DNA of 64,000 bases, from assembly GCA_964446735.1 (NCBI GenBank), contig CAYUQB010000002.1:18516-82515 (forward strand), given 5' to 3'. Shown piece by piece: positions 1 through 64,000 of this stretch. A program made the position numbers and the translations under genes. The notes under the pieces were generated by a model. That model ran no database searches and was not told where the DNA came from. It saw only the letters and a list, made by a program, of their open reading frames with translations. Source of the stretch: an uncultured Candidatus Saccharibacteria bacterium (lineage in GTDB: Bacteria; Patescibacteriota; Minisyncoccia; Phycocordibacterales; Phycocordibacteraceae). The first letter of the stretch is position 1, and each line of letters begins with the position of its first letter.

Positions 1-462
1 GGACTCCGTTTTTTCACCGTATACGGGCGATGGGGAAGACCTGACATGGCACTCTTTAAATTCGCGCGGCGCATCGCAGCAGGGAAGCCAATAGAGCTCT
101 ATAACGCGGGACGTATGAAGCGCAGCTTCACGCATGTATCCGATGTCGTGTCAGCGATTGCAACCCTACTTACCACTCGCCCACAGGGTGCGTATCGTCT
201 CTACAATCTTGGCGGGAGCGAAGCGGTCCCGCTCTCGAAGTTTGTACGACTGATAGAAAAAGCACTTGGAAAGAAAGCAAAGATACAGGCACTCCCGCTT
301 CAACCCGGAGACGTCGCAGCAACTATCGCCGATTGCAGTCGTGCAGCTAAAGACCTTGGGTACCGTCCACATGTCTCCATCGAGGAAGGCATAGCGGACT
401 TCATTGACTGGTACCGGAAGGAAGAAGCGTTCCTGGCAACACTCGCAGAGCCAAAGCAGTAG
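1..462 (+). CDS. NAD-dependent nucleotide-sugar epimerase/dehydratase (UDP-glucuronate 4-epimerase-like), C-terminal fragment; 5' end lies upstream of window
   Basis: Frame from nt 1 reads ..FFTVYGRWGRPDMALFKFARRI.., the conserved FTVYGPWGRPDMA motif of WbpP/CapI-type SDR epimerases. Continuous ORF to TAG at 460-462. First gene of a glycan cluster. Confidence 0.7.
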   Translation, partial: GLRFFTVYGRWGRPDMALFKFARRIAAGKPIELYNAGRMKRSFTHVSDVVSAIATLLTTRPQGAYRLYNLGGSEAVPLSKFVRLIEKALGKKAKIQALPLQPGDVAATIADCSRAAKDLGYRPHVSIEEGIADFIDWYRKEEAFLATLAEPKQ

Positions 463-471
463 AATAGAGGG

Positions 472-1539
472 ATGCGACTCCTTATTGTCACCCAGGCAGT
501 TGATCGCACACATCCGGTACTCGGGTTCTTCCACGATTGGCTCGTTGAGTTCGCGGCGCATGTTGACGTGCTTACGGTTATTACGCTCTACGAGGGTGCC
601 CACGATTTACCACCCAATGTTCGTGTCCATTCGCTTGGGAAAGAGCACGGAAGGCGTCCCACCTTTTCCTACACGCTTGAGTTTCTTCGACTCGCGTGGG
701 CGTTGCGTAGTGAATACGACGCGGTATTTGTGCACATGAATCCGGAGTATTTGATAATTGCAGGACCCCTTTGGAAAGCCCTCAGGAAACGTACGGCACT
801 TTGGTATCTGCATAAACATGTGTCCTGGCGACTGCGGCTCGGAGTGGTGTGGGCCGACGCAGTGTTCACTGCAACTGAAGCAAGCATGCGGCTCTCAACT
901 CGGAAGAAACGCATCGTAGGACACGGTATTCGATTGGATGCGCTTCCGTATGTTTCAGCACCTCCATACCCGCCACTGGCACTTCTTACCATCGGACGGC
1001 TTTCACCGGTAAAGCGAGTCCATCTGCTTATCGAAGCGTTCGCGCTGCTGCGTGATGGCGGGGTTGAGGCGTATCTCACTATCGCAGGAAGTGCAGCGGG
1101 ACCCGAGGGTGCCACGTATGAACAAGAACTTCACGGAATGGTCGAGGCGCTCGGCATTGCTGGTCGAGTGGTTTTCCTTGGATCAGTCCCGCATTCCGAA
1201 CTGCCTGCACTCTTTCGTGAATCCCATCTCTTCCTTCACGCGTCAGCAACGGGCTCGCTGGATAAAGCGTCGCTTGAACCGCTTGCGTGCGGCGTGCCCC
1301 TCATCACTACCAGCGAGGAATTGGCAGCGATTGGGCTTGAGGCGATTGTTCTCTCAGAACCAACCCCAGACGGGTTCGCGGGTGCGGTTCGTCGCGTCGT
1401 TGGCGCTCGGCTCTGGGATGATGCAGGGGCGCGGCATGAGGCGCGTGCGTACGTAGCAGAACAGCACGAGCTCTCTCGACTCATCACCCGGATCCTTGCA
1501 GATTCTCGGTTTACCGGGCATCGTAGGCAGCATGGATGA
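472..1539 (+). CDS. glycosyltransferase family 4 (GT-B, retaining)
   Basis: 355 aa. C-terminal half has the GT4 pattern (GSxxxxPEG.., E..LACGVPLITT E-x7-E region). Preceded by AGAGGG RBS. Overlaps next gene by 8 bp. Confidence 0.6.
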   Translation: MRLLIVTQAVDRTHPVLGFFHDWLVEFAAHVDVLTVITLYEGAHDLPPNVRVHSLGKEHGRRPTFSYTLEFLRLAWALRSEYDAVFVHMNPEYLIIAGPLWKALRKRTALWYLHKHVSWRLRLGVVWADAVFTATEASMRLSTRKKRIVGHGIRLDALPYVSAPPYPPLALLTIGRLSPVKRVHLLIEAFALLRDGGVEAYLTIAGSAAGPEGATYEQELHGMVEALGIAGRVVFLGSVPHSELPALFRESHLFLHASATGSLDKASLEPLACGVPLITTSEELAAIGLEAIVLSEPTPDGFAGAVRRVVGARLWDDAGARHEARAYVAEQHELSRLITRILADSRFTGHRRQHG

Positions 1540-2170
1540 GAAGCAAATAATTTCCCGACACCGATACCGGGAAAGCAATTCGTATCGTTCTCTTGATCGT
1601 TGGTGCTCGTATTGGCATCAGATTGATTTGATGCGCAAACTCGCACCTAAGAACGTACTTGAGGTTGGTATTGGTGAAGGGGTGGTCGCAGAGTATCTAA
1701 AGGGAAGTGGGATTGAGCTCACGACCCTTGATATTGATGCGAGTCTGGCGCCCGACATAGTTGGTGATGTCCGAAAGATTCCACTTCCTGACGGATCGGT
1801 CGATGCGGTACTTGCAGCAGAGATCCTCGAACATATGCCGTTTGACGATGCGCGGGAGGCGCTTAAAGAAATGCGTCGCGTCGCCCGCACAGGTGCCGTT
1901 ATTTCCGCTCCCGCACCGGGATGGGTGTTCTCGTTCCGCCTCAAGATCCCGCTTCTGAAGGGAGAGGGAATTACGAAGGTCCCATTTTTTTGGAAGACGT
2001 ACCAATATGATCCCAACGAGGCGGGCGTGCACCATTGGGAGCTTGGCTATCGCGGAATCCCGGAAGCACGCCTCCTACAGGCAATTAAAGAGGCCGGGTT
2101 CACGGTTGCGACTGCACGCACGTACCAAGACGACCCGAGCCACCGGTTCTATGTACTCAAGGTTGCATAA
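1532..2170 (+). CDS. class I SAM-dependent methyltransferase
   Basis: Motif I LEVGIGEGVVAEYL and motif II/III spacing (DAVLAAEILEHMP). In-frame ATG at 1532 overlaps the upstream TGA (ATGGATGA), suggesting translational coupling. Confidence 0.6.
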   Translation: MDEKQIISRHRYRESNSYRSLDRWCSYWHQIDLMRKLAPKNVLEVGIGEGVVAEYLKGSGIELTTLDIDASLAPDIVGDVRKIPLPDGSVDAVLAAEILEHMPFDDAREALKEMRRVARTGAVISAPAPGWVFSFRLKIPLLKGEGITKVPFFWKTYQYDPNEAGVHHWELGYRGIPEARLLQAIKEAGFTVATARTYQDDPSHRFYVLKVA

Positions 2171-2209
2171 CTTGCAGACAAAGCGTCCATCGGGCATCGT
2201 TAGAGAACT

Positions 2210-2947
2210 ATGGCATACGACGGATTGAAGGATCATTTCAATGATGTTGCGGGGGGAGCCCGCTTCTCCTCATATGAGGAGCGTCGTTGGAGTGCTGACG
2301 AGAAGCGCAAGGCACAGGAAGCGGCAACACGAAACTTTGTAACGACGCGCGCACTCCCGCAGATTACAGGCGCTAAGAACATTACCGAGCTGGGTCCTGG
2401 CCCAGGCACCTGGACGAAGTATTTGTACAATACCGCTCCGGAGGCACAGTTCCTGCTCCTTGATATTGCAGGCGAGATGCTCACGCGTGCGAAGGCAGCA
2501 CTCCCAGAAAGCGCGTCCGTCTCAACGAGGGAAGGTGACTTCGCAACCATGCAATTGGCTCCGAGTGCCGCTGATGCGTTCTTCTCAAGTCGTGCCATTG
2601 AATACGTCGCTCCTAAAGAAACTGCTGTGCAGAGTATCTACGACCACCTTGCACCAGGAGGGGTCGGTATCATCATCACCAAGATGCCTAAGCGTCTTGC
2701 TAATCAACTTTCTGGGCGCACGCCAACTGCAATTCATCAGGGCCAAATCTCGCCCGCGGCATTCAGAAAGATGCTTCAGTCAGTCGGGTTTAAGAATATT
2801 GTCCTGTATCCGGTAACGTTCTCGTTTCCGTTCCTGCGCTCAGCAGCAGCAGACCGACTACTCTCGAGTCTTTTCTCGAGTATGCCACTTAATCCAATCT
2901 CTGCACTCTTTGCGGAATCGTACGGCGTTGTATTTCATAAGCCATGA
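2210..2947 (+). CDS. class I SAM-dependent methyltransferase
   Basis: 245 aa. Gly-rich SAM motif ITELGPGPGTW and acidic loop LLDIAGEM. Stop overlaps next start (ATGA). Confidence 0.6.
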   Translation: MAYDGLKDHFNDVAGGARFSSYEERRWSADEKRKAQEAATRNFVTTRALPQITGAKNITELGPGPGTWTKYLYNTAPEAQFLLLDIAGEMLTRAKAALPESASVSTREGDFATMQLAPSAADAFFSSRAIEYVAPKETAVQSIYDHLAPGGVGIIITKMPKRLANQLSGRTPTAIHQGQISPAAFRKMLQSVGFKNIVLYPVTFSFPFLRSAAADRLLSSLFSSMPLNPISALFAESYGVVFHKP

Positions 2948-3555
2948 TCATCGAGCTCTTCGGTCTTCCGGGGGCAGGGAAAACGACGATCGCTAACGCA
3001 CTTGAGAAACAGGGCGCGATCATAGTGCGTGCACCGTCTGGGTGGCGCCTTCTCTGGGAGGCTTTTCTATTTGAATGCGCCCATCCTATACGTGCACTTC
3101 GTATAGCAATCGCAGTAGTCACCACTGCAGCCCGGGGCACCCATTACACCCTGTATGTGAACGGCTATCTCCAGTCAGCAGCGAAGTGGATACGTGCCAC
3201 GCGACTCTCTCAAGTGGGCAAGATCGCGGTCATCGATCAAGGGCACGCACAGCTGGTGGCTTCACTTGGCGGAGTGACACCAGCGACACTCGCAGCGTTT
3301 CCACGACCCAACCTACTCGCGCTCGTCGAAGCACCTCGTGAAGTACGAACAGAACGTATGCAGGCCCGTGGGCGTACGCCTCGAGAAGAGTTCGGAGAAA
3401 GCGTTGCACAGTCATGGGATGATCGTGCTGCTCGTGCAATCGAGGAAGCACTACCAGAATTCATTTCCCACTATCCCAAGGTGGTTCGAATCGTCGGCGA
3501 AGCCTCACCCGACGAGTCTGCTCGCGTTCTTCTCATTGGGCAGGCTTCTCAATAA
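2944..3555 (+). CDS. P-loop NTPase (Walker A GLPGAGKTT) of unknown specificity; kinase- or sulfotransferase-like
   Basis: N-terminus MIIELFGLPGAGKTTIANALEK is a canonical Walker A. No further family motifs recognised. Embedded in the glycan/sulfation cluster. Confidence 0.45.
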   Translation: MIIELFGLPGAGKTTIANALEKQGAIIVRAPSGWRLLWEAFLFECAHPIRALRIAIAVVTTAARGTHYTLYVNGYLQSAAKWIRATRLSQVGKIAVIDQGHAQLVASLGGVTPATLAAFPRPNLLALVEAPREVRTERMQARGRTPREEFGESVAQSWDDRAARAIEEALPEFISHYPKVVRIVGEASPDESARVLLIGQASQ

Positions 3556-4141
3556 CCGTGAGCACCCACGAGCGGGTACCATTACGAAAGACTTCTTCAT
3601 GGCCAACAAGTAATCCATAGGAAGTAAAAAGTGCTCCGTACTCGTGGGCCTCTTTTTCCGTTCGGCCGCGCGTTATTGCGGTTGAAATAAAGAGTCGACC
3701 AGAAGGCTCGAGCATGTCAGCAATACGAGAGATAAACGTACGAAAGGAATTGGGAAACCGTAAATCACCGAGATAGTAGAGCACGTCACCGAGCAGAATG
3801 AGATCGAAGCGCTGATTGAAATTGAATGTGCGAATGTTCGCCACTTCGTACGTGACATTCGAAAGATGCGAGAGTCGTTTGCGTGCTCGGGATACCGCTC
3901 GTGGTGAGAGATCGGTTGCGTGAATCGTGTCACACACGGGAGCGAGGGCTTCGGCATAGTGGCCGAGGCCGGTGCCGGCATCAAGGCACCTGCCATAGCG
4001 TCGGTCGGACAAGAGTTCTCGAGCACGTTCCACTTCTGGATTGGTATCGACTCGCCCCCACACCTGATCGTGGAGGTAGTGGTGCTCCATATTTCGCTTC
4101 TTGTGGAAGTCGAACCAGGACACAAGCAGGCGTTCAAACAT
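3533..4141 (-). CDS. class I SAM-dependent methyltransferase
   Basis: Minus-strand ORF with LDAGTGLGHYAEALA (motif I) and DLILLGDVLYY (motif II). Start chosen at Met 95 of the long ORF (nt 4141) because the longer N-terminus would overlap the divergent deacetylase gene. Confidence 0.55.
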   Translation of the reverse strand: MFERLLVSWFDFHKKRNMEHHYLHDQVWGRVDTNPEVERARELLSDRRYGRCLDAGTGLGHYAEALAPVCDTIHATDLSPRAVSRARKRLSHLSNVTYEVANIRTFNFNQRFDLILLGDVLYYLGDLRFPNSFRTFISRIADMLEPSGRLFISTAITRGRTEKEAHEYGALFTSYGLLVGHEEVFRNGTRSWVLTVIEKPAQ

Positions 4142-4195
4142 ACCGCAAGGATAGCAGGGCAGGGGTGTCGCGGAAATGATATAGTCCCTGTATCC

Positions 4196-5011
4196 ATGGG
4201 CCTGTCTGATATTCGAGCATGGCTGAAGAAGCTGGCGTATCTTCTTTCCGCGCTTCTGACGGGATTTGCACCTCCAAAAGACGGAGAGGTGGCGGTACTC
4301 ATGTATCACGCCATAGATGACTCGGGATGGCGACTTTCTGTCACCCCCAAACAGTTCGAACGTCAGATGGCGCGTCTGCGACGTCATCACGTCGTCGTCC
4401 CGCTTGCAGATATCGTTGCTCATGCAAAAGGTGAGAAGCGACTCCCTGCACGGGCGGTGGCAGTGACGTTTGACGACGGGTACGCAGATCTCATTCCGGT
4501 TGTGCTTCCCGTACTGAAAAAGTATCGGGTCCCGATGACGCTTTTTCTGAATACCGATGTATCGGTACAGACTAATTCGCTCGGTACTCCGCGCGTAACA
4601 TGGGACGACATCCGGGTTCTTGTTGAGAGCGGGTTTGTGTCAATCGAATCGCACGGAAAAACCCATGCACACCTCCCCGCACTTGAACCGTCGGTTGCAC
4701 GCGCTGAATTGGTTGATGCAGTCGATGACATCCGTGTGCATCTAGGGACCACGCCGAGCTTCTTTGCGTATCCCTTTGGGGACCGTTCCCTGGAAGTTGA
4801 GGCAATGGTCGAAGAGGTTGGCTATACGGCAGCTTTCGGCATTTCGGAAGGATTCATCGCGGAACAGGCACCGCTCTATCGCCTGCCACGTATCCAGGTC
4901 GATGCAACCATGACCCCACTCCTTTTCGCTCTCCGGCTTACACCGGCCCTCGCTATGCACCGGCGCATCGTTGGTGCCTTCCGCCGGGTTCTAGAAAAAC
5001 ATACGAAATAG
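4196..5011 (+). CDS. polysaccharide deacetylase (CE4/NodB homology domain)
   Basis: VAVTFDDGYADLIPVVLPVLKKYRVPMTLFLNT (the TFDDG Asp-Asp motif) and ESHGKTHAHL (His motif). Start at ATG 4196, divergent from the minus-strand methyltransferase. Confidence 0.7.
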   Translation: MGLSDIRAWLKKLAYLLSALLTGFAPPKDGEVAVLMYHAIDDSGWRLSVTPKQFERQMARLRRHHVVVPLADIVAHAKGEKRLPARAVAVTFDDGYADLIPVVLPVLKKYRVPMTLFLNTDVSVQTNSLGTPRVTWDDIRVLVESGFVSIESHGKTHAHLPALEPSVARAELVDAVDDIRVHLGTTPSFFAYPFGDRSLEVEAMVEEVGYTAAFGISEGFIAEQAPLYRLPRIQVDATMTPLLFALRLTPALAMHRRIVGAFRRVLEKHTK

Positions 5012-5024
5012 TAGGATTCCTAGC

Positions 5025-6689
5025 ATGCAGAGCTCAACCACCACCCAAGAAGCGCTCACAGCGCTTCCACGCATGACGCTCACCCCGCGTCAGTTATTTG
5101 ACCTTGAACAGCTCCTGGTCGGAGGATTCGCTCCGCTCACCGGCTTCCTGGGTAAGGAAGACTACGAGAGTGTTGTTGAGACCATGCATCTTGCGTCTGG
5201 GGAGCTGTGGCCGATGCCTATTGTGCTCGATGTGAGTACAGGGCATGGCCGTTCCATCGGGGATCGTGTCATCCTGTGCGACCCGTACGGAAACCCGATC
5301 GCATTCATGACGATCGAAAGTATCTACGAACCTGATAAGCAGAAAGAAGTGCTCAAGGTGTATGGAACGGATAACCCTGAGCATCCGGGGGTGCGGTATG
5401 TGCTGCAGGAAGCAGGCAATATATATCTCGGGGGGCCGGCTGAACTCATCAACCGCTCGCCCATGCATGATTTCAAAGAACTGCGTCGCACTCCGGAGGA
5501 GCTCAAACAATTCATTGCAGAACGGGGATGGGATAAGGTGGTTGCGTTCCAAACTCGTAATCCGATCCATCGTGCGCACTTCGAACTTATCTCACGCGCT
5601 GCCAGCGCACTCGGTGCAGCCGTACTCCTTCATCCGGTGGTAGGTCTCACCAAAGAAGGTGATATCGATTACATCTCTCGCGTGCGGGGATACAAACGAC
5701 TTCATGCCGCTCGTCTCTCGGATAACGGTGTACTCTCGCTGCTTCCGCTTGCGATGCGCATGGCAGGTCCGCGAGAAGCGGTATGGCACGCGCTCGTGCG
5801 CAAGAACTACGGCGCCACCCATTTCATTGTTGGACGCGATCATGCGGGTCCTGGCTCCGATTCATCTGGGAAAGCGTTTTATTCAGCGTATGAAGCCCAG
5901 GAACTTGCTAAATCCCTCGAAAATGAAATCGGTATTGGCATCGTACCCATCCATGAAATGAGTTATGTCGAGAGCGAGGGACGATATCTCTCACCCGAGG
6001 AGCTCACGCCTGAGCACGAAGTAAAGAGCATTTCGGGCACCGAGTTTCGTCGCATGCTTCGCAGTGAAGAACCGATACCGGAGTGGTTTGCATTTCCCGA
6101 AGTCATTGAGGAGCTCCGTGCCGCCATGCGTAAAGAAAAGCGTCGGGGTGCCGTCGTGTTCTTCACGGGACTTTCGGGAGCCGGGAAATCGACGATTGCA
6201 CACATTGTGTACAACCGACTCCTTGAGGAACAGGATCGTCCGGTGACGTACTTGGATGGGGATATTATTCGTCAGCATCTCTCGAAGGGTCTTGGATTTT
6301 CAAAAGACGATCGCATGACCAATATCGAGCGCATCGGATTTGTTGCGAGTGAGATCGCTAAGCATGGAGGCATTGCGGTGTGTGCGGCTATTGCACCCTA
6401 TCGCGAAAGTCGAGAGCGCAATCGACGACTCATTTCACAAGCGGGTACCTATATCGAAGTGTTCGTCGATACACCTATCGAGATCTGTGAAGAACGTGAT
6501 CCGAAGGGGTTGTATAAGAAAGCGAAGACGGGATCACTCGCTGGGTTTACCGGTGTCGATGATCCGTATGAACCACCTACGGATGCAGAGCTCGTTCTCG
6601 ATACCACTACCGAAAGCGCAGAAGAGGCAGCGATGCGGGTGCTGGCGTACCTCAAGGAGCGCGGGTTCTACGAGCACTATACGGACTAA
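5025..6689 (+). CDS. sat/cysC: bifunctional sulfate adenylyltransferase / adenylylsulfate kinase (PAPS synthase)
   Basis: N-terminal ATP-sulfurylase motifs QTRNPIHRAHFEL and GRDHAGPG. C-terminal APS-kinase motifs GLSGAGKSTIA and LDGDIIRQ. 554 aa. Confidence 0.9.
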   Translation: MQSSTTTQEALTALPRMTLTPRQLFDLEQLLVGGFAPLTGFLGKEDYESVVETMHLASGELWPMPIVLDVSTGHGRSIGDRVILCDPYGNPIAFMTIESIYEPDKQKEVLKVYGTDNPEHPGVRYVLQEAGNIYLGGPAELINRSPMHDFKELRRTPEELKQFIAERGWDKVVAFQTRNPIHRAHFELISRAASALGAAVLLHPVVGLTKEGDIDYISRVRGYKRLHAARLSDNGVLSLLPLAMRMAGPREAVWHALVRKNYGATHFIVGRDHAGPGSDSSGKAFYSAYEAQELAKSLENEIGIGIVPIHEMSYVESEGRYLSPEELTPEHEVKSISGTEFRRMLRSEEPIPEWFAFPEVIEELRAAMRKEKRRGAVVFFTGLSGAGKSTIAHIVYNRLLEEQDRPVTYLDGDIIRQHLSKGLGFSKDDRMTNIERIGFVASEIAKHGGIAVCAAIAPYRESRERNRRLISQAGTYIEVFVDTPIEICEERDPKGLYKKAKTGSLAGFTGVDDPYEPPTDAELVLDTTTESAEEAAMRVLAYLKERGFYEHYTD

Positions 6690-7519
6690 TGGGGAAGATC
6701 AAGGCGAGCGTCGGCATTCTTACCTACAACAGCGAGAAGAATCTCGCACGCGCCTTAGCGAGCGTAGCTGATTTTGAAGACATCATCATTGCTGATGGCG
6801 GCTCTACGGATAGGACCGTTTCAATCGCGGAGCAGTTCGGTGCCCGAGTTATGTCGCAATCCAATCCCGGTCACCCCATTATTGACTTTGCGAAGGAGCG
6901 CAATCGGTTGCTCGATGCGGCACGCGAGTCCTGGTTCATCTATCTCGATTCAGACGAGATCATGAGTCCTGCACTTGCTGAAGCGGTGAGGAAGATCAGC
7001 GATGACGCGCACCATTCCTACGGGGCATACCGGGTACGTTACCAGAAGACAAATGCAGATGGGACCCATCCGTATCGCACCTACCGTGAGTATTACCAGG
7101 TTCGCCTTACCCGTACCGACACCGGTGCATGCTTCGCGCGTGCCATCCATGAAGTATTGCTTGTCCCAAAAGGAATCGCTGTCGGACAGCTTGAAGCTCC
7201 GTGGTACGTGCCGCTTGAGCCAGAAGATCTTATGTTCGGACCTTTTGCCCGTAAGGCGTGGAAACGTACTGCTGGGACACTTTCTGCGTGGGAACCGAAG
7301 GGAGTAGGGAACGTGCTCACGAAGGTGGTGATCGGACCTACGACCCTCATTGGAAAGTCGCTCTGGAAGGCGTTCATGGTGAAGATCCGATACGGTAAAG
7401 ACGCCATCCCGCTTTCATATGAGCTTCTGCGCGTCGTGTACGCCCTCATGCTGTCGATCCAGGCGATTCGGCGGGTGCTGGCCGTTGGGATATGGTCCCG
7501 CCGTACGAAGGGTGGATAA
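6689..7519 (+). CDS. glycosyltransferase family 2
   Basis: N-terminal ASVGILTYNSEKNLARAL...IIIADGGSTDRT and DSDE (DxD) motif typical of GT2. Start overlaps sat/cysC stop. Confidence 0.7.
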   Translation: MGKIKASVGILTYNSEKNLARALASVADFEDIIIADGGSTDRTVSIAEQFGARVMSQSNPGHPIIDFAKERNRLLDAARESWFIYLDSDEIMSPALAEAVRKISDDAHHSYGAYRVRYQKTNADGTHPYRTYREYYQVRLTRTDTGACFARAIHEVLLVPKGIAVGQLEAPWYVPLEPEDLMFGPFARKAWKRTAGTLSAWEPKGVGNVLTKVVIGPTTLIGKSLWKAFMVKIRYGKDAIPLSYELLRVVYALMLSIQAIRRVLAVGIWSRRTKGG

Positions 7520-7528
7520 TAGCCAGGT

Positions 7529-8431
7529 ATGAATAAGATCCCTGTCATCTTCATTGTGAGTGCTGGCCACAGCGGGTCGACCTTACTCGACCTGCTGCTC
7601 TCAGCACATCCGGAGGTCGTGGGTCTTGGTGAAGCTGAGAAGATTGGAGCAAAGGTGGTACCGAAGATTCCGGAGCATCACTGTTCTTGCGGCAAAGCGT
7701 ACGATGAGTGTCCGTTCTGGGGAGACTTTGTGAAGACTCCGGAACATGTGGAATTTTTTAGTCACCGAGTCCGTCACATTCATCAGCGTAAGCTCGACTT
7801 CCTCCTGGGGAAGAAACGCTACACCTTCATAAAGCATGTCCCAGGTCCGGTGTCTCCCGAAGCCTATGTACGTAATACCGAAGCACTCTACCGCTATGCG
7901 ATCGAGCGGAGTGGAGCGAAAGTAGTCGTTGATTCCTCCAAGCGCCCGTATCGTCCTCAGGCCCTCAAAGACTACGGAGCGCTCGTTGAGCCGTACATCA
8001 TTCACCTGGTGCGTGATGGACGTGGGGTACTCTGGTCATTCCTTAAGAAGTATCGGAAACAATACCCCGGTGAGGAAGCATTCTGGACGCGGCATGCGAT
8101 TGATGAGTGGTTCGGAAGCAATCTGAAAGCAGAATTGCTCCGCATGCGTCTGGGCGCTCGTTCTAGGCGTATTCGATACGAAGATCTTGTTGCCAATCCA
8201 GAAAAGGTACTCGCCCCTGTCTTTCGCGATCTTGGCCTTGATCCAGCACTCTGGAATCCGAACTTCCGTGAAGCACCTCGTCACTACCTTGCTGGCAATC
8301 TCCCAACGATCGGATCAAGCGAAGGCATTCGTTCAGACGAAGCATGGAAAGAAAAGCTTCCGGAAGATGCTCGGCGGTTATTTACTCGGCGTGCTGGTTG
8401 GTTGAACTGGCTCTATCGGCATCTGCCGTAA
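7529..8431 (+). CDS. PAPS-dependent sulfotransferase
   Basis: 5'-PSB-like motif IFIVSAGHSGSTLL at the N-terminus and 3'-PB-like IHLVRDGRGVLWS. Immediately follows the PAPS synthase. Confidence 0.7.
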   Translation: MNKIPVIFIVSAGHSGSTLLDLLLSAHPEVVGLGEAEKIGAKVVPKIPEHHCSCGKAYDECPFWGDFVKTPEHVEFFSHRVRHIHQRKLDFLLGKKRYTFIKHVPGPVSPEAYVRNTEALYRYAIERSGAKVVVDSSKRPYRPQALKDYGALVEPYIIHLVRDGRGVLWSFLKKYRKQYPGEEAFWTRHAIDEWFGSNLKAELLRMRLGARSRRIRYEDLVANPEKVLAPVFRDLGLDPALWNPNFREAPRHYLAGNLPTIGSSEGIRSDEAWKEKLPEDARRLFTRRAGWLNWLYRHLP

Positions 8432-8435
8432 TGTT

Positions 8436-9572
8436 ATGCAGGGACTAATTCATCTTGCGTATCACGGACGGTTTCCTTCAGAAAAGGCAGCTGCACTGTT
8501 TGCCGCCCGTAGCGTCTACGCCTTCCAGGAAATTGGCATCTCGACCATCCTGATCGCCCCCCGACGATTCGGTAGGGCAGCGCAATCGGCAGAAGCGTAC
8601 TATGCACTCTCTGCTCCCATCACCGTGCGCTATCTGCCAACCATCGATCTTCTGTGGCTCCCTGGTTTTCGGTTCGTTGCCTTTCGCATCAGCTACGTCG
8701 TTTTCAGTTTGTTTGTGCTCCTCTATGCCTGGCGAAATATGCAGCAGGGAGACGTGTTCTACACCAACGAGGCACTACCTGCACTAGCCGCCGCGCTCGT
8801 AGGGAAACGAGTGGTGTACGAACTCCATGATTTCCCGGAGCGTTCGCTTTCTCTCTATCGCGCGGTCTTTGCTCGGGCCGAACGGATCATCGCTACCAAT
8901 AGCTGGAAGCGAGACGAGCTTGTGCGTGCATTTGGAGTGCAACCAGAGAAAATCATTGTGGAATTAAATGCGGTTGATCTTGCGCAGTTCGACATTACCG
9001 AGAGTAGGGAGGACGCACGTCGGACACTTAATCTTCCCGAGAACGCGAAGATCATACTGTACACGGGACATCTCTATGGGTGGAAAGGAGTCGATACACT
9101 TGCCGAAACAGCGCGTCGCCTTCCCGAAGAACGCTTTTACTTCGTGGGAGGCACTGCACACGATGTTGCTTCATTCACGAAGAAATATAAAGACATAGAG
9201 AACATTGTTGTGATCGGTCACCGCCCACACAAAGAAATACCGCTCTGGCAGCGGGCGGCGGATGTATTGGTACTCCCTAATTCTGGAGCAGAAGCAATCT
9301 CTCGTCACTACACTTCACCCATGAAGTTGTTTGAGTACATGGCCTCGAGTACTCCGATCGTTGCATCTGATCTACCCTCGATTCGGGAGATTCTCCCGGA
9401 GGCGGCAGGTTTCTATGCTTCCCCTGATGACCCAGAATCGTTCGCTGAGGCCATACGATCTGCAGTTACGGATTCGGAGCAGGCTCGCGCTCGTGCGAAG
9501 GCAGCCAGAACGAGCGTCGCTGCCCACGATTGGCTTGCCCGGGCACAGCGTATTGTCGGGGCGCTCGTGTGA
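8436..9572 (+). CDS. glycosyltransferase family 4
   Basis: 378 aa. C-terminal domain has GT4 signature (ILYTGHLYGWKGVD ... KLFEYMASSTPIVASDLPSIREIL). Confidence 0.65.
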   Translation: MQGLIHLAYHGRFPSEKAAALFAARSVYAFQEIGISTILIAPRRFGRAAQSAEAYYALSAPITVRYLPTIDLLWLPGFRFVAFRISYVVFSLFVLLYAWRNMQQGDVFYTNEALPALAAALVGKRVVYELHDFPERSLSLYRAVFARAERIIATNSWKRDELVRAFGVQPEKIIVELNAVDLAQFDITESREDARRTLNLPENAKIILYTGHLYGWKGVDTLAETARRLPEERFYFVGGTAHDVASFTKKYKDIENIVVIGHRPHKEIPLWQRAADVLVLPNSGAEAISRHYTSPMKLFEYMASSTPIVASDLPSIREILPEAAGFYASPDDPESFAEAIRSAVTDSEQARARAKAARTSVAAHDWLARAQRIVGALV

Positions 9573-9589
9573 TACCATACCAATCACTT

Positions 9590-10468
9590 ATGAAACGTCT
9601 TGGCACTCTCGTTGACCACCTGGCGCGCCTTCTTGCGAAGCGCCATTTTTCAGGTCGTAAACGCTGGCTTTTGGTCTCAACGTACCTCTCCATTGTCTGG
9701 AAGCGCTTCTGGCGCACGCGTGCCGCGTTCCTTTTTGACTATCGTCATCAAAACGTCGCAGGCTTCCAGATGACATTGGACCGGTTTGAGAGCCTGTATT
9801 GGACGTACATCGAAATCTTCGTAAATGAGTATTACTACTTCAAGCGGGATGAGAAGGACGTACAGCCGCCCCTCATTCTCGATTGTGGTGGCCATATTGG
9901 TCTCTCTGTCATCTACTTCAAGTTCTTATATCCGGATGCGCGCGTTGTTGTATTTGAGCCAAACCCCAAGAGCGCGGAGATGCTTCGAAAGAATATTGAG
10001 AAGAATAATCTGAAGAATGTTGAAGTGATTGAGGGTGCCGCTGGACGCGAGGAAGGGGAATTGGTCATTTATCTCCAGAGCACCGGCTCAACACTGTTTG
10101 AGGACTTTGCGCATCGCCAGGTGGAGTTGGTGGGATATCAGGATTTTGGCGAGGAGGCGCGTACTCCCATTCATCGGCTTTCAACCTTTATCAAGGGGCC
10201 AGTGGCAATGTTGAAGCTCGATGTTGAGGGATCCGAAGGAGATATCATTGCTGACCTCGTCGATTCAGGGAAGCTGGTAGAGGTTCGTCGAATTGCAATG
10301 GAGTACCACCAGTTCTCTCCTGAGCGCAATCGTCTTTCTGAAATTGCCAAGGCTCTTGAGGATGGCAACTACCACTTCATCGCAGCAAATGACGTGCACA
10401 ATCTCGCTGAGATGCCTACACGTGCGTTCAAGACTTTCATGTTCCTCGCGGAACAGGCAGACGCATGA
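9590..10468 (+). CDS. FkbM-family methyltransferase
   Basis: ILDCGGHIGLSVIYF...VVVFEPNPKSAEMLRKNIEKNNLKNVEVIEGAAG matches the FkbM methyltransferase core. Start placed at ATG 9590 just after upstream stop; the ORF as tracked begins at 9530. Confidence 0.65.
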   Translation: MKRLGTLVDHLARLLAKRHFSGRKRWLLVSTYLSIVWKRFWRTRAAFLFDYRHQNVAGFQMTLDRFESLYWTYIEIFVNEYYYFKRDEKDVQPPLILDCGGHIGLSVIYFKFLYPDARVVVFEPNPKSAEMLRKNIEKNNLKNVEVIEGAAGREEGELVIYLQSTGSTLFEDFAHRQVELVGYQDFGEEARTPIHRLSTFIKGPVAMLKLDVEGSEGDIIADLVDSGKLVEVRRIAMEYHQFSPERNRLSEIAKALEDGNYHFIAANDVHNLAEMPTRAFKTFMFLAEQADA

Positions 10469-11232
10469 GCGCCACGCACGCAAACGAAGTTCGTAAACGG
10501 TACGGCGCACAGTACTACGCTTCCGATGCCGTACTTTCGGATGCAGGCCTTGCAGCGGTTGACGAATACCGGAAGCAGTTTAAAGGAGGGCGGACCATAG
10601 ATCATCGTCCCTATTTCCCACGTACAGAACAGCGCTACGCACTCATTGGCGAGCGGTTTCAGAACTATTTCGGTGAGAAGGTACTCGATGTGGGAAGTCG
10701 CAATGACCAACTCGAGAAAGTACTCGGACGACCTTGTTCACTGGTTGATAAGAACAACCCAGAGCTACCTCCGTTTGATTGGGAGAAAGAGCGTCTCCCG
10801 TTTGCAGATGCATCATTTGATACGGTCGTGTGTCTCGATACGCTCGAGCATGTAGATGATATGCATACCTGTTTTAGCGACCTTGTACGTGTCGCAAAGT
10901 CGACGGTCATTATCTCACTCCCCAATCCGTGGCGTCGTTTCGTGAGCGAGTTCGTCCGTGGGCGTGATCGCTTTCCGCAGTACGGCATTCCCTTTGAAAA
11001 ACCGATGGACCGTCACAAGTGGTTCTTCAATACTGAAGAGGCAGAAGACTTTGTCTTTTATCACTCTGCAGCAGATCGCGGGAATTACATTGTGCGTGAA
11101 GTGGTGAATCATGCGCCAAAGACCATCGCACGGCTCAAGCTACAGTACCCACTGTTGCGTACCGTTCTTGCTGAGCACCATTTCAAGAATCTCTTTGTTG
11201 AGACGAACTTCTTTGTTATCGAAAAACGCTAG
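10465..11232 (+). CDS. class I SAM-dependent methyltransferase
   Basis: KVLDVGSRNDQL (motif I) ... FDTVVCLDTLEHVDD (motif II). Start overlaps upstream stop (ATGA). Confidence 0.6.
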   Translation: MSATHANEVRKRYGAQYYASDAVLSDAGLAAVDEYRKQFKGGRTIDHRPYFPRTEQRYALIGERFQNYFGEKVLDVGSRNDQLEKVLGRPCSLVDKNNPELPPFDWEKERLPFADASFDTVVCLDTLEHVDDMHTCFSDLVRVAKSTVIISLPNPWRRFVSEFVRGRDRFPQYGIPFEKPMDRHKWFFNTEEAEDFVFYHSAADRGNYIVREVVNHAPKTIARLKLQYPLLRTVLAEHHFKNLFVETNFFVIEKR

Positions 11233-12125
11233 CGCTTTTTCTCCCACTGTCTTCGTACCGCACGCTTCGCCTGGAGGGGAAGGGAACCGATCCAGGCCTT
11301 TGTCTTCTCGTCATTGAACCAGTACGCCTGATTCTCGCGGTAGCTCGCTGCGCCGTATACGAGCGTCGACATGAGGCGGTGTCCTTCATGCACCACCCCG
11401 CCGTAGTGAAGGCCCGTTGTGTCACAGAAGATCACGGATCCTGCTGGACCAGTCATGGCCGTTCGTTCAGACTCAGGAATGAGTGCCTCGAGCTTTGTGG
11501 GGTCGGGGTACACACCCGCCGGCACCTGCTGCGGGAAGAGGTGGCCGTACTTTTTCCCAACGACTGAATCTTTGATGTACACGAAGGGACCATTGTCAGG
11601 GCCGATGTCATTTAAATAAATGAACACCTTACAAAGACGAGCTTCCTGCGGGTCACGGTGCCAGTTTTGCGAGTGTGTGCGCGTCTCACTCACTTTCGAT
11701 GTTTTCTGGACATAGAAGTCTATGAGCGTTCCGAACATGCCAAGATACGAGTTTGCGATATCAAGTATGCGAGGAGAAAGCGCTGCACGGAGAAATGGAT
11801 TTTGGGAATCGAGTGCGCGAGTCTCGGGCCAGTAGTCGAGGAGGAACGGCTTCTTATGGTTCACGATTGCCTGCGGTTCGCGCATGGCTGCGTATCCTTG
11901 CAGCTTTGCGAGCATGTCTTCACCGGGGAAAAGCTCAGTAAGAGAAGTTTGAGCAATACCGTATTCACGCAAATCGTTAAGGATGTGTTGCTGCACGCTG
12001 TCGAGTGTTGGTGGGTTGTTTGCAAGCATGCGGACCCGTGCGCCGTTAATTAGGCGCCACAATGGGAGCGGATGCTTGAGACGCGCATAAGCCGCAAAGA
12101 GGTGTTTTTTGATTGCTGAAGCCAT
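11229..12125 (-). CDS. phytanoyl-CoA dioxygenase (PhyH)-family Fe(II)/2-oxoglutarate oxygenase
   Basis: NWHRD (HxD iron ligands) followed by distal GGVVHEGHRL. Start ambiguous: Met at 12125 or 12152. Confidence 0.5.
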   Translation of the reverse strand: MASAIKKHLFAAYARLKHPLPLWRLINGARVRMLANNPPTLDSVQQHILNDLREYGIAQTSLTELFPGEDMLAKLQGYAAMREPQAIVNHKKPFLLDYWPETRALDSQNPFLRAALSPRILDIANSYLGMFGTLIDFYVQKTSKVSETRTHSQNWHRDPQEARLCKVFIYLNDIGPDNGPFVYIKDSVVGKKYGHLFPQQVPAGVYPDPTKLEALIPESERTAMTGPAGSVIFCDTTGLHYGGVVHEGHRLMSTLVYGAASYRENQAYWFNDEKTKAWIGSLPLQAKRAVRRQWEKKR

Positions 12126-12150
12126 ATGGCCTAGATGGTAGCATGAGGCC

Positions 12151-13527
12151 ATGGAAGGGCAGAGAAAGATACTATTGGTTATCTCCAAAGACGTCATCCG
12201 ACGCAACATATTAGATACGGACTTTTGGCCTTTACTGGTACAAGCAAATCCTGCTGTGCATATCATTCTAGTGGTCGAAGCAGGAAAGGGTGATATATAC
12301 CAGAAACGTTTCGCTGGGCCAAATATCACCGTGGAGGAATATGAACGAACGAACTACACGGGTCGTCTTGCTCGTCTCATGTTTTTTGCGCGTAGCGGCA
12401 TTCGTTCGAAGAGCACTACTTTTCACCGGTGGTATGCACATGCAAAAGGGCGCGCGACCCTTTCCTCCACTCTCGTAAAGAGTACGCTTTCACTAACGCT
12501 CGGTATGGCGAACCCGCTCAAGCGGCTCGTACGCAAGCGGCTTCTTGCAACACAAATGCCCGAGGCCATCGAACGCATCTTCGACGCCCATAGTCCCGAT
12601 ATCGTCTTCGCTCCTTCGCTTGTTGATAACGATTTTGATGTGTTATTTGGTATCGAAGCCAAACGACGTGGCATACGTCTTATCGGTATGGTGCGTAGCT
12701 GGGACAACCTGAATCATCATGGGCTTCTCGCCGTAATACCAGATCGGTTCCTCTTCCAGAACCGGTGGCTCGTTGAAGCAGCCAAACGCTTCCAGGCGAT
12801 TGCTACCAGAGAGATCAAAAAGGATATTGTTGGTGTCGCGCACTACGATCTGTATTGCCATCCAGAATCACATCTAAAAGATCGAGCCGCATTCTTTGAA
12901 GAAATGGGTCTTGATCCAGAGAAGAAACTACTTCTGGTCGGCGGTGCAGAGTATTACTACAGCGAAGACGAGCTTCCTTGTCGGCTTGAAGAGCTTATCG
13001 AGTCGGGGGCGATTCGCGGACGTGTGCAGGTCCTCTTTCGTCCTCATCCGAGTTCTATGTATGAAATCGAGGATTTTAAACTCGAGGGTCTCAAGCATGT
13101 GGTACTCGATGCTGGATCTCGTGTGGGGAAGACCCGTTCATTCTCAGATACCGATGCGTTCATAAATCTCCTTCACTATGCCGATGTCGTCATAAACATC
13201 TGCTCGACCCTTTCTATCGACGCCAGCACCTTCGATACACCTGCCATCGCACTCGATTATGAGGACCCCAAGAAAGGACGGGCACCGTATTGGGAGCATA
13301 TCCATCGTCTGAACGACTTCGATCATCAGGCACACCTGATTCAAACAGGTGGCGTACGAACTCCACGTTCACCTCAGGAACTTGCTGAAAACATTAATGC
13401 GTATCTAGAAAATCCTACGCTCGATAAAGAGGGAAGAAAGCGAATTATAGAAGAATTCGTAGCACCATTTGATGGACGTACTGGAGCCCGCATTGCTTCT
13501 GTTCTTACTGAAGAGATACAAAAATAA
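12151..13527 (+). CDS. GT-B-like transferase with conserved R-P-H-P motif (TagF/KpsS/bacterial sialyltransferase-like); candidate nonulosonate or glycerol-phosphate transferase
   Basis: 458 aa. VQVLFRPHPSS motif: the HP motif is shared by TagF, KpsC/S, GT30 and GT38/52/80. Two Rossmann-like halves. Confidence 0.4.
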   Translation: MEGQRKILLVISKDVIRRNILDTDFWPLLVQANPAVHIILVVEAGKGDIYQKRFAGPNITVEEYERTNYTGRLARLMFFARSGIRSKSTTFHRWYAHAKGRATLSSTLVKSTLSLTLGMANPLKRLVRKRLLATQMPEAIERIFDAHSPDIVFAPSLVDNDFDVLFGIEAKRRGIRLIGMVRSWDNLNHHGLLAVIPDRFLFQNRWLVEAAKRFQAIATREIKKDIVGVAHYDLYCHPESHLKDRAAFFEEMGLDPEKKLLLVGGAEYYYSEDELPCRLEELIESGAIRGRVQVLFRPHPSSMYEIEDFKLEGLKHVVLDAGSRVGKTRSFSDTDAFINLLHYADVVINICSTLSIDASTFDTPAIALDYEDPKKGRAPYWEHIHRLNDFDHQAHLIQTGGVRTPRSPQELAENINAYLENPTLDKEGRKRIIEEFVAPFDGRTGARIASVLTEEIQK

Positions 13528-13577
13528 CGGCGCCGGTCTCCCGACGCCGCCAAAGGCAACTGGCACTTGAACTATGG

Positions 13578-14630
13578 TTACTTGGCTCGGATACGTCCGA
13601 GCTCGATGACTTTTTTCGCCACAAGGTCTGGCGCGAATGGGTAAGGGTCTTCGAAGACCGAACGACGTTGCTGTCGCATGCCCTCGAACTCATCGCGACC
13701 TAAGAAGGTGCTGCCGAGTGCACGAGGCTCGGTCACTTCGACTGCGAGGCCGGATGTGACGAGCATGTGATGCTCGGCACCCGTCTCCTCGAGAAGCACC
13801 TGGCCGATGTCTGGCGACCATGCCAGCAGGGGGACCCGGTCGCTGTGGCAGGCGACCTTAATGGCCGTGCCGCCCACAGCGAGCGTAGCGTCAGCGAGCG
13901 CGGCCAGATGATCGCTCGAGATACCCGGCAGGTGTGTGACCTTGTCCGGATACTTGCTCTCGAAAGAGGCGATCGCCTCCTCGCACTCAGCCTTGAACGC
14001 CGGTGCAGCCCCAGGGTGAAACCGAGGGATCAGCACCGTGTCAGGACTCAACCGGGCGATCTCGAGAGAAAGTTCGAGCACCGTTCTCGTGCGCGGGTTT
14101 TTATTGCCCGCTACCTGCATGATACGCCGACCCGAACTTCGGATGCTCTCGACAGCCTCCACCGCTTCTGATGATGGCTTGATGCCGACCGCATCGTCTC
14201 CCATGATGTACGCGCGCGCCGGCCGAGCCTTCTGTAGAAGTTCATGCGAGAGTGCATCGATGGTGAGGTAGAGATTTGGAAGCATGCCGGGCGATCGCCG
14301 GTTGAAGGAACCCCAGTCGTCGTCGATGAAGACGAGCGGGATACCCTCCCGCAGCGCGATTTCGCTGAGGCACAGTTCCAAGATGTTATTACCCGTACCT
14401 GGACTGCTGAGGCCAGCGACGATTACGTCAGGACGACGATCGCTGAACTGGTACGGCAGGTCGAAGGGAGTGGTTGTCTGCTGGGGTTTGAAGCCCGCAT
14501 CCTCCCAACGCTTTCGCGATGGTCCTTCGGCAGCAACCGAAATGGTCGCACCGAGGTTTTGCGCCGCGTGTGCAATCTGCACACCCAACACTGCCGGCTT
14601 CACATCGCCGGTGACGAACAGAATGTGCAC
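13578..14630 (-). CDS. GT-B-like transferase with R-F-H-P motif (paralogous class to 12151..13527)
   Basis: 350 aa. VLIPRFHPGAAP motif. Family assignment from motif only. Confidence 0.35.
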   Translation of the reverse strand: MHILFVTGDVKPAVLGVQIAHAAQNLGATISVAAEGPSRKRWEDAGFKPQQTTTPFDLPYQFSDRRPDVIVAGLSSPGTGNNILELCLSEIALREGIPLVFIDDDWGSFNRRSPGMLPNLYLTIDALSHELLQKARPARAYIMGDDAVGIKPSSEAVEAVESIRSSGRRIMQVAGNKNPRTRTVLELSLEIARLSPDTVLIPRFHPGAAPAFKAECEEAIASFESKYPDKVTHLPGISSDHLAALADATLAVGGTAIKVACHSDRVPLLAWSPDIGQVLLEETGAEHHMLVTSGLAVEVTEPRALGSTFLGRDEFEGMRQQRRSVFEDPYPFAPDLVAKKVIELGRIRAK

Positions 14631-15034
14631 GTGGCACCTCCTTCTTTCTGGCTGCTACGTTGGTCAAAATATACGCACTAATATTGCTTTTGTCAAGAAT
14701 GTATGTCATAATGAGGGCAGCCGCATTTTGCGGAAAAGGATACCCACATGACTAGAACGATTAACGTCCTCTCCCAACAGCTTCCCGTTTGGTATTTTGT
14801 CACCGGTGTATTCATAGCTCCTCGCGAAAAGCTGATCGAGTGGGTCCATAACATTGGAGCAAATCCATACAAATATCGTCTCCAAAAGATCAATTGTGTC
14901 GATATTGATAATGAACATCGACTTCGATGTTGCTCGCGAGTGGGGCGACCGTGTTTGCAAATGTCTCACCGAAGGCTGGTCGAAACGTTGAGTTTTGTAT
15001 TTCTATTGTATAAATATTTTGGCCAGACGGCCTG

Positions 15035-15733
15035 ATGGAATACACCATGGAGATCTTTGAAGACATTAAAGCCGTCTCGTTCGACTTCGACGGCGTGATG
15101 ACGCTCGACTCTGATGCGATTCATAAGAAGAATGCGTGGGGGATTGCACTTGCGGACTATCCCGGTCACGAAGAGCACGTGCGAGTTGGCAATACGCTCT
15201 ACGGCAACGGCAAGCCCGGTGGCCGTGTTGAGATCCTCCGCTACGTGCTTGAGCAGCACGGGGTGGCTGCTGACCGGATCGAGAAGGAGGTGCGGAACGC
15301 GTCCGCCGTGTTCGACGAACATGTGCAGACAAAGATCCTCGAGGATGGGCTTGTGCCCGGGGCGTATGAGATGCTCGAGACACTGCATGCCCGTGGTATC
15401 GCGCTCTACCTCAACTCAGGGACCGCGACCGCTCCCCTCCGTACTTCAGCTCGCAATCTCGGCATTGATCGATTCCTCAAGGAGTCCCTCGGGAGCACCA
15501 AGGATCCGGTAGGCGGTGGTAAAGTCGAAAATTTGACCTACATCGCTGTATCCGAAAATCTTTCGCCGAACAACATCCTCATGGTAGGGGACGGCGCTTC
15601 AGACCTGCGAGGGGCGGAACAGTTCGGCTGCCCCTTTCTTGGGGTCGCTAATCGCTGGAACGAATGGGACAAAGTCGAACAGCTTTTCCCATTCGTCACC
15701 GACCTGCGAGAGATCCCAATGCTCATTGCATAA
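15035..15733 (+). CDS. HAD-superfamily phosphatase (subfamily IA-like)
   Basis: VSFDFDGVMT (DxDGV motif I) and MVGDGASD (motif IV). Lies directly upstream of the NeuB-like synthase, so a candidate nonulosonate-9-phosphate phosphatase. Confidence 0.6.
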   Translation: MEYTMEIFEDIKAVSFDFDGVMTLDSDAIHKKNAWGIALADYPGHEEHVRVGNTLYGNGKPGGRVEILRYVLEQHGVAADRIEKEVRNASAVFDEHVQTKILEDGLVPGAYEMLETLHARGIALYLNSGTATAPLRTSARNLGIDRFLKESLGSTKDPVGGGKVENLTYIAVSENLSPNNILMVGDGASDLRGAEQFGCPFLGVANRWNEWDKVEQLFPFVTDLREIPMLIA

Positions 15734-15835
15734 GTTCGTTCGCCGGCCCGTGGGAAACCCACAGGCCACGTTCGTTCCTGAAACCCGAATACCTTGAAAA
15801 GGGTTCTAGTGAGCGTACACTGACTCTACTTTTCT

Positions 15836-16924
15836 ATGTCTATATCCACCACACTTCGCCGTTTCTTCGACCTTCTCCCGAGCCGAGTTAAAGTACAGAA
15901 CTTCTATGTCGGGGAAGGCGAGCCCGTTTTCGTCATCGCTGAGATTGGGAATAACCATAACGGTGACTTTGAGCTTGCAAAGAAGTCCATTCTCGCCGCA
16001 AAGGAATCCGGAGCCGATGCAGTGAAATTTCAGAAACGCGACATTCAGAAGCTCCTCTCAAAAGAGATGCGCGAGATGCCGTACGAGAACGAGCGTTCAT
16101 TCGGGAAGACATACGGCGAACACCGCGAGAAGCAGGAGCTTTCCAAGGAGCAGTTCGAAGAGCTCAAGCAATATTCCGAAGAGCTCGGCATGGTCTTCTT
16201 TGCGACGCCATTCGATACTGCGAGCGCAGACGCGCTTGAAGAGATCGGTGTGCATGCATACAAAATCGCATCGTTTGATGTAACGAACCTCCCGCTGCTT
16301 GAGTACGTCGCGAAGAAAGGGAAGCCCATTCTTATTTCAACCGGCGCGTCGACCCTTGAAGAGATTGATCGTGCAATCGAGACCATTCTCGCGCACAACA
16401 ACCGCCTCATCGTTAATCACTGCACTTCGTTGTATCCAACTCCAGACGAGGCAATCGACCTCAACATGGTGCGTGTTCTTAAGGAACGGTATCGTCCGCT
16501 TCCTGTCGGCTATTCCGGCCATGAGCTCGACATTCTTCCCACACTCGCATCCATCGCACTTGGCGCCAGCACAGTTGAACGTCATTTCACGGTTGATAAG
16601 AAACTGCACGGATCTGATCACCACATGTCCATTGAACCTGCTGAGTTTAAGGAGATGGTTGAAGGCATCAAGCGTATGACCAAGATTATGGGTGCTTCGG
16701 AAAAGCGTATCCACGACGCCGAGCTTCCTATCCGTGCAAAGCATGCAAAGAGCATCGTTTCTGCGGTAGATATTGAGGAGGGGGCCCTCATCACCAAAGA
16801 AGCCATTGCCTTTAAAAGTCCGGGCACTGGCATCAATCCCTCACATATAGAAATGGTTGTCGGGAAGCGCGCAAAGGTCGCTATTCCTGCTGATACTGTT
16901 ATTCAGGAATCCTTCCTCGGCTAG
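15836..16924 (+). CDS. neuB: N-acetylneuraminate (nonulosonic acid) synthase family protein
   Basis: FVIAEIGNNHNGDFELAKKSILAAKESGADAVKFQ and HCTSLYPTP...GYSGHE match the NeuB/PseI/LegI TIM-barrel. C-terminal SAF-like domain. Confidence 0.8.
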   Translation: MSISTTLRRFFDLLPSRVKVQNFYVGEGEPVFVIAEIGNNHNGDFELAKKSILAAKESGADAVKFQKRDIQKLLSKEMREMPYENERSFGKTYGEHREKQELSKEQFEELKQYSEELGMVFFATPFDTASADALEEIGVHAYKIASFDVTNLPLLEYVAKKGKPILISTGASTLEEIDRAIETILAHNNRLIVNHCTSLYPTPDEAIDLNMVRVLKERYRPLPVGYSGHELDILPTLASIALGASTVERHFTVDKKLHGSDHHMSIEPAEFKEMVEGIKRMTKIMGASEKRIHDAELPIRAKHAKSIVSAVDIEEGALITKEAIAFKSPGTGINPSHIEMVVGKRAKVAIPADTVIQESFLG

Positions 16925-18195
16925 CTCGCGCGTCGCGCAAATACGACCCACTGACCAAGTTGTATCGAAAGTCGTGCAAGCGACAGCACGATCCGACTAC
17001 CGACCGCACCCCATACGCCATAGAGCGGGATGGTAATAAGAAGTGAGCCAATATAAACCAACTGTGGGACGGGTCGTAGGTAAAGCCAGGAGACAGGAAG
17101 CGCATTCAGTTTTGATTCAACTACCGAGCTAAGGAAAGTAAGCGGGAGTTGCAGTACCAGGGTGACTGCAAGCATCTGTGAGAATGAAATCGACGCAAGA
17201 TACTTCGGGAAGAGAAGCGTGTAGACATAGGGTGCGATGAACGCATACAAGAGCGCAACGACGCCGCCAACCAAGAAGAGTTGCACGATGCGCATTCGGA
17301 AGATGCTTACGATTTGCCGCACGTTACGGTTTGCGAGTCGAGGCGTCGCAATGGCAGGTACGTTGTTGTACAGTCCAAGGATCTGATCAATAGGAGCACG
17401 GGCAAATGCATACTCAGCCACCTTCACTGGACCCAAGTAGTGGAAGAGAAGAAGTGAATCGAGGTAGGAACCTACCGTACCCACGATGTCCGTAAGACTC
17501 AGGTGCTTTCCGTACCGAAGCGTTTGCGATTCTGTATCCTCATTCGGAGGCATGCTTTTGAGTACACGCCGCAGGAAGATGAGATTAATGATAGTGAGTG
17601 AGGCATAGTACGCGACAAGAATAGGAATGAGTATCGGGAAAAAGAATGCAACGCCAACCAGGATCGGCACATAGAAAAGTCGCTGGCCGATCGAATAAGC
17701 AACCGAAGTCTTAAAGAGGCGCTTGGCTTGCAGATAGATTTGGTAAATACCCAGTGGTTGCGAAAAGGGAATGAATGGCGCAACCGCGAGAAATGCAAAC
17801 CCAAGCTGTTCGTTACCATTAATGAAGTAGTACGCGGAGAGTGCGAAGCCGGCGACCATGCCAGCGAGTCCCCATCGTATGCGCGTGTAGAGGCCTTCCT
17901 TTAATGATCCTTCGATGCCGCGCGCGATTGCTTGCGAGAGAGCTGTATTAATTCCTCCCAAGGTGGGAATCGCGAGGATGCCGACTGCCGATAGTACGAA
18001 TTTGTAGGTGCCGTAGGTTTCGGGAGCGAGCAGGTTCGCAAATGCGATCGCGAGTAGGAATGATGCGAACGATGCTGCAACCTGGCCAACCGCGAGCCAA
18101 AAGCCGCTTGTGGTGAAGTACACCATGTCGGTTTTGGTATAGCGTTCGGTGGCGCGCAGCAGTGAAAACAGAGCGGTTTTGAAGCGTAAAAGCAT
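16921..18195 (-). CDS. polysaccharide/oligosaccharide flippase (Wzx-like polysaccharide biosynthesis protein)
   Basis: 424 aa, highly hydrophobic multi-TM minus-strand ORF with the Wzx/RfbX-type pattern. Convergent 4-bp overlap with neuB stop. Confidence 0.6.
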   Translation of the reverse strand: MLLRFKTALFSLLRATERYTKTDMVYFTTSGFWLAVGQVAASFASFLLAIAFANLLAPETYGTYKFVLSAVGILAIPTLGGINTALSQAIARGIEGSLKEGLYTRIRWGLAGMVAGFALSAYYFINGNEQLGFAFLAVAPFIPFSQPLGIYQIYLQAKRLFKTSVAYSIGQRLFYVPILVGVAFFFPILIPILVAYYASLTIINLIFLRRVLKSMPPNEDTESQTLRYGKHLSLTDIVGTVGSYLDSLLLFHYLGPVKVAEYAFARAPIDQILGLYNNVPAIATPRLANRNVRQIVSIFRMRIVQLFLVGGVVALLYAFIAPYVYTLLFPKYLASISFSQMLAVTLVLQLPLTFLSSVVESKLNALPVSWLYLRPVPQLVYIGSLLITIPLYGVWGAVGSRIVLSLARLSIQLGQWVVFARRAS

Positions 18196-18268
18196 TGAAA
18201 TATAAGGCGGCGTGGTGCCGCCATGATAGCACTTAGAACCGGAAGCGACGTGCTATAGTTGCGGTACT

Positions 18269-20416
18269 ATGAACACCGCCATGTTTACCCAGGCAGCCCG
18301 TTGGACTGCTCTTGCCGCTCTTTTTGTCATTCCGTTTATCCCACTGTATGTGGCAAATGACCTGTTTTTCCCCTTCATTACCGGGAAGGGATTCGCGTTT
18401 CGTATTCTCGTTGAACTAGCAGTTGCGGGGTATGTCATTCTTGCGTTGGTGAATCGGGCGTATCGTCCGAAGTTTTCCTGGATTTTCGTCGCTTATGGTG
18501 CCTTCATTGCATGGATGCTCGTTGCCGCTCTTGCGGGGACGAATCCCCACAAAGCCCTCTGGAGCAATTTCGAACGCATGGAAGGGTGGGTCATGCTCGC
18601 TCATGTATTTCTCTTTTTCCTAGTTTCGGGAGCAGTTCTCACTACGGATAAGCTCTGGCGTACCTGGTGGTTGACGTTCATTTCAGCTTCAGCCCTTGTT
18701 GCAGGGTATTGTGTGATTCAGTTGCTTGGTGGTGCACCTATTCATCAAGGTGGTGTACGCGTGGACGGGACCTTTGGAAACGCGGCGTACCTTGCTTCCT
18801 ATCTTCTTTTTGCAATCGCTATCTCACTCTGGCAGGCACTTGCCTCAAAGGGATGGCTTCGCTATGTCCTCTTCGCGCTCGCGTTCGTGCAAGTAGTTAT
18901 TGTCTTCTTCACCGCTACTCGCGGCGCTATCTTGGCATTGGTAGGAGCTGCACTCGTTGGCTCTTTGCTCTGGGCGTTTGAATCGGGAAAGAAAAGTCGG
19001 AAGATCGCACTGGCGGTAGTGGTGGGTATCGTGGTGATCGCAGGTACGTTCTTCCTTGCGAAGAGCACGCCATTCATTGCGAATGATCCTACGCTCTCTC
19101 GCATTGCTTCTATCGGACCTAAGGATCTTACGGTGCGCTTCACGCTCTGGAGCATGGCAGGGGAGGGAATTATGGAGCGACCCATTACGGGATGGGGCCA
19201 GGAAGGTTTCAATTACATCTTCAATGAGCACTACCGACCCTCGCTCTTTGCACAGGAGCCATGGTTCGACCGAGCGCACAATGTGTTTATCGATTGGCTT
19301 GTTGCCGGTGGTATTCCAGGATTCCTCCTGTTTCTTGCCACGTTCATGATGGCGATTTACGCACTGTATCGGGGAAATGCTCCCCGTGAAGAACGAGTGC
19401 TTCTACTTGCAGCGCTCGCCGCGTACGGCATTCAGGCGATGGTCGTATTCGATCATATCTTCACCTATGTACCGCTAGCGGCCATCCTCGCAACTGCGCA
19501 TGCCGCTTCTGCTCGACCGTGGAAGCGTGTCGAAGAAGCACCAACCATCAGTGAGTCGAATATCCAGATCGTGGCGCCGATCGTGCTCGCCGGAGTACTC
19601 GTGATTATGTGGTTCATCAACGTACCAAACATCGTTGCCGCGTCTTCCCTTGTTCGCGCAATTGGAATCTCCGGAAGCGACATCACGCAGAATGTTCTTC
19701 TCTTCCAAAAGGCTCTGAACCAAGGAAGCTTCGGCCAACAGGAAGTGCGGGAACAGCTCCTCATGTTTACGAATAACATTGCATTCGCGCAGGGTCACCC
19801 GTCACCTGCACTGACACAACTCCAAACCTACGCACTTGCTGAAATGGGTAAGGAGGTCGAATCGCAACCGAAGGATGCACGCTTGCGTCTTCAGTATGCG
19901 CTTGGATACCGTGTCGCGAGCGACTATCCCAATGCACTCAAGCAGATTGAGATAGCGCACGAGCTTTCCCCGAAGAAACAATCCATCTTGATTGAGCTCG
20001 GCTTCAATCACTGGCAGATGGGGCAGTACGAAAAGGCGCGCGACGCATTCCGGCAAGCATATGAGCTCGATCCTTCTTTCGACCAGCTGGCTCCGTATCG
20101 AGGAGCAGGTGATATCATTGCGGGCGATTTGGCAGGAGGAAAGGCGTTTCTTTCGGAGCGGCTTGGTACAACCACAAGCGTGAACGAAGCACTCATCCTT
20201 GCGTACTACCAGGCACGTGCATTCCCAGACCTGATCCGTTGCCTTGAAGAGCAGCTCCGCGCTCAGAATGGTGCAATGGATGCATATTTCAGGCTTGCGG
20301 CGGCGTACACCGCTGCGGGGAATCCAGTTCGTGCTCGTGCCATAGTCCAGGAGGGTCTCGCTAAGCATCCTGAAGCCGCTGCACAGGCTGCCGAGTTTCT
20401 CTCCCACGTGAAGTAA
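18269..20416 (+). CDS. O-antigen ligase (Wzy_C)-like polytopic membrane protein with C-terminal TPR repeats
   Basis: N-terminal 400 aa are about 10-12 TM helices with the FTATRGA / periplasmic-loop pattern of O-antigen ligase-like proteins. C-terminal 250 aa are TPR-like (AxxxYxxAL repeats). Confidence 0.55.
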   Translation: MNTAMFTQAARWTALAALFVIPFIPLYVANDLFFPFITGKGFAFRILVELAVAGYVILALVNRAYRPKFSWIFVAYGAFIAWMLVAALAGTNPHKALWSNFERMEGWVMLAHVFLFFLVSGAVLTTDKLWRTWWLTFISASALVAGYCVIQLLGGAPIHQGGVRVDGTFGNAAYLASYLLFAIAISLWQALASKGWLRYVLFALAFVQVVIVFFTATRGAILALVGAALVGSLLWAFESGKKSRKIALAVVVGIVVIAGTFFLAKSTPFIANDPTLSRIASIGPKDLTVRFTLWSMAGEGIMERPITGWGQEGFNYIFNEHYRPSLFAQEPWFDRAHNVFIDWLVAGGIPGFLLFLATFMMAIYALYRGNAPREERVLLLAALAAYGIQAMVVFDHIFTYVPLAAILATAHAASARPWKRVEEAPTISESNIQIVAPIVLAGVLVIMWFINVPNIVAASSLVRAIGISGSDITQNVLLFQKALNQGSFGQQEVREQLLMFTNNIAFAQGHPSPALTQLQTYALAEMGKEVESQPKDARLRLQYALGYRVASDYPNALKQIEIAHELSPKKQSILIELGFNHWQMGQYEKARDAFRQAYELDPSFDQLAPYRGAGDIIAGDLAGGKAFLSERLGTTTSVNEALILAYYQARAFPDLIRCLEEQLRAQNGAMDAYFRLAAAYTAAGNPVRARAIVQEGLAKHPEAAAQAAEFLSHVK

Positions 20417-21466
20417 ATGACGGTGCGGCAGGAGGTACCCCTTGCCCAACTAACTACCTTTAAGGTAGGTGGCCCCGCTCGGTTCGTGTGTGCAATCGAG
20501 TCGGAGACTGACCTCATATCCGCGCTCACGTTCGTCCGGGAGCAGAATCTACCTTTTGTAATCCTGGGTGAAGGAAGCAATATTCTCCCTCCTGATGAGG
20601 GGTATTCAGGCGTAATTCTTCTGATGCGGATTCCTGGCATAACGTTCGAGGATCAGGGCGAGTATGTCCGTGTTGCGGCTGGAGCCGGAGTTGTCTGGGA
20701 TGATCTGGTGTCTGCATGTGCTGACCGAGGTCTCTGGGGAATTGAGAACCTTGCCGGTATTCCAGGAACTGTCGGAGCTGCACCGGTACAAAATATTGGA
20801 GCATACGGTGCCGAAGTGAAGAACGTTATTGAAAAAGTCATCGCGTACGACGTACGCGAGAATCAGTACCGCACACTGCAAAATGCCGAGTGCGGATTTT
20901 CATACCGAGACAGTCGCTTCAAGCATGAACCACAGCTCATTATCGTGACTGTGACATTCCTCCTTGCTAAGACAGGAGTGCCGCAGGTCGAGTACAAAGA
21001 TCTGATTGCAGTGCGTGAGACGGGGGGGGATCTTTCTGCGCCTGGAGCCATTGGCTCAGCGGTACGGGAGATACGGGCACGGAAATTCCCAGATCTTAGA
21101 GAGTTCGGAACCGCAGGATCCTTTTTCAAGAATCCCATTCTCACTCAAGAGAAATACGATCAGCTTTCTGCTACCTATGCCGATATCGCAGGGCCCTTAG
21201 GCGGCATTCCACGGTATCCCATGCCTGGTGCAATCAAAATACCGCTCGCCTTTATTTTGGATAAGGTGCTTGGAATGCGTGGTCATCGTCGTGGCCCGAC
21301 ATTTCTTTTTGGTAATCAACCGCTGGTACTCGTTGCTGATCAAGAAGCAACCGCACGTGATATCGATGCACTTGCACGCGAAATTGAAATGCGAGTACAT
21401 GATGCAACGGGCATCACCATTGAACGTGAAGTGCGTAATCTTACATCACACGAGAGCACTGCGTAA
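20417..21466 (+). CDS. murB: UDP-N-acetylenolpyruvoylglucosamine reductase
   Basis: FAD-binding LTTFKVGGPARFV...ILGEGSNIL, NLAGIPGTVGAAPVQNIGAYG, and C-terminal MurB domain. Start ATG immediately after upstream TAA. Confidence 0.85.
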   Translation: MTVRQEVPLAQLTTFKVGGPARFVCAIESETDLISALTFVREQNLPFVILGEGSNILPPDEGYSGVILLMRIPGITFEDQGEYVRVAAGAGVVWDDLVSACADRGLWGIENLAGIPGTVGAAPVQNIGAYGAEVKNVIEKVIAYDVRENQYRTLQNAECGFSYRDSRFKHEPQLIIVTVTFLLAKTGVPQVEYKDLIAVRETGGDLSAPGAIGSAVREIRARKFPDLREFGTAGSFFKNPILTQEKYDQLSATYADIAGPLGGIPRYPMPGAIKIPLAFILDKVLGMRGHRRGPTFLFGNQPLVLVADQEATARDIDALAREIEMRVHDATGITIEREVRNLTSHESTA

Positions 21467-21636
21467 AATTCTTTGAAAGAATTTCTTTGTACGTTATCCA
21501 CACATTAAAAAAAATTCACACAAAAATAATTTTCGCGCGCAATAATATCCATAGAACACATTCGCGCGAAAAATTCTTTGCAGAAAATTTCGTACGAGTG
21601 GGTCGACAATATCAGTCATAGCACTACACTAAATCT
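21467..21636 (+). promoter_or_regulatory. AT-rich leader with palindromes (AATTCTTTGAAAGAATT; TTCGCGCGCAA/TTCGCGCGAAA) upstream of the micro-ORF/secA
   Basis: 170-bp roughly 30% GC stretch between murB and the lysine-rich micro-ORF. Perfect 17-bp palindrome at 21468-21484 and two related TTCGCGCG boxes. Confidence 0.3.
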
Positions 21637-21750
21637 ATGGCAGCAAAGAAGAAGGCCGCTAAGAAGTCGACAAAGCGCAAGACCGCAAAGAAGACGACGA
21701 AGAAGGCCGCAAAGAAGACCACCAAGCGCAAGACCGCAAAGCGCAAGTAA
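21637..21750 (+). CDS. 37-aa lysine-rich histone H1-like / nucleoid-associated small protein
   Basis: ATG 21637; encodes MAAKKKAAKKSTKRKTAKKTTKKAAKKTTKRKTAKRK (KKAA/TAKK repeats). Followed by a strong terminator. Not in the >=60-aa ORF track. Confidence 0.55.
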   Translation: MAAKKKAAKKSTKRKTAKKTTKKAAKKTTKRKTAKRK

Positions 21751-21764
21751 TCTTCAAAACGCGC

Positions 21765-21792
21765 AAAGCCTCCCCTCCGGGAGGCTTTTGCG
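21765..21792 (+). terminator. rho-independent terminator
   Basis: AAAGCCTCCC-CTCC-GGGAGGCTTT 10-bp GC-rich stem then TTTGCGTTAT. Confidence 0.7.
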
Positions 21793-21807
21793 TTATAGTG
21801 CCTATCT

Positions 21808-24333
21808 ATGGCCGGCCTACTCGGCAACCTATTTTCAAAGAACCAATCCGCAGCCTTTTTACGGGGTGCGGCTCCTGTCGTGTCTCGAGCGGGGGCACTC
21901 TCGGATGAGCTGGAGGCGCTTTCGGAGACCGAGCTGCGCGCACGACTCGATAGGGTTCGGGAGCGCACGGGTGGGCGCCCAAAGGCAGATGATGATATTG
22001 CAGAGGTGTTCGCAATTGTCCGCGAAGCTGCTCGGCGAACGCTCGGCGAACGGCATTACGATGTTCAGCTTATTGGCGGACTTGCGCTTGCAAAAGGAAG
22101 GATCGCCGAGATGCGCACCGGAGAAGGAAAGACCTTGGTTGCTACCTTGGCCGTTACCTTGCGGGCGCTTGCCCGGGAGGGAGTGCACGTGGTTACGGTG
22201 AACGACTATCTTGCACGACGCGACGGCGCATGGATGGGACAGGTGTACGGATATCTCGGGCTTTCACTGGGTGTCGTCACTTCGAGTGGTTCCTATATAT
22301 ACGATCCATCACATGTTCCGTCTGAAGAAGACAGCGCACGTGACGAGACGGGAAGTTTCAAGGTCTTCTATGATTACCTTCGTCCGGCATCAAAGCATGA
22401 AGCGTATGCCGCTGATATTACCTATGCGACGAATAACGAGCTTGGGTTCGACTACCTACGCGATAACACCGCGTATGATCCTTCTCAGATCGTTCAGCGT
22501 GGCCATCACTACGCTATTGTGGACGAGATCGACTCAATATTGATCGACGAGGCACGTACGCCACTTATCATTTCAGGACCTGCCGAGGATGCGGAGCAGC
22601 TCTACGAGCGGTTTGCGGGAATAGCCGCAACGCTTTCAGTTGGCGAGGACTACACTGTAGATGAAAAACAGAAGGCGGTGCAGCTTTCACCCATCGGTAT
22701 TGAAAAGGCAGAGCAGGCGCTTGGTATCGAGAATCTATATACCGAAGGTGGAATGAAGTACGCGCACCACCTCGAAACGGCGGTACGCGCCCAGGCGCTT
22801 TTCCATAAAGACAAAGAATACGTGGTGCGGGATGGTGAGATTTTGATTGTTGATGAATTCACGGGACGACTCCAGCCTGGGCGGCGCTGGAGCGAAGGAC
22901 TCCATCAAGCCATTGAGGCGAAAGAGGGAGTGCCGATTCAGAAGGAGACCCGCACGTACGCTTCAGTGACCTTCCAGAACTATTTCCGTATGTATGAAGG
23001 CCTCGCTGGTATGACGGGTACAGGTGTTTCTTCGGAAGAGGAATTCTATACCGTGTATGGTCTCGATGTGGTTGTGGTACCGACGAATCGCCCGGTGATG
23101 CGTATCGATCATGACGATCTCATTTTCCAGACCATTGGAGGTAAATATGCCGCACTCACTCGTGCCGTAGCAGCGCTCCATGAGAAAGGTCAACCAGTAC
23201 TGGTTGGCACTGTCTCCATTGAAGATAACGATGTCGTGTCCGAACATTTCCGAGCGGCAGGCATCCCGCATGAAGTATTGAACGCAAAGAATCATGAACG
23301 CGAGGGCGAGATCATTGCACAGGCGGGACGCGTTGGACGGGTGACTGTGGCCACCAACCTTGCTGGTCGTGGCGTCGACATTAAACTCGGTGGGGCACCG
23401 GTCGTAGCAGAGGAATATGAAAAGGTTAAGGCACGCGGCGGCCTTGCGGTTATCGGTACTGAGCGACACGAAGCGCGGCGCATTGATAACCAGCTACGCG
23501 GACGCTCTGGCCGACAAGGAGATCCCGGCGAGACCCAATTCTACGTCTCTTTGGAAGACAAGCTCATGCGTGTGTTCGCCAGCGACCTCATCAAGAACGT
23601 CATGGGCTCTTTCAAGATTCCTGAGGATGAGCCGATTGCAAGCGGACTCATCACGAGATCATTGGAAACCGCCCAAAAGCGCATCGAGGGATTCAATTTT
23701 GATTCTCGCAAACAAGTGCTTGCGTATGACGACGTACTCAATACCCAGCGTCTTGCAGTCTATCGCGACCGACGTACCGCACTTCTTGGTTCAGAAGAAG
23801 AGCTCACGGCTCGGGTTGAAGAGATGGTGGCTGGAGATCCTGAAGCCGAACAAGCACTGCGCGACAAACGTGATGCGTTCGGCCCAGAACAATTCGCACA
23901 AATCCTGCGCCGACTGCTCCTCCAAGTCACTGATACGTTCTGGCTTGAACACCTGGAGACGATGGAATATCTGCGACGCTCGGTATCACTTCGTGCATAT
24001 GGTCAACGTGATCCATTGATTGAATACCGTCGCGAAGGCCTCGCTCGATTCAATGGCATGCAAGAGGGTATTGCTGCAGCAGTCCGTGAGGCGTTGCCAC
24101 GCATTGTACCTGCAGACGATGCGCGCATCCGCGCGGAAGAAGAGCGAGTACGTCGCCAGCTGCTTGCGGCAACCGAGGGTGAGACCAGTTCGATACAGGC
24201 ACCTATCAAGAAAGAAGGGAAGGTGTACGGACGTAATGATGAGGTCACGATCCGGAAAGGCGAAGAGACTCAGACGCTCAAGTATAAAAAGGCTGAACCC
24301 TTGCTCGCGCAAGGCTGGTCCCTCATCGATTAG
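21808..24333 (+). CDS. secA: preprotein translocase ATPase SecA
   Basis: 841 aa. LIGGLALAKGRIAEMRTGEGKTLVATLA (DEAD-motor Walker A region), IVDEIDSILIDEARTPLIISG, GTERHEARRIDNQLRGRSGRQGDPG. Confidence 0.95.
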   Translation: MAGLLGNLFSKNQSAAFLRGAAPVVSRAGALSDELEALSETELRARLDRVRERTGGRPKADDDIAEVFAIVREAARRTLGERHYDVQLIGGLALAKGRIAEMRTGEGKTLVATLAVTLRALAREGVHVVTVNDYLARRDGAWMGQVYGYLGLSLGVVTSSGSYIYDPSHVPSEEDSARDETGSFKVFYDYLRPASKHEAYAADITYATNNELGFDYLRDNTAYDPSQIVQRGHHYAIVDEIDSILIDEARTPLIISGPAEDAEQLYERFAGIAATLSVGEDYTVDEKQKAVQLSPIGIEKAEQALGIENLYTEGGMKYAHHLETAVRAQALFHKDKEYVVRDGEILIVDEFTGRLQPGRRWSEGLHQAIEAKEGVPIQKETRTYASVTFQNYFRMYEGLAGMTGTGVSSEEEFYTVYGLDVVVVPTNRPVMRIDHDDLIFQTIGGKYAALTRAVAALHEKGQPVLVGTVSIEDNDVVSEHFRAAGIPHEVLNAKNHEREGEIIAQAGRVGRVTVATNLAGRGVDIKLGGAPVVAEEYEKVKARGGLAVIGTERHEARRIDNQLRGRSGRQGDPGETQFYVSLEDKLMRVFASDLIKNVMGSFKIPEDEPIASGLITRSLETAQKRIEGFNFDSRKQVLAYDDVLNTQRLAVYRDRRTALLGSEEELTARVEEMVAGDPEAEQALRDKRDAFGPEQFAQILRRLLLQVTDTFWLEHLETMEYLRRSVSLRAYGQRDPLIEYRREGLARFNGMQEGIAAAVREALPRIVPADDARIRAEEERVRRQLLAATEGETSSIQAPIKKEGKVYGRNDEVTIRKGEETQTLKYKKAEPLLAQGWSLID

Positions 24334-24352
24334 ATCAAATCGTCTTTGATCT
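24332..24352 (+). terminator. hairpin after secA (possible weak terminator/attenuator)
   Basis: AGATCAAA-TCGTC-TTTGATCT 8-bp stem; no strong T-tract. Confidence 0.3.
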
Positions 24353-24367
24353 GATATCTTCATCTAT

Positions 24368-25345
24368 ATGGCTCTTGTCGACCACATCACACTACATGCA
24401 CAAGCCGGTCGCGGCGGCGATGGTGTAGTGCGGTGGCTCCATATAAAAGGAAAGGAAAAAGGTGGACCAGCAGGTGGTGATGGAGGTCGCGGTGGTGATG
24501 CAGTACTCGAAGGCGTACGAGATCTTGCGGCGCTTGCTCAGTATCGCTTTTCCAAAAAGTTTCGTGCAGAGAAAGGTGAGAACGGAGGGAGTAACAACAA
24601 GCATGGTGCTGATGGTGCAGACGTGGTTCTCAGGGTTCCTGTCGGTACGGTTGCGCGTAACGTAAGCACCGGGGAGATCATCGAGATTCTTGAGGAAGGG
24701 CAGCGAGAAGTTGTCTTCCGAGGGGGAGCGGGTGGGTTCGGTAATGCTCACTTCAAAAGCTCTGTTAACCAGAATCCATTCGAGTCGCGCGAGGGAAAAC
24801 CGGGGCAGGGTGGGGATATCGAAATCAGCCTCAAGCTCATCGCCGACGTCGGTCTCGTGGGCTTTCCGAATGCTGGGAAGTCTTCGCTATTGAACGAACT
24901 TACGAATGCCCGATCGAAGGTCGCGAACTATGCCTTCACCACGCTCGATCCGCACCTCGGGGACTTTTATGGATACATCATTGCGGATATACCTGGTCTT
25001 ATTGAGGGAGCCTCGTCTGGCAAAGGACTTGGTTCTCGGTTCCTCAAGCACATAGAAAGGACCAAATTTATTGTGCATCTCGTCTCGGCTGAACAAGAAG
25101 ACCCCGCTTCGGCATATAGGGCAATACGGAACGAACTACATTCCTTTGGGCGAGGGCTTTCCGATAAGTCCGAGCTCGTGGTGCTTTCAAAAGTGGACCT
25201 GCTTTCGGTGGGGGAGAGGGAAAAGGCACTCTCAGCCCTTGCCGAGGCCTCTGGGCAGGAAGTCATACCGCTCTCCATCATCGACAGTGAGCTCGTGAAG
25301 AGCTTCTCAGACCGGCTGGCCAAAACCTTGTCTACCCCGAAATAG
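24368..25345 (+). CDS. obg: GTPase Obg/CgtA
   Basis: N-terminal Obg fold with Gly-rich GGDGGRGGD repeats. G-domain GFPNAGKSSLLNELT, DIPGLIEGAS. Confidence 0.9.
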   Translation: MALVDHITLHAQAGRGGDGVVRWLHIKGKEKGGPAGGDGGRGGDAVLEGVRDLAALAQYRFSKKFRAEKGENGGSNNKHGADGADVVLRVPVGTVARNVSTGEIIEILEEGQREVVFRGGAGGFGNAHFKSSVNQNPFESREGKPGQGGDIEISLKLIADVGLVGFPNAGKSSLLNELTNARSKVANYAFTTLDPHLGDFYGYIIADIPGLIEGASSGKGLGSRFLKHIERTKFIVHLVSAEQEDPASAYRAIRNELHSFGRGLSDKSELVVLSKVDLLSVGEREKALSALAEASGQEVIPLSIIDSELVKSFSDRLAKTLSTPK

Positions 25346-25377
25346 CCGCTTGCGTCCCTCCCCCTCGGGAGTGCAAG

Positions 25378-26787
25378 ATGGGGTCAATGAATGCAGTGTC
25401 TAAGTACGTCCCCACTATTGGTCTTGAGGTCCACGCCGAACTCGCAACGGCAACCAAGATGTTTTGTGACTCGGCCAATAACTCCGAGGAGACTCGTCCG
25501 AACGTAAACATCTGCCCAGTCTGTCTTGCGCATCCTGGGACACTCCCAACCATCAACCGTCGAGCGGTCGAACATGTCCTTCGAGTCGGAACGGCACTTG
25601 GGGCATCCATCGCTGATTACACAGAATTCGATCGCAAGAGTTATTTCTATCCGGATATTCCGAAGGGGTACCAGATCAGTCAGTACGAACATCCGCTCGT
25701 TTCAGGAGGAAGTCTTTGTAATGTCGCTATCACTCGAGTGCATCTTGAAGAAGACACCGCACGTTCCTCACATGCAGGTGGTACATCGCTCGTTGATTTC
25801 AATCGAGCAGGTGTTCCTCTCATGGAATTGGTCACAGAGCCAGTTATTCATGATGCAAAGACTGCAGGTGGTTTCGCTCGAGAGCTGCAACTGCTCCTGC
25901 GTACTCTCGGTGCATCTCATGCCAACCTCGAAAAAGGGGAGATGCGTATCGAAGCGAATGTGTCAGTTTCGAGTACGAGCGAATTTGGTACCAAGGTAGA
26001 AGTGAAGAATTTAAATTCGTTTCGTTCTGTTGAGCGTGCCATCGAATACGAGATCTCTCGACAGATCGAAGTTATCGAACAGGGGGGTGTGGTGTTGCAA
26101 GAAACACGAGGCTGGAATGAGGACACGCAGACTACCTTCAGTCAGCGGGTAAAGGAAGGTAGCGCTGACTACCGGTACTTTCCGGAACCCGATCTCCCAA
26201 AACTCATTTTGTCCGATCTGTCGGAATGGAATACGACATCGCTCGCGGCATCGATGCCTGAACTTCCTTGGGAACGTCGTGCTCGATATGAGGGTCTTGG
26301 TCTCACAAGTGACACGGCACAGACACTTGCGAGCGATGTCCTGCGTGCCGCATATTTCGATGCACTCCTCGCTCATATCGACACGGCACAAGCAAAAATC
26401 GCCGCTAATTATTTAGTTAATGATGTTGGCGAATCCGAACCTCCTTCGGTAGCGTCATTCGTGGAGCTAGTTCGCATGATTGCGACCGGAAAACTATCTT
26501 CGCGTGGTGCTAAGGATGTGCTCGTGGTGCTTCTCAAGGAGCCTGATGCTTCGGCTGATGCAATCGCACAGCGCGAGGGGTTGATACAGGAAAGTGATCC
26601 GGAAGCACTCCGAGAGGTCGTGAGGAACGTTCTTGCGGAGCATAAGGATGTTGCGGAGGAGTACCGGAGTGGCAAGGACAGTGTCCTGCAGTTTTTGATT
26701 GGTCAGGGAATGAAAGCGAGCAAGGGAGCAGGGAATCCCGCACTTATTCGCGAGCTCCTGATCGAGGAGCTTGGAGAGGAAGGCTAA
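25378..26787 (+). CDS. gatB: Asp-tRNA(Asn)/Glu-tRNA(Gln) amidotransferase subunit B
   Basis: YVPTIGLEVHAELATATKMFC...CPVCLAHPGTLP, and C-terminal YqeY-like domain. Start could alternatively be Met at 25390. Confidence 0.9.
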   Translation: MGSMNAVSKYVPTIGLEVHAELATATKMFCDSANNSEETRPNVNICPVCLAHPGTLPTINRRAVEHVLRVGTALGASIADYTEFDRKSYFYPDIPKGYQISQYEHPLVSGGSLCNVAITRVHLEEDTARSSHAGGTSLVDFNRAGVPLMELVTEPVIHDAKTAGGFARELQLLLRTLGASHANLEKGEMRIEANVSVSSTSEFGTKVEVKNLNSFRSVERAIEYEISRQIEVIEQGGVVLQETRGWNEDTQTTFSQRVKEGSADYRYFPEPDLPKLILSDLSEWNTTSLAASMPELPWERRARYEGLGLTSDTAQTLASDVLRAAYFDALLAHIDTAQAKIAANYLVNDVGESEPPSVASFVELVRMIATGKLSSRGAKDVLVVLLKEPDASADAIAQREGLIQESDPEALREVVRNVLAEHKDVAEEYRSGKDSVLQFLIGQGMKASKGAGNPALIRELLIEELGEEG

Positions 26788-26851
26788 CAGATTTTTTTGT
26801 CCCCATATGAACATCTATCCGAACCGAGACAAGATAGCTTACACTTAGGCC

Positions 26852-27658
26852 ATGGATGAACTTATTCTCGATGACAAGAAATATCTCTCGTCAAAGCGCG
26901 CCGCCCAAGTCACTGGCTACGCGAAGGATTATGTAGGGCAACTCTGCCGCGAGGGCCGCATCACTGCCCGCCTTGTAGGGCGAAATTGGTACGTTCTTGA
27001 GGACTCACTTCTAGAACATCGATTTGGTGCAGAAGAAGCAGAAGAGAAAACGCAAAAACCTCCAGAAAAAAAGGTCCAGGAAACCTGGGGAGCTCCACGA
27101 TATACAGCAGAAGCGCCAATCTTAGTCCCAGAAATCCCCATAAAACAGGTACAGGAACCCGTTCAGGACGTCGCAGAGTCCTCAAAGGTGCTCGTAGACA
27201 TGCAATCTGCCTGGCAAGAATGGTTTGATCAGCAGGGAAATGAGGAGAAGCTCCTTCCTGATGCGAGCCCGATGCTTCTGGAGGCCTCTGAAGAACCTGT
27301 TTCTTTGCCTGCACCGGAAGCTGAGGAGGAGGTTCCGGTACATATTGACCGTCACAGGGAGCCTCTACAGACCTCAGAGACTGTTGTTGAGCAGCAGCGG
27401 TATATTCCCGCAACGATAACGAAAAGCTACGTACAGCCAAAAATAAGACATACAGGGGATAGCTACGGGCGGGGAGGCACAATGCGAGAGAAGAGAGGGG
27501 GTGTTACGCCGCTTATCCGGGTAGCACTACTTACGATTAGCGGGTTGGCCGTTACGATAACGGTCATAGGAAGTGGTTTGAGTGACGTATATCTTCGGGA
27601 CATCGCAAGCTTGCCAATAACGAGCTTTTTTGCAGGCGTAAAAGACATTGAAAAATAA
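26852..27658 (+). CDS. bitopic membrane protein: N-terminal excisionase-like HTH (HTH_17-like) module, acidic/Pro-rich linker, single C-terminal TM helix; short paralog of the giant protein N-terminus
   Basis: Residues 10-55 (LSSKRAAQVTGYAKDYVGQLCREGRITARLVGRNWYVLEDSLLE) align with residues 12-57 of the 4,937-aa protein (GY..DY..LCREG.I....GR.W.V...SLE). TM helix LIRVALLTISGLAVTITVIGSGL near C-terminus. Confidence 0.55.
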   Translation: MDELILDDKKYLSSKRAAQVTGYAKDYVGQLCREGRITARLVGRNWYVLEDSLLEHRFGAEEAEEKTQKPPEKKVQETWGAPRYTAEAPILVPEIPIKQVQEPVQDVAESSKVLVDMQSAWQEWFDQQGNEEKLLPDASPMLLEASEEPVSLPAPEAEEEVPVHIDRHREPLQTSETVVEQQRYIPATITKSYVQPKIRHTGDSYGRGGTMREKRGGVTPLIRVALLTISGLAVTITVIGSGLSDVYLRDIASLPITSFFAGVKDIEK

Positions 27659-27659
27659 A

Positions 27660-27688
27660 CTGAACTCGTCTCGTTCAGACGAGTTCAG
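27660..27688 (+). terminator. hairpin terminator (12-bp stem)
   Basis: CTGAACTCGTCT-CGTTC-AGACGAGTTCAG immediately after stop of 26852..27658. Confidence 0.55.
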
Positions 27689-28352
27689 CATTTATGATAG
27701 ATATCATTCTGAATCATCTTGAACACCAGAGTGAAGTAGAGAATCTACGGATCTAAGGATTTAAATCGTGAATCTAGTGCCAAAGTAGGCTGATTTAGCG
27801 TATCTCGTCAGTAATCGCTCAGAGTTGCGCTTTTCTTACATGTGGCAAATATCTCTCTCCATGGCGCAAAAGTGCATCGAGGGATGTTAAGTCTGGCGGG
27901 AGCAGGCTTAGGATGCATCGGAATGATCGAACAGAAACATAAAGCCATGGAAAATATTGTGCGCACTTATAACGAAGAAAATACAAAGCATTTATTAGTC
28001 TTTTCGGATGTTCGAATTGCCGAGTCTACGATTTAATCAAGGCGTGTAATCTCTTGGGTAGCTCCTCATTTGAGCAGAAGTGCTCGTAATTTCGCAAGAA
28101 ATCCTTTTAGAAAATATACAAAAGCGCAAATTAGGATCTCAAAGCTTCTCCAAATCAAATATGTGCATCATTTGCGTCAATCTTTCGAGTCTAGAGCGCA
28201 TTTCTAGCCCTGTTCAGGCATATATTCGCTGTGGAGTTGGTGATTGAAAGATTAATTTCCATAGCGATCGAAATCAGTCGCCTGATTGAACTTTCTACGA
28301 AAAATTTCTTGAGAAAACTTTCATTATTTATCCACAAAGGAAAGCGCGTCAG

Positions 28353-28390
28353 TATCCGAAATAGGAGATAGAATTTACTTAATTCGGATA
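28353..28390 (+). promoter_or_regulatory. inverted repeat spanning the 5' leader/RBS region of the giant gene
   Basis: TATCCGAA-N22-TTCGGATA enclosing AGGAG, ending 6 nt before ATG 28397. Confidence 0.3.
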
Positions 28391-28396
28391 TCCGAC

Positions 28397-31300
28397 ATGT
28401 CCCTTCCACTCGATAAAAATTTCATCCCAAATAAGGTAGCGAGTGAATTGTCCGGATACAACTCGGACTACATCGCTCGACTTTGTCGTGAAGGAAAAAT
28501 CGAGGGTACGCAAATCGGTCGCGCATGGTTCGTAAATCGCGAGTCGCTAGAAAAGTTCATCAAGCAACAGGACACGCGCAAGAAGGAAATCGCGCGTGAA
28601 CTCTCTGCAGCTCGCGAACGCGAGTATTCTGCACGTCAGAATGCCGCAACTGAAGTAAAAGAAGTCAAGGAAGTACGCATTTCTACGGAGACTTCGATTC
28701 CAAAGGCCAAGCTCATCCCTTCGCAGATTGCACCGCTGCAGGCAGTAATTCACCGACCAGTACATGTGCGCGTAAAAGCTCGCAGTCCGCGCCTTTCGGA
28801 GGTTCACCCAACACTTCGCCCAGGATTCGCACTCGCTCTTACTGCACTCGTCTTGATGATCTCTGTATACGCTGCGGAGAGCGGACTCGTAAACAATTTT
28901 GCCTCACGTGTCATTACGTCAGCAATGCGCACTCACGCTGATGCGCCTGAACTTCCGTTGCGAAGCGCGTTTGCCATTCGTGGCATTGGTGAACATCTTG
29001 CACTTGGGACTTCACATCTCGTCACCGGCGCGCCAAAAGTGTATGAACGTGGCCTCATGGCACTGGTGCGGACACCTGCAGATTCTGCTGCAGCTGTTGC
29101 AACGGTCACGACAACTCCGGAACACGGAATCGGTGAGCGCGTTGCGCTTACGACCTACCGTGGCATCACTCGCTTTTTCAGTAACGCTACCGACCGGCTC
29201 GCAGTCTTCTTTGGATTTAAAAGTCCGAACATCGCGGTGCTTCCATTCGAGGCTGCCAGCGCACTTCATCCCTCGACCAATCTTCCCGCACCAACATCAT
29301 CTGGTGAGTATCGACCCACGACGCAAGGTATTACCACCGTCAACTACCTCACGGGAGTTTCGAGTGAGTACGTCGATAGCTACGTCTCCTCGTATGTAAC
29401 CAATGCACTTCGTGGTGTACGCGAGCAGATCGGACGTGATGTGCTGGATAGTAATGCGGTAAAGCGCAGCCGTAGTTCATCGAGCGGAAGCTCTTCAGGT
29501 GGAGCAGCAACCTCGGTGAATGGCGCGGTGGTAGCAACCTCGCTCACGCTCTCTGGTATCACTGGTTCTACGCAGTGTCTCCAAGTTGATACTTCAGGCG
29601 TCGTGTCCGGGACAGGATCCGCCTGTGGTGCAGGCGGCAGCGGAATCACTGGGCTTAAGGGTCAGTATTCAAGTACACAGACAGGCGCAACTCAGACCTT
29701 CGCGACGTCGAGTGATACCAACCTCACACTTACAATCACTTCTTCAGGAGACACGCATACTTTCACGCCGGGTTGGACTGGCGTACTTTCAGTAGCACGG
29801 GGCGGGCTCGGGCTCTCTGCCGTTACTGCCAACGGACTCCTTATCGGAAATTCTGCAGGCACTGGGTACACAAGTGTTGCAACCAGCTCGCTCGGCCTTT
29901 CAACTTCCGACATCAGCGAAGGCAGCAATCTCTACTACACGACTGCACGCTTTGCTGCATCGCTCGCTGGTACTACCACTGACGCACTTGCTGAAGGAGC
30001 GATCAATCGGTACTACACTGACGCACGCGCACGCGCAGCCTACAGTACGACTGCAACTGGTCTCTCATACAGCAGTGCCAGTGGCGTACTCTCGCTCTCG
30101 AGCGGCTACAACATTCCACTCACCGCATCGACCACGAACTGGAATTCTTTCTACGACACACCCTCGACGCGTATCACTGCTGGTACCAATCTTTCCTGGA
30201 GCGGCAACACACTCAACGGTCCGGCTGACTCAACCATTCGAGGACTATTCTCAGGCACCTACCCAGTTAGCTACGACAGTGGCACGGGAGCCTTCAGTCT
30301 TGCGTTTGGTACCACTACTTCAAACACCTGGGCAGGCACACAGACGTTCACCAACACTCCAGTTCTCGGTACGCTCACCGGACTCGTAGGATCAAACAAC
30401 GGTAGCCTCTATCAAATCGCCACCTCTTCCAACTTCGTTACATCGATCGCGCAAAGTTTCGGTTCTGCACAGACCGGTGCCGTCACACTCGCAACAAGTT
30501 CTGCCGCGACCTGGAATGGAGTGACCTTCACTAACTCGATCACTAACTCTGGCGGCACGTTCACCTTCACGCCGGCACTCTCTGGTACGCTCGCGGTCGC
30601 AGGTGGCGGCACCGCCACCACCACCTTCTACAACGGTGGCGTGGTCTTCTCTGACGGCACCAAACTCACCCAAGCAGCCGCCGCAAGCAACTTCTTCTGG
30701 GACAACACCAACAACCGTCTTGGTCTTGGCACCTCTTCTCCATGGGGTCAGCTCTCGATCAATCCGAATGGCATTAGTGGACCAGCGTTTGCAATTGGCT
30801 CTTCTACCGACACCCTCTTCTCCATTACCAGTGGCGGACACATAACAATCGGCACATCCACACCCGCATCAACCAACGGAATAACCCTCACGACAACAGC
30901 AGGTACCGCAGCCCCGATCCTGTACATGTATCGAAACGATAGTTCAGTAACCGCAAGCGAGTCCCTGGGTGCAATTTACTTCGACAGTAACGATGGCCCG
31001 GTGAGTACAAACGATGCTGCGGTAGCTATCCTGGCCCAAGCCGCAGAAGTGCATGGAAGCACCGCGAAAGGTGGACAACTCATTTTCCAGACTAAATCGA
31101 TTGGAACAGGTCCTAATAGTAGTTCCGACGAACGTTTCCGAATTACCGCAAGTAATACCAGCGGTTTCAGTACCTCATCTCCGTATGCGACGCTCTCAAT
31201 TCACACGAACAAGGATGTAACGAATAGAACCCTTTTTGCAATCGGCTCATCGACAGCTTCCGCGACCTCAACGCTCTTTAGTATTACGAACACCGGTTCG

Positions 31301-34300
31301 ACTACTCTCTTCCAACTCCCAAGTTCGGTACTGACTACGAATGAGAATGGCACCATTGTCGGTACCACATCGGTTGGCATTACTTACGGCGGTACCGGCA
31401 TCACTAGCTACACTTCCGGTGATCTTCTCTACGCTAACAGCAGCGGCATCCTCGCAAAGCTTGGAATTGGTTCGGCCGGTCAGGTGCTCAAGGTCACCGG
31501 TGGACTACCTGTATGGGGTGCCGATCTTACGACTGGCGGCGGCGGCGGTGCCGGCGCGTGGGCAACAACGAGTGATAGTCTTGCTGTCTACCCGACCGAC
31601 ACTTCAGACGTCATCATTGTCGGCAACAGCGCGACTAGTACGCTCACCAGTATTTTCGAAGTGCATGGCAAGTCGTACTTCTCAAATTTCCTCGGTATCG
31701 GCACGACGAACCCTTCGACACAACTCTCGGTACAAGGTGATGCGCTCTTCTCGGGTAATCTCTCACTTGCAAACCTTACTGCAACTGGAACGATCTCAAC
31801 CACAAATCTCACGGTAGGTACCCTTAACGGACCACTTCATGCGAACAATGGCGTCGTTTCAGCAACCACGTCTATTGGTGTGCTTTACGGCGGTACAGGT
31901 CTTACGACCGCTCCATCGTACGGACAGCTTTTACTCGGTAACAGCAGTAGTGGCTATACACTCACCGCAACTTCTTCGTTGGGACTCCAGTCGGTTCTCC
32001 AGGGTACCCAAGGTCAGGTCGCATATTTCTCAGACACAAACACTGCGGTCGGTACCTCAAGCATTTTCATCGGAACAAATACGAATGTCGGTATCGGTTC
32101 CTCGTCGCCAAGCGCGAGACTAAGTATTCTCGGTGCAGATGCTGCATCTTCGGGAGCGACTGCACCCCATGCGCTGTATGTACGGGGTGGTACTGGTGGG
32201 TCGACTAGCGGGTTCGGTGGCCCCATAACACTTGTTGGAGGCGCGGCAGGGGTGGCGACCTCAAATGGAGGTACGGTGACCATTGTCTCTGGCTCGTCAT
32301 TTGCAGGACTGCCTGGGGCAGAAATCGAACTGACCGGTTCAGCGAATAGCGCTGGTGGTGGTCTCACGTTCACCGGTGGGAATGGCAGTATCCTTGGAGG
32401 CGGGTTCACATTCACTAGCGGAGATGGTCAGTCGGGCGGTTCATACTACTTCACCTCAGGCGATGGCTCCTTGAATGGTGGTGACTTCAACTTCACAAGT
32501 GGTGCCGCGACTTCTTCCGGAAGCGGTGGACAATTCACTTTCACAGGCGGTGTCGCAAGTTCTACAACTGCAAACGCAACGGGCGGTGGCTTTACCGTCA
32601 CCGGTGGAGCTGCAAGTTCTACGATCTCGACTGTCCACGGTGGTTCCATTCAACTGACCGGCGGCTCGGGTGGTACCGGTGCACTTACGGTAGGAAGTGG
32701 AGGGAATATTGTCCTAAACGGAGGTGCTGCGGGTGTCGCAGGCGGTTCGGTAGGGAACGTGCTTCTCGCTGGGCTACGTGGCAAGGTGGGTATCGGTTCA
32801 AGTAGTCCCTATGCGCTCCTCTCACTGCATGCTTCCAGCACCGCGACCACACCAATGTTGTTTGCAATTAGTTCTTCGACCTCTACGTTTGCGACGTCAT
32901 CGCTGTTCTCCATCAACAATGTCGGTTCTACCACCCTCTTCCAGCTTCCAAGTTCGGTGCTTACCACAAATCAGAATGGAACTATCGTCGGCACCACTTC
33001 AATTGGTGTTACGTACGGTGGTACTGGTCTCACGAGTGGCCCATCGTACGGCCAGTTGCTTGTAGGTAACGCGTCCGCTGGGTATTCACTCACTGCAACG
33101 AGTTCACTCGGACTGGTTACATCAGTGAACGCATCCGGTGGCACTACCGGTCTTTCATTCTCGGGCGGCCCCATCACCTCGTCAGGCACACTTACTCTTT
33201 CTGGGACACTTGGACTTGCGAACGGCGGCACCGCCACCACCACCTTCTACTCCGGTGGCGTGGTCTTCTCCGACGGTGCTCGCCTCACCCAAGCTTCCTC
33301 CACCAGTGACTTCTTCTGGGACTCAACTAACAAGCGTCTTGGTCTTGGCACGTCTACTCCATGGGGCCAACTCTCCATTAACCCCAATGGTATTAGTGGA
33401 CCAGCGTTTGCAATTGGCAGTACCACTAACACGAGCTTTGTGGTGACGAATGGGGGATATGTGGGGATTGGAAGCGCGGTGCCGACCAACGCGCTTACGG
33501 TTGTTGCGAGCTCAACTTCTGTGACGAGCACTTTCCCGTTTGACGACACACAGCTTGAAATTGCAGCAACCTCTTCAAGTTCCGGTTCACTCAATATTGG
33601 TTTGAATTCGAGACAATCACGCTACTACATAGTTGGTAACTCGGGCAATCTGACGTCCAACGATATGTATATTGGTGTTGACGGATCAAGTGATGGATTC
33701 GGAAAGGTTCACATCATCACCGGGTTTGCAGGTGGATCGGTACCACGTATTACTGCCACACGTGATGGTCAGGTGGGTATTGGTACGACTTCTCCCTACG
33801 CAAAATTCGCTGTTCACGCCGCTAATGCTGAAACCAATCGTGTCCTCTTTGCTATTGGTTCCTCAACCGCTTCCGCAACTACCACTCTCTTCTCTGTAAA
33901 CAACATCGGCTCCACAACGCTCTTCCAGCTTCCGAGTTCGGTACTGACTACGAATGAGAATGGCACGATTGTCGGTACCACATCGGTGGGCGTAACGTAC
34001 GGCGGTACGGGACTTTCAACAGCACCCGCCTATGGCCAGCTTCTGGTGGGTAACTCTAGCGGTGGGTATACCCTTACGGCAACCAGCTCACTTGGGCTTG
34101 GTACTGGTAATGGCACCGTCACTTCTGTAGATGCTTCAGGTGGCACTACCGGTCTTTCATTCTCGGGCGGCCCCATCACCTCGTCAGGCACACTTACTCT
34201 TTCTGGGACACTTGGACTTGCGAACGGCGGCACCGCCACCACCACCTTCTACTCCGGTGGCGTGGTCTTCTCCGACGGTGCTCGCCTCACGCAGGCATCT

Positions 34301-37300
34301 TCCACCGGTGACTTCTTCTGGGACTCAACCAACAAACGCCTGGGACTCGGTACCTCAACACCGTTTGCGAAACTTTCTGTCAATCAAAACACGAGCGGTC
34401 CAAGCACGATACCGGCCTTTGTCGTGGGTGCATCTGATTCAACGAAGTTTATCGTCACAGCAAGTGGAAATGTGGGTGTTGGAACTTCTTCCGCTGCGTA
34501 TACACTCGATGTAGGCGGGTTCGCAAACGTCGATAAATTCTCGGGCTACAAACAGGATACGTTCACCATCCTCACTGCATCGTCCACATCACTTTCAACA
34601 TTGGTCGGTATTAATGCAGGCGCGTCACTCACTCAAGGCGCTCGCTATGCAACCGTCCTTGGCTACGGCGCACTCCAGAACACAACGTCCGGCACCTATA
34701 ACACCGCAGTTGGCTATCAAACATTAAATGCGAACTCGACCGGTGCGCAGAACACTGCACTTGGTGCATTCGCACTCACAAATAATTTCACCGGCGCAGA
34801 CAATGTCGCACTTGGCTATGGTGCGAGCTACTTCAATGCATATGCGACGCGCACCGTTGCTATCGGTAGCGAAGCAGGTGAGGGCGTCGGCAACTATGCA
34901 AACCAGGGTGGAGTACTCGTAGGCTACAAGTCTGGCTTCAACCTGACCGATGGTTCCAACTACAATACACTTCTTGGCTACCAATCAGGCTTTGGTATCA
35001 CCACGGGTGCCAACAACATCATCATCGGTGCAGACTCTGATGGGAGTGGTGGAAACTCAAATCTCACCACCGGATCGGGAAATATTCAGATCGGGTACAA
35101 TATCTCGCTCCCAAGCGCGACCGCAAGCAATCAACTCAACATCGGAAATCTTATCTACGGTACCGGAGTGAGTGGCACGGCTTTTGTACCATCGACAGGT
35201 CGTATCGGTATCGCTTCTACGTCACCGTTCGCAAAGCTCTCAGTACATGCGAACAATGGAGATACTAACCCCGCGCTGTTTGCGATAGGTTCTTCAACAG
35301 CAAGTGCGACAACCACTCATTTCCTGGTCACGCGTACCGGCGAAGTCGGCATCGGTACTACTTCTCCGAGCGCGCAGCTTGCACTTTCCGGTGTATCAGG
35401 AACAACCGCAGCAGCACCGGATTTCCTAGGCCTGTTTGGAGGCACAGGAGGCGCGCCAGTCACCGGTGACGCTGGCGCTGGTTCGAGTGGCAGGATTGGT
35501 GCAGGTGCAGGTGGAGCGACAGCTAACGGGAATGGTGGGGCAGGCGGCTCGCTCACCTTCGCTGCCGGTACGGGCGGTGCGTCGTCTCAAACAACCGGTA
35601 TCTCCGGCGCAGGCGGTTCACTTAGCCTTTCGGCCGGTAACGGCGGTGATGGCAGTGAACTGGTGTCGACTCCTGGTAACGGCGGTGCGATTACCATTAC
35701 TGCTGGTTCTGCTGGAGGAAATGGAGCAGCATCTGGCGGTAGTGTGACTATCAATCCGGGTGCAAAGGGTACTACGGGGAGTGATGGAAACGTTCTCATC
35801 GCAACACTTCGTGGGAAAACCGGTATTGGTACTACTTCACCGTACGCAAAGCTCTCCATCCACTCAAATAATGGCGATACCAATAGGACGCTTTTTGCTA
35901 TCGGTTCTTCAACGGCTTCTGCCACGACCACACTCTTCAGTATTACGAACACTGGTGACGCAACACTTCTAGGTACTTCTACTGCTGCAGGTGGTTCCTT
36001 CACGAGACTGACAGTTGGTTCTGATTACTTCACTGATCTTACGGGCACTGGCCTTGCTCTTTCTGGAAGCGCACTTACCCTCGACACAGGAAATGCCAAC
36101 TCTTGGACCGGTACTCAAACGTTTAACACGGTGACCATCAATACTGGATATGTCTTCACCGTTGGAACACTGAATGGTCCTCTGCACGCCAACAACGGAG
36201 TTGTGGCGGCGACAACCTCTATCGGCGTTACGTACGGTGGTACAGGCCTCACGACTGCACCGAGTTACGGTCAAATTCTTGTGGGTAACGCGTCCTCCGG
36301 CTATACCCTCACCGCAACCTCATCACTTGGCCTCCCGACTGGTTCGGGTGCAGCAGGACGTGTCGCGTTCTGGGATGGTACGGGCAGTCTGTCCTCAAAT
36401 GCCAATTTCACTTTCTCCTCGACTAACAGTCAGTTCTCAATTCCAAATAATGGGTGGTATGCAATTGGTGGCAACCTCCTCGGATATGCTTCATCCACAA
36501 ATCAAGCGACGATCTTCGGTCTCGGTGCTGGCGGCAATAACGCAACCACAACTGGAGCCGGAAGTAATCTGACGGCAGTGGGATTCAATGCGCTTAATGC
36601 CATGACGACTGGAGCGAACAACACGGCGGTCGGTTCACTTGCGCTTAGAAGTGCCACAACTGGCGGTGCGAATACGGCGGTCGGTGCGAGTGCGCTCAGT
36701 GCACTTACTACGGGTGGCTTCAACACCGCAGTTGGCTACCTCGCGGGCACCAGCGTAACAACCGGAGCCGGCAACTCGATACTTGGTCACGATGCCGCAG
36801 CCTCACTCACTGTTGGTTGGAATAACACACTCATTGGTCAGTATGCTGGGTACACCATCACGACCGGGTCAGGTAACACCGTGCTTGGCGGTGTCGAAGA
36901 TACAGGAATAAGTAACCTTACGACAGGTGACAACAACATTGCCATTGGACTCAATATTCTGTTCGCGGACGGTACGGCGGATAACCAACTTAACATTGGT
37001 AACTTCATCTTCGGCACCATACCCGCCACAACGACAAACAGTTCACTTCAACTGCCGAAAACCGGCAAACTCGGTATCGCCACCTCTTCTCCGTACGCCA
37101 AACTTTCCATTCACGCGAATAACGGATCAACTGATACCACCCTCTTTGCGATCGGTTCTTCGACCGCAAGTGCTACCTCGACACTCTTTTCCGTTAGTAA
37201 TTCCGGCCAGCTCTCTTCGAATCTCTCGGGAACAACAACACTCTTGCGGGTCGCAGGTCGGGAATTCATCAAGGCGGATACCGCATCACTCAACCTCGCA

Positions 37301-40300
37301 CTCGGCTTTGATCCGCTTCGAGCGCTTACGACCGGAAGCGGGAACATAGCTATCGGTGAGAATGCTGGGTATGGAATTACCACCGGCACGTATAACACCA
37401 GCATCGGATACGGAACACAGAATCAAAACGGTCATTATAATGTGGCGCTCGGATACCAGACCGGCGGAGCTGGCAATAGAGCCGTGGCAGTCGGGTATAA
37501 CGCCTATTCGGATGGACAAGGTGGTATATCAATAGGTGCTGGTGCGAACGCGTTTGGAAGTTCAACTATTGCTGTCGGTTACGGGGCATACGCCAACAAC
37601 ACAGACGGTATTGCACTCGGTAGTGACGTGTTTTCATACGGAACCGCTGCGATCGTGATCGGTGCCTCTGCTTCAAGTGACTCGGGCGCCTCGAGCACTA
37701 TCGCTATCGGTTACAACGCATATGGGGGTGGCACAATTTCTAACACAGTCATTGGCGACACCGCTGGTTTCAACATAGCAGGAAGACGCAATCTTCTTAT
37801 CGGACCGACTGCGTTCGATCCCAATGGTGCTTCAGACGGTGGATTGAGTATTGGCAATCTCATTTTCGGTACACTTCCTGCCACGACCACGGTTGCCTCA
37901 CTACCGCTCACGGGCGCAATCGGTGTTGCTACCACTTCTCCGTATGCAACCCTTTCAGTTCACGCAAACAGCGGCTCAGTAAACACTACGCTCTTCGCGA
38001 TCGGTTCTTCGACCGCGAGTGCCACCTCGACTCTCTTCTCCATTAACAATATCGGCTCCACCACACTCTTCCGTCTCCCAAGTTCAGTCCTTACAACGAA
38101 TGAGAACGGCACAATCGTTGGCACCACATCTGTTGGTGTCACCTATGGCGGTACCGGCCTGGCGACGGCTCCTTCGTACGGTCAACTTCTCCTTGGAAAC
38201 GCATCAAGTGGGTATACACTCACGGCAACGTCCTCTCTCGGTATCGCTATCAGTGATACTACTGGTACGCTCAGTCTTGCTCGTGGCGGCACCGCCACCA
38301 CCACCTTCTACAACGGTGGCGTGGTCTTCTCTGACGGCACCAAACTCACCCAAGCAGCCGCCGCAAGCAACTTCTTCTGGGACAACACGAACAACCGTCT
38401 AGGGCTGGGTACCTCAAGTCCATGGGGCCAGCTCTCCATTAACCCCAATGGCATTAGTGGACCGGCGTTTGCCATCGGGAGTACCACGAGCACAAGTTTT
38501 GTGATTACTAACGCAGGATATGTGGGCATCGGGACGGCAACTCCACAAACCAGCCTCGATATTGATGGAGGTAATGTCCGTATAACGAATCTCTCGGGAA
38601 GTGTACAAAACCTGCTTTCACTCAATAACACGTCAGCGGGAACTGCGGCTGGAAACGCAATTGTATTTAACGGGCCCTCGAGTGTTCAGTATGGAAAAGT
38701 TGAGGTGGCCGCAGATAGTGCAACCAGTCAAACCTATCTTGCGCTCACGGTCCGTGGTGCGAGCGCTGCGTATGAAGCACTTCGTGCGGTGGGTTCGAGC
38801 GGGAGTATTGGTATCGGTACCACCACTCCGAAGTGGAAACTCACTGTTTCCACTTCGACTGCACCGCAACTCACCTTGACTGATGGCTCTGCCACTAATG
38901 CGCCCTTTAACTTCCGTGCCATTAACAACCTTTTGTACTTCTCGACCTCTTCGCCAACTACCTACGCTACCTCAACTCCGTTCTTAAGCTTCGACAGCTC
39001 TACTGCTTCGACCAGTATTCTGAGACTTGATGTGACGGGCACTGGAACCTCTACCTTTGCCAACGGTCTCAATATCGCCAATGGTTGCTATGCCGTGAAC
39101 GGTGTTTGCTTGGTCGGTACGTTCACCAACACGCTCGCTTCAGGCGGCACCGCCACCACCACCTTCTACAACGGTGGCGTGGTCTTCTCTGACGGCACCA
39201 AACTCACCCAAGCAGCCGCCGCAAGCAACTTCTTCTGGGACAACACGAACAACCGTCTCGGACTTGGAACATCGACACCATTTGGTCAGCTCTCCATCGA
39301 TTCGAACGGAATTACTGGTCCTGCGTTTGTTATTGGTTCATCAACCGCCACTCATCTGTTAGTTGAGAATAGTGGAAGAGTGGGTGTTGGTACTACCTCG
39401 CCTGCATCCGCGTATGGATTTAATGTCGGCACAAACTCGTATTTTGGAGCCACTACAACATTCGCTGGAGGTGCTGCTATCGGTGCATTTACCTCGGGGG
39501 GTAAGACAGGTACCTGGATTAATCTTCCAACGACTGGTCCGTCTGGTATTGGTACTGGCGGAGCAGGAAGTAACCCGTTTGTCGCATATGCTGCGTCAGC
39601 CACCGACTGGTTCAACGGTTCAATAATAGGTGACGCTGTGTATCGTAACGCAAACGGAACTCGTATTCTCATGGGCATTAGCAACAATAATGGTACTGCT
39701 CAACCACAGATTATTATTCAAGGTAACGCCTCATCTACCTGGCAAACCAGTTTCGGTACGACTTCACCATGGGGCATGGTCTCGATTGGTTCCCATGGGA
39801 TTGGAGACAAACCGGCGTTTGTCATTGGTTCGTCAACCGCGACTAATTTGATCGTCACCAATAGTGGACGAGTAGGTATTGGCACTAGCTCTCCTACCAG
39901 CATGCTCGCAGTTGGGGGAAACGTGACAATTAGTACTGCTGCAGCAAATAGCGGATTGCTGACCATCTACTCAGAGGACACAGGGTCCCTGTCCAATATG
40001 CAGGGTATCGTCGTTGCTGATCGTCAAAATGCCTACGGATCCTGGCAGACTCCTAGCGGGCTCGATGGAGTTCAGATCGGCGGCGGCGGCGAAGTAACCG
40101 CCTGGAATCAAGACTTCTTTATCAACTACTACTCCACCGGAGATGTGCGGCTTGCTCGCGGCGGCGGAGATGTGTTTGTAGGAAGCTCTCCACCGACAGC
40201 TCGGTTAAGCGTTAAGGGAAGCGCGGGTAGTACGACACCGGTGTTCCTCGTTTCTTCCTCCACGAACGCGAATCTATTTAATGTGCAATCGACTGGATTC

Positions 40301-43210
40301 GTGGGTGTCGGTTCTTCAACTCCGTGGGGTCAGTTCTCAGTGAATGCGTACGCAAGTACTGCACCAGCCTTCGTCGTCGGCAGCTCGAGTGCCACCAGTC
40401 TCGTGGTTTCTAACGGCGGCAATGTCGGTATCGGAACGAGTACGCCAGCACGCGCACTCCACGTCGCAAACTCAGGTGCCAGCTCACAATTCCTCCTCGA
40501 GGATACGGCGGCAGCTGCTGATCAACACATCGGTTCGATTGGGTTCTCACGCGGTGTCTTTAGCTTCAACACCCTTACCGATTCACTCGCAACGACCACT
40601 CGCCTCACCATCGACACCAGTGGCAATGTAGGTATCGCAACGTCTACACCGACCGCAAAGTTCGCGCTTACCGGAAGTGGCACCGGAACCGGTCGTCTCT
40701 TCGTACTTGCGGACTCGGCCAATACCGAACGACTCACCATTCTTGATAACGGAAAGGTAGGTATTGGTACAACCAGTCCAAACTGGCTCCTCTCGGTGTC
40801 AGGAACATCCGGCACTCGCTTCAAGACAACATCGGCTATCCAGAATGCGTTTGTCGTCGAGAATGCGGTTGGCACATCGACATTCCAAGTGGACACGCTT
40901 GATAACAGCGATTCCATCTTCTCGGTCGCGACCTCGTCGGGCAGTACGTACTTCTACGTTGGTGCGTCAGGACGCATTGGCGTAGGCACCACAACGCCGG
41001 GCGCTGCCCTCGATGTCTATAATGGTGCGCTGTGCGTTGATGACAGCTCGCCGACTTGTCAGGACGCTGCGCGTACCGCCGGTACAATCTATGCAGTTTC
41101 AACCTCCATTACCGGCATCGACCTTGCCGAGCGATACCCGACCAAGGATGCAACGCTTGCAGCAGCCGAGATCGTAGCGTTCGATCCTGCAAATCCGGTG
41201 TTTGTGAAGCGTGCTGCTTCAGGCAGCAGTTCGTTCCTCGGTGTCGTATCCACCCAGCCGGGTATTCTCCTCGGCGGCTATAACGACTCCTTATATAAGG
41301 ACGAGGTGAAAGTACCGGTGGCCCTTGCTGGTCGTGTCCCTGTTGCCGTTACGATGGAGGGAGGTGCTATCGACGTTGGTGACTACATCACCATCTCCAG
41401 TACGCCGGGTGTGGGAAAGAAGGCGACTGCGTCAGGCCAGACCATCGGCGTCGCGCTTGAGCCGGCAACCGCTGATGGCACTATCCAGGTATACATCAAA
41501 CCTGAGTATGTATTTGTGCCAAGCCAGCTCGCGATTGATGCTGATACAGGAAATGTCGGTATCGGAGTTGAGAACCCAACTCGTAAGCTTGAAGTGGCAG
41601 GAGATGCATTCTTCTCGGGCTTCCTTACTTCAGATCGATTTGTTGCATCCGGCTCGGGCACTAGCACGCTCCCACGAATTACCACCAATGCCATCGATCT
41701 TGCCGGCCAGTACCTCACTTCGGTTACCGGTACCGGACTCGAACTTTCGGGCGGCATACTCTCGATCGCAACGTCTTCGCTCACCAGTAATCTCTTCGCG
41801 CAGGGCGGCAATTCCTTTGGAACCACGACGGTGCTTGGCACTCGCGATACGCAGGATCTTGCCTTCATGACTGCAAGTTCGACTCGGCTCACTATTACCG
41901 CAGCCGGTAAGGTGGGTATTGGCACCGCGGCTCCCGCGCATGCGCTTGAAGTGGTTGGTGATGTTGCTGCCATTAGCTTCGTAAACACCTCAACTCGTAC
42001 TGCGAAGGAAGATATTACCTATCTCACGCAGGAAGATACGAAGGGTATTCTCGACACGCTTCGAGGCCTCAAGGTTGCCGAGTACCACTACAAGATTGAA
42101 AATCAATCAAATCCGCTCCGGCTTGGACTCATCGCAGAAGAGGCGCCTACTGAAGTACTCTCGCTTGATGGTAAGGGAGTTGATATCTATAAACTCGCAA
42201 CCTTCACCCTTGCCGGTGTCCAGTCGCTTGCAGGCAAAGTCGACACGCTCGAAGCAAAGGTTGCGGATATCGACGCACGACTCGCGCAGCTCGGGGGAGT
42301 AACACTTGCAACTACCAGTACCAGCACGAAAATCGCATCAAGCGGTGTCGGCCTGGGTGACCTTCCAGACGCACTACGCAGCTTCGGAGCATTCATTGGT
42401 AATGGCATCGCACAATTCCAAACACTCGTTGCACGACAATTTGTCGCAAGCAAGGATGCGGACGGCACGTCTTCTGCAGGTGAGGGAACCGTTGCATCAA
42501 CCACCAACTCGACCACCATTGAGAACAAACTGGTACGAGCATCAAGCAAGATCTTCATCACGTTCACGAGCCCAGTGGAGGGTGGGTGGTATCTGGCTGA
42601 TAAGAAGGAGGGAAGCTTCCGGGTGGTGCTGAAGAGCATGCCGGCTGAAGATGTCACGTTTGACTACTTCTTCATCCAGACCGAAGGGCAGCTCGCGGCG
42701 TCCGGCGCAGCGTCTGGCACCACAGACGGCAGCGATACGGAGCCGCCGGTGATTACGCTCAATGGTGAGACCTCTACGTACGTGCCAGTGGGGGAGACAT
42801 ACGTCGATCCTGGCGTGTCAGCGGTGGATGCAGTTGATGGCCCAGTTAGGTACAACCGACAGATAAATGGACAAACGATGGATATCAATGCTCCGCTTGA
42901 TACCTCGCACGAAGCGACCTATACGCTTACCTACGTTGCCTTCGATGCAAAGGGTAACTACGCAAGTGCCACTCGCACCGTCATTGTGGCAGCGCCCGGT
43001 GGTGGGGGAGCAGTACTTCCCGGTGCAACTCCCGAGCCGACACCTGCCCCAGAACCTGCACCGATACCTGAACCTACACCTGAACCTACACCTGAACCTG
43101 CACCAGAGCCAGCTCCGGAGCCAACACCAACTCCCGAGCCGACGCCTGCCCCAGAACCTGCACCGGAACCGGCTCCTGAACCAGCGCCATCCCCAGCTCT
43201 AGAAGGATGA
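28397..43210 (+). CDS. giant (4,937-aa) membrane-anchored fibre/adhesin-like protein with four parts: N-terminal HTH_17-like module and TM helix; Gly/Thr/Ser-rich modular repeat fibre; C-terminal peptidase-S74 intramolecular chaperone domain; DUF5011/Ig-like domain and (PEPT)n tail
   Basis: Single uninterrupted ORF of 14,814 nt. TM helix PGFALALTALVLMISVYAA (about aa 140-160). At least seven copies of the module LFAIGSSTASATSTLFSI-N-GSTTLFQLPSSVLTTNENGTIVGTTSVGVTYGGTGL..YGQLLVGN..GYTLTATSSLGL. NTAxG/AIG repeats (about 34.6-35.2 kb and 36.5-37.9 kb) resemble YadA-head/phage tail-fibre repeats. aa about 4532-4650 STRTAKEDITYL..LRGLKVAEYHYK..RLGLIAEEAP..LEAKVADIDARLAQL match the Peptidase_S74 (endosialidase chaperone) profile including the Ser-x4-Lys dyad. 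aa about 4780-4865 PVITLNGETSTYVPVGETYVDPGVSAVDAVDG...TYTLTYVAFDAKGNYASATRTVIV match DUF5011. C-terminus PEPTPAPEPAPIPEPTPEPTPEP... Confidence 0.85.
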   Translation: MSLPLDKNFIPNKVASELSGYNSDYIARLCREGKIEGTQIGRAWFVNRESLEKFIKQQDTRKKEIARELSAAREREYSARQNAATEVKEVKEVRISTETSIPKAKLIPSQIAPLQAVIHRPVHVRVKARSPRLSEVHPTLRPGFALALTALVLMISVYAAESGLVNNFASRVITSAMRTHADAPELPLRSAFAIRGIGEHLALGTSHLVTGAPKVYERGLMALVRTPADSAAAVATVTTTPEHGIGERVALTTYRGITRFFSNATDRLAVFFGFKSPNIAVLPFEAASALHPSTNLPAPTSSGEYRPTTQGITTVNYLTGVSSEYVDSYVSSYVTNALRGVREQIGRDVLDSNAVKRSRSSSSGSSSGGAATSVNGAVVATSLTLSGITGSTQCLQVDTSGVVSGTGSACGAGGSGITGLKGQYSSTQTGATQTFATSSDTNLTLTITSSGDTHTFTPGWTGVLSVARGGLGLSAVTANGLLIGNSAGTGYTSVATSSLGLSTSDISEGSNLYYTTARFAASLAGTTTDALAEGAINRYYTDARARAAYSTTATGLSYSSASGVLSLSSGYNIPLTASTTNWNSFYDTPSTRITAGTNLSWSGNTLNGPADSTIRGLFSGTYPVSYDSGTGAFSLAFGTTTSNTWAGTQTFTNTPVLGTLTGLVGSNNGSLYQIATSSNFVTSIAQSFGSAQTGAVTLATSSAATWNGVTFTNSITNSGGTFTFTPALSGTLAVAGGGTATTTFYNGGVVFSDGTKLTQAAAASNFFWDNTNNRLGLGTSSPWGQLSINPNGISGPAFAIGSSTDTLFSITSGGHITIGTSTPASTNGITLTTTAGTAAPILYMYRNDSSVTASESLGAIYFDSNDGPVSTNDAAVAILAQAAEVHGSTAKGGQLIFQTKSIGTGPNSSSDERFRITASNTSGFSTSSPYATLSIHTNKDVTNRTLFAIGSSTASATSTLFSITNTGSTTLFQLPSSVLTTNENGTIVGTTSVGITYGGTGITSYTSGDLLYANSSGILAKLGIGSAGQVLKVTGGLPVWGADLTTGGGGGAGAWATTSDSLAVYPTDTSDVIIVGNSATSTLTSIFEVHGKSYFSNFLGIGTTNPSTQLSVQGDALFSGNLSLANLTATGTISTTNLTVGTLNGPLHANNGVVSATTSIGVLYGGTGLTTAPSYGQLLLGNSSSGYTLTATSSLGLQSVLQGTQGQVAYFSDTNTAVGTSSIFIGTNTNVGIGSSSPSARLSILGADAASSGATAPHALYVRGGTGGSTSGFGGPITLVGGAAGVATSNGGTVTIVSGSSFAGLPGAEIELTGSANSAGGGLTFTGGNGSILGGGFTFTSGDGQSGGSYYFTSGDGSLNGGDFNFTSGAATSSGSGGQFTFTGGVASSTTANATGGGFTVTGGAASSTISTVHGGSIQLTGGSGGTGALTVGSGGNIVLNGGAAGVAGGSVGNVLLAGLRGKVGIGSSSPYALLSLHASSTATTPMLFAISSSTSTFATSSLFSINNVGSTTLFQLPSSVLTTNQNGTIVGTTSIGVTYGGTGLTSGPSYGQLLVGNASAGYSLTATSSLGLVTSVNASGGTTGLSFSGGPITSSGTLTLSGTLGLANGGTATTTFYSGGVVFSDGARLTQASSTSDFFWDSTNKRLGLGTSTPWGQLSINPNGISGPAFAIGSTTNTSFVVTNGGYVGIGSAVPTNALTVVASSTSVTSTFPFDDTQLEIAATSSSSGSLNIGLNSRQSRYYIVGNSGNLTSNDMYIGVDGSSDGFGKVHIITGFAGGSVPRITATRDGQVGIGTTSPYAKFAVHAANAETNRVLFAIGSSTASATTTLFSVNNIGSTTLFQLPSSVLTTNENGTIVGTTSVGVTYGGTGLSTAPAYGQLLVGNSSGGYTLTATSSLGLGTGNGTVTSVDASGGTTGLSFSGGPITSSGTLTLSGTLGLANGGTATTTFYSGGVVFSDGARLTQASSTGDFFWDSTNKRLGLGTSTPFAKLSVNQNTSGPSTIPAFVVGASDSTKFIVTASGNVGVGTSSAAYTLDVGGFANVDKFSGYKQDTFTILTASSTSLSTLVGINAGASLTQGARYATVLGYGALQNTTSGTYNTAVGYQTLNANSTGAQNTALGAFALTNNFTGADNVALGYGASYFNAYATRTVAIGSEAGEGVGNYANQGGVLVGYKSGFNLTDGSNYNTLLGYQSGFGITTGANNIIIGADSDGSGGNSNLTTGSGNIQIGYNISLPSATASNQLNIGNLIYGTGVSGTAFVPSTGRIGIASTSPFAKLSVHANNGDTNPALFAIGSSTASATTTHFLVTRTGEVGIGTTSPSAQLALSGVSGTTAAAPDFLGLFGGTGGAPVTGDAGAGSSGRIGAGAGGATANGNGGAGGSLTFAAGTGGASSQTTGISGAGGSLSLSAGNGGDGSELVSTPGNGGAITITAGSAGGNGAASGGSVTINPGAKGTTGSDGNVLIATLRGKTGIGTTSPYAKLSIHSNNGDTNRTLFAIGSSTASATTTLFSITNTGDATLLGTSTAAGGSFTRLTVGSDYFTDLTGTGLALSGSALTLDTGNANSWTGTQTFNTVTINTGYVFTVGTLNGPLHANNGVVAATTSIGVTYGGTGLTTAPSYGQILVGNASSGYTLTATSSLGLPTGSGAAGRVAFWDGTGSLSSNANFTFSSTNSQFSIPNNGWYAIGGNLLGYASSTNQATIFGLGAGGNNATTTGAGSNLTAVGFNALNAMTTGANNTAVGSLALRSATTGGANTAVGASALSALTTGGFNTAVGYLAGTSVTTGAGNSILGHDAAASLTVGWNNTLIGQYAGYTITTGSGNTVLGGVEDTGISNLTTGDNNIAIGLNILFADGTADNQLNIGNFIFGTIPATTTNSSLQLPKTGKLGIATSSPYAKLSIHANNGSTDTTLFAIGSSTASATSTLFSVSNSGQLSSNLSGTTTLLRVAGREFIKADTASLNLALGFDPLRALTTGSGNIAIGENAGYGITTGTYNTSIGYGTQNQNGHYNVALGYQTGGAGNRAVAVGYNAYSDGQGGISIGAGANAFGSSTIAVGYGAYANNTDGIALGSDVFSYGTAAIVIGASASSDSGASSTIAIGYNAYGGGTISNTVIGDTAGFNIAGRRNLLIGPTAFDPNGASDGGLSIGNLIFGTLPATTTVASLPLTGAIGVATTSPYATLSVHANSGSVNTTLFAIGSSTASATSTLFSINNIGSTTLFRLPSSVLTTNENGTIVGTTSVGVTYGGTGLATAPSYGQLLLGNASSGYTLTATSSLGIAISDTTGTLSLARGGTATTTFYNGGVVFSDGTKLTQAAAASNFFWDNTNNRLGLGTSSPWGQLSINPNGISGPAFAIGSTTSTSFVITNAGYVGIGTATPQTSLDIDGGNVRITNLSGSVQNLLSLNNTSAGTAAGNAIVFNGPSSVQYGKVEVAADSATSQTYLALTVRGASAAYEALRAVGSSGSIGIGTTTPKWKLTVSTSTAPQLTLTDGSATNAPFNFRAINNLLYFSTSSPTTYATSTPFLSFDSSTASTSILRLDVTGTGTSTFANGLNIANGCYAVNGVCLVGTFTNTLASGGTATTTFYNGGVVFSDGTKLTQAAAASNFFWDNTNNRLGLGTSTPFGQLSIDSNGITGPAFVIGSSTATHLLVENSGRVGVGTTSPASAYGFNVGTNSYFGATTTFAGGAAIGAFTSGGKTGTWINLPTTGPSGIGTGGAGSNPFVAYAASATDWFNGSIIGDAVYRNANGTRILMGISNNNGTAQPQIIIQGNASSTWQTSFGTTSPWGMVSIGSHGIGDKPAFVIGSSTATNLIVTNSGRVGIGTSSPTSMLAVGGNVTISTAAANSGLLTIYSEDTGSLSNMQGIVVADRQNAYGSWQTPSGLDGVQIGGGGEVTAWNQDFFINYYSTGDVRLARGGGDVFVGSSPPTARLSVKGSAGSTTPVFLVSSSTNANLFNVQSTGFVGVGSSTPWGQFSVNAYASTAPAFVVGSSSATSLVVSNGGNVGIGTSTPARALHVANSGASSQFLLEDTAAAADQHIGSIGFSRGVFSFNTLTDSLATTTRLTIDTSGNVGIATSTPTAKFALTGSGTGTGRLFVLADSANTERLTILDNGKVGIGTTSPNWLLSVSGTSGTRFKTTSAIQNAFVVENAVGTSTFQVDTLDNSDSIFSVATSSGSTYFYVGASGRIGVGTTTPGAALDVYNGALCVDDSSPTCQDAARTAGTIYAVSTSITGIDLAERYPTKDATLAAAEIVAFDPANPVFVKRAASGSSSFLGVVSTQPGILLGGYNDSLYKDEVKVPVALAGRVPVAVTMEGGAIDVGDYITISSTPGVGKKATASGQTIGVALEPATADGTIQVYIKPEYVFVPSQLAIDADTGNVGIGVENPTRKLEVAGDAFFSGFLTSDRFVASGSGTSTLPRITTNAIDLAGQYLTSVTGTGLELSGGILSIATSSLTSNLFAQGGNSFGTTTVLGTRDTQDLAFMTASSTRLTITAAGKVGIGTAAPAHALEVVGDVAAISFVNTSTRTAKEDITYLTQEDTKGILDTLRGLKVAEYHYKIENQSNPLRLGLIAEEAPTEVLSLDGKGVDIYKLATFTLAGVQSLAGKVDTLEAKVADIDARLAQLGGVTLATTSTSTKIASSGVGLGDLPDALRSFGAFIGNGIAQFQTLVARQFVASKDADGTSSAGEGTVASTTNSTTIENKLVRASSKIFITFTSPVEGGWYLADKKEGSFRVVLKSMPAEDVTFDYFFIQTEGQLAASGAASGTTDGSDTEPPVITLNGETSTYVPVGETYVDPGVSAVDAVDGPVRYNRQINGQTMDINAPLDTSHEATYTLTYVAFDAKGNYASATRTVIVAAPGGGGAVLPGATPEPTPAPEPAPIPEPTPEPTPEPAPEPAPEPTPTPEPTPAPEPAPEPAPEPAPSPALEG
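30605..30720 (+). repeat. 116-bp near-perfect direct repeat family, copy 1 of 3 (inside giant ORF)
   Basis: GGCGGCACCGCCACCACCACCTTCTACAACGGTGGCGTGGTCTTCTCTGACGGCACCAAACTCACCCAAGCAGCCGCCGCAAGCAACTTCTTCTGGGACAACAC(C/G)AACAACCGTCT. One mismatch versus copies at 38285..38400 and 39143..39258. Confidence 0.85.
33137..33288 (+). repeat. 152-bp perfect direct repeat, copy 1 (inside giant ORF)
   Basis: Identical to 34139..34290 by direct comparison; encodes GGTTGLSFSGGPITSSGTLTLSGTLGLANGGTATTTFYSGGVVFSDGARL. Confidence 0.9.
34139..34290 (+). repeat. 152-bp perfect direct repeat, copy 2 (inside giant ORF)
   Basis: Identical to 33137..33288; spacing 1,002 bp (334 codons), one protein repeat module. 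Confidence 0.9.
38285..38400 (+). repeat. 116-bp direct repeat family, copy 2 of 3
   Basis: Identical to 39143..39258 over this span; one mismatch versus 30605..30720. Confidence 0.85.
39143..39258 (+). repeat. 116-bp direct repeat family, copy 3 of 3
   Basis: See copies 1 and 2. Confidence 0.85.
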
Positions 43211-43257
43211 TTTACGCTATACTTATTTATGACGTTCGTCTCACCAACCACCTCACC

Positions 43258-44550
43258 ATGAAAACAGTTGCGCTCTTCCTTGCTCTCCTCCTCATGCCTA
43301 TTCAGGCATTTGCGATGAGTCAACCTCTCTTTTCTGCCATAGGTCAGATCTCAGGCGTCTCGGGGTCAACCCGTTACTACGGATGCGGAAATTCTGGAGT
43401 TACAAACTCCTCAATTGCACTAGTCGCACCTCCCCTCTCGGTTGCGGGAGTACTAGATAACCTTCAAGTGTCGACAAGTGCCGCTCCCGGGGCGGGGACT
43501 ACCATTACCTACACCGTCGAAAAGAATGACGTTGACACAACACAGACCTGCCAAATTTCTGACACAGCGACTACCTGTTCGGATGCCGCTCATCCAATAA
43601 CATTCGCAGCCGGCGATACTTGTGGTATTCGCACTCAAGCCACAACCGGTGCTCCAGCAGCAATAGAATCAAATGTTTCCAACTCATTCGTTCCCACCGC
43701 CGACGGTGAAGCGGTTATCACAGGTTCAGGTTCAAGTGCACTAAATAGTGCAACGGGCTATTATGCTGTGTATGGAGATACTGCAACGACCTCCATAACT
43801 CGCGCCTCTACAACCTTTCCTACCAACGGAACAGTCGATAAATTTTACGTTGCACTAAGCGGTACTCCCGGGACGGGCACCTCATATGACTTCACAGTGT
43901 TTAAGAACGGTGTAACAACTGGCATCACCTGCCAGGTTGCTAACACCGCAACAACGTGCAATGACCCAACGAACACTGCATCCTTCTCCGCAGGTGACTC
44001 TATCACCATCCAGGTGGTTCCTACTGGCACACCGACTGCGCGGTCGCCCAAATGGGGTCTTCGCTTCACGCCGACGATAAATGGCGAGAGCGTTTTGTTT
44101 GTTCGTGAACTCAACAATTCAAACGTCACTCGCTACCATGCCATACAAGGCTCTGGGGAGCGCAGCACTAACGAAGTCAACGTGCAGGTGGTAGCACCGC
44201 TCGCGTTCCAGCTGAAGAAACTTTATTTCAACATCGTACACGGTCAACCGACCGCCGGCACCAGCCGTATTCTTACCGTGAGAAAGAACGGTGCCGGTAC
44301 GTCGTTAGGCGGGACACTCACCGATACGGCTGCGTGGGTGACTGATCTTAGCGATACCGTTGACTATGCGGCCGGTGATCTCGTATCTACAGAAATGACC
44401 AACACTGGCTCACCACCCACGGCTGTTGTTGAATTCTGGTCAACGGTTGCGTTCGTAGATCCTGGAACTGCGGCCACGACCCCTACTTCGAAGTTCCGTA
44501 TCTTCGGCGGTAAGTGGAATATTTTTGGGGGCAGCGTATTCCTCCGATAA
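43258..44550 (+). CDS. secreted protein with N-terminal signal peptide and three about 100-aa Thr/Cys-containing repeat domains; unknown function
   Basis: Start placed at MKTVALFLALLLMPIQAFA (signal peptide); the ORF as tracked begins at 43207. Three repeats with pattern ..T(F/V)xKNG..TCQ(I/V)..TATTC(S/N)D....F(A/S)AGD(T/S). Immediately downstream of the giant gene. Confidence 0.5.
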   Translation: MKTVALFLALLLMPIQAFAMSQPLFSAIGQISGVSGSTRYYGCGNSGVTNSSIALVAPPLSVAGVLDNLQVSTSAAPGAGTTITYTVEKNDVDTTQTCQISDTATTCSDAAHPITFAAGDTCGIRTQATTGAPAAIESNVSNSFVPTADGEAVITGSGSSALNSATGYYAVYGDTATTSITRASTTFPTNGTVDKFYVALSGTPGTGTSYDFTVFKNGVTTGITCQVANTATTCNDPTNTASFSAGDSITIQVVPTGTPTARSPKWGLRFTPTINGESVLFVRELNNSNVTRYHAIQGSGERSTNEVNVQVVAPLAFQLKKLYFNIVHGQPTAGTSRILTVRKNGAGTSLGGTLTDTAAWVTDLSDTVDYAAGDLVSTEMTNTGSPPTAVVEFWSTVAFVDPGTAATTPTSKFRIFGGKWNIFGGSVFLR

Positions 44551-44555
44551 TCCCT

Positions 44556-45572
44556 ATGAAACCTATTCGCGTTGCCATCAATGGATTCGGTCGCATCGGT
44601 CGTTCCTTTGTTCGTCAAAGTTTTGATCGCCCTGATATAGAGCTGGTTGCAGTGAACGATCTCGGATCGCTGGAGAACCTGGCATATCTTCTAAAACACG
44701 ACACGGTCTACGGTAAGGCACCATTCGATGTCTCGATCGAAGACGGAAAGCTCATGGTTGCAGGGAGGGCAGTTACGTTCCTATCCGAAAAGGAACCCCA
44801 GAATCTTCCTTGGAAAGATCTGGCAATCGATGTGGTTATTGAGTCTACGGGCTTCTTTACTGATTACGAAAAGGCGAACGCCCATGTTACTGCCGGTGCC
44901 AGGCACGTAGTTATCTCTGCTCCGGTCAAAGAAGAGAACCCGCTTGGTGCAACTATTCTCATGGGTCTCGATGAGAGCAAGCTCGGAACATGCCCAATTA
45001 CATCGAATGCTTCGTGCACCACCAACTCCGCGAGTCCAGTCATCGCTATTCTCGATGAAGCGATTGGCATTGAGAAGGCCATCCTTTCAACCGCACACGC
45101 TTATACCGCGAGTCAGTCCATTGTGGATGGACCCTCCAAAAAGGATATGAAAGAGGGGAGGGCAGCAGCACAGAATATTGTCCCAACTTCGACCGGAGCT
45201 GCTGTTGCGGTGACCAAGGCGTACCCATCACTTGCAGGTAAGTTTGATGGCATCTCACTTCGCGTGCCGGTACCTGCTGGCTCCATTGCCGACATCACCT
45301 TCATAGCGAAGCGTCCTACCTCTGCAGATGAAGTGAACGATATTCTCCGACGTGCAAGCTGCGAGGAACGTTGGCAGGGGATCTTCACGACTACTGATGA
45401 AGAATTAGTCTCGTCCGACATCATCGGTGAACTGCACGCTTCCATTGCTGATCTAGGTATGACTCGGGTCGTGGATGGCACCCTCGTGAAGGTGCTTGCC
45501 TGGTACGACAACGAAGCAGGGTATACTCATACGTTAGTCCAACATGTGATTAAGGCCGGACAATACTTATAG
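44556..45572 (+). CDS. gap: type I glyceraldehyde-3-phosphate dehydrogenase
   Basis: MKPIRVAINGFGRIGRSFVRQ (NAD-binding), active-site NASCTTNS, WYDNEAGYT C-terminal motif. Start ATG 44556 within the longer tracked ORF. Confidence 0.9.
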   Translation: MKPIRVAINGFGRIGRSFVRQSFDRPDIELVAVNDLGSLENLAYLLKHDTVYGKAPFDVSIEDGKLMVAGRAVTFLSEKEPQNLPWKDLAIDVVIESTGFFTDYEKANAHVTAGARHVVISAPVKEENPLGATILMGLDESKLGTCPITSNASCTTNSASPVIAILDEAIGIEKAILSTAHAYTASQSIVDGPSKKDMKEGRAAAQNIVPTSTGAAVAVTKAYPSLAGKFDGISLRVPVPAGSIADITFIAKRPTSADEVNDILRRASCEERWQGIFTTTDEELVSSDIIGELHASIADLGMTRVVDGTLVKVLAWYDNEAGYTHTLVQHVIKAGQYL

Positions 45573-45610
45573 AAGCTTGTTAAATAAGGGTTTTCTGAAG
45601 AGTCTCGCTC

Positions 45611-45629
45611 AAAAAGCGGGGCTTTTTTG
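45611..45629 (+). terminator. weak hairpin plus T-tract after gap
   Basis: AAAAAGC-GGG-GCTTTTTT. Confidence 0.35.
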
Positions 45630-45680
45630 CTACCTGCTTTTCACTCACCTAAAGGTCGAAATTATTAGCCAAGTTAACCA

Positions 45681-45875
45681 TTGTCCCGAAAGGGATCAGC
45701 CGGAGTACGACGGCAGATGCTAGCGATGGATCAGAAAAACCATGAGGAAGTATGTAATCGATGGAATGGAGATTTACTCAAGTCTCGATTTCCGGAGACG
45801 AAGAAAAAGCTTCTTGAGACGGCTATTCGATGTATTCGTAGGTCCAGTTATCCACAGGGTCAGACGAATCAATGA
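45681..45875 (+). CDS. hypothetical small protein (64 aa)
   Basis: ORF only; first ORF of the low-GC region. Confidence 0.25.
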   Translation: MSRKGSAGVRRQMLAMDQKNHEEVCNRWNGDLLKSRFPETKKKLLETAIRCIRRSSYPQGQTNQ

Positions 45876-46120
45876 AAGCTCTCAAAAGTACCCGATTAGT
45901 TACTTACCGTAGATCTGGGAAACCCGCCCTGATCCTTGAGGGTAAGTGGCTAACGGAACGATATCGATTGAAAGTTGGCGACGTGATCGATGTCGATTAT
46001 CAGCCAAAGGAAATTAGGATACGCAAAAATCACAAATTAAGTGTTGAGCGTAGAAAGTTTCTGGCGGAAGTCGCCGAGCTTCGTAGACAGCAAATCGAAG
46101 CGATAAAGAATAGGAATTAG
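45872..46120 (+). CDS. SymE-like / AbrB-fold (SpoVT-AbrB) small protein
   Basis: SGKPALILEGKWLTERYRLKVGDVIDVDYQPKEIRIRKN resembles the SymE toxin core (P-A-I-T-L-K-G-x-W-L-x-x-x-G-F..G..v.V....i.l). 82 aa, basic C-terminus. Confidence 0.4.
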   Translation: MKALKSTRLVTYRRSGKPALILEGKWLTERYRLKVGDVIDVDYQPKEIRIRKNHKLSVERRKFLAEVAELRRQQIEAIKNRN

Positions 46121-46235
46121 AAATGATTAATCACTTAAAAGTAGTAATTAAAAAATAAAAGACCCCCGAAGGGAGCCTTTCATCAACAGATACATCGTAT
46201 CAAAGACCCCTTTGGTGAGTCAATAGCTAAAAACT

Positions 46236-47423
46236 ATGACAACCACATTACAAAGAAACATGACACAAAACGCAACAGAAGAAAATTTCTTCACAGCGAT
46301 AGGAAACACTAAGCCCTTCTTCAAGGCAGCTTTTGAAGGAGAGCCAGGCACCGGCAAGAGCTGGAGTGCTGCATTGGTCGCTATCGGACTTCATAAGAAA
46401 ATCGGAAGTAAAAAGCCGGTTGTTCTTATCGATACCGAGAAAGCTGCGAAGTTTTTGGTCCCACTCTTTCAAGAGCATGGGATTGAAGCGATGGTGAGAG
46501 AAACGCATTCTCTCGCTGACTTGGTAACAGCTATGAGGCTCTGTACAGAAGGATATTCAGACATCATGGTGATCGATAGCATCACTCATATCTGGATGGA
46601 TTTCCAAGAGGCTTATAAGCGAAAGCTGAATAGGCAAAATTTCCAAATCCAAGACTGGATGGCAATCAAGTCTGATTGGAACAGAAATTTCTCTATCCCA
46701 TTGGTTCAGTCGCCTCTACACATTATCGCCACAGGGCGTGTGTCAGATCGAATGGAGCAAGAAATAGATGAAGATGGTCGAAAAGAGTTCACTAAGACTG
46801 GAGTAAAGATGCAGGCAGAAAAAAATGCTGCATACGAATTCGATGTCTTGGTTCTTATGGAACGCCATGAACTCATTGAGCGTAAAAAGCGTGAAGTTTG
46901 GAGACAGGCAACTGTTCTTAAGGGTCGAGGCAATCTACTTGATGGAAAGGTGTTTAAAAACCCTACATATGAGGACTTTGCACCGGCAATTGAAGCAGTT
47001 ATTAAGGATCCTGCATCTGCACGATTGAATCCAACTGAGCGTGATGCAGGTGAATTGATCCGCACAGAAGAAGATAAGCGTAAATGGGTGCTTGAAAGAA
47101 AGCGATGGCTTGAGGAGATAGAGGGATATCTTGTCTCAATTTGGCCAAGTACTGGCGCACAGGAAAAGAAAAACAAGACTGATGCGCTTGAGTATGCCTT
47201 CCAGACCCGAAGCTGGTCTGCAATTGAAGCAATGCGACCTGACGTCCTCGAGGACGGCTACGCACGAATTCAGGAGTTTGTTCAAAAGAAGATCGCTGAA
47301 ACTAAAGGCGAACTTCCTCCGGAACTGACACCTGAGCAGAAGTTCGAGAAGGATCTTAGAGATTCAAAGACAGATGAAAAGCCAAAGCGTTCTAACACTA
47401 AGGCTGTCAAAAGTGGCAAGTAA
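46236..47423 (+). CDS. phage AAA_24 / Sak4-like RecA-fold ATPase
   Basis: Walker A FEGEPGTGKSWSA, Walker B DIMVIDSITHIW, and the AAA_24 arrangement. Charged coiled C-terminal extension. Confidence 0.55.
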   Translation: MTTTLQRNMTQNATEENFFTAIGNTKPFFKAAFEGEPGTGKSWSAALVAIGLHKKIGSKKPVVLIDTEKAAKFLVPLFQEHGIEAMVRETHSLADLVTAMRLCTEGYSDIMVIDSITHIWMDFQEAYKRKLNRQNFQIQDWMAIKSDWNRNFSIPLVQSPLHIIATGRVSDRMEQEIDEDGRKEFTKTGVKMQAEKNAAYEFDVLVLMERHELIERKKREVWRQATVLKGRGNLLDGKVFKNPTYEDFAPAIEAVIKDPASARLNPTERDAGELIRTEEDKRKWVLERKRWLEEIEGYLVSIWPSTGAQEKKNKTDALEYAFQTRSWSAIEAMRPDVLEDGYARIQEFVQKKIAETKGELPPELTPEQKFEKDLRDSKTDEKPKRSNTKAVKSGK

Positions 47424-47467
47424 GTAGGTTAGCCACTGACTCAGTCCTCATCGCAGTGGCGTGAGGA

Positions 47468-48025
47468 TTGAGATCAGGGGCCAACCACCCCAACAACCCT
47501 ATGGATCAACCAAAAACCGACTTCATACCAAATAGCACTCAAATTCCAAATCTGGTCCTCGATTTTATCGTTCCTCGAATTTCAGAAGCGGAATCAAGAT
47601 GTCTTTTGTACATATGTCGTCGGACTTTTGGTTTTCATAAAGAATCTGATCGCATTAGTTTCTCTCAATTTATCGAAGGGATAAAAGATCGTAGGGGTAA
47701 TGTGCTTGATTATGGGACTGGCCTTTCAAGGCAATCAGTCGCTGCTGGCTTAAAGAATCTTGCGGCGGCCGGACTGGTCTTGGTGAGCAAAAGTAAGGGT
47801 GGAAATCTCTACAAAATAAACCTGCATATGGATGTGGATAAGGTAGTCAACTTAGTAGACCAGTCAAGAAGGTTGACCAAAAGTGGTCTAAAAAATAGAC
47901 CGAAATCGGTCTACCAAGTAGACACACAAAATCTAGGAAAAAAAGAGAAATCTAGTATTAGGGATCCTGTGAATAACTTATCCACAGAACTCAGCGAACT
48001 CACTAAAAAAATGACCATCAAATAG
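47468..48025 (+). CDS. putative phage replication initiation / winged-helix DNA-binding protein
   Basis: SEAESRCLLYICRRTFGFHKESDRISFSQFIEGI resembles the replisome-organiser/DnaD-like N-terminal HTH domain. Follows the ATPase. Confidence 0.35.
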   Translation: MRSGANHPNNPMDQPKTDFIPNSTQIPNLVLDFIVPRISEAESRCLLYICRRTFGFHKESDRISFSQFIEGIKDRRGNVLDYGTGLSRQSVAAGLKNLAAAGLVLVSKSKGGNLYKINLHMDVDKVVNLVDQSRRLTKSGLKNRPKSVYQVDTQNLGKKEKSSIRDPVNNLSTELSELTKKMTIK

Positions 48026-48028
48026 CTC

Positions 48029-48457
48029 ATGAGAAACATCAATAATCCTCGACACAAATTAACAGCATCACAGGTTCAAGAGGCACAACGCCTCTATGAG
48101 GATTATGGATGGAGGGTGAATTGGATCTCGGTTTACTTCCATATTCACCGAAGCTCAGTGATCTTTCATGCGAGATTCAACGGCTGGGTAAGGAGGATCA
48201 AAACAGCCAAGAGGATACCTGACGAAATTGCTGAGATTTATCGGGATAGGAAGAAATCAAAGTACGAGCAAAAAATGAAGGGGTCATACGAGTACATTAA
48301 GCAGTCAGCAGAACAACAAAGAGTAAAAAGTTGCGGACATATTCGATGGGTTAAGCGGTGTAGTTTGTGCGGTGAGATTCTGAGTTCTGATGCGATTTGC
48401 GAGAGGCATGAAGCGTTTGCACATAGTAATGCAACAGCTGGGTCCCGAAAGGATTAA
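48029..48457 (+). CDS. hypothetical protein with C-terminal Cys4 cluster (zinc-ribbon-like)
   Basis: CGHIRWVKRCSLCGEILSSDAICERHEAFAH; N-terminal HTH-like LTASQVQEAQRLYEDYGW. Confidence 0.3.
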   Translation: MRNINNPRHKLTASQVQEAQRLYEDYGWRVNWISVYFHIHRSSVIFHARFNGWVRRIKTAKRIPDEIAEIYRDRKKSKYEQKMKGSYEYIKQSAEQQRVKSCGHIRWVKRCSLCGEILSSDAICERHEAFAHSNATAGSRKD

Positions 48458-48475
48458 TAACATTTCAATAAAGCC

Positions 48476-48877
48476 ATGAATAAACAAAAAACAAAAATAG
48501 AAAAAGTAGAGAATCCATTGAATCTATCAGCTCGTTTTCTAGCTGCTCGACCTGATCTAGTTGGGGCGTGGATTATTGGGGCGCACGGCTTGCTTCCAAT
48601 CTTCAAGTCAAAAAGCCGAGAAGCAATCATTGCTTATCTCGATACGGTCCAAAGGGAATTCTTTACCGCTTTGAGGCATCACTGGGAAAAGGGAAATCCG
48701 GATCAGAAGCTTACTTACACTTTCGGCACTATTTGCCGGAATCGAAAGGGTGAGGAAAGGCTAGTGATTGGTGTGCTTGCTCAAAAGAATAATAAGCCGA
48801 CCTACGAGTATATGGCCGATGATGGCAAGGTTGGGGCTTGTAATGAATCAAGTATGGTTGGCTGGATGGAAAAATAA
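48476..48877 (+). CDS. hypothetical protein
   Basis: 133-aa ORF in phage operon context; no motif recognised. Confidence 0.3.
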   Translation: MNKQKTKIEKVENPLNLSARFLAARPDLVGAWIIGAHGLLPIFKSKSREAIIAYLDTVQREFFTALRHHWEKGNPDQKLTYTFGTICRNRKGEERLVIGVLAQKNNKPTYEYMADDGKVGACNESSMVGWMEK

Positions 48878-48880
48878 TTT

Positions 48881-50110
48881 ATGAAGATAGAGCTTATAAA
48901 AATTACTGAACTTAAAGCGGCTGATTATAACCCTCGAGTAATGCCCGAGGAGGAATTGGGGAAGCTGAAAAGGTCTATAACCGAGTTTGGTTTTATTGAG
49001 CCGGTTGTAGTTAATAGCAATCCGCAGAGATTGAATGTCATCATTGGTGGGCATCAGCGTGTAGAGGCTGCCCGACAACTTGGGATGACGGAGGTGCCAG
49101 TAGTTTTTCTTTCTCTAGATGTTGCAAAAGAGAAGATCCTTAACATTGCGCTCAATCGTATTCATGGGTCTTGGGATGAAGTTAAATTGGCAACTCTTTT
49201 TACTGAACTTGGTCTTGATGGATCAGTAGATATTTTGCTTGCAGGTTTTGATACTGCGGAGATCGATAAGATTCTTGATAAGGTCAATTCCAAGTCTGAG
49301 TTTGATCCTGAAAAGGAAGCGGCGGCAATTAAAGATCCTGTATCAAAGGCAGGAGAAGTTTATGAGCTTGGACCGCATAGATTGATTTGTGGTGATAGTA
49401 CGGTCCTAGAAGATTTTGAAAAGCTGATGGGAGGAAAAAAGGCAAAGGTTTGTTTTACAAGCCCGCCTTACAACATGGGCAATCAGTCTCTCTATGCCGA
49501 CTACGACGATAACTTGCCGAGCAGAGAGTATATCGAATTCAATCTTTCCATAGTTCGTAATGTTCAACAGCATCTCAAAGGATTTCTGTTTTGGAATATG
49601 AGCTATAACAAGAATTCACGCTGGGAATGGATTGAAGTATTCCATCGGATCATAAAAGAAACTGACTTTAGATTTTTAGAGTGCATTGTTTGGGATAAAG
49701 GGCATGGTCTGCCGGTTCTGAGCAAAGATGCTCTGACGAGGCAATATGAAAATATTTTAGTTGCTGAAAATCAGGATGACCCGAAGGATATTGATTTTGT
49801 TTTTATTGGAGCGAATCAAAAAGCAGTCTTTCATAAGGGTCATAAAAAGAAGCTCACTAACTATTGGTATTTCAGTACACAAAATACTCAGATTGAAGGG
49901 CATGGTGCCTGTTTTCCAGTCGAGTTACCAAAACGTGCGATTGAATTGATGACTGATCGTGGAGATATCGTTTTGGATCCTTTTGGAGGGTCCGGATCAA
50001 CCCTCATTGCGGCCGAGCAATGCGGCAGAGTGGCGTATCTCGTTGAGAAAAGCCCACTCTTTTGTGATGTGATCCGTAAACGATATGAGCAATACACCAA
50101 ACAAAGCTGA
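48881..50110 (+). CDS. ParB-like nuclease domain fused to beta-class N6-adenine/N4-cytosine DNA methyltransferase
   Basis: N-terminal ParB/Srx-like region (GGHQRVEAARQLG). FTSPPYNMG (motif IV SPPY) and DPFGGSGSTLIAAEQCGR (motif I). Order IV then I indicates a beta-class amino-MTase. Confidence 0.8.
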   Translation: MKIELIKITELKAADYNPRVMPEEELGKLKRSITEFGFIEPVVVNSNPQRLNVIIGGHQRVEAARQLGMTEVPVVFLSLDVAKEKILNIALNRIHGSWDEVKLATLFTELGLDGSVDILLAGFDTAEIDKILDKVNSKSEFDPEKEAAAIKDPVSKAGEVYELGPHRLICGDSTVLEDFEKLMGGKKAKVCFTSPPYNMGNQSLYADYDDNLPSREYIEFNLSIVRNVQQHLKGFLFWNMSYNKNSRWEWIEVFHRIIKETDFRFLECIVWDKGHGLPVLSKDALTRQYENILVAENQDDPKDIDFVFIGANQKAVFHKGHKKKLTNYWYFSTQNTQIEGHGACFPVELPKRAIELMTDRGDIVLDPFGGSGSTLIAAEQCGRVAYLVEKSPLFCDVIRKRYEQYTKQS

Positions 50111-50762
50111 AATAGAGCCAAAAATGAACGCACAGCAGTTTGAGATATTTCTCAAGTACTGGGGCATGGGTAGGGATAGAAGTCTCGTAAAACTGCATGA
50201 GCAGATACACCACGACTACACCACCGCTACACCAAAAAAGAGGGTGCCTTCGATCGACACTTTCAAGCTTTGGTCAATCAAATTTGATTGGCAAAAGCAG
50301 ATCATTGAGATGGATGATGAGGCGAATAAACAGGTGCTTCTTGATGCTATGGGTGCAGCTCGTGAAGCTCGCACAGATATTCTCAAAATCTTCAAAGCTG
50401 TGGTGATGAAGTTTGCTATGCAAATGAAGGATCACAAAGATAAAGAGATTACATCAATGGATGTTTATTCCTTTTGGAAGATGGCAAGAATTGAGATGAA
50501 TCTTCCATCTGATAGACCTGATCTCACATCGGGCAACAAGCCCTTTGGGGGAGATAAAAATGTTTCTCCTGAGGAGGACAATCGAATATTCGATTTGTTC
50601 AGTCCGAAGGATTGGCCGGTCGAACCAATAAAGCAAGAAAAAGTATTAACCAAAGAAAATGCAAAACCAGAGACCAACAAAGATGATGGAAAAGATAACG
50701 CCGGAGGGACTGATGTTCCTGAAGAACAGCAGTCGGGAAGCGCGTACGAAAGCAGCAAGTAA
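50085..50762 (+). CDS. putative terminase small subunit
   Basis: 225 aa, position immediately 5' of TerL; N-terminal HTH-like segment; acidic C-terminus. No diagnostic motif. Confidence 0.35.
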   Translation: MSNTPNKAEIEPKMNAQQFEIFLKYWGMGRDRSLVKLHEQIHHDYTTATPKKRVPSIDTFKLWSIKFDWQKQIIEMDDEANKQVLLDAMGAAREARTDILKIFKAVVMKFAMQMKDHKDKEITSMDVYSFWKMARIEMNLPSDRPDLTSGNKPFGGDKNVSPEEDNRIFDLFSPKDWPVEPIKQEKVLTKENAKPETNKDDGKDNAGGTDVPEEQQSGSAYESSK

Positions 50763-52341
50763 GCATTTCGGATATTTTCTCACCTACTACTTGCCACATT
50801 ATGTGCGTAGTGAGTTTTCGTCATTTCATTACGACATGATGGGTGATGTTCATGATCTCTTGGATTTTAGGATAAGAGAGCTTGCGTGGTTTATGTTCGG
50901 TGAGAGTGCAAAGACAAGTTTTGCCAAAGCTCTTATCCTCTACATGATTGCCTATGATATTGAGCCGTATATAAATGCCGATGCTTTTGATAGCACCAAC
51001 TCAGAGCGTGTCCTGTTCGATGTGGTTTGGGAGCTACAAAAGAATAAAAGGTATCGTGATGATTTCGGTGAAAAATACAACACAGCTCGGAGTAGAGATG
51101 AAGTAACTCAAAAAAGAATAAAAGATTTCATCACAAATCCTATTCGTGACCTTGAAAATAATATTGTTCAAGAGGGTATTCGTGTTGAAGCACATAGTAC
51201 TCAAGAAAGTGTGCGAGGGCGTGTGCATGGAGCAATGCGTCCTGGGTTTGTTTTGCTTGATGATTTTGAAACAAAGAAAACTTTGAGGAGTGAAGTGTCT
51301 ACAAAGCAGATCAGAACTCATATACAAGAATTTAAGCGTGGTCTTGATTCAAGAAGGCGTAGAGTTCTTTATCTTGGAAATATTTTAAGCGAGTATGGAA
51401 ATGTTCAAAGCGTAATCGAACGATCAAAGACCGATCATGAGTTGAGGGTCCGTATTGTGCCTATTTGTGAAGGAACACTTATGGGTGGTTTGCATACTCC
51501 AAGTTGGCCGGAACGATGGGTGTTGACCGATAAAGATGCTGAAGCAACTGGCAAGTTGAGTATTGAGGCAAAGAAAAGATCTATGTGGACACCTGAGGAG
51601 GGTGATTTTGATTTTCAAGCGGAGATGTTGTGTCAGCCGATTGATGAGGCAAAATCGTTGTTTAAGAAAGATTGGTTTATGCCAATTACTTGGGATGCCT
51701 TGATGCAAAAGAAATTGGCGGCTTACGTTACTCTCGATACTCCAAGCAGAAAAGAAGATGGGGTAGTAAATGCAGGTGGAGATTTTGTCGGTTTTTGTGT
51801 GAATTGGGTTGACCGAGAGGGGAAATGGCATATCAAAGCGTGGCGTGAAAAATTGGGACCTACTGGAATTATTGAAAAAATGTTTGGGGTCTATGCCTTT
51901 TTGATTCAAGCTGGTACGCCGCCAATAAAGTTTGGTTGGGAAGATACAGCTTTTACTCGTGGGCTTGAGCCGATGCTCAGACATGAGCAGCGTATGCGAC
52001 AGACATTCTTGCCTCTTATGTGGTTGAAACATGAGGGTAGATCTAAAGAGGATCGTATTCGTACTGGTTTGCTCTATCGATACGAAACACGAAGCATTTA
52101 TCACCTACAAGGTGAGTGTAGTGATCTTGAGAATGAGTTGATTCGTTTTCCGGATGCAGAACATGACGATACAAGTGATGCAACTGCGTATCAGAGTGAT
52201 ATTGCTCGGCCAGCTGGTACTGAAAAGCCACGAGATCCAAGACCTGAGAGGGTGATTGAGACTGCTTACGGCAAGGTTAAACCGGCATATGAGGATGAGA
52301 TTGATGATCTTGGGCCTCAATACCCCGACATTGGAATCTAA
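50659..52341 (+). CDS. terL: terminase large subunit
   Basis: ATPase region FHYDMMGDVHDLLD...WFMFGESAKTSFAK (deviant Walker A of Terminase_6-type TerL), C-terminal nuclease-like acidic residues (DAEHDDTSD). Start ambiguous (50659/50683/50713); overlaps TerS. Confidence 0.65.
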   Translation: MQNQRPTKMMEKITPEGLMFLKNSSREARTKAASKHFGYFLTYYLPHYVRSEFSSFHYDMMGDVHDLLDFRIRELAWFMFGESAKTSFAKALILYMIAYDIEPYINADAFDSTNSERVLFDVVWELQKNKRYRDDFGEKYNTARSRDEVTQKRIKDFITNPIRDLENNIVQEGIRVEAHSTQESVRGRVHGAMRPGFVLLDDFETKKTLRSEVSTKQIRTHIQEFKRGLDSRRRRVLYLGNILSEYGNVQSVIERSKTDHELRVRIVPICEGTLMGGLHTPSWPERWVLTDKDAEATGKLSIEAKKRSMWTPEEGDFDFQAEMLCQPIDEAKSLFKKDWFMPITWDALMQKKLAAYVTLDTPSRKEDGVVNAGGDFVGFCVNWVDREGKWHIKAWREKLGPTGIIEKMFGVYAFLIQAGTPPIKFGWEDTAFTRGLEPMLRHEQRMRQTFLPLMWLKHEGRSKEDRIRTGLLYRYETRSIYHLQGECSDLENELIRFPDAEHDDTSDATAYQSDIARPAGTEKPRDPRPERVIETAYGKVKPAYEDEIDDLGPQYPDIGI

Positions 52342-52347
52342 AAGAAA

Positions 52348-52375
52348 AGTAATGCACTCAATTTTGCATTTTTTG
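52348..52375 (+). repeat. phage intergenic motif AGTAATGCA-N8-TGCATTTTTT, copy 1 (before portal gene)
   Basis: AGTAATGCACTCAATTTTGCATTTTTTG; small stem AATGCA/TGCATT plus T-tract. Recurs at 55596 and 60476. Confidence 0.6.
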
Positions 52376-52395
52376 AAGGTGATACTGAAATCAAC

Positions 52396-54420
52396 ATGGC
52401 ATTAGCCCACTATAAGAAAAGAGAGGAATTAGCAAAACAGGCTCTCAAAGAGATCGATTATTCGTATCGCTACAAGAAAGCTCGCATGACTTCGTGGAAT
52501 AAGAACGAGGACATGATGAATCCGGACCGAATAAATCCATCAGTAGTTTCTCCGTATGGTGGTAGTACTTATCAGCAACAGCAAGGAGATACTCGAGCGC
52601 AAGTGCCTCTCTACAAGATGCACGGATTTGTTCACACCATCCTTTCAAAGATTGATAGTCCATTAACTTTTAAATATGTGAAGGGTGAATCGGCTGATTT
52701 GAAGAAATCTAAGCTGATGAACGCAATAAAAGATAAGGATTCAAAAGTCGGCAGGTGGAATTTTAAGGATCTGATGGGAAAGCGTGATGCGGCGATTTAT
52801 GGACGCACGATGTACCTTTACATGTCTAGAAATGATAAGGGTGTTTATCGAAGTATCTTGAATCTCATAGATCCGAAAGACTTTTTGATTGATCCTGATG
52901 TTGGTGGTCTATGTACTGAGGAAGAAGATGGGAGTGGAATTGAAAAAGCTCTTTATCTTGGCTGGTGGAATACAAAGATTTCTCGTGCCCAACTCCAAAA
53001 AGGTATTAAGGACGGTATTTATTACAAGAAAGTTGTTGAAGGGTTGCTCGATGGTGGTACTAACACCACTACGAAAACTCAACAGGACATTGATAAAGAT
53101 AATCGAAAGATTAGTGGCGCACCAAGAGAGCGTTTTAAGAATGAAAATCAATTTATTTTTTATACTTGGATCACTACAGACGAGAATGATGATCGCTACT
53201 ATCTAGTTCTCACTCCATCAGGTGATTGTATTCGTTGTGAGCCGTGGACTGATGTAAGAAAAAGTGGAAAATATCCTATTTGGACATGGGCGGCATTTCC
53301 TGATCCTCGTGAGTTTTGGACACCATCATATTGTGATTTTGCTCGTGGCATTTTCATGGCTCAAGAAAAGAGTATCAACCAATCACTTGATAACTCTGAG
53401 CAGATAAATCGTCCTCAAACTGCTGTGAATGTTGATTATGTGAGGAACTTAGCACAAGTTCGTTATCGCAAGGACGGCTATATTGAGATCGAAGGAAATA
53501 TTGATGTAAATAAAGTTCTACAGACTAGGCAAACACCACCAATTGAGGGTCCATTTAAGGTTTACGACAAGCTTGAGCAGATCGTTGAATCAGAAAGTGG
53601 CGTTACTGCCGATGTGAAGGGAACAAGTGATGAAGATACGCTTGGCATCTATGAGGGCAACCTGATGCAAGCCGGTGATCGCTTTGGTCTTTTGAATAAA
53701 AGTTACGCAGAAGGCTATTACCGATTTGCTGTATTGCACAAAGAGGGTGTCATGCAGGATCTCAAAAAGAAAATGGCCGTTCAGATTCTCGGTCCTATGG
53801 GTCTTGAAATTGAAATGGTCAGCTCGAGAGATTTGAAACCGTTTAGAGATGACTATGACATTCTCGTTGAATCAAGTATTGCTGAGGCTCAGAGTAATTT
53901 GGCAGATAGTAAAAATAAACTCACATTTCTTGGAGCGTATAAAGGCGATCAAACTATAAATCAGAAAGTTTTGTTTGAAACTCAGGCAACTATTGCTGGT
54001 GTTGATGATGACACTATCAAGCGATTACTCGATACGAGTGATTACGATGCTATCGAAGTTGTGGCTCAGGCAGATGAGGCATTTCAGATCATTATTGGTG
54101 GCGATAAAGCTCCTCTCTACAAAGATGCAAATACTGCTTTCCTTCAACGCATCCATGATCTCTCGGATAAATACGATCACGAACTTAGTACCGAACAACA
54201 TAACGCTGTATTTGCTTACATCGACGAGATAACGCCGATTGTTGAGAAAAATGCAGCTCGTTCGGTGATGGCACAGGCAGCAAAAGAAGGCTTGATCAGC
54301 GGAAGGGGTCGGATGGTCGATGGAGCCGATCTCGAAAATCCTGATCTTGCCGCAACTGGAGCTGTCCGTCTCGGAGATCCGGGAGCGGAAGCGGCAGAAA
54401 CCGCAGCATTATCAAAATAA
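52396..54420 (+). CDS. putative portal protein
   Basis: 674-aa ORF directly downstream of terL; size and position typical of portal. No motif confirmation. Confidence 0.45.
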   Translation: MALAHYKKREELAKQALKEIDYSYRYKKARMTSWNKNEDMMNPDRINPSVVSPYGGSTYQQQQGDTRAQVPLYKMHGFVHTILSKIDSPLTFKYVKGESADLKKSKLMNAIKDKDSKVGRWNFKDLMGKRDAAIYGRTMYLYMSRNDKGVYRSILNLIDPKDFLIDPDVGGLCTEEEDGSGIEKALYLGWWNTKISRAQLQKGIKDGIYYKKVVEGLLDGGTNTTTKTQQDIDKDNRKISGAPRERFKNENQFIFYTWITTDENDDRYYLVLTPSGDCIRCEPWTDVRKSGKYPIWTWAAFPDPREFWTPSYCDFARGIFMAQEKSINQSLDNSEQINRPQTAVNVDYVRNLAQVRYRKDGYIEIEGNIDVNKVLQTRQTPPIEGPFKVYDKLEQIVESESGVTADVKGTSDEDTLGIYEGNLMQAGDRFGLLNKSYAEGYYRFAVLHKEGVMQDLKKKMAVQILGPMGLEIEMVSSRDLKPFRDDYDILVESSIAEAQSNLADSKNKLTFLGAYKGDQTINQKVLFETQATIAGVDDDTIKRLLDTSDYDAIEVVAQADEAFQIIIGGDKAPLYKDANTAFLQRIHDLSDKYDHELSTEQHNAVFAYIDEITPIVEKNAARSVMAQAAKEGLISGRGRMVDGADLENPDLAATGAVRLGDPGAEAAETAALSK

Positions 54421-54436
54421 TTAACTAAATTAACTT

Positions 54437-54772
54437 ATGTCTGAATCAAACAATGTGAAATTCGTAGAATCTGATGGTAAATGGCTCTGGAAGCTCTATG
54501 GGGTTGACGGATCTGTTATTCATCGCAGTAATCTGTTCGATACTGAGCAGGAAGCAAGGGCTGATCATGAGGCTTATGGCAATGGGGTAGGCTCATCTAC
54601 TGCCGAAGGGGCAAACACGGCTCCAGAAGCTCCCCAGCAAGCCACAGAGGGGGTCCCAACTGCTCCTCAGGATGATCTTGGGGCTGGATCTGCTGGTCCT
54701 GCTGAAGAAAATGCCGGTCTTGACAAAACTGTTGGAGAATCGGCTGATACCTTGAATAATCCTGATGCTTAA
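54437..54772 (+). CDS. DUF1508 (YegP-like) domain protein
   Basis: VKFVESDGKWLWKLYGVDGSVIHRSNLFDTEQEARADHEAY fits the YegP/DUF1508 repeat (F.i..d..G.wRwrL...NG.ii..Se.Y.s...a). Confidence 0.45.
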   Translation: MSESNNVKFVESDGKWLWKLYGVDGSVIHRSNLFDTEQEARADHEAYGNGVGSSTAEGANTAPEAPQQATEGVPTAPQDDLGAGSAGPAEENAGLDKTVGESADTLNNPDA

Positions 54773-55139
54773 ATTCTCTTACAAAATCAAAAAGCGATCG
54801 AGAGATAAGGGTGATCATAGAATCACTAAGCATGGTCAAGTTGCAGAGTTCTCTTTGCGAGAAATCAATCGCAACATTGAACAAATGCGAAAGCAGGTTA
54901 AGGAAATGGAGGCAAATGCTCGTTTGCAAGAAAGTCTTGCTGAGAATATTCGCCGATCTAATCCTGATCTGGTCTCTTATATGAAAAAGCTGTCTCCGAA
55001 AAAGCGACATGCTTTGACGATGCTTGCGATTCAAGAGAATAAGGCAAAACAGTTCAAGGATCAGGAAAAGGAATCAAAGCGGATTCTCAAAACTATTATC
55101 AGAGAGGACCAAGAAGTCCGTAACCAATTAAAGCTATGA
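54765..55139 (+). CDS. hypothetical coiled-coil protein
   Basis: 124 aa, K/E/Q-rich heptad-like. Confidence 0.3.
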   Translation: MLKFSYKIKKRSRDKGDHRITKHGQVAEFSLREINRNIEQMRKQVKEMEANARLQESLAENIRRSNPDLVSYMKKLSPKKRHALTMLAIQENKAKQFKDQEKESKRILKTIIREDQEVRNQLKL

Positions 55140-55546
55140 ACGAAAGCGAACAAGAGCAATCACAGCAAGAAGCGGAGCCGGTGCTAACTGGTCCTCATAA
55201 TGCTGAACAGGAGGCGGATCAAGAAAAGCAAGAAGCTGATGAAGCTGAAGTTGAAGAATTAAATCATGCCATCGATGTAACCAATGATTTGGTGTCGTGG
55301 TCTAAAACTCCGGCAGGAAAAGACACTATTGAGCGTCTTCAAAATGAATCTCGAAAGGCAATGAATGAGTTGTTTGCCGTGCTACATGAAAGTCCTGAGC
55401 TTGGCAAACTTATATCTGTAATTGCTCGATTTGAAGCATCAGTACAAATGCTTAGGCGTTTTATTGGTGCCGATGAAGATCTTGATGTGTTACTTAATGA
55501 GTTGGCACGAAAAAGACCGAGTGCATCAGCTGAAGCATCAAAGTAA
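55136..55546 (+). CDS. hypothetical acidic protein
   Basis: 136 aa, E/Q/D-rich N-terminus; start overlaps upstream stop. Confidence 0.3.
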   Translation: MNESEQEQSQQEAEPVLTGPHNAEQEADQEKQEADEAEVEELNHAIDVTNDLVSWSKTPAGKDTIERLQNESRKAMNELFAVLHESPELGKLISVIARFEASVQMLRRFIGADEDLDVLLNELARKRPSASAEASK

Positions 55547-55564
55547 AGAAATTGTAAAGAAAAA

Positions 55565-55591
55565 TCACCGCTTAGTCGGTGGTTTTTCTTT
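55565..55591 (+). terminator. rho-independent terminator
   Basis: CACCG-CTTAGT-CGGTG then GTTTTTCTTTT. Confidence 0.45.
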
Positions 55592-55595
55592 TGAT

Positions 55596-55623
55596 AAGTA
55601 ATGCAACATATTGTGCATTTTTT
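55596..55623 (+). repeat. phage intergenic motif, copy 2 (before scaffold-like gene)
   Basis: AGTAATGCAACATATTGTGCATTTTTTG. Confidence 0.6.
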
Positions 55624-55712
55624 GTAGATCACACTTATCAGCATAGAGGGGCCAACCTCTTTTATTAAAAAGGTTAATGCGCTAGTGCTTAGCGTTTCCA
55701 AATGAAGCACCG

Positions 55713-56609
55713 ATGGGGCGAAACCATCGAAATATAAAACGTATGCCAAAAGCACAAAGCAAGGATGCAGCGCCTGCCGACGATAAGTCGAAAGCTGCAG
55801 GGGAATCTCAGCCAGCCGATAAGGGTGGCAAAAAAGATTCAGACAACCCTTCAAATGGTCAATCGATTGCACAGGTTGCAGGGGGTGAAAACTCCAAGTC
55901 TGACGATTCAAAAGACGGCAAGCCCAAAGAGGGTGATGAGAAGGACAGTCTCATAGTCGATCTTAAGAAAGAGAATCGTGAGATGAAAAAAATGATCAGA
56001 GACGAGGTCATTCCTACCATTCGCCAGCTCCAAGAGCAGGTCAAGAAAGGGGGTACATCGGCCGGGGACGCATTAGACGAACTCGACGAACTCGCCAAAG
56101 AGTGGGAGCTTGAGCCGAAATTTGTCCAGAAGCTCGCAAGCATTCTTCTCAACAAGTCCAAGAAGCAATTTGAGGACGAGTACCTTTCAGATATCAAGGA
56201 CATCAAGTCTAAGACGGAAGCTCAATCTAAAGAGATCTCAAATGCTCAGATCACAGCGGCAATCTCGAAAGAGTTTGATCGTGTAGTGGCTGATAATCCG
56301 GATCTTGCGAAAGTTGCCAAGAAAGAAGCTGTTAAGAAGTACATCATGTCGAGCGAGGAAAATCTTTCTCGCACCATGGAGGAAATTCTTGAAGAACTTT
56401 ACGGCGATACATCAAAAGATTCTAGCGGCATTGAGGGCTACAGCTCTCAGGGTGGCAATCATCCTAAGGAACCCGATTACAAGGCTCCAAGTGATGAGGA
56501 TCATAAGCGCATTGCAGAATCTCGAGAAAAGGGCGGACAGGAATTTGAGAAATATCAGGACGGCCTGATTGATCGCCTGACCCATCGTTCACGTCATCGC
56601 TCGAAGTAA
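55713..56609 (+). CDS. putative scaffolding protein
   Basis: 298 aa, extremely K/E/D-rich with predicted coiled coil (KKENREMKKMIRDEVIPTIRQLQEQVKK). Directly precedes the capsid gene. Start may be 55743. Confidence 0.4.
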   Translation: MGRNHRNIKRMPKAQSKDAAPADDKSKAAGESQPADKGGKKDSDNPSNGQSIAQVAGGENSKSDDSKDGKPKEGDEKDSLIVDLKKENREMKKMIRDEVIPTIRQLQEQVKKGGTSAGDALDELDELAKEWELEPKFVQKLASILLNKSKKQFEDEYLSDIKDIKSKTEAQSKEISNAQITAAISKEFDRVVADNPDLAKVAKKEAVKKYIMSSEENLSRTMEEILEELYGDTSKDSSGIEGYSSQGGNHPKEPDYKAPSDEDHKRIAESREKGGQEFEKYQDGLIDRLTHRSRHRSK

Positions 56610-56654
56610 TTGATCTCTGAGAGGGTAAATTTATTCACTTAACTTTATTCTCTC

Positions 56655-57857
56655 ATGTTAGCAGTATTCAAAGAGCAGTTCGACAATGCCTATCAGGCAG
56701 TGTTCGACAAGGTGCTTGTGGCAATGGAGATTGCCAATACACGCCTCGAGAAAAAGCTCGAGTATGGAGCATCTGTAAAGCGTGTGAAATATTCTCTCGC
56801 ACCGATTCGTGTGCGTAACATCACTATTGGTGTGAACCGAACCATTGACCAGCTCAATGACTCGGGTGAGACCCTTCTTGTAAACAAGAACAAGGGTGCC
56901 GACTTCCGCGTCTCGAAGAAAGAGATGATTCAGGCAGGCCCACTGAATCCAGCGGAAACTATTGGTGCTGAGGTGGCAAAGAAGCTATCTCGTTATATCG
57001 ATGCTGACGTATTTGCTCAGGTGAAAAATGCGCTCCAGACATTCGATACCGGAGATCTCACTACGATGAGTTCTAATGGAACCGCTATTACACTTTCGAC
57101 TACAAATGTCCCTCAGCTTTTGTCTCAGGGTCGTGCGAAGCTCCGAAAGGCAAATCAAGATCTCACCAGTCTTGCCTTGGTGTTGGATAGCTATGGTGGC
57201 TCGGTTATCGAGCAGTATGTCATGTCGAAGAATATCGACTTGGCGGCAGCTGCCTTCAAGAACGGTTATGCCGGTCCTGTGGGTGGTGCGGAGCTTTATC
57301 TCTCCGAGAACCTTCTCGCTGAAGCTGTGATTACGATGGCGTCTAACCCTTCAAACGGTCAGATCTTCTCGATCAATGGCTTTATCTACACCTTCGTAAC
57401 TTCGATTGGATCAACGCCGGGCAATGTGCTTATCGAGGCTGGTGTGGATGCAACCCGAGACAACCTGATTGATGCGATTCATCAGACTACCGGTACTGCC
57501 GGATCTAAGTACATCGCATGGACTGATACGGACCCTGGCTACGATCAGTCTAACTGGGTTGATCTTCAGCTTGCAGCTGTCGATAACGATGGTGCGGATA
57601 CTATCACCATTACTGGTACTGGCTCTGGTCGCCTTGTATTTGGCGGAAACGCTACTTACACGGTTACCAAGAATCTTGTTCACGCTTACTACGGTAAGAA
57701 GGGAGCAATCGATGTGGTCATTCAGGACCTTGCCGAGATGGAAATGGTTGATGACCCTTACCAGCGAGCAAAAATCATTCGAGCTGACGCTATCTACGGC
57801 ATCTTCACCTTTGCCGATGGAAAGCCACAGTTCCTTGATGTGCTTCTCCAGTCTTAA
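56655..57857 (+). CDS. putative major capsid protein
   Basis: 400 aa. Position after scaffold; followed by a strong hairpin. No sequence motif confirmation. Confidence 0.4.
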   Translation: MLAVFKEQFDNAYQAVFDKVLVAMEIANTRLEKKLEYGASVKRVKYSLAPIRVRNITIGVNRTIDQLNDSGETLLVNKNKGADFRVSKKEMIQAGPLNPAETIGAEVAKKLSRYIDADVFAQVKNALQTFDTGDLTTMSSNGTAITLSTTNVPQLLSQGRAKLRKANQDLTSLALVLDSYGGSVIEQYVMSKNIDLAAAAFKNGYAGPVGGAELYLSENLLAEAVITMASNPSNGQIFSINGFIYTFVTSIGSTPGNVLIEAGVDATRDNLIDAIHQTTGTAGSKYIAWTDTDPGYDQSNWVDLQLAAVDNDGADTITITGTGSGRLVFGGNATYTVTKNLVHAYYGKKGAIDVVIQDLAEMEMVDDPYQRAKIIRADAIYGIFTFADGKPQFLDVLLQS

Positions 57858-57889
57858 AGACTGCACTGGCCTCAGCGTTGCTGGGGCTT

Positions 57890-57925
57890 AGTGCTAGAGG
57901 CAGAGCTAATTCTGCTTCTAGCACT
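57890..57925 (+). terminator. strong hairpin downstream of capsid gene
   Basis: AGTGCTAGAGGCAG-AGCTAATT-CTGCTTCTAGCACT, 14-bp stem with one mismatch. Confidence 0.45.
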
Positions 57926-57945
57926 GAGACAAACAGAAAATCATC

Positions 57946-58575
57946 ATGGCTACACCACTTACAGGACAACAAATCATAGATCGATTCGAGTTTTATACCG
58001 ATGACACCACGGATCTTTCTAGTGATGAAGAATTGATACTCGCAAATGATAAGGTCCGTTTGATTTTCATGGAGCAGCCATGGGAGTTTCTACGCAGGAA
58101 AAAGAATGGAGTAGTTGAAAGCGATGGAAAAATAACTTTGCCGACTGATTTTGATGAATTGATGGAGAACTATAGCGATGATCCAACTATTGGAGAGCCG
58201 ATCACGAAAGTTATTTATGTCGGTGGTCAAAAGTCTCCATATTTGGTGGTCCCGATGGGTCAGAGAAATGCAAATAATTTCAGCAATGTGTGCTGGATTG
58301 ATCCTGCTGATGGAAAAATAAACTTTCTGCAAAATCCGGGTACTGGTGCTGCTTATGAATTCGACTACAAGACCAGCCCCGATGACATTGCCGTTGGTAC
58401 ATCTCCAAAACTTCCTGCTGAGTACCATCCAATGATCGTGTTTGCGATGCTCATTGATGAGGAGATCATCAAAAAGTCTGAAAAGGCTCGTAGCAATATG
58501 CAAGAAAACTTTGCTCAATTTCAGCGTTATATGAAAAATCTTAAATTGCGTGATGCACGATTTAAACTCGCATAA
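57946..58575 (+). CDS. hypothetical phage structural protein
   Basis: 209-aa ORF in structural module. Confidence 0.3.
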   Translation: MATPLTGQQIIDRFEFYTDDTTDLSSDEELILANDKVRLIFMEQPWEFLRRKKNGVVESDGKITLPTDFDELMENYSDDPTIGEPITKVIYVGGQKSPYLVVPMGQRNANNFSNVCWIDPADGKINFLQNPGTGAAYEFDYKTSPDDIAVGTSPKLPAEYHPMIVFAMLIDEEIIKKSEKARSNMQENFAQFQRYMKNLKLRDARFKLA

Positions 58576-58578
58576 TTT

Positions 58579-60480
58579 ATGGCAGATCATGAGATTAAAA
58601 AATATGGATCGGGAGTACATAATCGAGAGGATAATGAGGATACACCGAAAGATAGTGCAAAAGATTCACTCAACTGGGTAACGATTGATGGAAAGATTGA
58701 ACTTGCCCGAGGAAAAGTAACCGTGGGATCTGAAGGAGCGGCCGGTGCCTGTCCGGCTATTCATGTTGGATACAAAGCAAACGGTACAGGAATTCTTTGG
58801 CGAAAAGTTGCAACAGCTATCCAGTATTTTAATGGCCTGACGTGGGTAAATGTTGTTACCGGTCTCAATCCAAATGATATTTATGTGTTTACAAACTACA
58901 GCTCTCTTACCGGAGCTTGGACTTTTGCCGGTGGTCCGGGTGGCTTATTTAAGTTCGCTAACGCCAATCCAAATGATTTTATTCAGCTCTATACAACAAC
59001 AGATTTCTTCTGTGGTTTTCCTTTGATCGATAAAGCAAGAATGTATTTATGGGGGATTGCAAAAGATCCTACAAGTCTTTATCGAAGCTTTGTTGATGTT
59101 CAAAGAGATGGTGTCAGCTTTACTCAAATCTCAAATGAAAGTTTGGCTAGCGGAAATGGATCGCAAACATTATTTTCAGGTGTTTTGGCTTTTAAATCTG
59201 GCCAACCAAAAAGAAATTGTGGTTTGGTAACAGTCAAATGCACAGATGGCGGTGGTGAAATATTTACTGATGATAAAAATGGAAATCTTAAAAGCACTGC
59301 CGGTGGAGTTGGAACGATAAATTATATTACTGGTGCGTGGAGCGTTACTTTTGTTACGGTTCCATCAAACTCTGCTGGAAATATCAAAGCGGATTATGTT
59401 TGGGAAAATAGCACAAGCAAAGGAGTAGCAGATTTTACTTATAGTTCATCTCGTCTCGCAGGTGAAGGAGATGTGATTAGACAAGATGAAGGTGGCGATG
59501 CTATTCAACAGCTCGTAATTGGTATCGATGGCAATTACTATTCGCTTAAAAAACAAAGTGCATATCAACATAAATACACTGATGACGATAAAACTTTCAA
59601 TAACCAAGTTGTCAGAAGAAATATCGGTGTTCTTACTCGAAGAAGTGCCGTAACTACCGGCCGAGGAGTGGTCTTTATTAATACTGCCAATCCTGATCGA
59701 CCTCAACTCACAGTTCTTGAGAAAAATCCTCTCGGTGATGACATTCTTGCAACTGAGCTTATTCCACATTTTGCATGGGAGAAATTTGATTACTCGGATA
59801 CGTTCATGGAAACCTACGGGCAATTTATTGTCATGACGTGTCGTTCTCAAGGAAGCATTGTAAATGATCGGATGCTTGTCATCGATATTGTAAAAAATAC
59901 TGTCGATCTCACTAATTACGGAATGAAATCATTAGTTAAAGATTCGGGGATTCTTTATGGTGGCAGTCCGCATACTCAGACTGTCTACAAAATATTAAAT
60001 GGATTTGATGATGATGGTTATGTGGTTCAAAACAGTTGGGATAGTAAATACGAAACTTACGGTGTTCGTCGGCTCAAGAAATATCGTCGCCTGAGATATC
60101 GAGGCGAAATTGATCCAGCTCAATATGTGGAAATCTACGCAGATTTTGATGGATCTGGATATTCCTTAGTAGGCACAATTCGAGGCGATGCTACTTATGT
60201 GAATCGGTCTAGTCCTTCAAGCGTTGGAACAACAATGATAGGTGAAGCGGCTGTTGGAGGCGATGGATCAGCTCAAGTGTATCCCTACGAGCTGCAGATT
60301 AAGGCGATGAAAATTCCTAAATTCCGTAGACGAAGTATCCGATTTATCGCAAAAGGAATCGGATATGTGAGTGTCATGGAATCGGTCGATTGGGATATTT
60401 TGACCTTTGAGGACAAATTACCAAAGGTCTACCGCCAAAAACAGCATGTAAGTCTTGATGGCAAAAGCACAAACCAGTAA
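58579..60480 (+). CDS. hypothetical phage structural protein (633 aa)
   Basis: ORF, context. Confidence 0.3.
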   Translation: MADHEIKKYGSGVHNREDNEDTPKDSAKDSLNWVTIDGKIELARGKVTVGSEGAAGACPAIHVGYKANGTGILWRKVATAIQYFNGLTWVNVVTGLNPNDIYVFTNYSSLTGAWTFAGGPGGLFKFANANPNDFIQLYTTTDFFCGFPLIDKARMYLWGIAKDPTSLYRSFVDVQRDGVSFTQISNESLASGNGSQTLFSGVLAFKSGQPKRNCGLVTVKCTDGGGEIFTDDKNGNLKSTAGGVGTINYITGAWSVTFVTVPSNSAGNIKADYVWENSTSKGVADFTYSSSRLAGEGDVIRQDEGGDAIQQLVIGIDGNYYSLKKQSAYQHKYTDDDKTFNNQVVRRNIGVLTRRSAVTTGRGVVFINTANPDRPQLTVLEKNPLGDDILATELIPHFAWEKFDYSDTFMETYGQFIVMTCRSQGSIVNDRMLVIDIVKNTVDLTNYGMKSLVKDSGILYGGSPHTQTVYKILNGFDDDGYVVQNSWDSKYETYGVRRLKKYRRLRYRGEIDPAQYVEIYADFDGSGYSLVGTIRGDATYVNRSSPSSVGTTMIGEAAVGGDGSAQVYPYELQIKAMKIPKFRRRSIRFIAKGIGYVSVMESVDWDILTFEDKLPKVYRQKQHVSLDGKSTNQ

Positions 60481-60501
60481 TGCACTAAATTTTGCACTTT
60501 T
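60476..60501 (+). repeat. phage intergenic motif, copy 3 (before tail-fibre gene)
   Basis: AGTAATGCACTAAATTTTGCACTTTT. Confidence 0.55.
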
Positions 60502-60520
60502 AGGCACTCATACTTAAACT

Positions 60521-61294
60521 ATGGCCTCTAAACTCACTAAAGTAGTCGCAAATTTTGAGACATCACTTGCAACCAAACTTGCGAATGGGGCCGTTTCAGG
60601 TGCCTTAACGAGTGTTACCGACAAGAATAGTGTGGTTTTACCAGCAGGTAAATACTGCATGATCGTGGATCGAGGCACCGGTGATGAGGAGCATCTTGTA
60701 TTCGATCTTTCCGGTACTGCCATAAGCAACATTTTTAGTGTCTCAAGACAGGGGGTACAAACCGCCGGAGTTCAGAATATTAACGGCCATAGAGCTGGCT
60801 CAAAATGCTATCTTACTGATTTTGTAAATCTCAAAATCATAGTCGATATCCTTAATGGAGATGACACCTTGGATTCAACCAAGCCCGTAAAATATGATGC
60901 GGATCCAACTTTTAATGATTCAAAGCAGGTTGTGTCAAAAGGATATGTAGATACTAATCTTGCTGGTAAGGCATCCACTAACGGAAATAATACTTTCACT
61001 GGAAACAACAATTTCATAAATTCTCCAAATATCCCTAATGCGGTAAGTGCATCACAACCGGTAACACTTTCGCAGCTTATGGCTGCTGCACTTACTGGTA
61101 TTCAGGCTGGTCTTGAATATGTAGATGTCGCCTTGAATGGCGACGGCAGTGTGAGATCACTTCATGACAATGTGAACGGCAAGACATTTGTATTCGAGTA
61201 TGACGATAACCGGTTACTCAGAAGTATCTATGACGGCGTAAAGAAATGGTCAATTCGTGATGTTCACGAAAGGATCGCAAGCATTATCCATTAA
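60521..61294 (+). CDS. tail fibre-like protein
   Basis: Contains the phage tail-fibre/collar motif ...NAVSASQPVTLSQL and NTFTGNNNF Asn-rich segment. Confidence 0.45.
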   Translation: MASKLTKVVANFETSLATKLANGAVSGALTSVTDKNSVVLPAGKYCMIVDRGTGDEEHLVFDLSGTAISNIFSVSRQGVQTAGVQNINGHRAGSKCYLTDFVNLKIIVDILNGDDTLDSTKPVKYDADPTFNDSKQVVSKGYVDTNLAGKASTNGNNTFTGNNNFINSPNIPNAVSASQPVTLSQLMAAALTGIQAGLEYVDVALNGDGSVRSLHDNVNGKTFVFEYDDNRLLRSIYDGVKKWSIRDVHERIASIIH

Positions 61295-61308
61295 TTTAAT
61301 TTTTTACC

Positions 61309-63390
61309 ATGATTAATTTACAAGTAGATCGAAGGTTAGATAAAACAACAGTAGTTAAGGGGCAACAGATATCACCCTTTCCCAAATTTATCGAATGGGA
61401 CAAATCGGGCATTGCACAATGGCCAGCAGTAAAGGCACAAGGAAAACTGACTTTGCAGAACCAGCCGTCAGTTGGTGAGACGATCACGCTTGGTACAAAA
61501 ACATATTCTTTCGTGGCAAGTCTTGTTACCAATACAGACGGTCAGATTGTTATTGGTGCAACTGTGGCAGCTACTCGTGCAAATATCATGGCAGCTGTAA
61601 ATCTCTCAGGTCTTCCGGGAAGCCAGTACGCTTCGGCAACATCTCTAAATGGTGATGTGGAAGCAACATCTACATCTGGAAATGACATTTTCTTTACCGC
61701 AAAAATTGGTGGAACAGCCGGAAATTCAATCGCTTCAACATCTACCCTTGTTGCCCCTAACACCTTTGATGCGGCAACTCTTGGTACTTATAGAGCAGGG
61801 GCAGCCGCAAGTGATGCTGATTCAGTCCTCATGCCGTCTTATCGAGGAACTTTCAACACATCAACTGCTCAGCAATATGCGAACCGAGAATTATTTTATA
61901 TCGGTAAATCATCTTGGGATGGTGATGAAGATAGGGCATTTGGAATTCAGAATGAACTCCTCAGACAATTCCCATATCATGAATATCAGATTGGAGCCGG
62001 TGCAACACGAAAAATGTACGCTTTCAATTTTCTCGAGCGTAGAGTGAAAAGTGTCAAAACACTTACTCTCTACACAAAACTTCGTGATATTGAAGCTCAA
62101 ACACTCTCATCTCCTTTTGCGAAAAGCACAAACAATCGTGTTTTCAAAACGATTGAACTGGACTCAACGAGATTCATAACTTTTTATCGCCAACAAGCAG
62201 GAACAACCGGCATCTATGCTGTAGTGGGAAGCACCAATGCAAACGGCACAATCACTTGGGGTGCGCCCTTGCTCATGCAGGTACGAGATATGTATAACGA
62301 GAACTTTGACGCTGTTCTCATTAATACAGACAAGGTCCTTATTGCGATTGAACAAGGAGGATCAAACTTTATTAACACGGCAGTAGTAACGATCTCTGGC
62401 ACAGGCCTCGCTCTCAATACGCCGGTCCAAGTTGTTGCCGTTGCTTCTAGTTATAAGCAACTGGTTAAAGTCGGAACTGACAAAGCAATCCTTGCTTTTG
62501 AAAACGGTTCAGCGATTAATCTCTACTGCGTTTCAGTATCGGGTACTGTGCCTTCATATGGAACTCTTGCAAGCATTGCCTCAACATCAAAGCCGTTATT
62601 GGCACCTAATGGCACTGATAAATGCCAGATTGCTTATATAGGTTCAGGTGGATGGTATTCAGCAGTCGTTACCACATCCGGCACGACTATTACGGTGCAA
62701 GCTGGATTACAGATTAGTTACGATACAAATTACTCATATCGATACAACTATCTCTTTCCACTCACAACCGACACTTTTGTTTATTGGAGCCATTGGGGTG
62801 CAGTCCAATATCAAGGTCGTGATCGCATTCGAGCGGGACTAATTACTGTCTCAGGTACAAATACAACTCTTGCTAGCAGCTCCTATGTCCCTTCCGGATG
62901 GTGGGGAGATCGTCTGATGTATCCAAAACCTATTGATGCAACCAGCTTCTATGTTTATTGCTATGAAAGTAATCGTATTACTGGTGCAAAAGTTACTTTG
63001 ACTGGTACTACATTTAATTTTCCAACCATGACATATAAGGGTTTTGGATGGAATGAGAATCAAGGCGAACAAGCAATTTATAAACGACAACAATATGATA
63101 ACTTTCCTCAAATTGGTGATCCTGTTAGTTGCAGTGGCAATATGTTTTTTATTACCACTGATAACTATGTGAACGGTGCAATTGCTGTATTCAGTGATAA
63201 ACCGTTTAGTTTTGATTTGTATAGCGGTGATGATCTTGTCGGGACCTTCACGAAAAACGATCTTGGCTTCATGCAAAAAATTGCTGTCGATGTTCCGATC
63301 AACAAGGAGGAATTTGGATTGAAAATGAAAAGTAATGATAGTGTCCAGCGTTTTGCTCAGATAGATCACATGTATCTAGTAATCGACTAA
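61309..63390 (+). CDS. large phage structural protein (693 aa); putative tail spike / receptor-binding protein
   Basis: Position between fibre gene and lysin; Thr/Ser/Gly-rich beta-type composition. Confidence 0.3.
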   Translation: MINLQVDRRLDKTTVVKGQQISPFPKFIEWDKSGIAQWPAVKAQGKLTLQNQPSVGETITLGTKTYSFVASLVTNTDGQIVIGATVAATRANIMAAVNLSGLPGSQYASATSLNGDVEATSTSGNDIFFTAKIGGTAGNSIASTSTLVAPNTFDAATLGTYRAGAAASDADSVLMPSYRGTFNTSTAQQYANRELFYIGKSSWDGDEDRAFGIQNELLRQFPYHEYQIGAGATRKMYAFNFLERRVKSVKTLTLYTKLRDIEAQTLSSPFAKSTNNRVFKTIELDSTRFITFYRQQAGTTGIYAVVGSTNANGTITWGAPLLMQVRDMYNENFDAVLINTDKVLIAIEQGGSNFINTAVVTISGTGLALNTPVQVVAVASSYKQLVKVGTDKAILAFENGSAINLYCVSVSGTVPSYGTLASIASTSKPLLAPNGTDKCQIAYIGSGGWYSAVVTTSGTTITVQAGLQISYDTNYSYRYNYLFPLTTDTFVYWSHWGAVQYQGRDRIRAGLITVSGTNTTLASSSYVPSGWWGDRLMYPKPIDATSFYVYCYESNRITGAKVTLTGTTFNFPTMTYKGFGWNENQGEQAIYKRQQYDNFPQIGDPVSCSGNMFFITTDNYVNGAIAVFSDKPFSFDLYSGDDLVGTFTKNDLGFMQKIAVDVPINKEEFGLKMKSNDSVQRFAQIDHMYLVID

Positions 63391-63396
63391 AAATTA

Positions 63397-64000
63397 ATGG
63401 CATCTTACACGATACAATATGGCGATACTTTAAGTGGAATTGCCTCAAGAACCGGCAAGAGTATTCAGGAGTTGATGCGCCTGAATCCTTCCATCACTGA
63501 TCCGAACAAAATATATGCCGGACGAAGTTTGAATTTGGGTGATTCTGCACCAGCAACTGCTGTACCAGCTCCTGCTTCTACTCCGGCAAAGCAGACCATT
63601 GCTCAAGTTGCCAAAGTATCAGTGCCTAACTATGTCGAGGATCCGACAACTACTCAGATTGGCAGTTCATATAAAAGTCAGGCTACTAACACAGTAAACG
63701 AGGAAGCAATAAGAGCTGCTACTCGTTCAAGAATTCAGGGGCAGATTGATGCTATCAATGCGGCTGTTCAGGATCAGATAGTTAATTTTAGAAATACGAC
63801 TGGAAAAAATCGCCTCGGTCAAAGTTATGCTCTGGCTGCTGCTGGTGGCCGTATTGGAAGTCCTACAGGCGAAGCAGAATTTAGAACTACTGAGGACTAT
63901 AACAACCAAGAGGAGCAGACTTATAGAAATGAGGCCAATGTGAAAATCTCACAGCTTCTTGGTGCTGCTACTCGTGATGCTGATGCTGAGATTAAGGCAA
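63397..64000 (+). CDS. LysM domain-containing protein, probable endolysin; 3' end beyond window
   Basis: N-terminus YTIQYGDTLSGIASRTGKSIQELMRLNPSITDPNKIYAGRSLNL is a canonical LysM motif. Confidence 0.6.
   Translation, partial: MASYTIQYGDTLSGIASRTGKSIQELMRLNPSITDPNKIYAGRSLNLGDSAPATAVPAPASTPAKQTIAQVAKVSVPNYVEDPTTTQIGSSYKSQATNTVNEEAIRAATRSRIQGQIDAINAAVQDQIVNFRNTTGKNRLGQSYALAAAGGRIGSPTGEAEFRTTEDYNNQEEQTYRNEANVKISQLLGAATRDADAEIKA

Follow-up and report, generated by a model that had tools for sequence, protein, structure and literature searches.

Mosaic adhesive trimeric fibers (MATs) of Bdellovibrio are surface-exposed trimeric adhesins of ca. 1,000 aa with a cleaved signal peptide and a conserved, beta-rich N-domain of ca. 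130 aa, and the members of one subgroup (e.g., Bd3182) end in an S74 domain that self-cleaves at the serine of an SDxxxK motif (PMC10769870). How CPR bacteria locate their hosts and cling to them is poorly understood, and the literature found attributes the host attachment of Patescibacteria to type IV pili and to "adhesins" that go unnamed (PMC11665869, PMC10633639). Within a stretch of 64,000 nucleotides from such a genome (hereafter, the window), we analyzed a giant ORF that we consider rather likely to be a chromosomal gene of a Parcubacteria/Paceibacterota-type member of the Patescibacteria for a phage tail fiber-like, membrane-anchored surface fiber that works by the mechanism proposed below. 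This giant fiber is probably vertically inherited and trimeric and, by analogy, most likely an adhesin. All coordinates refer to the window, and all genes and protein features lie on its + strand.

The giant ORF (28397..43210) runs from an ATG start over 4,937 codons with zero internal stops, just as the original prediction of one uninterrupted 14.8-kb ORF had it, and the order of domains given there from N to C terminus was likewise correct. Its product is dominated by glycine (14.5%), threonine (14.1%), serine (12.2%), and alanine (10.9%). An ORF of this kind could in principle be an assembly artifact of fused genes or of collapsed or expanded repeats, or a pseudogene, given that repeat-rich giant genes assemble poorly, that the majority of related contigs end within it, and that the contig index holds no record of the exact 4,937-aa product. 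We give this explanation almost no credence: The frame is stop-free over 14.8 kb, the internal DNA repeats are just 61-88% identical, and relatives have ORFs of comparable size with the same end-to-end design. In addition, long exact repeats, which would hint at repeat collapse, were absent from a self-comparison of the giant gene, and a second assembly from Logan, made independently, matches positions 41207-46314 with 100% identity, a span that takes in the final 2 kb of the gene, so that the concern about an artifact voiced with the original prediction was allayed.

At its N terminus, the protein carries a winged HTH (HTH_17, excisionase/MerR type) that is predicted to be cytoplasmic (28421..28570; aa 9-58) and was recognized by AlphaFold2 (AF2) modeling, Foldseek, and a profile search. 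Pfam HTH_17 (PF12728; cut-off 27) matches aa 15-58 with 27.2 bits when aa 1-330 are scanned and with 22.7 bits in the whole protein, while TIGR01764 reaches 15.8 against a cut-off of 28.8. The AF2 model displays the beta-alpha-alpha-beta-beta arrangement of a winged-helix fold with a pLDDT above 94 for ca. aa 10-80. Foldseek searches with this model returned TraN, Pukovnik Xis, Tn916 Xis, GlnR, RacA, BldC, and RdfS at the top, with probabilities of up to 1.0 yet E values of 0.02-0.5, and a profile search reached TraN/AM32 with an E value of 1.2e-4. The Xis-like HTH that had been proposed from the sequence is confirmed at the level of its modeled fold, and HTH_17 is the sole family found at the giant's N terminus, where Pfam gave no matches to Trans_reg_C, HTH_25, or DUF4115. 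A long charged alpha-helix in the AF2 model (28538..28681; aa 48-95) and a low-confidence linker (aa 96-131) lead to a single transmembrane (TM) helix or signal anchor with a predicted N-in orientation (28820..28891; aa 142-165). This segment is the sole above-threshold hydropathy peak of the protein and overlaps a helix modeled at aa 138-162, in line with the one TM helix expected from the original prediction; its N-terminal flank has a net charge of +4 and its C-terminal flank one of 0, a positive-inside bias.

The end of the TM helix reads V-Y-A|A, a possible signal peptidase motif, and many orthologous giant ORFs share a small-x-small motif (A-Y-A plus S or A) where their hydrophobic stretch ends on the outer side, so that the head might be cleaved off, detaching the fiber from the HTH. 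Under such a reading, HTH and linker would be the unusually long folded N-region of a cleavable signal peptide cut by signal peptidase I after A161; the fiber would be released or held non-covalently at the envelope via aa 166-400, and the HTH-TM remnant of ca. 160 aa, left as a membrane protein of its own, could act as a regulator reporting export. Bdellovibrio MATs indeed use a cleaved signal peptide together with a surface-binding N-terminal domain (PMC10769870). The conservation of the putatively extracellular juxtamembrane region (28892..29596; aa 166-400) would fit as well, since this region, which ends Ser-rich, is conserved among close orthologues only, three of which (P0001, P0002, and P0149/L001) show 50-52% identity over the N-terminal region including the stretch beyond the TM helix. 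However, the hydrophobic stretch of ca. 18-23 residues has the length of a TM helix and not of a signal peptide, and in thousands of small family members the same head precedes just a short ectodomain, as would rather befit a stable anchor. We therefore regard cleavage of the head as unlikely and favor a membrane-anchored fiber.

The fiber shaft (29597..41116; aa 401-4240) is a G/T/S/A-rich mosaic of modules with Gly-rich and NTAxG blocks. The original prediction described about seven modules of ca. 330 aa, but the repeats are not regular units of this kind and form an irregular mosaic: Recurring modules are present in five to seven copies each, and in self-comparison their DNA copies share 61-88% identity at spacings of 858-4,059 nt. 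Simple tandem repeats do not account for the shaft, as Tandem Repeats Finder detected the PEPT tail of the protein alone. No family matched above cut-off when ten shaft segments were scanned with Pfam, and a PDB sequence search with aa 401-2000 returned nothing, while matches to virion-structural and tail-spike PHROGs extend to an E value of 1.6e-24 for aa 2012-2868. The loop motif [VILF]G[IVLF][GA][TS]xxP…[LF] occurs in 23 copies between aa 775 and aa 4506, 22 of them within the shaft, and a literal regular expression of the published MAT loop consensus has 0 matches in the protein. An NTAxG-type block (37421..37759; aa 3009-3121) is weakly YadA-head-like (phmmer against PDB 1p9h, E value of 8.5e-4), and its Pfam YadA_head score of 14.7 bits stays below the cut-off of 25; of the suggested likeness to YadA heads or phage fibers, the phage part is thus borne out by tail-fiber PHROGs and the YadA part is weak. 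The last fiber segment before the S74 domain (41507..41989; aa 4371-4531) contains the final loop motif at aa 4506 and those repeats that come closest to Bdellovibrio MAT tips. When the fiber repeats adjoining S74 were searched with phmmer, the MAT fiber crystal structures 8ojn (E value of 2.4e-6) and 8ond (Bd2133; E value of 1.2e-4) were found. For the fiber parts, AF2 modeling of the monomer provides no information (pLDDT below 50 at aa 4403-4494). The homology to Bdellovibrio MATs (PMC10769870) and the tail-fiber PHROGs together fit the earlier reading of a cell-surface, probably trimeric attachment fiber.

Directly behind the shaft, we observed a beta domain overlooked by the original prediction that adopts the fold of the phi29 gp12 C-terminal autochaperone and of phage cement/decoration proteins (41117..41506; aa 4241-4370). 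It features an invariant D4242-x-A-E4245 ("DLAERYP") and is preceded by a Cys-x8-Cys stretch (C4213 and C4221). The domain shares the fold of the gp12 C-terminal fragment, and this relationship is visible by fold alone; a profile of the domain found nothing significant among PDB sequences. The giant's own copy has no match to Peptidase_G2 (PF11962) at E values of up to 1, while 7 of 15 homologous copies do match (best E value of 1.3e-4) and two homologues, P0099 and P0113, carry PF11962. Its position within the 4,937-aa protein is internal and not C-terminal as in Peptidase_G2.

The predicted Peptidase_S74 chaperone/autoprotease domain (41990..42295; aa 4532-4633) has an ICA fold with a long C-terminal helix and a Ser4532-x4-Lys4537 dyad. 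Because a whole-protein Pfam scan misses the domain, segment scans were needed, and on aa 4480-4700, PF13884 scores 26.1 bits against a cut-off of 22; for dozens of close homologues, this match is precomputed. The dyad motif reads S4532-T-R-T-A-K4537 (S-T-R-x-A-K), with Thr in the +1 position and not the Asp of SDxxxK (PMC10769870). Among relatives, the serine is conserved in 51 of 53 and the lysine in 50 of 51, so that the Peptidase_S74 assignment of the original prediction stands on both profile score and conserved dyad. The domain does not form the extreme C terminus, as it is followed by ca. 290 conserved residues, and the second autochaperone-type domain upstream means that the processing scheme may be more complex. 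The residues after S74 include a beta-sandwich without family name (42359..42691; aa 4655-4765) that AF2 models with a pLDDT of ca. 70-96, mostly above 90; it has no Pfam match and is conserved in relatives including those at loci L003 and L042. A Bact_surface_Ig-like (DUF5011) domain (42752..42988; aa 4786-4864; Pfam E value of 5.9e-13) and a disordered (PEPT/PAPE)n tail (43013..43207; aa 4873-4937; pLDDT of ca. 40) follow, both of which had been predicted. Tandem Repeats Finder reports a period of 12 in the tail (43037-43104), which also gives low-complexity matches to Trypan_PARP and TonB.

The gene upstream of the giant ORF encodes a small paralogous HTH-TM protein of 268 aa (HTH268; 26852..27658) with an N-terminal Xis/MerR-type HTH (Pfam HTH_17 at aa 11-55, 23.1 bits), an acidic linker, and a C-terminal TM helix, and this protein is 30% identical to the giant's N terminus. 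The 738 bp between both genes (27659..28396) begin with a hairpin directly after the stop codon of the upstream gene, contain no credible ORF, are free of Rfam families like the window as a whole, and are conserved in relatives only over the last ca. 30-90 bp (blastn, positions ca. 647-738). Across 80 related loci, picked through the HTH motif only, the upstream neighbors include GatB in 79, Obg in 74, and SecA in 56, and a homologue of HTH268 lies between GatB and the HTH-headed ORF in all 80 (tblastn). A conserved block of SecA-Obg-GatB-(small HTH-TM gene)-giant is hence found in many Patescibacteria (Paceibacteria-type) genomes. The HTH-headed ORF exceeds 1,000 aa in 31 of these 80 loci and 3,400 aa in 5, where the lengths are lower bounds because the ORFs reach the end of the sequence fetched. 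One relative, L003, has a complete ORF of 2,690 aa that combines HTH_17 (34.2 bits), S74 (53.6 bits), and Ig-like (82 bits) domains. Compared with locus L001, identity amounts to 83% for SecA, 83% for Obg, and 76% for GatB but to 51% for the giant's N terminus and 45% for HTH268, and this faster divergence of the giant is as expected of an interaction surface.

The HTH-TM head is related to 8,562 clusters at 50% identity, with one TM helix after the HTH in 138 of the 149 best hits, and a search with the S74-DUF5011 C terminus gave 645 hits. The claim that such an architecture is undescribed may therefore hold for the literature, given that full-text searches found no paper describing a giant HTH-TM-fiber family and that a preprint on giant genes of Omnitrophota does not cover it. 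By contrast, the architecture is not unique, as these homologues and L003 demonstrate, and dozens of relatives carry it in an equivalent chromosomal position. We consider it established that the ORF exists with the domains named and one TM helix, that the dyad is conserved, that locus and architecture recur across Patescibacteria, and that the protein is similar to MATs and phage fibers.

The many features shared with phages raise the question of whether the gene is a phage or prophage tail-fiber gene, or a recent acquisition from a phage, and not part of a cellular organelle. The S74 domain, the gp12/cement-like domain, and the tail-fiber PHROG matches are all phage hallmarks, and a prophage is located ca. 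3 kb downstream. The next gene (43207..44550; 447 aa), whose start overlaps the giant's stop but which more likely starts at Met18 (43258) followed by a signal peptide, belongs to a family of secreted repeat proteins with 139 homologues that is also found in the structural modules of ca. 38-kb phage genomes (L083 context). This gene has neither a Pfam nor a PHROG match, and the 80 syntenic loci lack it, so it probably lies outside the conserved fiber locus. The GC content of the giant gene (0.51-0.56) resembles the host flank and not the prophage (ca. 0.42), and GAPDH, which is also found downstream in 2 of the 80 loci (L030 and L048) and in a separately fetched relative (L081), lies between them. 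Furthermore, the position relative to SecA, Obg, GatB, and HTH268 is the same in 79-80 of 80 genomes, a cytoplasmic head and TM anchor would be needless for a virion fiber, and the prophage part of the window has no homologue of the giant gene. On the grounds of GC content and conserved synteny, we reject the reading as a prophage tail fiber, which like a recent acquisition from a phage is very improbable.

For the topology, trimerization, self-cleavage, fiber length, and adhesin function of the giant, we infer the following scheme. The N-terminal ca. 140 aa (winged HTH and long helix) would be retained in the cytoplasm, with the helix at aa 142-165 serving as an N-in signal anchor and the remaining ca. 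4,770 aa being exported via Sec. Outside the cell, the S74 chaperone would align three chains from the C-terminal end, possibly aided by the gp12-type domain (aa 4241-4370), and the chains would then zip into a beta-helical or beta-roll trimeric shaft with a length of ca. 150 nm if scaled from a Bdellovibrio MAT crystal structure. The Ser4532/Lys4537 dyad would cut before Ser4532 and free a fragment of 406 aa with chaperone, beta-sandwich, Ig-like domain, and PEPT tail. Cleavage would thereby expose a distal tip for ligand binding on another cell or surface.

What the HTH contributes to this fiber can be ranked with caution. It is possibly a cytoplasmic docking or oligomerization module, perhaps with the small HTH-TM protein or with DNA, and we place this role above that of a membrane-tethered regulator. 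The latter would work primarily as a sensor or transcription factor in the manner of ToxR/CadC or Notch, with contact or tension sensed by the fiber altering DNA binding or freeing the HTH by regulated proteolysis. The fold is a bona fide DNA-binding one whose nearest solved relatives (TraN, Xis, GlnR, RacA, and BldC) all bind DNA, it is strongly conserved with nine invariant residues (G20, Y21, D24, Y25, L29, R31, G41, R42, and W44), and the sequence of cytoplasmic HTH, single TM helix, and ectodomain is the topology of the ToxR class. Yet there is no visible route for a signal along a fiber of ca. 4,700 aa and one helix, the conserved block contains no site-2-protease or partner gene, and a head found on thousands of small proteins, often in tandem, appears to be a generic module and not a dedicated sensor. 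ToxR and CadC are membrane-bound transcription factors, and the HTH of RodZ binds MreB; the latter example illustrates that an HTH in such a position can bind protein. Overall, we view a tethered sensor as quite improbable. Rather unlikely, too, is the broader idea of a working HTH that binds DNA or the nucleoid in a state linked to the fiber, so that the lineage-wide HTH-TM family would wire the surface to the chromosome in a manner specific to Patescibacteria. If this were true, contact- or tension-dependent release of the HTH could, for instance, control genes upon host attachment, or the HTH could tether the nucleoid there, and the giant fiber would be adhesin and sensor at once within a family that spans ca. 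300 aa to ca. 5,000 aa or more.

The giant fiber is a concrete and testable candidate for how CPR bacteria locate and grip their hosts. It combines a phage receptor-binding protein-like fiber of presumably ca. 150 nm, a fixed site by SecA, Obg, and GatB, and fast divergence, and its S74, gp12/cement-fold, and MAT-like tip modules have known, assayable biochemistry. Recent work on Bdellovibrio showed that the recognition of other bacteria by S74-capped fibers is not confined to phages but also used by cells, and the giant fiber would carry this finding over to a very different and very large branch of bacteria. The HTH-TM head is an uncharacterized and very abundant module, and this locus makes it approachable to ask whether it acts as an anchor, docking module, DNA tether, or regulator.

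Among known systems, ToxR/CadC and RodZ follow the layout predicted for the giant, in which a cytoplasmic HTH at the N terminus is linked by one TM helix to a C-terminal part outside the cytoplasm, but the likeness is one of topology only: Their HTHs are of the OmpR type (ToxR/CadC) or Xre type (RodZ) and not of the Xis/MerR type, and the giant's ectodomain is a fiber and not a sensor or RodZ C-domain. The lack of Trans_reg_C, HTH_25, and DUF4115 domains rules out membership in the RodZ or ToxR families. TraN, a dsDNA-binding protein of the pIP501 T4SS, has the same winged HTH fold as do Xis and BldC/GlnR/RacA; it is 33-36% identical to the giant's HTH over ca. 56-61 aligned columns and has tandem HTH copies like many small members of the HTH-TM family. 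TraN and the Xis- and MerR-type proteins are soluble DNA binders, whereas the giant's HTH appears, by its sequence, to be joined via a TM helix to an extracellular fiber. In MYRF, a membrane-bound transcription factor of eukaryotes that contains an S74/ICA domain, the DNA-binding and ICA domains reside on the same side of the membrane and cleavage frees the factor. In the giant, HTH and S74 are separated by ca. 4,370 aa with the TM helix between them. Cleavage at S74 therefore cannot set the HTH free, which rules out a MYRF-like mechanism. Trimeric autotransporter adhesins such as YadA are similarly long, fibrous, and adhesin-like, and the giant's NTAxG blocks weakly match 1p9h, but the giant is anchored N-terminally and its Pfam scans revealed no C-terminal beta-barrel anchor, which together with the low YadA_head score rules out membership in this group.

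For aa 4241-4370, the closest known proteins are the C-terminal autochaperone of the phi29 pre-neck appendage gp12 (MEROPS G2; PDB 3gqh) and cement or decoration proteins (HFTV1, XM1 gp53, Pam3, and the base of phi29 gp8.5), but the giant's copy is embedded in a cellular fiber ca. 570 aa from its C terminus and gives no match to Peptidase_G2. The S74 domain with its S-x4-K spacing of the Ser/Lys dyad resembles those of phage tail fibers and spikes such as the K1F endosialidase or the L-shaped fiber pb1 of T5, and tail-fiber PHROGs align by their extreme C termini (phrog_18983, profile positions 1852-1967 of 1970). Unlike these, the giant is non-virion and membrane-anchored and has an internal S74 domain with Thr instead of Asp after the serine. 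The Bdellovibrio bacteriovorus MATs (the S74 subgroup, e.g., Bd3182, and also Bd2133) are likewise bacterial, chromosomal, and phage fiber-like with a mosaic beta-helical shaft and a C-terminal S74 domain, and the giant shares with them "G-x-V-G-I-G-T-x-x-P…L" loops in the shaft and direct similarity to 8ojn and 8ond. It differs from them in being five times longer, in starting with a cytoplasmic winged HTH and TM helix instead of a signal peptide and N-domain, in its additional gp12/cement-like domain and ca. 290 conserved residues after S74, and in belonging to a monoderm CPR bacterium and not to a predatory proteobacterium.

The giant ORF (window 28397-43210, forward strand) begins with ATG and runs for 4,937 codons with zero internal stops, just as the original prediction of an uninterrupted 14.8-kb ORF had it, and its product, rich in Gly (14.5%), Thr (14.1%), Ser (12.2%) and Ala (10.9%), is best supported as a type-II-anchored, phage-fibre-like surface fibre. 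The gene is unlikely to be an assembly artefact. Its internal repeats share only 61-88% DNA identity in a self-comparison and therefore give no sign of repeat collapse, Tandem Repeats Finder detects the PEPT tail as the sole true tandem repeat, and over window 41207-46314, which comprises the final 2 kb of the gene together with the sequence downstream, a Logan assembly made independently from run SRR12113420 shows 100% identity.

At the N-terminus (amino acid positions refer to the giant protein throughout), an excisionase-like HTH and a single transmembrane (TM) helix had been predicted, and both are supported. Pfam HTH_17 matches aa 15-58 with 22.7 bits in a scan of the whole protein and with 27.2 bits in a scan of aa 1-330 (cut-off 27), and an AlphaFold2 model of this HTH-TM head built with six homologues shows a strand (9-11), two helices (12-19 and 23-32), a hairpin (37-47) and a long helix (48-95) with pLDDT 91-96 to about residue 80, followed by a disordered stretch (aa 96-131) and a helix at 138-162. 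Foldseek retrieves excisionase/MerR-type winged helices, namely TraN, Pukovnik Xis, GlnR, Tn916 Xis, RacA, BldC and RdfS, with 33-36% identity to TraN of pIP501, which a profile of the head also detects at the sequence level (E 1.2e-4). The only TM-grade hydropathy peak of the giant lies at aa 142-165, and judging by the net charge of its flanks (+4 before, 0 after) the predicted orientation is N-in, C-out. At its outer end the helix bears a recurrent motif, A-Y-A|S/A (here V-Y-A|A), a possible site for signal peptidase.

The shaft (ca. aa 400-4240) matches no Pfam family when scanned separately in ten pieces. Rather than a regular array of the roughly seven ~330-aa modules initially proposed, it is a mosaic of irregularly spaced blocks ('GGTATTTFY…NNRLGLGTS' five times, 'LFAIGSST' seven times, 'YGGTG[LI]' six times), and a loop motif [VILF]G[IVLF][GA][TS]xxP…[LF] occurs 23 times within aa 775-4506. 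The suggested kinship with phage tail fibres holds, as aa 2012-2868 match PHROG profiles of virion structural, tail-spike and tail-fibre proteins with E-values down to 1.6e-24, but that with YadA heads is weak, with the NTAxG blocks reaching E 8.5e-4 against 1p9h and 14.7 bits against Pfam YadA_head (cut-off 25). Fibre repeats directly before the S74 domain match crystal structures of the tips of Bdellovibrio mosaic adhesive trimeric (MAT) fibres (8ojn, E 2.4e-6; 8ond, which is Bd2133).

For the C-terminal 740 aa, AlphaFold2 with 56 homologues gives four confident domains. The predicted Peptidase_S74 chaperone is found at aa 4532-4633 (Pfam 26.1 bits, cut-off 22), aligns to the extreme C-terminal end of the tail fibre family phrog_18983 (E 4.7e-13) and carries a conserved catalytic dyad, Ser4532-x4-Lys4537, with the serine present in 51 of 53 and the lysine in 50 of 51 aligned relatives. 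C-terminal to it lie ca. 290 conserved residues with an unnamed conserved beta-sandwich in the model (aa 4655-4765) and the expected Bact_surface_Ig-like/DUF5011 domain (aa 4786-4864, E 5.9e-13), and with the disordered (PEPT)n tail at the end. Around 160 aa upstream of S74, we detected a second autochaperone-fold domain missing from the original prediction, a phi29-gp12 autochaperone or phage cement-like fold (aa 4241-4370) for which Pfam recognizes Phage_cement_2 in 12, XM1_gp53 in 10 and Peptidase_G2 in 7 of 15 homologous copies; in its motif D4242-L-A-E4245-x-Y-P the D, A and E are invariant and the Y is kept in at least 90% of these copies.

Based on established knowledge of S74 domains and the work on MAT fibres (PMC10769870), the S74 domain would trimerise, act from the C-terminal end as the template on which the preceding beta-helix folds, and then cleave the chain ahead of its serine, which would expose the binding tip. 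Because ca. 290 conserved residues follow S74, the fragment released would be 406 aa long with several domains and may have a role of its own; these residues, the second autochaperone-fold domain and the A-Y-A|S/A motif are unusual points that this model must absorb. Scaling from residues 662-1031 of Bd2133, which span 142-150 Å (PMC10769870), to ca. 4,100 residues, the fibre may be about 150-160 nm long, around the width of a CPR cell. An adhesin function is suggested by analogy only.

The head is widespread: its profile finds 8,562 clusters among 1.84 billion representatives (E ≤ 1e-3). Among the best 149 of these, relatives are mostly 290-400 aa and some are long, and in 138 one or two HTH copies are followed by exactly one TM helix. 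Most of the top matches (P0125-P0273) are small proteins of ca. 290-400 aa with one or two tandem HTHs, one TM helix and an ectodomain that is short and in many of them terminates in a conserved motif, for example 'DSFSDETKVYPDNSGVSGVIKPVFKK…DQDYLYVVVPV'. They represent a very large, functionally unnamed family of Patescibacteria.

An HTH motif scan of GTDB species representatives, made without any synteny criterion, gave 80 loci, some of which may match the small paralogue instead of the giant gene, all labelled as Patescibacteria-type or generic "bacterium" except for one (L001) labelled as Bacillota. HTH-headed ORFs exceed 1,000 aa in 31 of the 80 and 3,400 aa in 5, the latter reaching the end of the 10 kb examined; since most are interrupted by contig ends and many stop there or at 10 kb, counts of the full architecture are lower bounds. 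A complete relative of 2,690 aa (L003) combines HTH_17 (34.2 bits), TM helix, fibre, S74 (53.6 bits), post-S74 sandwich, Ig-like domain (82 bits) and an acidic tail, and another of 2,519 aa (L042) is similar but has no recognisable N-terminal part of S74. In the C-terminal 520 aa of L003, two S74-like segments ('…NQLRPVTYALKK…LGFLAQEV…' and one beginning 'FINVSTETSK…') stand in tandem before the sandwich and Ig domain.

By tblastn, every one of the 80 loci has a homologue of the small HTH-TM gene (268 aa, window 26852-27658, forward strand) upstream of the match, where GatB is also present in 79, Obg in 74 and SecA in 56; GAPDH follows downstream in two (L030 and L048) and in a relative from outside this set (L081). 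This recurrence and synteny make the giant gene a conserved, vertically inherited feature of the lineage. It also evolves fast: identity to the closest locus, L001, is 83% for SecA, 83% for Obg and 76% for GatB versus 51% for the N-terminus of the giant and 45% for the small HTH-TM protein. L001 (JBLNCF010000018.1), deposited as a "Bacillota bacterium" MAG, has the same gene order and by content and synteny is probably a mislabelled Parcubacteria/Paceibacterota genome.

Many relatives have an intein in the fibre tip, with its two halves encoded by separate genes (P0010, P0016-P0019, P0021-P0023, P0025, P0028, P0031 and P0040), as seen at L081 1139-6682 (JGI 3300011997 Ga0120162_1000094). The first ORF ends in S74 followed by an N-intein ('…NAQ|CVVGDTRL…'), ca. 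3 kb of other genes (Bro-N and others) intervene, and the second starts with a C-intein ('…VYDIEVEGTHNFVGNDIFAHN|T') fused to more fibre, S74 and Ig-like domain, with GAPDH after it as in the window. C-intein starts occur in more than 12 distinct clusters, which suggests either a natural split intein that trans-splices fibre tips or the insertion of mobile DNA into inteins.

The giant lies among housekeeping genes, with Wzy/TPR, MurB, SecA, Obg and GatB on its upstream side and GAPDH downstream. Its GC content (0.51-0.56) is similar to that of the upstream flank (ca. 0.53), and its closest homologues are from Parcubacteria/Paceibacterota MAGs. Beyond GAPDH, a prophage or phage-derived region with GC of ca. 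0.42 starts just past 46 kb (window ca. 46000-64000) and encodes AAA_24 (46236-47423), Phage_rep_O (47468-48025), a ParB_N+N6_N4 methylase (48881-50110), small and large terminase subunits (50085-50762 and 50659-52341) and an SU10-type portal (52396-54420). This part of the window holds no paralogue of the giant, and the window as a whole no tRNA. The independent Logan contig stops at 46314, just within this region.

A 447-aa gene (window 43207-44550; likely start Met18 at 43258, then a signal peptide) lies immediately against the stop codon of the giant. Since it is missing from all 80 syntenic loci, it looks like an insertion of phage origin adjoining the fibre gene; its family (ca. 400-450 aa) has 139 matches, many of them on ~38-kb contigs, and at L083 a homologue sits inside a phage structural module (Terminase_3, SU10_adaptor). 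Upstream of the giant, an unusually long non-coding spacer of 738 bp (window 27659-28396) with a hairpin directly after the upstream stop matches no Rfam family; only its last ~30-90 bp are kept in relatives, and L001, L002 and L004 likewise have spacers of 400-1,000 bp.

All nearest solved relatives of the head in the Foldseek and profile searches are DNA binders. Precedents for an HTH on the cytoplasmic side linked to a membrane span are the transcriptional regulators ToxR/CadC, the chromosome anchor RacA, and RodZ, whose HTH binds MreB and not DNA, but Pfam scans give none of them as a family match to the head. In MYRF, S74 cleavage frees the DNA-binding part; we rejected this for the giant because the membrane separates HTH and S74. 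Given that the same head is found, often in tandem copies, on thousands of small proteins and also on the always-adjacent 268-aa protein, we prefer to see it as a generic cytoplasmic module for docking or oligomerisation, or as a tether to DNA, and not as a dedicated sensor.

The original description of domains, TM helix and ORF is thus borne out, but not its uniqueness: the head recurs in thousands of clusters, L003 repeats the HTH, TM helix, fibre, S74 and Ig-like order, and the C-terminal S74+DUF5011 pair alone gives 645 matches, named at source only as "DUF5011 domain-containing", "tail fiber domain-containing" or "hypothetical". Yet the HTH-TM/S74 fibre family appears undescribed in print. 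Our full-text literature search found the MAT paper but no account of S74 fibres or of HTH-TM proteins from CPR, for whose attachment reviews mention only unnamed adhesins and type IV pili (PMC11665869, PMC10633639). Cell- or phage-encoded trimeric fibres capped by S74 are of a known kind; new here are the winged HTH-TM head, the giant size, the additional domain of gp12/cement fold, the extension beyond S74 and a synteny conserved across the lineage.

Follow-up and report, generated by a model that had tools for sequence, protein, structure and literature searches.

Identical DNA tracts amid diverged modules of a giant fibre gene in a Parcubacteria (CPR) chromosome: probable short intragenic gene conversion

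The cagY gene of Helicobacter pylori encodes a large surface-exposed protein and is packed with direct repeats, between which recombination is always in-frame, and its size variants have been demonstrated within hosts (Aras et al. 2003, PMC2194252). Bdellovibrio bacteriovorus produces mosaic adhesive trimer (MAT) fibres, several segments of which have been solved (Caulton et al. 2024, PMC10769870; PDB codes 8ojn, 8ond, 8ol4 and 8oml). [quoted passage not shown] Giant repeat-rich genes have also been described from uncultivated predatory and episymbiotic bacteria (West-Roberts et al. 2023, bioRxiv 10.1101/2023.11.21.568195), in a paper in which nucleotide-level conversion tracts are not a topic, as judged by its wording in the text searched.

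The gene discussed here is a giant ORF at positions 28397..43210 of the window, which is the whole 64,000-nt stretch of DNA that was analysed; this and all other features below lie on the + strand. It encodes 4,937 amino acids, 52% of which are Gly, Thr, Ser and Ala. The gene sits in a Parcubacteria (CPR) chromosome at a conserved locus, with the order SecA-Obg-GatB-HTH-giant gene retained across species. In a sister species SecA is 82% identical and the synteny is kept, but the giant gene has only ~26% identity and is interrupted by contig ends; the sister-species contigs recovered from three samples agree fully as far as they extend. The divergence of contigs L024 and L025 after 5,729 nt resembles a contig-end effect, and no repeat was found there. 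The GC content of the giant gene, 0.51–0.56, is host-like, while that of the adjacent prophage is 0.42. Membership in this prophage was ruled out by the GC content, by a GAPDH gene located between the two, and by the conserved synteny in a species lacking the prophage context.

The upstream ORF (26852..27658), whose position is kept in the sister species, has an HTH_17-like N-terminus as found in the giant gene, then an acidic linker and, at its C-terminus, a hydrophobic helix. The downstream ORF (43207..44550), located outside the repeats, overlaps the stop codon of the giant gene (ATGA), contains a signal-peptide-like N-terminus and has homologues in phage structural operons; it is a probable partner of the giant gene.

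The product contains an HTH_17/excisionase-like N-terminal domain (28439..28570, aa 15–58), whose Pfam score of 25.8 bits lies under the gathering cut-off of 27. This domain is kept in related giant genes, with 63% amino-acid identity to L020, and is also matched in L016, L005, L002, L013, L010 and L007. A Kyte-Doolittle scan reveals a sole strongly hydrophobic segment (28823..28891, aa ~143–165, GFALALTALVLMISVYAAESG), which is presumed to be a membrane anchor. A Peptidase_S74 intramolecular-chaperone domain is found at 41993..42145 (Pfam PF13884, 23.5 bits, cut-off 22), and the region matches phrog_18983, a tail fibre C-terminus, with an E-value of 5.7e-13. Its Ser-x4-Lys motif, STRTAK (aa 4532–4537, 41990–42007), keeps the Ser and Lys, with Thr replacing the Asp of SDxxxK. 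Beyond the Ser-Lys motif lie ~400 residues comprising a beta domain, a Bact_surface_Ig-like domain (42752..42988, aa 4786–4864; Pfam 49–53 bits) and a Pro/Glu/Thr/Ala-rich C-terminal tail with short tandem repeats (43025..43192). The S74-Ig-Pro-rich architecture recurs in a relative, with 37% identity over 343 aa to P0054. The domain content suggests an N-terminally membrane-anchored surface fibre built of phage-tail-fibre-type modules. An AlphaFold monomer model of the 334-aa unit has a pLDDT of 55.5, too low for a fold search, and shows only short strands. When a 521-aa segment was compared with a large protein database, all matches were to proteins of at most 911 aa, with no full-length giant orthologue among them.

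All 18 exact repeats of at least 20 nt in the 64 kb fall within the giant ORF, and all 18 spacings are divisible by 3. Those of at least 30 nt comprise two families, of 152 and 116 nt, and one 32-mer (31322/33935), with no others in the window. The 152-nt copies at 33137..33288 (aa 1581–1631, ...SGGTTGLSFSGGPITSSGTLTLSGTLGLANGGTATTTFYSGGVVFSDGARL) and 34139..34290 (aa 1915–1965) show zero differences over a maximal match of 152 nt and both begin at codon position 1 of the ORF. Their spacing is 1002 nt, which bears out the earlier note in describing them as nucleotide-identical and 334 codons apart. They lie within the super-modules 32779–33375 and 33766–34377, respectively. A third B-collar-A super-module (37922..38478) has ~69% nucleotide identity to the other two, and its A part (A4) carries a tract of the A1/A5 type.

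The 116-nt family belongs to module A, which is present in five copies. Copies A4 (38285..38400, aa 3297–3335) and A5 (39143..39258, aa 3583–3621) are identical across the tract, with zero differences and a maximal match of 116 nt. The third copy, A1 (30605..30720, aa 737–775, GGTATTTFYNGGVVFSDGTKLTQAAAASNFFWDNTNNRL), differs from both at offset 104 only (30709, C vs G; synonymous ACC/ACG), and its exact match to the 38285 copy spans 30603–30708 (106 nt). The earlier description of three 116-bp copies with a single mismatch needs a slight correction: two of them are identical and the mismatch is confined to the third. Copies A2 and A3 are located at 33224..33424 and 34226..34435. A 27-nt core, GGCGGCACCGCCACCACCACCTTCTAC, opens the module and is common to all five A copies.

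The identity within the tracts is far above what conservation of the protein would need, as had been proposed earlier. Codon identity, scored at residues identical in both module copies, is 1.00 within the tracts and 0.28–0.51 outside them, where the random synonymous expectation is 0.32–0.34. Just beyond the tracts the synonymous sites are saturated (0.35 vs 0.32 random), and directly 3' of each tract the protein is conserved, yet third codon positions almost all differ. If synonymous codons were chosen independently under the gene's own codon usage, such identity would arise with a probability of 3e-27 in the 152-nt tract and of 1e-17 in the 116-nt one. In a permutation test, in which the mismatches of each pairwise module alignment were shuffled in 20,000 trials, the longest identical run reached at most 44–67 nt, compared with the 152, 116 and 104 nt observed in the four tract pairs; A1/A2 and A2/A4, which served as controls, gave p = 0.03 and p = 0.10. 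The background identity of other paralogous module pairs is 64–80%, the one exception being a 55-nt stretch in the Pro-rich tail, at 85%. Among all 38-codon windows of the gene, the 116-nt tract copies rank highest in C3 content (top 0.2%); this would fit GC-biased conversion, among other possible causes.

The tract boundaries are sharp, and for the 152-nt tract both of them fall within ongoing homology, with older divergence on either side. Past these edges the homology goes on at saturated synonymous sites, an indel of 6 codons lies upstream, and the flanks of the two units are only ~70% identical. In the 116-nt family the upstream sequences of the three copies are unrelated, and since the module homology itself starts at the 5' edge of the tract, only the 3' boundary is informative; downstream of the tract the three copies show 65–77% identity. 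The relationships among the modules change at this boundary. Over nt 0–116 of module A there are two groups of copies, {A1, A4, A5} and {A2, A3}, while over nt 116–200 the A4–A5 identity drops from 1.00 to 0.65, and that of A2 to A1 and A4 is 0.86 and 0.85, so that A2 clusters with A3 inside the tract and with A1 and A4 after it. The signs of gene conversion found in this gene are an over-long run of identity, boundaries within homology (for the 116-nt family, on the 3' side only) and phylogenetic incongruence.

The tracts are probably best explained as short intragenic gene conversion between old, diverged modules of one fibre gene. Non-reciprocal homologous recombination between paralogous modules would have copied short patches: one event or a few may have homogenised super-modules 2 and 3 over 152 nt, and further events may have spread a 104–116-nt patch among three module A copies in unrelated contexts. 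The patches, probably recent, would overlie module copies duplicated long ago. Related giant genes similarly contain in-frame exact repeats of 40–519 nt amid divergent flanks (L002, L003, L004, L009, L011, L016, L018 and L020).

An assembly or polishing artefact is considered unlikely. In such a case bubble-popping or polishing with short reads would have collapsed near-identical copies into one sequence, or a wrongly chosen path in the repeat graph would have given a false order or number of the blocks between the 116-nt and 152-nt repeats. The source sequence is a metagenome-assembled contig, the giant genes of relatives usually stop at contig ends, L020 has a frame change beside a repeat copy, and L002 contains a suspicious perfect 519-nt tandem duplication. 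The earlier view of such repeats as a source of assembly trouble receives indirect support, as contig ends cut the related giant genes in L001, L002, L004, L010, L013, L020 and L024–L026. A single independent contig was found, L029 (Logan, SRR12113420); it matches window positions 39562–46314 with 100% identity and does not reach the repeats, beginning ~300 nt past the last tract. A mid-gene query run against collections of genomes, metagenomes and viruses returned distant relatives only (at most 57% amino-acid identity) or nothing, with no same-species sequence spanning the repeats, and exact and degenerate DNA patterns from the tracts had zero matches in viral contigs. However, only copies with very few differences between them can be merged, and even then the contrast with the saturated flanks would persist. 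The gene has plausible ends, which are conserved in relatives too, and GC and composition are continuous along it. The intact ORF is no proof of the module order, because the frame is preserved wherever blocks are joined at a shared coding repeat. As a practical warning, MAGs built from short reads may contain such genes in mis-ordered, collapsed or truncated form.

The core GGCGGCACCGCCACCACCACCTTCTACAACGG is kept at the nucleotide level in 5/5 copies and in another Parcubacteria species, while synonymous sites are otherwise saturated. It is a speculative and rather doubtful idea that this C3-rich core opening module A is a preferred recombination joint for shuffling, homogenising and resizing host-attachment fibre blocks in CPR episymbionts and possibly in their phages. 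If true, a core-driven joint would amount to built-in variation in length and modules, similar to cagY, in an ultra-small symbiont.

Selection at the nucleotide level could also keep such a stretch unchanged, through an embedded DNA or RNA signal (a structured RNA, an internal promoter or a recombination signal) or extreme codon selection, and this explanation of the tracts is regarded as very unlikely. Over its first 32 nt, module A is identical in 5/5 window copies and near-identical in the four copies of another species (L020), where 10/11 codons are the same vs a baseline of 0.36; the probability of these codons given the amino acids is 7e-5, and the tracts are C3-rich. Nevertheless, the two tract families differ by 14–24% over the same module segment, and the nucleotide sequence of module A is not universally constrained, since phage and other homologues (L021–L023) use different codons. 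Rfam gives zero matches in the window and the RNA fold of the 152-nt tract is unremarkable (z = -1.58, not significant), and an RNA element in the tracts was rejected on these grounds. The reverse strand of the core, GGTGGTGG, was considered as a Chi-like hotspot, but it is not enriched outside the module A copies: 10/13 of its occurrences are the modules themselves, leaving no genome-wide signal.

Recent duplication of whole modules, which would make the identical stretches remnants of very young duplicate units, is highly improbable. The 152-nt copies are indeed exactly 334 codons apart inside two homologous super-modules, and the perfect 519-nt tandem duplication in L002 indicates that such events may occur in the family. 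Beyond the 152 nt, however, the two units have diverged to ~70% identity with saturated synonymous sites and an indel, and the 116-nt copies have unrelated sequence upstream and 65–77% identity downstream. The earlier note had left the choice between recent duplication and gene conversion; the latter is favoured, and a recent module duplication is contradicted because the flanking synonymous sites are saturated and the module relationships switch at the tract boundary. A dedicated variation system, either site-specific cassette switching or a diversity-generating retroelement (DGR), can be dismissed as next to impossible: CPR bacteria carry DGRs, whose template and variable repeats of ~100–150 nt are similar in length to the tracts, but all repeat copies here are coding and within one gene, they are exact or have one C/G difference rather than adenine-specific changes, no template/variable pair is evident, and no reverse transcriptase or recombinase is present among the scanned ORFs adjoining the giant gene (part of the window's ORFs).

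With gene conversion as the preferred explanation, the tracts, being direct repeats in frame, could also drive deletions or duplications of whole module blocks and thereby alter the length of the fibre. Recombination between repeats would change the gene by their spacings of 334, 286, 2560 or 2846 codons, and the predicted deletion products have 4603, 4651, 2377 and 2091 aa. The term phase variation, used earlier, is wrong for this gene: all spacings are multiples of 3, and the events would therefore resize it, with no on/off switch predicted. The tracts of 104–152 nt are longer than the few tens of base pairs that homologous recombination requires in E. coli; RecA-independent template switching is as plausible a route as the RecA-dependent one for repeats of such small length and spacing. 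Attachment to other cells is the presumed lifestyle of Parcubacteria, whose likeliest contact organs are giant surface fibres. If the fibre gene is actively homogenised and resizable, populations could be variable in fibre length and in module content, and partner range or phage and host recognition could be affected. Synonymous sites alone suffice to distinguish recent conversion from old modules. It is already well known that repetitive surface-protein genes undergo concerted evolution and recombine in frame, and the process described here is this familiar evolutionary route and not a new kind of element; the gain is therefore a well-documented example in an understudied lineage, not a new principle.

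The fibre gene resembles cagY in having direct DNA repeats whose recombination preserves the frame, with 18/18 exact repeats spaced by multiples of 3. Unlike cagY, which has very many repeats in two regions, it contains two small families of two and three copies, and these overlie old, diverged modules. The protein family and the organism are unrelated, and resizing is here a prediction from sequence.

The fibre protein also has features in common with the MATs. The repeat motif (…RLTI…G.VGIGT..P…L.V) aligns to the solved segments 8ojn (E 1.4e-7) and 8ond (E 2e-5), an S74 chaperone is located near the C-terminus, and the build is mosaic and phage-tail-fibre-like; Parcubacteria and Bdellovibrio also share a lifestyle dependent on cell contact. 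The fibre protein differs in having an HTH_17-like domain and one hydrophobic helix at the N-terminus, in extending ~400 aa past the S74 Ser-Lys motif, and in being several-fold longer, the Bd2133 construct comprising residues 21–1,031 (PMC10769870). By these comparisons it would work like a MAT or a tail fibre, but because of its different N-terminus it is not placed in the Bdellovibrio MAT family.

Phage tail fibres and tailspikes with an S74 chaperone, such as endosialidase and the T5 L-shaped fibre, are similar as well, and PHROG tail-fibre and tail-spike families match several segments (phrog_9942, 9e-22; phrog_4636, 2e-18; phrog_18983, 5.7e-13). Module A is also found in fibre genes of the phage-like contigs L021 and L022. 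In contrast to phage fibres, the giant gene is chromosomal, syntenic across species and host-like in GC, and its product is predicted to be membrane-anchored, not virion-attached. As with the genes of West-Roberts et al., this is a very long metagenomic surface-protein gene of a kind whose repeats fragment assemblies, as in the relatives here, while theirs encode mainly Omnitrophota proteins of >30,000 aa with other domain sets.

The giant gene (28397–43210 (+), 4,937 codons) carries two families of exact-repeat tracts, both located in repeated protein modules. The 152-nt tract at 33137–33288 recurs exactly at 34139–34290 (maximal match 152 nt); the copies are spaced by 1,002 nt, or 334 codons, and each starts on a codon boundary. 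In the second family, the copies at 38285–38400 and 39143–39258 are identical (maximal match 116 nt), and the copy at 30605–30720 differs from both by a single synonymous base, C vs. G at 30709, its exact match to the 38285 copy extending over 30603–30708. Direct sequence comparison thus confirms the repeat coordinates and numbers of the earlier note; its three 116-nt copies with a single mismatch are better described as two identical copies and a third that differs by one base. Exact repeats of at least 30 nt in the 64 kb consist of these tracts and one 32-mer only, and all 18 exact repeats of at least 20 nt lie inside the giant ORF, every spacing being divisible by three.

Module A, which starts with GGTATTTFY.GGVVFSDG..LTQ, is present in five copies, A1 to A5, starting at 30605, 33224, 34226, 38285 and 39143, respectively. 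A larger B-collar-A super-module is found at 32779–33375, 33766–34377 and 37922–38478. Outside the tracts the paralogous modules show 64–80% DNA identity, the sole higher value being 85% over 55 nt in the Pro-rich tail.

The tracts end abruptly at the nucleotide level. Just past the 3' end of each tract, the encoded protein is nearly unchanged, yet almost all third codon positions are different. At residues that the paired copies have in common, the codon identity amounts to 1.00 within the tracts and 0.28–0.51 outside them, while random synonymous choice with the codon usage of the giant gene gives an expected 0.32–0.34. Synonymous sites outside the tracts are therefore saturated, which indicates that the module duplications are old and the tracts young. 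Codon bias alone would produce such identity with a probability of 3e-27 in the 152-nt tract and of 1e-17 in the 116-nt tract. When mismatches were permuted 20,000 times in each pairwise module alignment, the longest identical run did not exceed 67 nt, as compared with the observed 152, 116 and 104 nt; control module pairs without a tract were unremarkable in the same test.

The earlier note left open whether the repeats reflect recent intragenic duplication or gene conversion. The boundaries of the 152-nt tract, which lie within homology, and the switched groupings of module copies favor gene conversion and speak against a young duplication. Homology continues beyond both ends of the 152-nt tract, and the two units differ by a 6-codon indel upstream of it. 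Over their first 116 nt the A copies group as {A1,A4,A5} and {A2,A3}, whereas over the next 84 nt the A4–A5 identity drops to 65% and A2 is 85–86% identical to A1 and A4. Because the relationships switch across the tract boundary, A4 resembles a module of the A2 type that either had its first 116 nt replaced by those of the A1/A5 type or donated them to that type. The sequence comparisons point to short gene-conversion events, in which recombination between old, diverged module copies would have made short patches identical. The repeats are thereby cleanly explained, as an instance of a phenomenon of a known kind.

Other explanations fare less well. It is unlikely that selection at the nucleotide level keeps the tracts identical, as the two tract families are 14–24% different over the same module segment, homologous modules of other organisms use different codons, Rfam gave no match within the window, and the RNA fold of the 152-nt tract is not unusual (z = -1.58). 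The window derives from a metagenome-assembled contig; its SecA and the ORF downstream of the giant gene are matched at 100% on an NCBI contig of 128,410 nt. Bubble-popping or polishing might have turned near-identical copies into exactly identical ones, but this appears quite improbable. Even if the assembler had merged the copies, they would still contrast sharply with their flanks. The open frame is no proof of the order of the blocks between the repeats, because the frame is kept wherever two blocks are joined at a coding repeat that they share. The same organism is represented by one independent assembly, a Logan contig (run SRR12113420) that is 100% identical to window 39562–46314. This contig confirms where the giant gene ends on the 3' side, the genes that follow it and the transition to the low-GC region, but it begins ~300 nt past the last tract and thus does not test the repeats. 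Block duplication cannot account for the 116-nt family, since the sequences upstream of its three copies are unrelated, and the pattern of mismatches between copies rules out a DGR.

Two side observations on module A leave slight room for a more specific reading. A 27–32-nt core, GGCGGCACCGCCACCACCACCTTCTACAACGG (30605–30636 in A1), is identical in all five A copies of the window and nearly identical in four copies at 5251, 8323, 9811 and 10541 of L020, a related locus from Parcubacteria C7867-004. Over the first 32 nt of the module, 10 of 11 codons are identical between the window and L020, as opposed to a baseline of 0.36 measured in the conserved N-terminus, synonymous sites being otherwise saturated; for the amino acids of the core, this choice of codons has a probability of 7e-5. 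The conservation could stem from codon bias, GC-biased conversion, transfer or a recombination joint. The three 116-nt copies are also the most C3-rich 38-codon windows of the 4,937-codon gene (C3 of 0.74 vs. 0.33 gene-wide, top 0.2%), as would be expected from GC-biased conversion or from a joint at which recombination is preferred; enrichment in the 152-nt tract is moderate (0.54). Module A (GGTATTTFYNGGVVFSD..KLTQ…PWGQLSVNP…), compared as in window 30605–30805, is present in the fibre genes of the phage-like contigs L021 (10001–11596) and L022 (10001–12127), where genes for collagen-like, lysin, YopX, NinG and HNH proteins lie next to the fibre genes. Modules thus seem to be shared between Parcubacteria fibres and the tail fibres of their presumed phages.

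At 104–152 nt, the direct repeats have sufficient length for homologous recombination, and RecA-independent template switching is likewise possible between close direct repeats of this length. Recombination at the 152-nt pair would remove or add 334 codons (deletion product of 4,603 aa), at A4–A5 286 codons (4,651 aa), at A1–A4 2,560 codons (2,377 aa) and at A1–A5 2,846 codons (2,091 aa). Since all these events are in frame, the repeats predict variation in length and modules; on/off phase variation is not predicted. No same-species sequence across the repeats was present in any collection searched. In other genomes, giant genes of the family contain in-frame exact repeats of 40–519 nt with divergent flanks, and many of them are cut by contig ends, both of which lend indirect support to length variation. 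Metagenome assemblies are documented to break up giant genes at their repeats (bioRxiv 10.1101/2023.11.21.568195). Near the start of one related giant gene (L002, 5717–6754), a 519-nt unit of 173 codons is perfectly duplicated in tandem and in frame, and its flanks are unrelated; either the module was duplicated very recently or the assembly formed a loop. L020 has exact repeats of 44–99 nt around its four module-A copies, and at 8171–10050 its giant gene has near-identical ~300-nt blocks with exact runs of this length. The gene changes frame just past a module-A copy, giving separate 2,834-aa and 539-aa calls, through either a frameshift or a mis-assembly at the repeat, and the contig terminates inside the gene.

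The giant gene is surrounded by chromosomal housekeeping genes, MurB, SecA, Obg and GatB upstream and GAPDH downstream. The SecA is 75–84% identical to SecAs of MAGs, mostly Parcubacteria/Paceibacterota where the source gives a name. In a sister species (SecA 82% identical) the order Wzy-MurB-SecA-Obg-GatB-HTH protein-giant gene is conserved, while the giant gene is only ~26% identical, so a fast-evolving fibre occupies a stable locus. The three sister-species contigs (L024 16573–22523, L025 9617–15355 and L026 8291–10879), from several metagenomes, are mutually 100% identical, and each breaks off less than 6 kb into the giant gene.

The upstream ORF at 26852–27658, found at the same position in the sister species, encodes a protein with an HTH similar to that of the giant protein, an acidic linker and a C-terminal helix. 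It is followed by an unusually long non-coding gap of ~740 nt (27659–28396), which opens with a hairpin directly after the ORF and has no Rfam match. Further upstream, window 1–20416 is a surface-polysaccharide locus with GT4 glycosyltransferases, a bifunctional ATP-sulfurylase/APS kinase, a NeuB-type sialic-acid-family synthase, a Wzx-like flippase and a Wzy_C-TPR protein; predicted cell-envelope functions are thus clustered with the fibre gene. On the other side, the ORF at 43207–44550 (447 aa) overlaps the stop codon of the giant gene (ATGA); its product starts with a signal-peptide-like segment and matches no family. Its homologs P0243 and P0244 (50–57% identical) are found inside phage structural and lysis operons, so that this ORF, the probable partner of the fibre, is of phage origin too. 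GC content falls from ~0.53 to ~0.42 near 46 kb, and the low-GC region (45600–64000) encodes AAA_24/phrog_1366, a replication-initiation O-like protein, a ParB-methyltransferase, small and large terminases and an SU10-like portal. By its gene content this region is a prophage that adjoins GAPDH on a Parcubacteria chromosome; neither a tRNA nor an integrase was seen within the window. The Logan contig shows the same host/prophage junction as far as 46314, and a related prophage occurs at L006 (terminase 35% aa identity).

The giant protein begins with an HTH_17/excisionase-like domain (aa 15–58, 28439–28570 (+); Pfam 25.8 bits, just under the gathering cut-off of 27), followed by its only strongly hydrophobic helix (aa ~143–165), so that its N-terminus (28439–28891) has this arrangement in place of a signal peptide, with a DNA-binding-type fold at the predicted cytoplasmic end of a surface fibre. 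The same domain heads related giant genes at at least seven other loci. Some 4,300 aa of Gly/Thr/Ser/Ala-rich modules are followed by a Peptidase_S74 chaperone domain with the Ser-Lys motif STRTAK (aa 4532–4537), a Bact_surface_Ig-like domain and a C-terminal Pro-rich tail; this C-terminal architecture is shared with other Parcubacteria proteins (P0054, 37% identity over 343 aa). The predicted monomer structure of one repeat unit (pLDDT 55.5) was too poor for use. The repeats align to PHROG tail-fibre and tail-spike families and to Bdellovibrio MAT fibre segments of solved structure (8ojn, E 1.4e-7; 8ond, 2e-5). The best functional reading of these similarities is a membrane-anchored, phage-tail-fibre-like adhesion fibre, probably trimeric.

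Among proteins of known structure, its closest relatives are the MAT fibres of Bdellovibrio and those phage tail fibres that carry S74 chaperones. One defining feature of the MAT family, a signal peptide plus a conserved N-terminal beta domain (PMC10769870), is absent from the giant protein, which is therefore termed MAT-like rather than a MAT member. For the behavior of the DNA the closest paradigm is cagY of H. pylori, which also contains intragenic direct repeats and where their in-frame recombination yields size variants (PMC2194252).

Follow-up and report, generated by a model that had tools for sequence, protein, structure and literature searches.

The 64,000-nucleotide window analysed here, from an uncultured Candidatus Saccharibacteria bacterium, contains a giant fibre gene whose features are collected in Table 1. 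The N-terminal module of its product scored 27.7 bits against PF12728 (cut-off 27) in a scan of the N-terminal fragment, matched TIGR01764 weakly and is also present at the head of most full-length relatives. The ORF upstream of the fibre gene is likewise headed by a HTH_17 module. Only one 19-residue window in the whole protein, at aa ~142-162, has a Kyte-Doolittle mean above 1.8, and this segment would be the membrane anchor of the fibre. The shaft that follows carries 25 copies of a GxVGIGTxxPxxxLxV motif, the final one at aa 4507, which aligns to Bd2133 and to the Bdellovibrio 'cell wall surface anchor' protein 8ojn and, as judged by eye, resembles the capping-loop motif described for the mosaic adhesive trimer (MAT) fibres of Bdellovibrio and for MyRF (PMC10769870). 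Structure matches to the shaft were the MAT fibres 8ojn and 8ond, and its internal DNA repeats have diverged to 60-88% identity. Within the shaft, PF09956 fell just short of its cut-off (23.9 bits, with 24 required), so the globular insert is not established.

Table 1. Features of the giant fibre gene, in window coordinates
Feature	Position	Strand	Basis or remark
Giant fibre gene	28397..43210	+	single ORF, 4,937 aa
HTH_17 / excisionase-like N-terminal module, aa 15-58	28439..28570	+	Pfam PF12728
Sole predicted transmembrane segment, aa ~142-162	28820..28882	+	hydropathy
Gly/Thr/Ser/Ala-rich fibre shaft	28883..41989	+	composition and motif count
Phage_cement_2-like globular insert in shaft, aa 4305-4367	41309..41497	+	PF09956, below threshold
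Intramolecular chaperone (Peptidase_S74) domain, aa 4532-4635	41990..42301	+	Pfam, profile alignment, AF2
Ser4532, predicted nucleophile (codon tca)	41990..41992	+	HMM position 1; family invariance
Lys4537, predicted general base (codon aag)	42005..42007	+	invariance; alignment to 8hqz_d Lys
Long C-terminal helix of chaperone domain, aa 4597-4634	42185..42298	+	AF2 helix, model residues 118-155
Linker with conserved GIAQFxTLVxRQFVAS helix/hairpin, aa 4636-4689	42302..42463	+	alignment; low-medium pLDDT
Beta-sandwich midA, previously unannotated, aa 4690-4770	42464..42706	+	confidently modelled fold
Ig-like domain PF16403 (formerly DUF5011), aa 4786-4864	42752..42988	+	E=2e-14; pLDDT 93-97
Acidic Pro-rich (PEPT/PEPA)n tail, aa ~4872-4937	43010..43207	+	composition, tandem repeats

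Sequence comparisons identify aa 4532-4635 as a genuine intramolecular chaperone / Peptidase_S74 domain (ICD). From the target protein alone the Pfam assignment is borderline: PF13884 scored 23.7 bits, little above its gathering score of 22, with HMM positions 1-49 covering aa 4532-4583, and the match was lost in a scan of the entire 4,937-aa protein (E<=0.01). The same domain scored 28-33 bits in relatives, and a family profile spanned the entire chaperone of a T5-like L-shaped tail fibre (8hqz_d), aligning the Ser and Lys of the two (E=7.8e-4). The profile also aligned weakly to the ICA domain of MYRF (7dc3), pairing the Y-x-Y motif of AEYHYK (Y4563/Y4565) with LVHYRYK; in MYRF, Y615/Y617 are located at the cleavage centre (PMC8326128). 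The domain further includes RLGLIAEE and GKGVDIYKL, was modelled by AF2 at pLDDT 83-92 across most of its length, and ends in a helix that presumably forms a trimeric coiled coil; in profile comparisons it weakly matched designed coils of this kind.

The preliminary description had placed a Ser-x4-Lys dyad (STRTAK) 406 residues before the stop, in agreement with the ORF and residue numbering, and the alignment of PF13884 position 1 to Ser4532 supports that placement. Among eight S-x4-K-x2-[IVLM] strings in the protein, STRTAK is the single one at the HMM start. Its local sequence is FVNT/STRTAKEDI, the slash marking the predicted scissile bond, and the nucleophile role of Ser4532 is predicted by analogy to MYRF S587 and endoNF S911 (PMC8326128). 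Ser4532 lies 25 aa after the end of the last capping-loop motif, which fits the expected order of beta-helix then ICD. Motif position 2 is Thr where Asp is canonical, and Arg stands at position 3 rather than 4; Asp at position 2 is not universal, however, since the 8hqz_d chaperone has Gly there.

From Ser4532 to Gly4937 the C-terminal piece measures 406 aa (42.1 kDa, pI 4.4) and holds a ~105-aa chaperone with its coiled coil, a beta-sandwich, the Ig-like domain and the acidic tail. The size and parts listed previously were thus correct, including the DUF5011/Ig-like domain and the (PEPT)n low-complexity tail, but the beta-sandwich had been overlooked. This domain, for which Pfam holds no model, has its closest structural counterparts among phage tailspike C-terminal domains (sequence identity 11-14% to those of tailspikes and depolymerases), and lectins are also similar. 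The Ig-like domain gave a Foldseek match to 2kpn (E=2.6e-5). In the DNA for the Pro/Glu/Thr/Ala tail, units of 12 nt are repeated in tandem at 43037-43104 and 43145-43182. The tail matches low-complexity regions only (PARP, the TonB spacer and an AcfD linker) and, up to its end at the C-terminus, has neither a sorting signal nor a TM segment. As modelled, the domains of the extension adopt well-defined, adhesin-like folds.

Comparison with known systems revealed a shared core and a different arrangement. The K1F endosialidase and the T5 pb1 / L-shaped tail fibre carry the same dyad at the start of the domain, after a trimeric beta-helical fibre, and share with the target the Y-x-Y and G-h-IAxE motifs and the terminal coiled-coil helix, although the phage motif is SDxxxK and that of the target family ST(R/K)xxK. 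In phage fibres the S74 domain is reported to form the C-terminus (PMC12143355), whereas 300 further residues (two folded domains and the tail) follow it in the target, and every relative checked has an extension. Similarly, tailspike/depolymerase C-terminal domains and lectin-like heads end the mature spike, whereas midA lies downstream of the predicted cleavage site. The MATs of the S74 subgroup are likewise trimeric fibres borne on bacterial cells, with a comparable repeat motif, and one of them, Bd3182, was shown by experiment to self-cleave at S782 (PMC10769870). [quoted passage not shown] In contrast, the target has 4,937 aa, an HTH and TM start, and S74 followed by tip-like domains.

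An alternative, which we consider unlikely, is that the S74 domain is a trimerisation and folding module only, with cleavage absent or very slow, and that the fibre keeps the beta-sandwich, Ig-like domain and tail as a permanent adhesive tip equivalent to the non-S74 tips of MAT fibres. Consistent with this alternative are the similarity of the beta-sandwich to terminal domains of phage tailspikes and lectins, the use of lectin-like heads and S74 as alternative endings in phage fibres (PMC12143355), the beta-sandwich tips of NS74 MATs (PMC10769870) and the non-canonical residue at motif position 2.

The preliminary description held that characterised S74 proteins release only the ~150-aa chaperone, which is true of phage fibres/spikes and MAT fibres (PMC10769870, PMC12143355) but overlooks the characterised case of MYRF, whose S74 domain is internal and whose C-terminal product is large. 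MYRF is cut between P586 and S587 by the dyad S587/K592 and, like the target, has its S74/ICA domain between two large products, with equal dyad spacing and an aromatic Y-x-Y (PMC8326128). In published descriptions of MYRF, the C-terminal product remains in the ER membrane and the N-terminal fragment, a transcription factor, is released; the anchor is thus in the C-terminal product, whereas in the target it would be N-terminal, with a presumably extracellular ICD and no TM segment after it. The HTH and TM start superficially resembles a membrane-bound transcription factor, but the TM helix sits between HTH and ICD, so a cut at aa 4532 could not release the HTH. We therefore rejected a MYRF-style release of the DNA-binding module and, on family conservation, a chance Ser-x4-Lys motif in a degenerate domain, to which the borderline Pfam score might point; together these possibilities appear extremely improbable.

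Analysis of relatives bears directly on these alternatives. Both Ser and Lys are invariant in strong relatives (171/171 each), and the Y-x-Y and GLIAEE motifs showed no variation in the family either; Ser is present in 72/72 genomic ICD copies, and the ICD is the best conserved region of the module (mean identity 55%). This invariance, with the unique position of STRTAK at the HMM start, indicates that the dyad is not a chance motif, a reading also excluded by the full-length ICD alignments, and it argues against a permanent tip, in which an unused dyad should decay. In contrast, the extension differs between relatives through domain swapping, a mode of variation typical of adhesin tips, which speaks for a permanent tip. 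At 68 genomic loci read through to the true stop codon, the Ser-to-stop distance was 236-726 aa (median 380), so the S74 domain was never terminal there; the median Ser-to-end distance among the 171 proteins was 354 aa. P0036 was the one relative without the dyad for which a partner gene was readable. Its head gene lacks the dyad, but the shaft gene paired with it closes with a canonical SDERMK ICD plus an intein N-half, the dyad sitting directly upstream of the splice junction. Shaft and extension are therefore still separated by a dyad, again contrary to a permanent tip. The best 80 genomic relatives were all from Patescibacteria (80/80), and the internal placement of S74 before lectin-like and Ig-like domains is the rule in a large uncharacterised family of this group.

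A second, canonical ICD lies ~135 aa upstream in 42% of relatives. The target, however, contains just one ICD, counted both by hmmsearch domains and by G-h-IAEE motifs, and no second processing site was found by either search, contrary to the additional processing suggested previously. Given the invariant dyad and an extension always downstream of a dyad, we favour the cutting-off of a domain-bearing fragment, as far as sequence can indicate.

We propose, as the probable explanation, that the gene encodes a membrane-anchored trimeric fibre on the surface of a Patescibacteria (candidate phyla radiation) bacterium, and that the S74 domain of this fibre trimerises the chains and then cuts, separating shaft from domain-bearing head. 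A cytoplasmic HTH module would lead through one TM helix to a ~4,370-aa shaft and the C-terminal head. Endosialidase, T5 pb1, Bd3182 and MYRF suggest by analogy that three chains would come together via the chaperone domain and coiled coil and thereby nucleate the folding of the beta-helical shaft upstream. The bond between Thr4531 and Ser4532 would next be cut by Ser4532, Lys4537 serving as base, which would separate the anchored 449-kDa shaft from a trimer of 42-kDa chains, each comprising chaperone, tailspike-tip-like beta-sandwich, Ig-like domain and a stiff tail that is acidic and rich in Pro. In this proposal the identity of the S74 domain, the place and invariance of the dyad, the rule of a downstream extension and the folds of its domains are results of the analysis, while trimerisation, cleavage, membrane topology and the fragment's fate (release or non-covalent retention) are inferred.

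A lectin-like and Ig-like head seems worth keeping on the fibre, which argues against simple shedding. It is conceivable, though rather doubtful, that the head is cleaved but held in place non-covalently, through the coiled coil and the intertwining of the trimer, with a nick that would provide flexibility, stability or a force-sensitive breakaway point. Retention would make the invariant dyad compatible with an adhesin-like head, and otherwise tandem ICDs would discard a whole second processed module. However, Bd3182 runs as distinct bands of fibre and chaperone in SDS-PAGE (PMC10769870), the MyRF ICA domain is almost without contact to its stalk (PMC8326128), and the N-terminal fragment of MYRF is described as departing the ER membrane. 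If our proposal of cleavage and separation is true, the S74 domain, here and family-wide, would be a joint that can be cut, and not a terminal piece to be discarded.

The gene neighbourhood indicates that the giant fibre gene is a chromosomal gene of a candidate-phyla-radiation bacterium and not a phage gene, because its neighbours are ordinary cellular genes (encoding SecA, Obg and GatB, with GAPDH downstream) and its relatives come from Patescibacteria metagenome-assembled genomes. The ORF (28397..43210, + strand) is uninterrupted and encodes a product of 4,937 aa, the features of which are collected in the table. A DNA-binding-type fold is an odd cytoplasmic head for a giant surface fibre. 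The same HTH module begins an upstream 268-aa ORF (26852-27658; 43% identity over 46 aa), which is followed directly by a hairpin with a perfect stem of 12-13 bp and T-runs on both strands (27659-27689) resembling a bidirectional terminator; the hairpin is separated from the giant gene by about 700 bp in which no ORF reaches 100 aa. At the other end, the ATG of a further ORF (43207-44550) overlaps the giant gene's stop codon (ATGA). The more likely start of this ORF is at 43258 (MKTVALFLALLLMPIQAFA, signal-peptide-like), giving a protein of about 430 aa with three internal repeats apparent by eye, which has no Pfam or NCBIfam match and is absent from the protein collection. Farther downstream is a prophage-like block (46236-64000), and no tRNA genes were found anywhere in the 64-kb window.

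Features of the giant fibre protein (residues) and of the prophage-like block downstream of its gene (window nucleotides)
Feature	Position	Strand	Basis or context
HTH_17 / excisionase-like module	aa 15-58 (with TM helix, window 28439-28882)	+	sequence match
Single strongly hydrophobic segment (TM helix)	aa ~142-162	+	hydropathy scan only
Shaft	~4,370 aa	+	composition, 54% Gly+Thr+Ser+Ala
Chaperone domain (ICD) with 38-residue terminal helix	aa 4532-4635	+	AlphaFold2, pLDDT mostly 83-92
Linker	between ICD helix and beta-sandwich	+	AlphaFold2, poorly ordered
Beta-sandwich	aa ~4690-4770	+	AlphaFold2, pLDDT 92-98; no Pfam model
Ig-like domain PF16403 (formerly DUF5011)	aa 4786-4864	+	Pfam; pLDDT 93-97
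(PEPT/PEPA)n tail	from aa ~4872	+	encoded by 12-nt tandem repeats
O-like replication initiator	47468-48025		prophage-like block
ParB-DNA methyltransferase fusion	48881-50110		prophage-like block
Small and large terminase subunits	50085-52341		prophage-like block
SU10-type portal	52396-54420		prophage-like block

The shaft has a motif resembling the capping-loop motif of the beta-helical shafts of Bdellovibrio 'mosaic adhesive trimer' (MAT) fibres, with 25 copies of GxVGIGTxxPxxxLxV, and aligns directly to the MAT crystal structures 8ojn and 8ond; the Pro of the motif falls one position later than in the published MAT consensus V-G-G/N-pi-x-x-P-x-x-x-L. By scaling from Bd2133, in which ~370 residues span about 142-150 A (PMC10769870), shaft length can be put, very roughly, at 0.15-0.2 um. 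In contrast to the MAT definition, which calls for a signal peptide followed by a conserved beta-rich N-terminal domain of ~130 aa (PMC10769870), the window protein begins with HTH_17 and one TM helix. At the DNA level, six families of diverged direct repeats (122-260 nt, 60-88% identical, spaced about 0.6-4.1 kb) occupy window 30497-39351 of the shaft, which suggests that the gene has grown by internal duplication; assembly collapse is unlikely because none of the repeats are identical. The shaft also carries a globular insert, from around DLAERYP (window 41309-41497, aa 4305-4367), which scored 23.9 bits against Pfam Phage_cement_2, just under the threshold of 24, and matched XM1_gp53_minor_capsid more weakly.

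Directly after the last shaft repeat, which ends 25 aa upstream, the protein contains an intramolecular chaperone domain (ICD; Peptidase_S74, PF13884) with a Ser-Lys dyad in register. The codons for Ser4532 (41990-41992) and Lys4537 (42005-42007) could be read directly in the context FVNT/STRTAKEDI, in agreement with the Ser-x4-Lys motif proposed in the preliminary description, and alignment to the S74 HMM, suggested there as a check on dyad placement, put the catalytic Ser on HMM position 1. The PF13884 match (aa 4532-4583) is borderline, scoring 23.7 bits, where the gathering score is 22, in a scan of the C-terminal 736 aa, and is lost at E<=0.01 when the whole 4,937-aa protein is scanned, so that the domain is identified from the fragment scan taken together with its relatives and profile searches. 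Equivalent domains in relatives, whose motif is likewise of the ST type, scored 28-33 bits, and a profile built from 24 sequences (aa 4518-4643) covered the whole chaperone of the T5-like L-shaped tail fibre 8hqz_d (E=7.8e-4), and Ser and Lys were both in register. The profile also aligned weakly to the ICA domain of MYRF, placing AEYHYK opposite LVHYRYK and RLGLIAEE opposite GVIAQE; AEYHYK (Y4563, Y4565) and RLGLIAEE are invariant among the relatives (alignment A2), and in MYRF, which is cut between P586 and S587 by the dyad S587 and K592, Y615/Y617 line the reaction centre (PMC8326128). A structure search did not confirm the ICD fold, no second ICD or second dyad was found in the window protein, and no NCBIfam model matched the ICD-plus-extension module.

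The predicted cut would divide the protein into a 449-kDa N-terminal product and a C-terminal product whose length, 406 aa from Ser4532 to the end, is as first described (42.1 kDa, pI 4.4). The DUF5011/Ig-like domain noted downstream of the dyad was recovered as PF16403, and the low-complexity PEPT tail was also found. An AlphaFold2 model of aa 4480-4880, built from 51 aligned sequences, in which a 38-residue helix follows the chaperone domain, added a beta-sandwich that had been missed. The extension after the ICD, 302 residues long, is folded and adhesin-like, and the piece downstream of the cut resembles a fibre head and not a bare chaperone. The premise that S74 proteins release only a small chaperone holds for phage fibres, in which the S74 domain forms the C-terminus and is missing from the mature fibre, and in which a lectin-like head can replace it (PMC12143355). 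As a general expectation this premise is incomplete, because the internal ICA domain of MYRF is described as separating two large functional products (PMC8326128). Among Bdellovibrio MATs, 13 terminate in S74 and 8 in other tips, and Bd3182 (922 aa) is cut at S782 (PMC10769870). The window's ICD resembles those of phages in having the dyad at its N-terminal boundary and differs in being internal.

The arrangement in the window protein is the rule in its family. Searching the ICD profile against 1.84 billion cluster representatives yielded 5,701 proteins at E<=1e-3 and 254 at E<=1e-30, and in the 171 strong members analyzed locally both Ser and Lys are present without exception (171/171 each), with Thr at position 2 in 163. 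This conservation excludes a chance occurrence of the dyad motif. The strong members include 54 proteins of >2,000 aa and 15 of >4,000 aa, the longest having 7,920 aa. From the Ser to the end of the protein the median is 354 aa; four members have no more than 170 aa past the Ser, and each of these is a short entry with a total length of 161-330 aa. Re-measurement in genomes, taking one genome per species to avoid bias from truncated entries, gave 112 confirmed relatives, of which the best 80 are all from Patescibacteria. For the 68 genomic ICD copies that could be read to a true stop, the distance from Ser was 236-726 aa (median 380), a range of which the window's 406 aa are typical; the ICD was never terminal. 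Every relative checked had an extension after the ICD, and the phage-type terminal placement was not encountered. Most full-length relatives begin with an HTH(x1-2)-TM module, a few having signal peptides instead. Domain swapping makes the extension itself variable: this beta-sandwich occurs with one to three Ig-like domains in about 50 of the 171 members, and in others the middle domain is a different one or nothing is recognized by three HMMs. Within the subfamily the chaperone domain is conserved best, with a mean identity to the window of 55%, against 48% for the beta-sandwich and 38% for the Ig-like domain.

Many relatives show more complex arrangements around the ICD. A second, canonical ICD, with an SD/SS..K motif and G-h-IAQE, lies 119-183 aa before the ST-type ICD in 52 of the 124 members with enough upstream sequence, and Pfam detects two S74 stretches in relatives P0018, P0041 and P0056; the window protein has one ICD only. 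A looser pattern giving 73/171 was rejected in favour of this stricter test since it also matched the fibre repeat SSPYAKLSI. In tandem cases (P0018, P0041, P0053, P0056 and others) only about one fibre repeat lies between the two ICDs.

Other relatives appear to be encoded in two parts. Many proteins of ~600 aa open with Met followed by an intein C-terminal half (...EGTHNFVGNDIFAHN/TY...), seen at 7 of 72 genomic ICD copies. At one related locus (L001, 8-8868) the upstream shaft ORF closes with a canonical ICD and then an intein N-terminal half (CVVGDTKL...TTANHPFL, then stop), with three genes between the intein halves. These shaft and head halves look like a split-intein 'fractured gene' that would join shaft to head. 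In some of these head genes (P0023, P0026 and P0036) the Ser-Lys half of the ICD is missing. At locus L082 (3-5525), the partner gene of P0036 ends with a canonical ICD, SDERMKQNV...AIQELDGKLKEL, and an intein N-terminal half, so that the predicted spliced product would retain an ICD with a dyad immediately before the extension. For P0026 (locus L084, 4111-5631), the stretch read holds the head gene only and stops short of any shaft gene. Split fibre genes in several Patescibacteria are orthologous and likewise followed by GAPDH, and the three to four genes between the halves comprise a PemK or NYN gene, then genes for a conserved protein of ~430-446 aa and for one of ~155-176 aa. No intein was found within the window (best tblastn match, E=0.11). 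In every case that could be examined, shaft and head have at least one intact dyad between them, which is the strongest sequence-level argument that separation of the two is a selected function.

We propose that the N-terminal TM helix, placed by hydropathy scan only, anchors the chain with the remainder outside the cell, and that three chains join through the ICD and coiled coil, where shaft folding would start, in the way described for phage ICDs and MyRF (PMC8326128, PMC10769870). Ser4532 would then cleave the Thr4531-Ser4532 bond, leaving the shaft as an anchored trimer and producing a second trimer made up of acidic 42-kDa chains. We consider it probable that cleavage does take place and produces a domain-bearing fragment. 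The order of the parts rules out a MYRF-like release of the HTH, because the TM helix lies between the HTH (15-58) and the ICD (4532-4635), at 142-162; unlike in MYRF, the HTH and ICD are not on the same side of the membrane segment, and cleavage would not free the DNA-binding part. That no cut occurs and the head is a permanent tip seems unlikely, a reading weakened by the invariant dyad, the strict conservation of which would then need another explanation. It is doubtful, too, that the cut occurs and the head is retained non-covalently. A bolder and quite speculative extension of the cleavage reading is that the ICD and extension form a self-detaching, interchangeable head: a trimeric lectin/Ig particle freed after fibre folding or on host contact and deposited on or released towards the host, with heads swapped as cassettes across Patescibacteria, in some lineages by split-intein trans-splicing.

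From sequence comparison, what is different here is that head-like domains follow a dyad-bearing ICD in series, as a strict rule, and that they do so on giant fibres anchored by an HTH-TM module, which in the sampling so far are confined to Patescibacteria. No description of this emerged from literature searches on the fibre family, on S74 in Patescibacteria or on split inteins in surface proteins of Patescibacteria. Patescibacteria are described as a large share of bacterial diversity, with cultivated members that are all episymbionts and host recognition that is largely unknown. The family has proteins of up to 7,920 aa and only Patescibacteria among its best 80 genomic matches, and in every member checked a dyad-bearing, predicted self-cleaving domain links the shaft to a variable, adhesin-like head. 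A real cut would show that the 'disposable chaperone' of phages has become a joint giving two functional products outside eukaryotic MYRF, and S4532A would be a simple handle on fibre maturation. If the head were indeed self-detaching, episymbiotic bacteria would have a means of building and diversifying host-contact structures that has not been described before.
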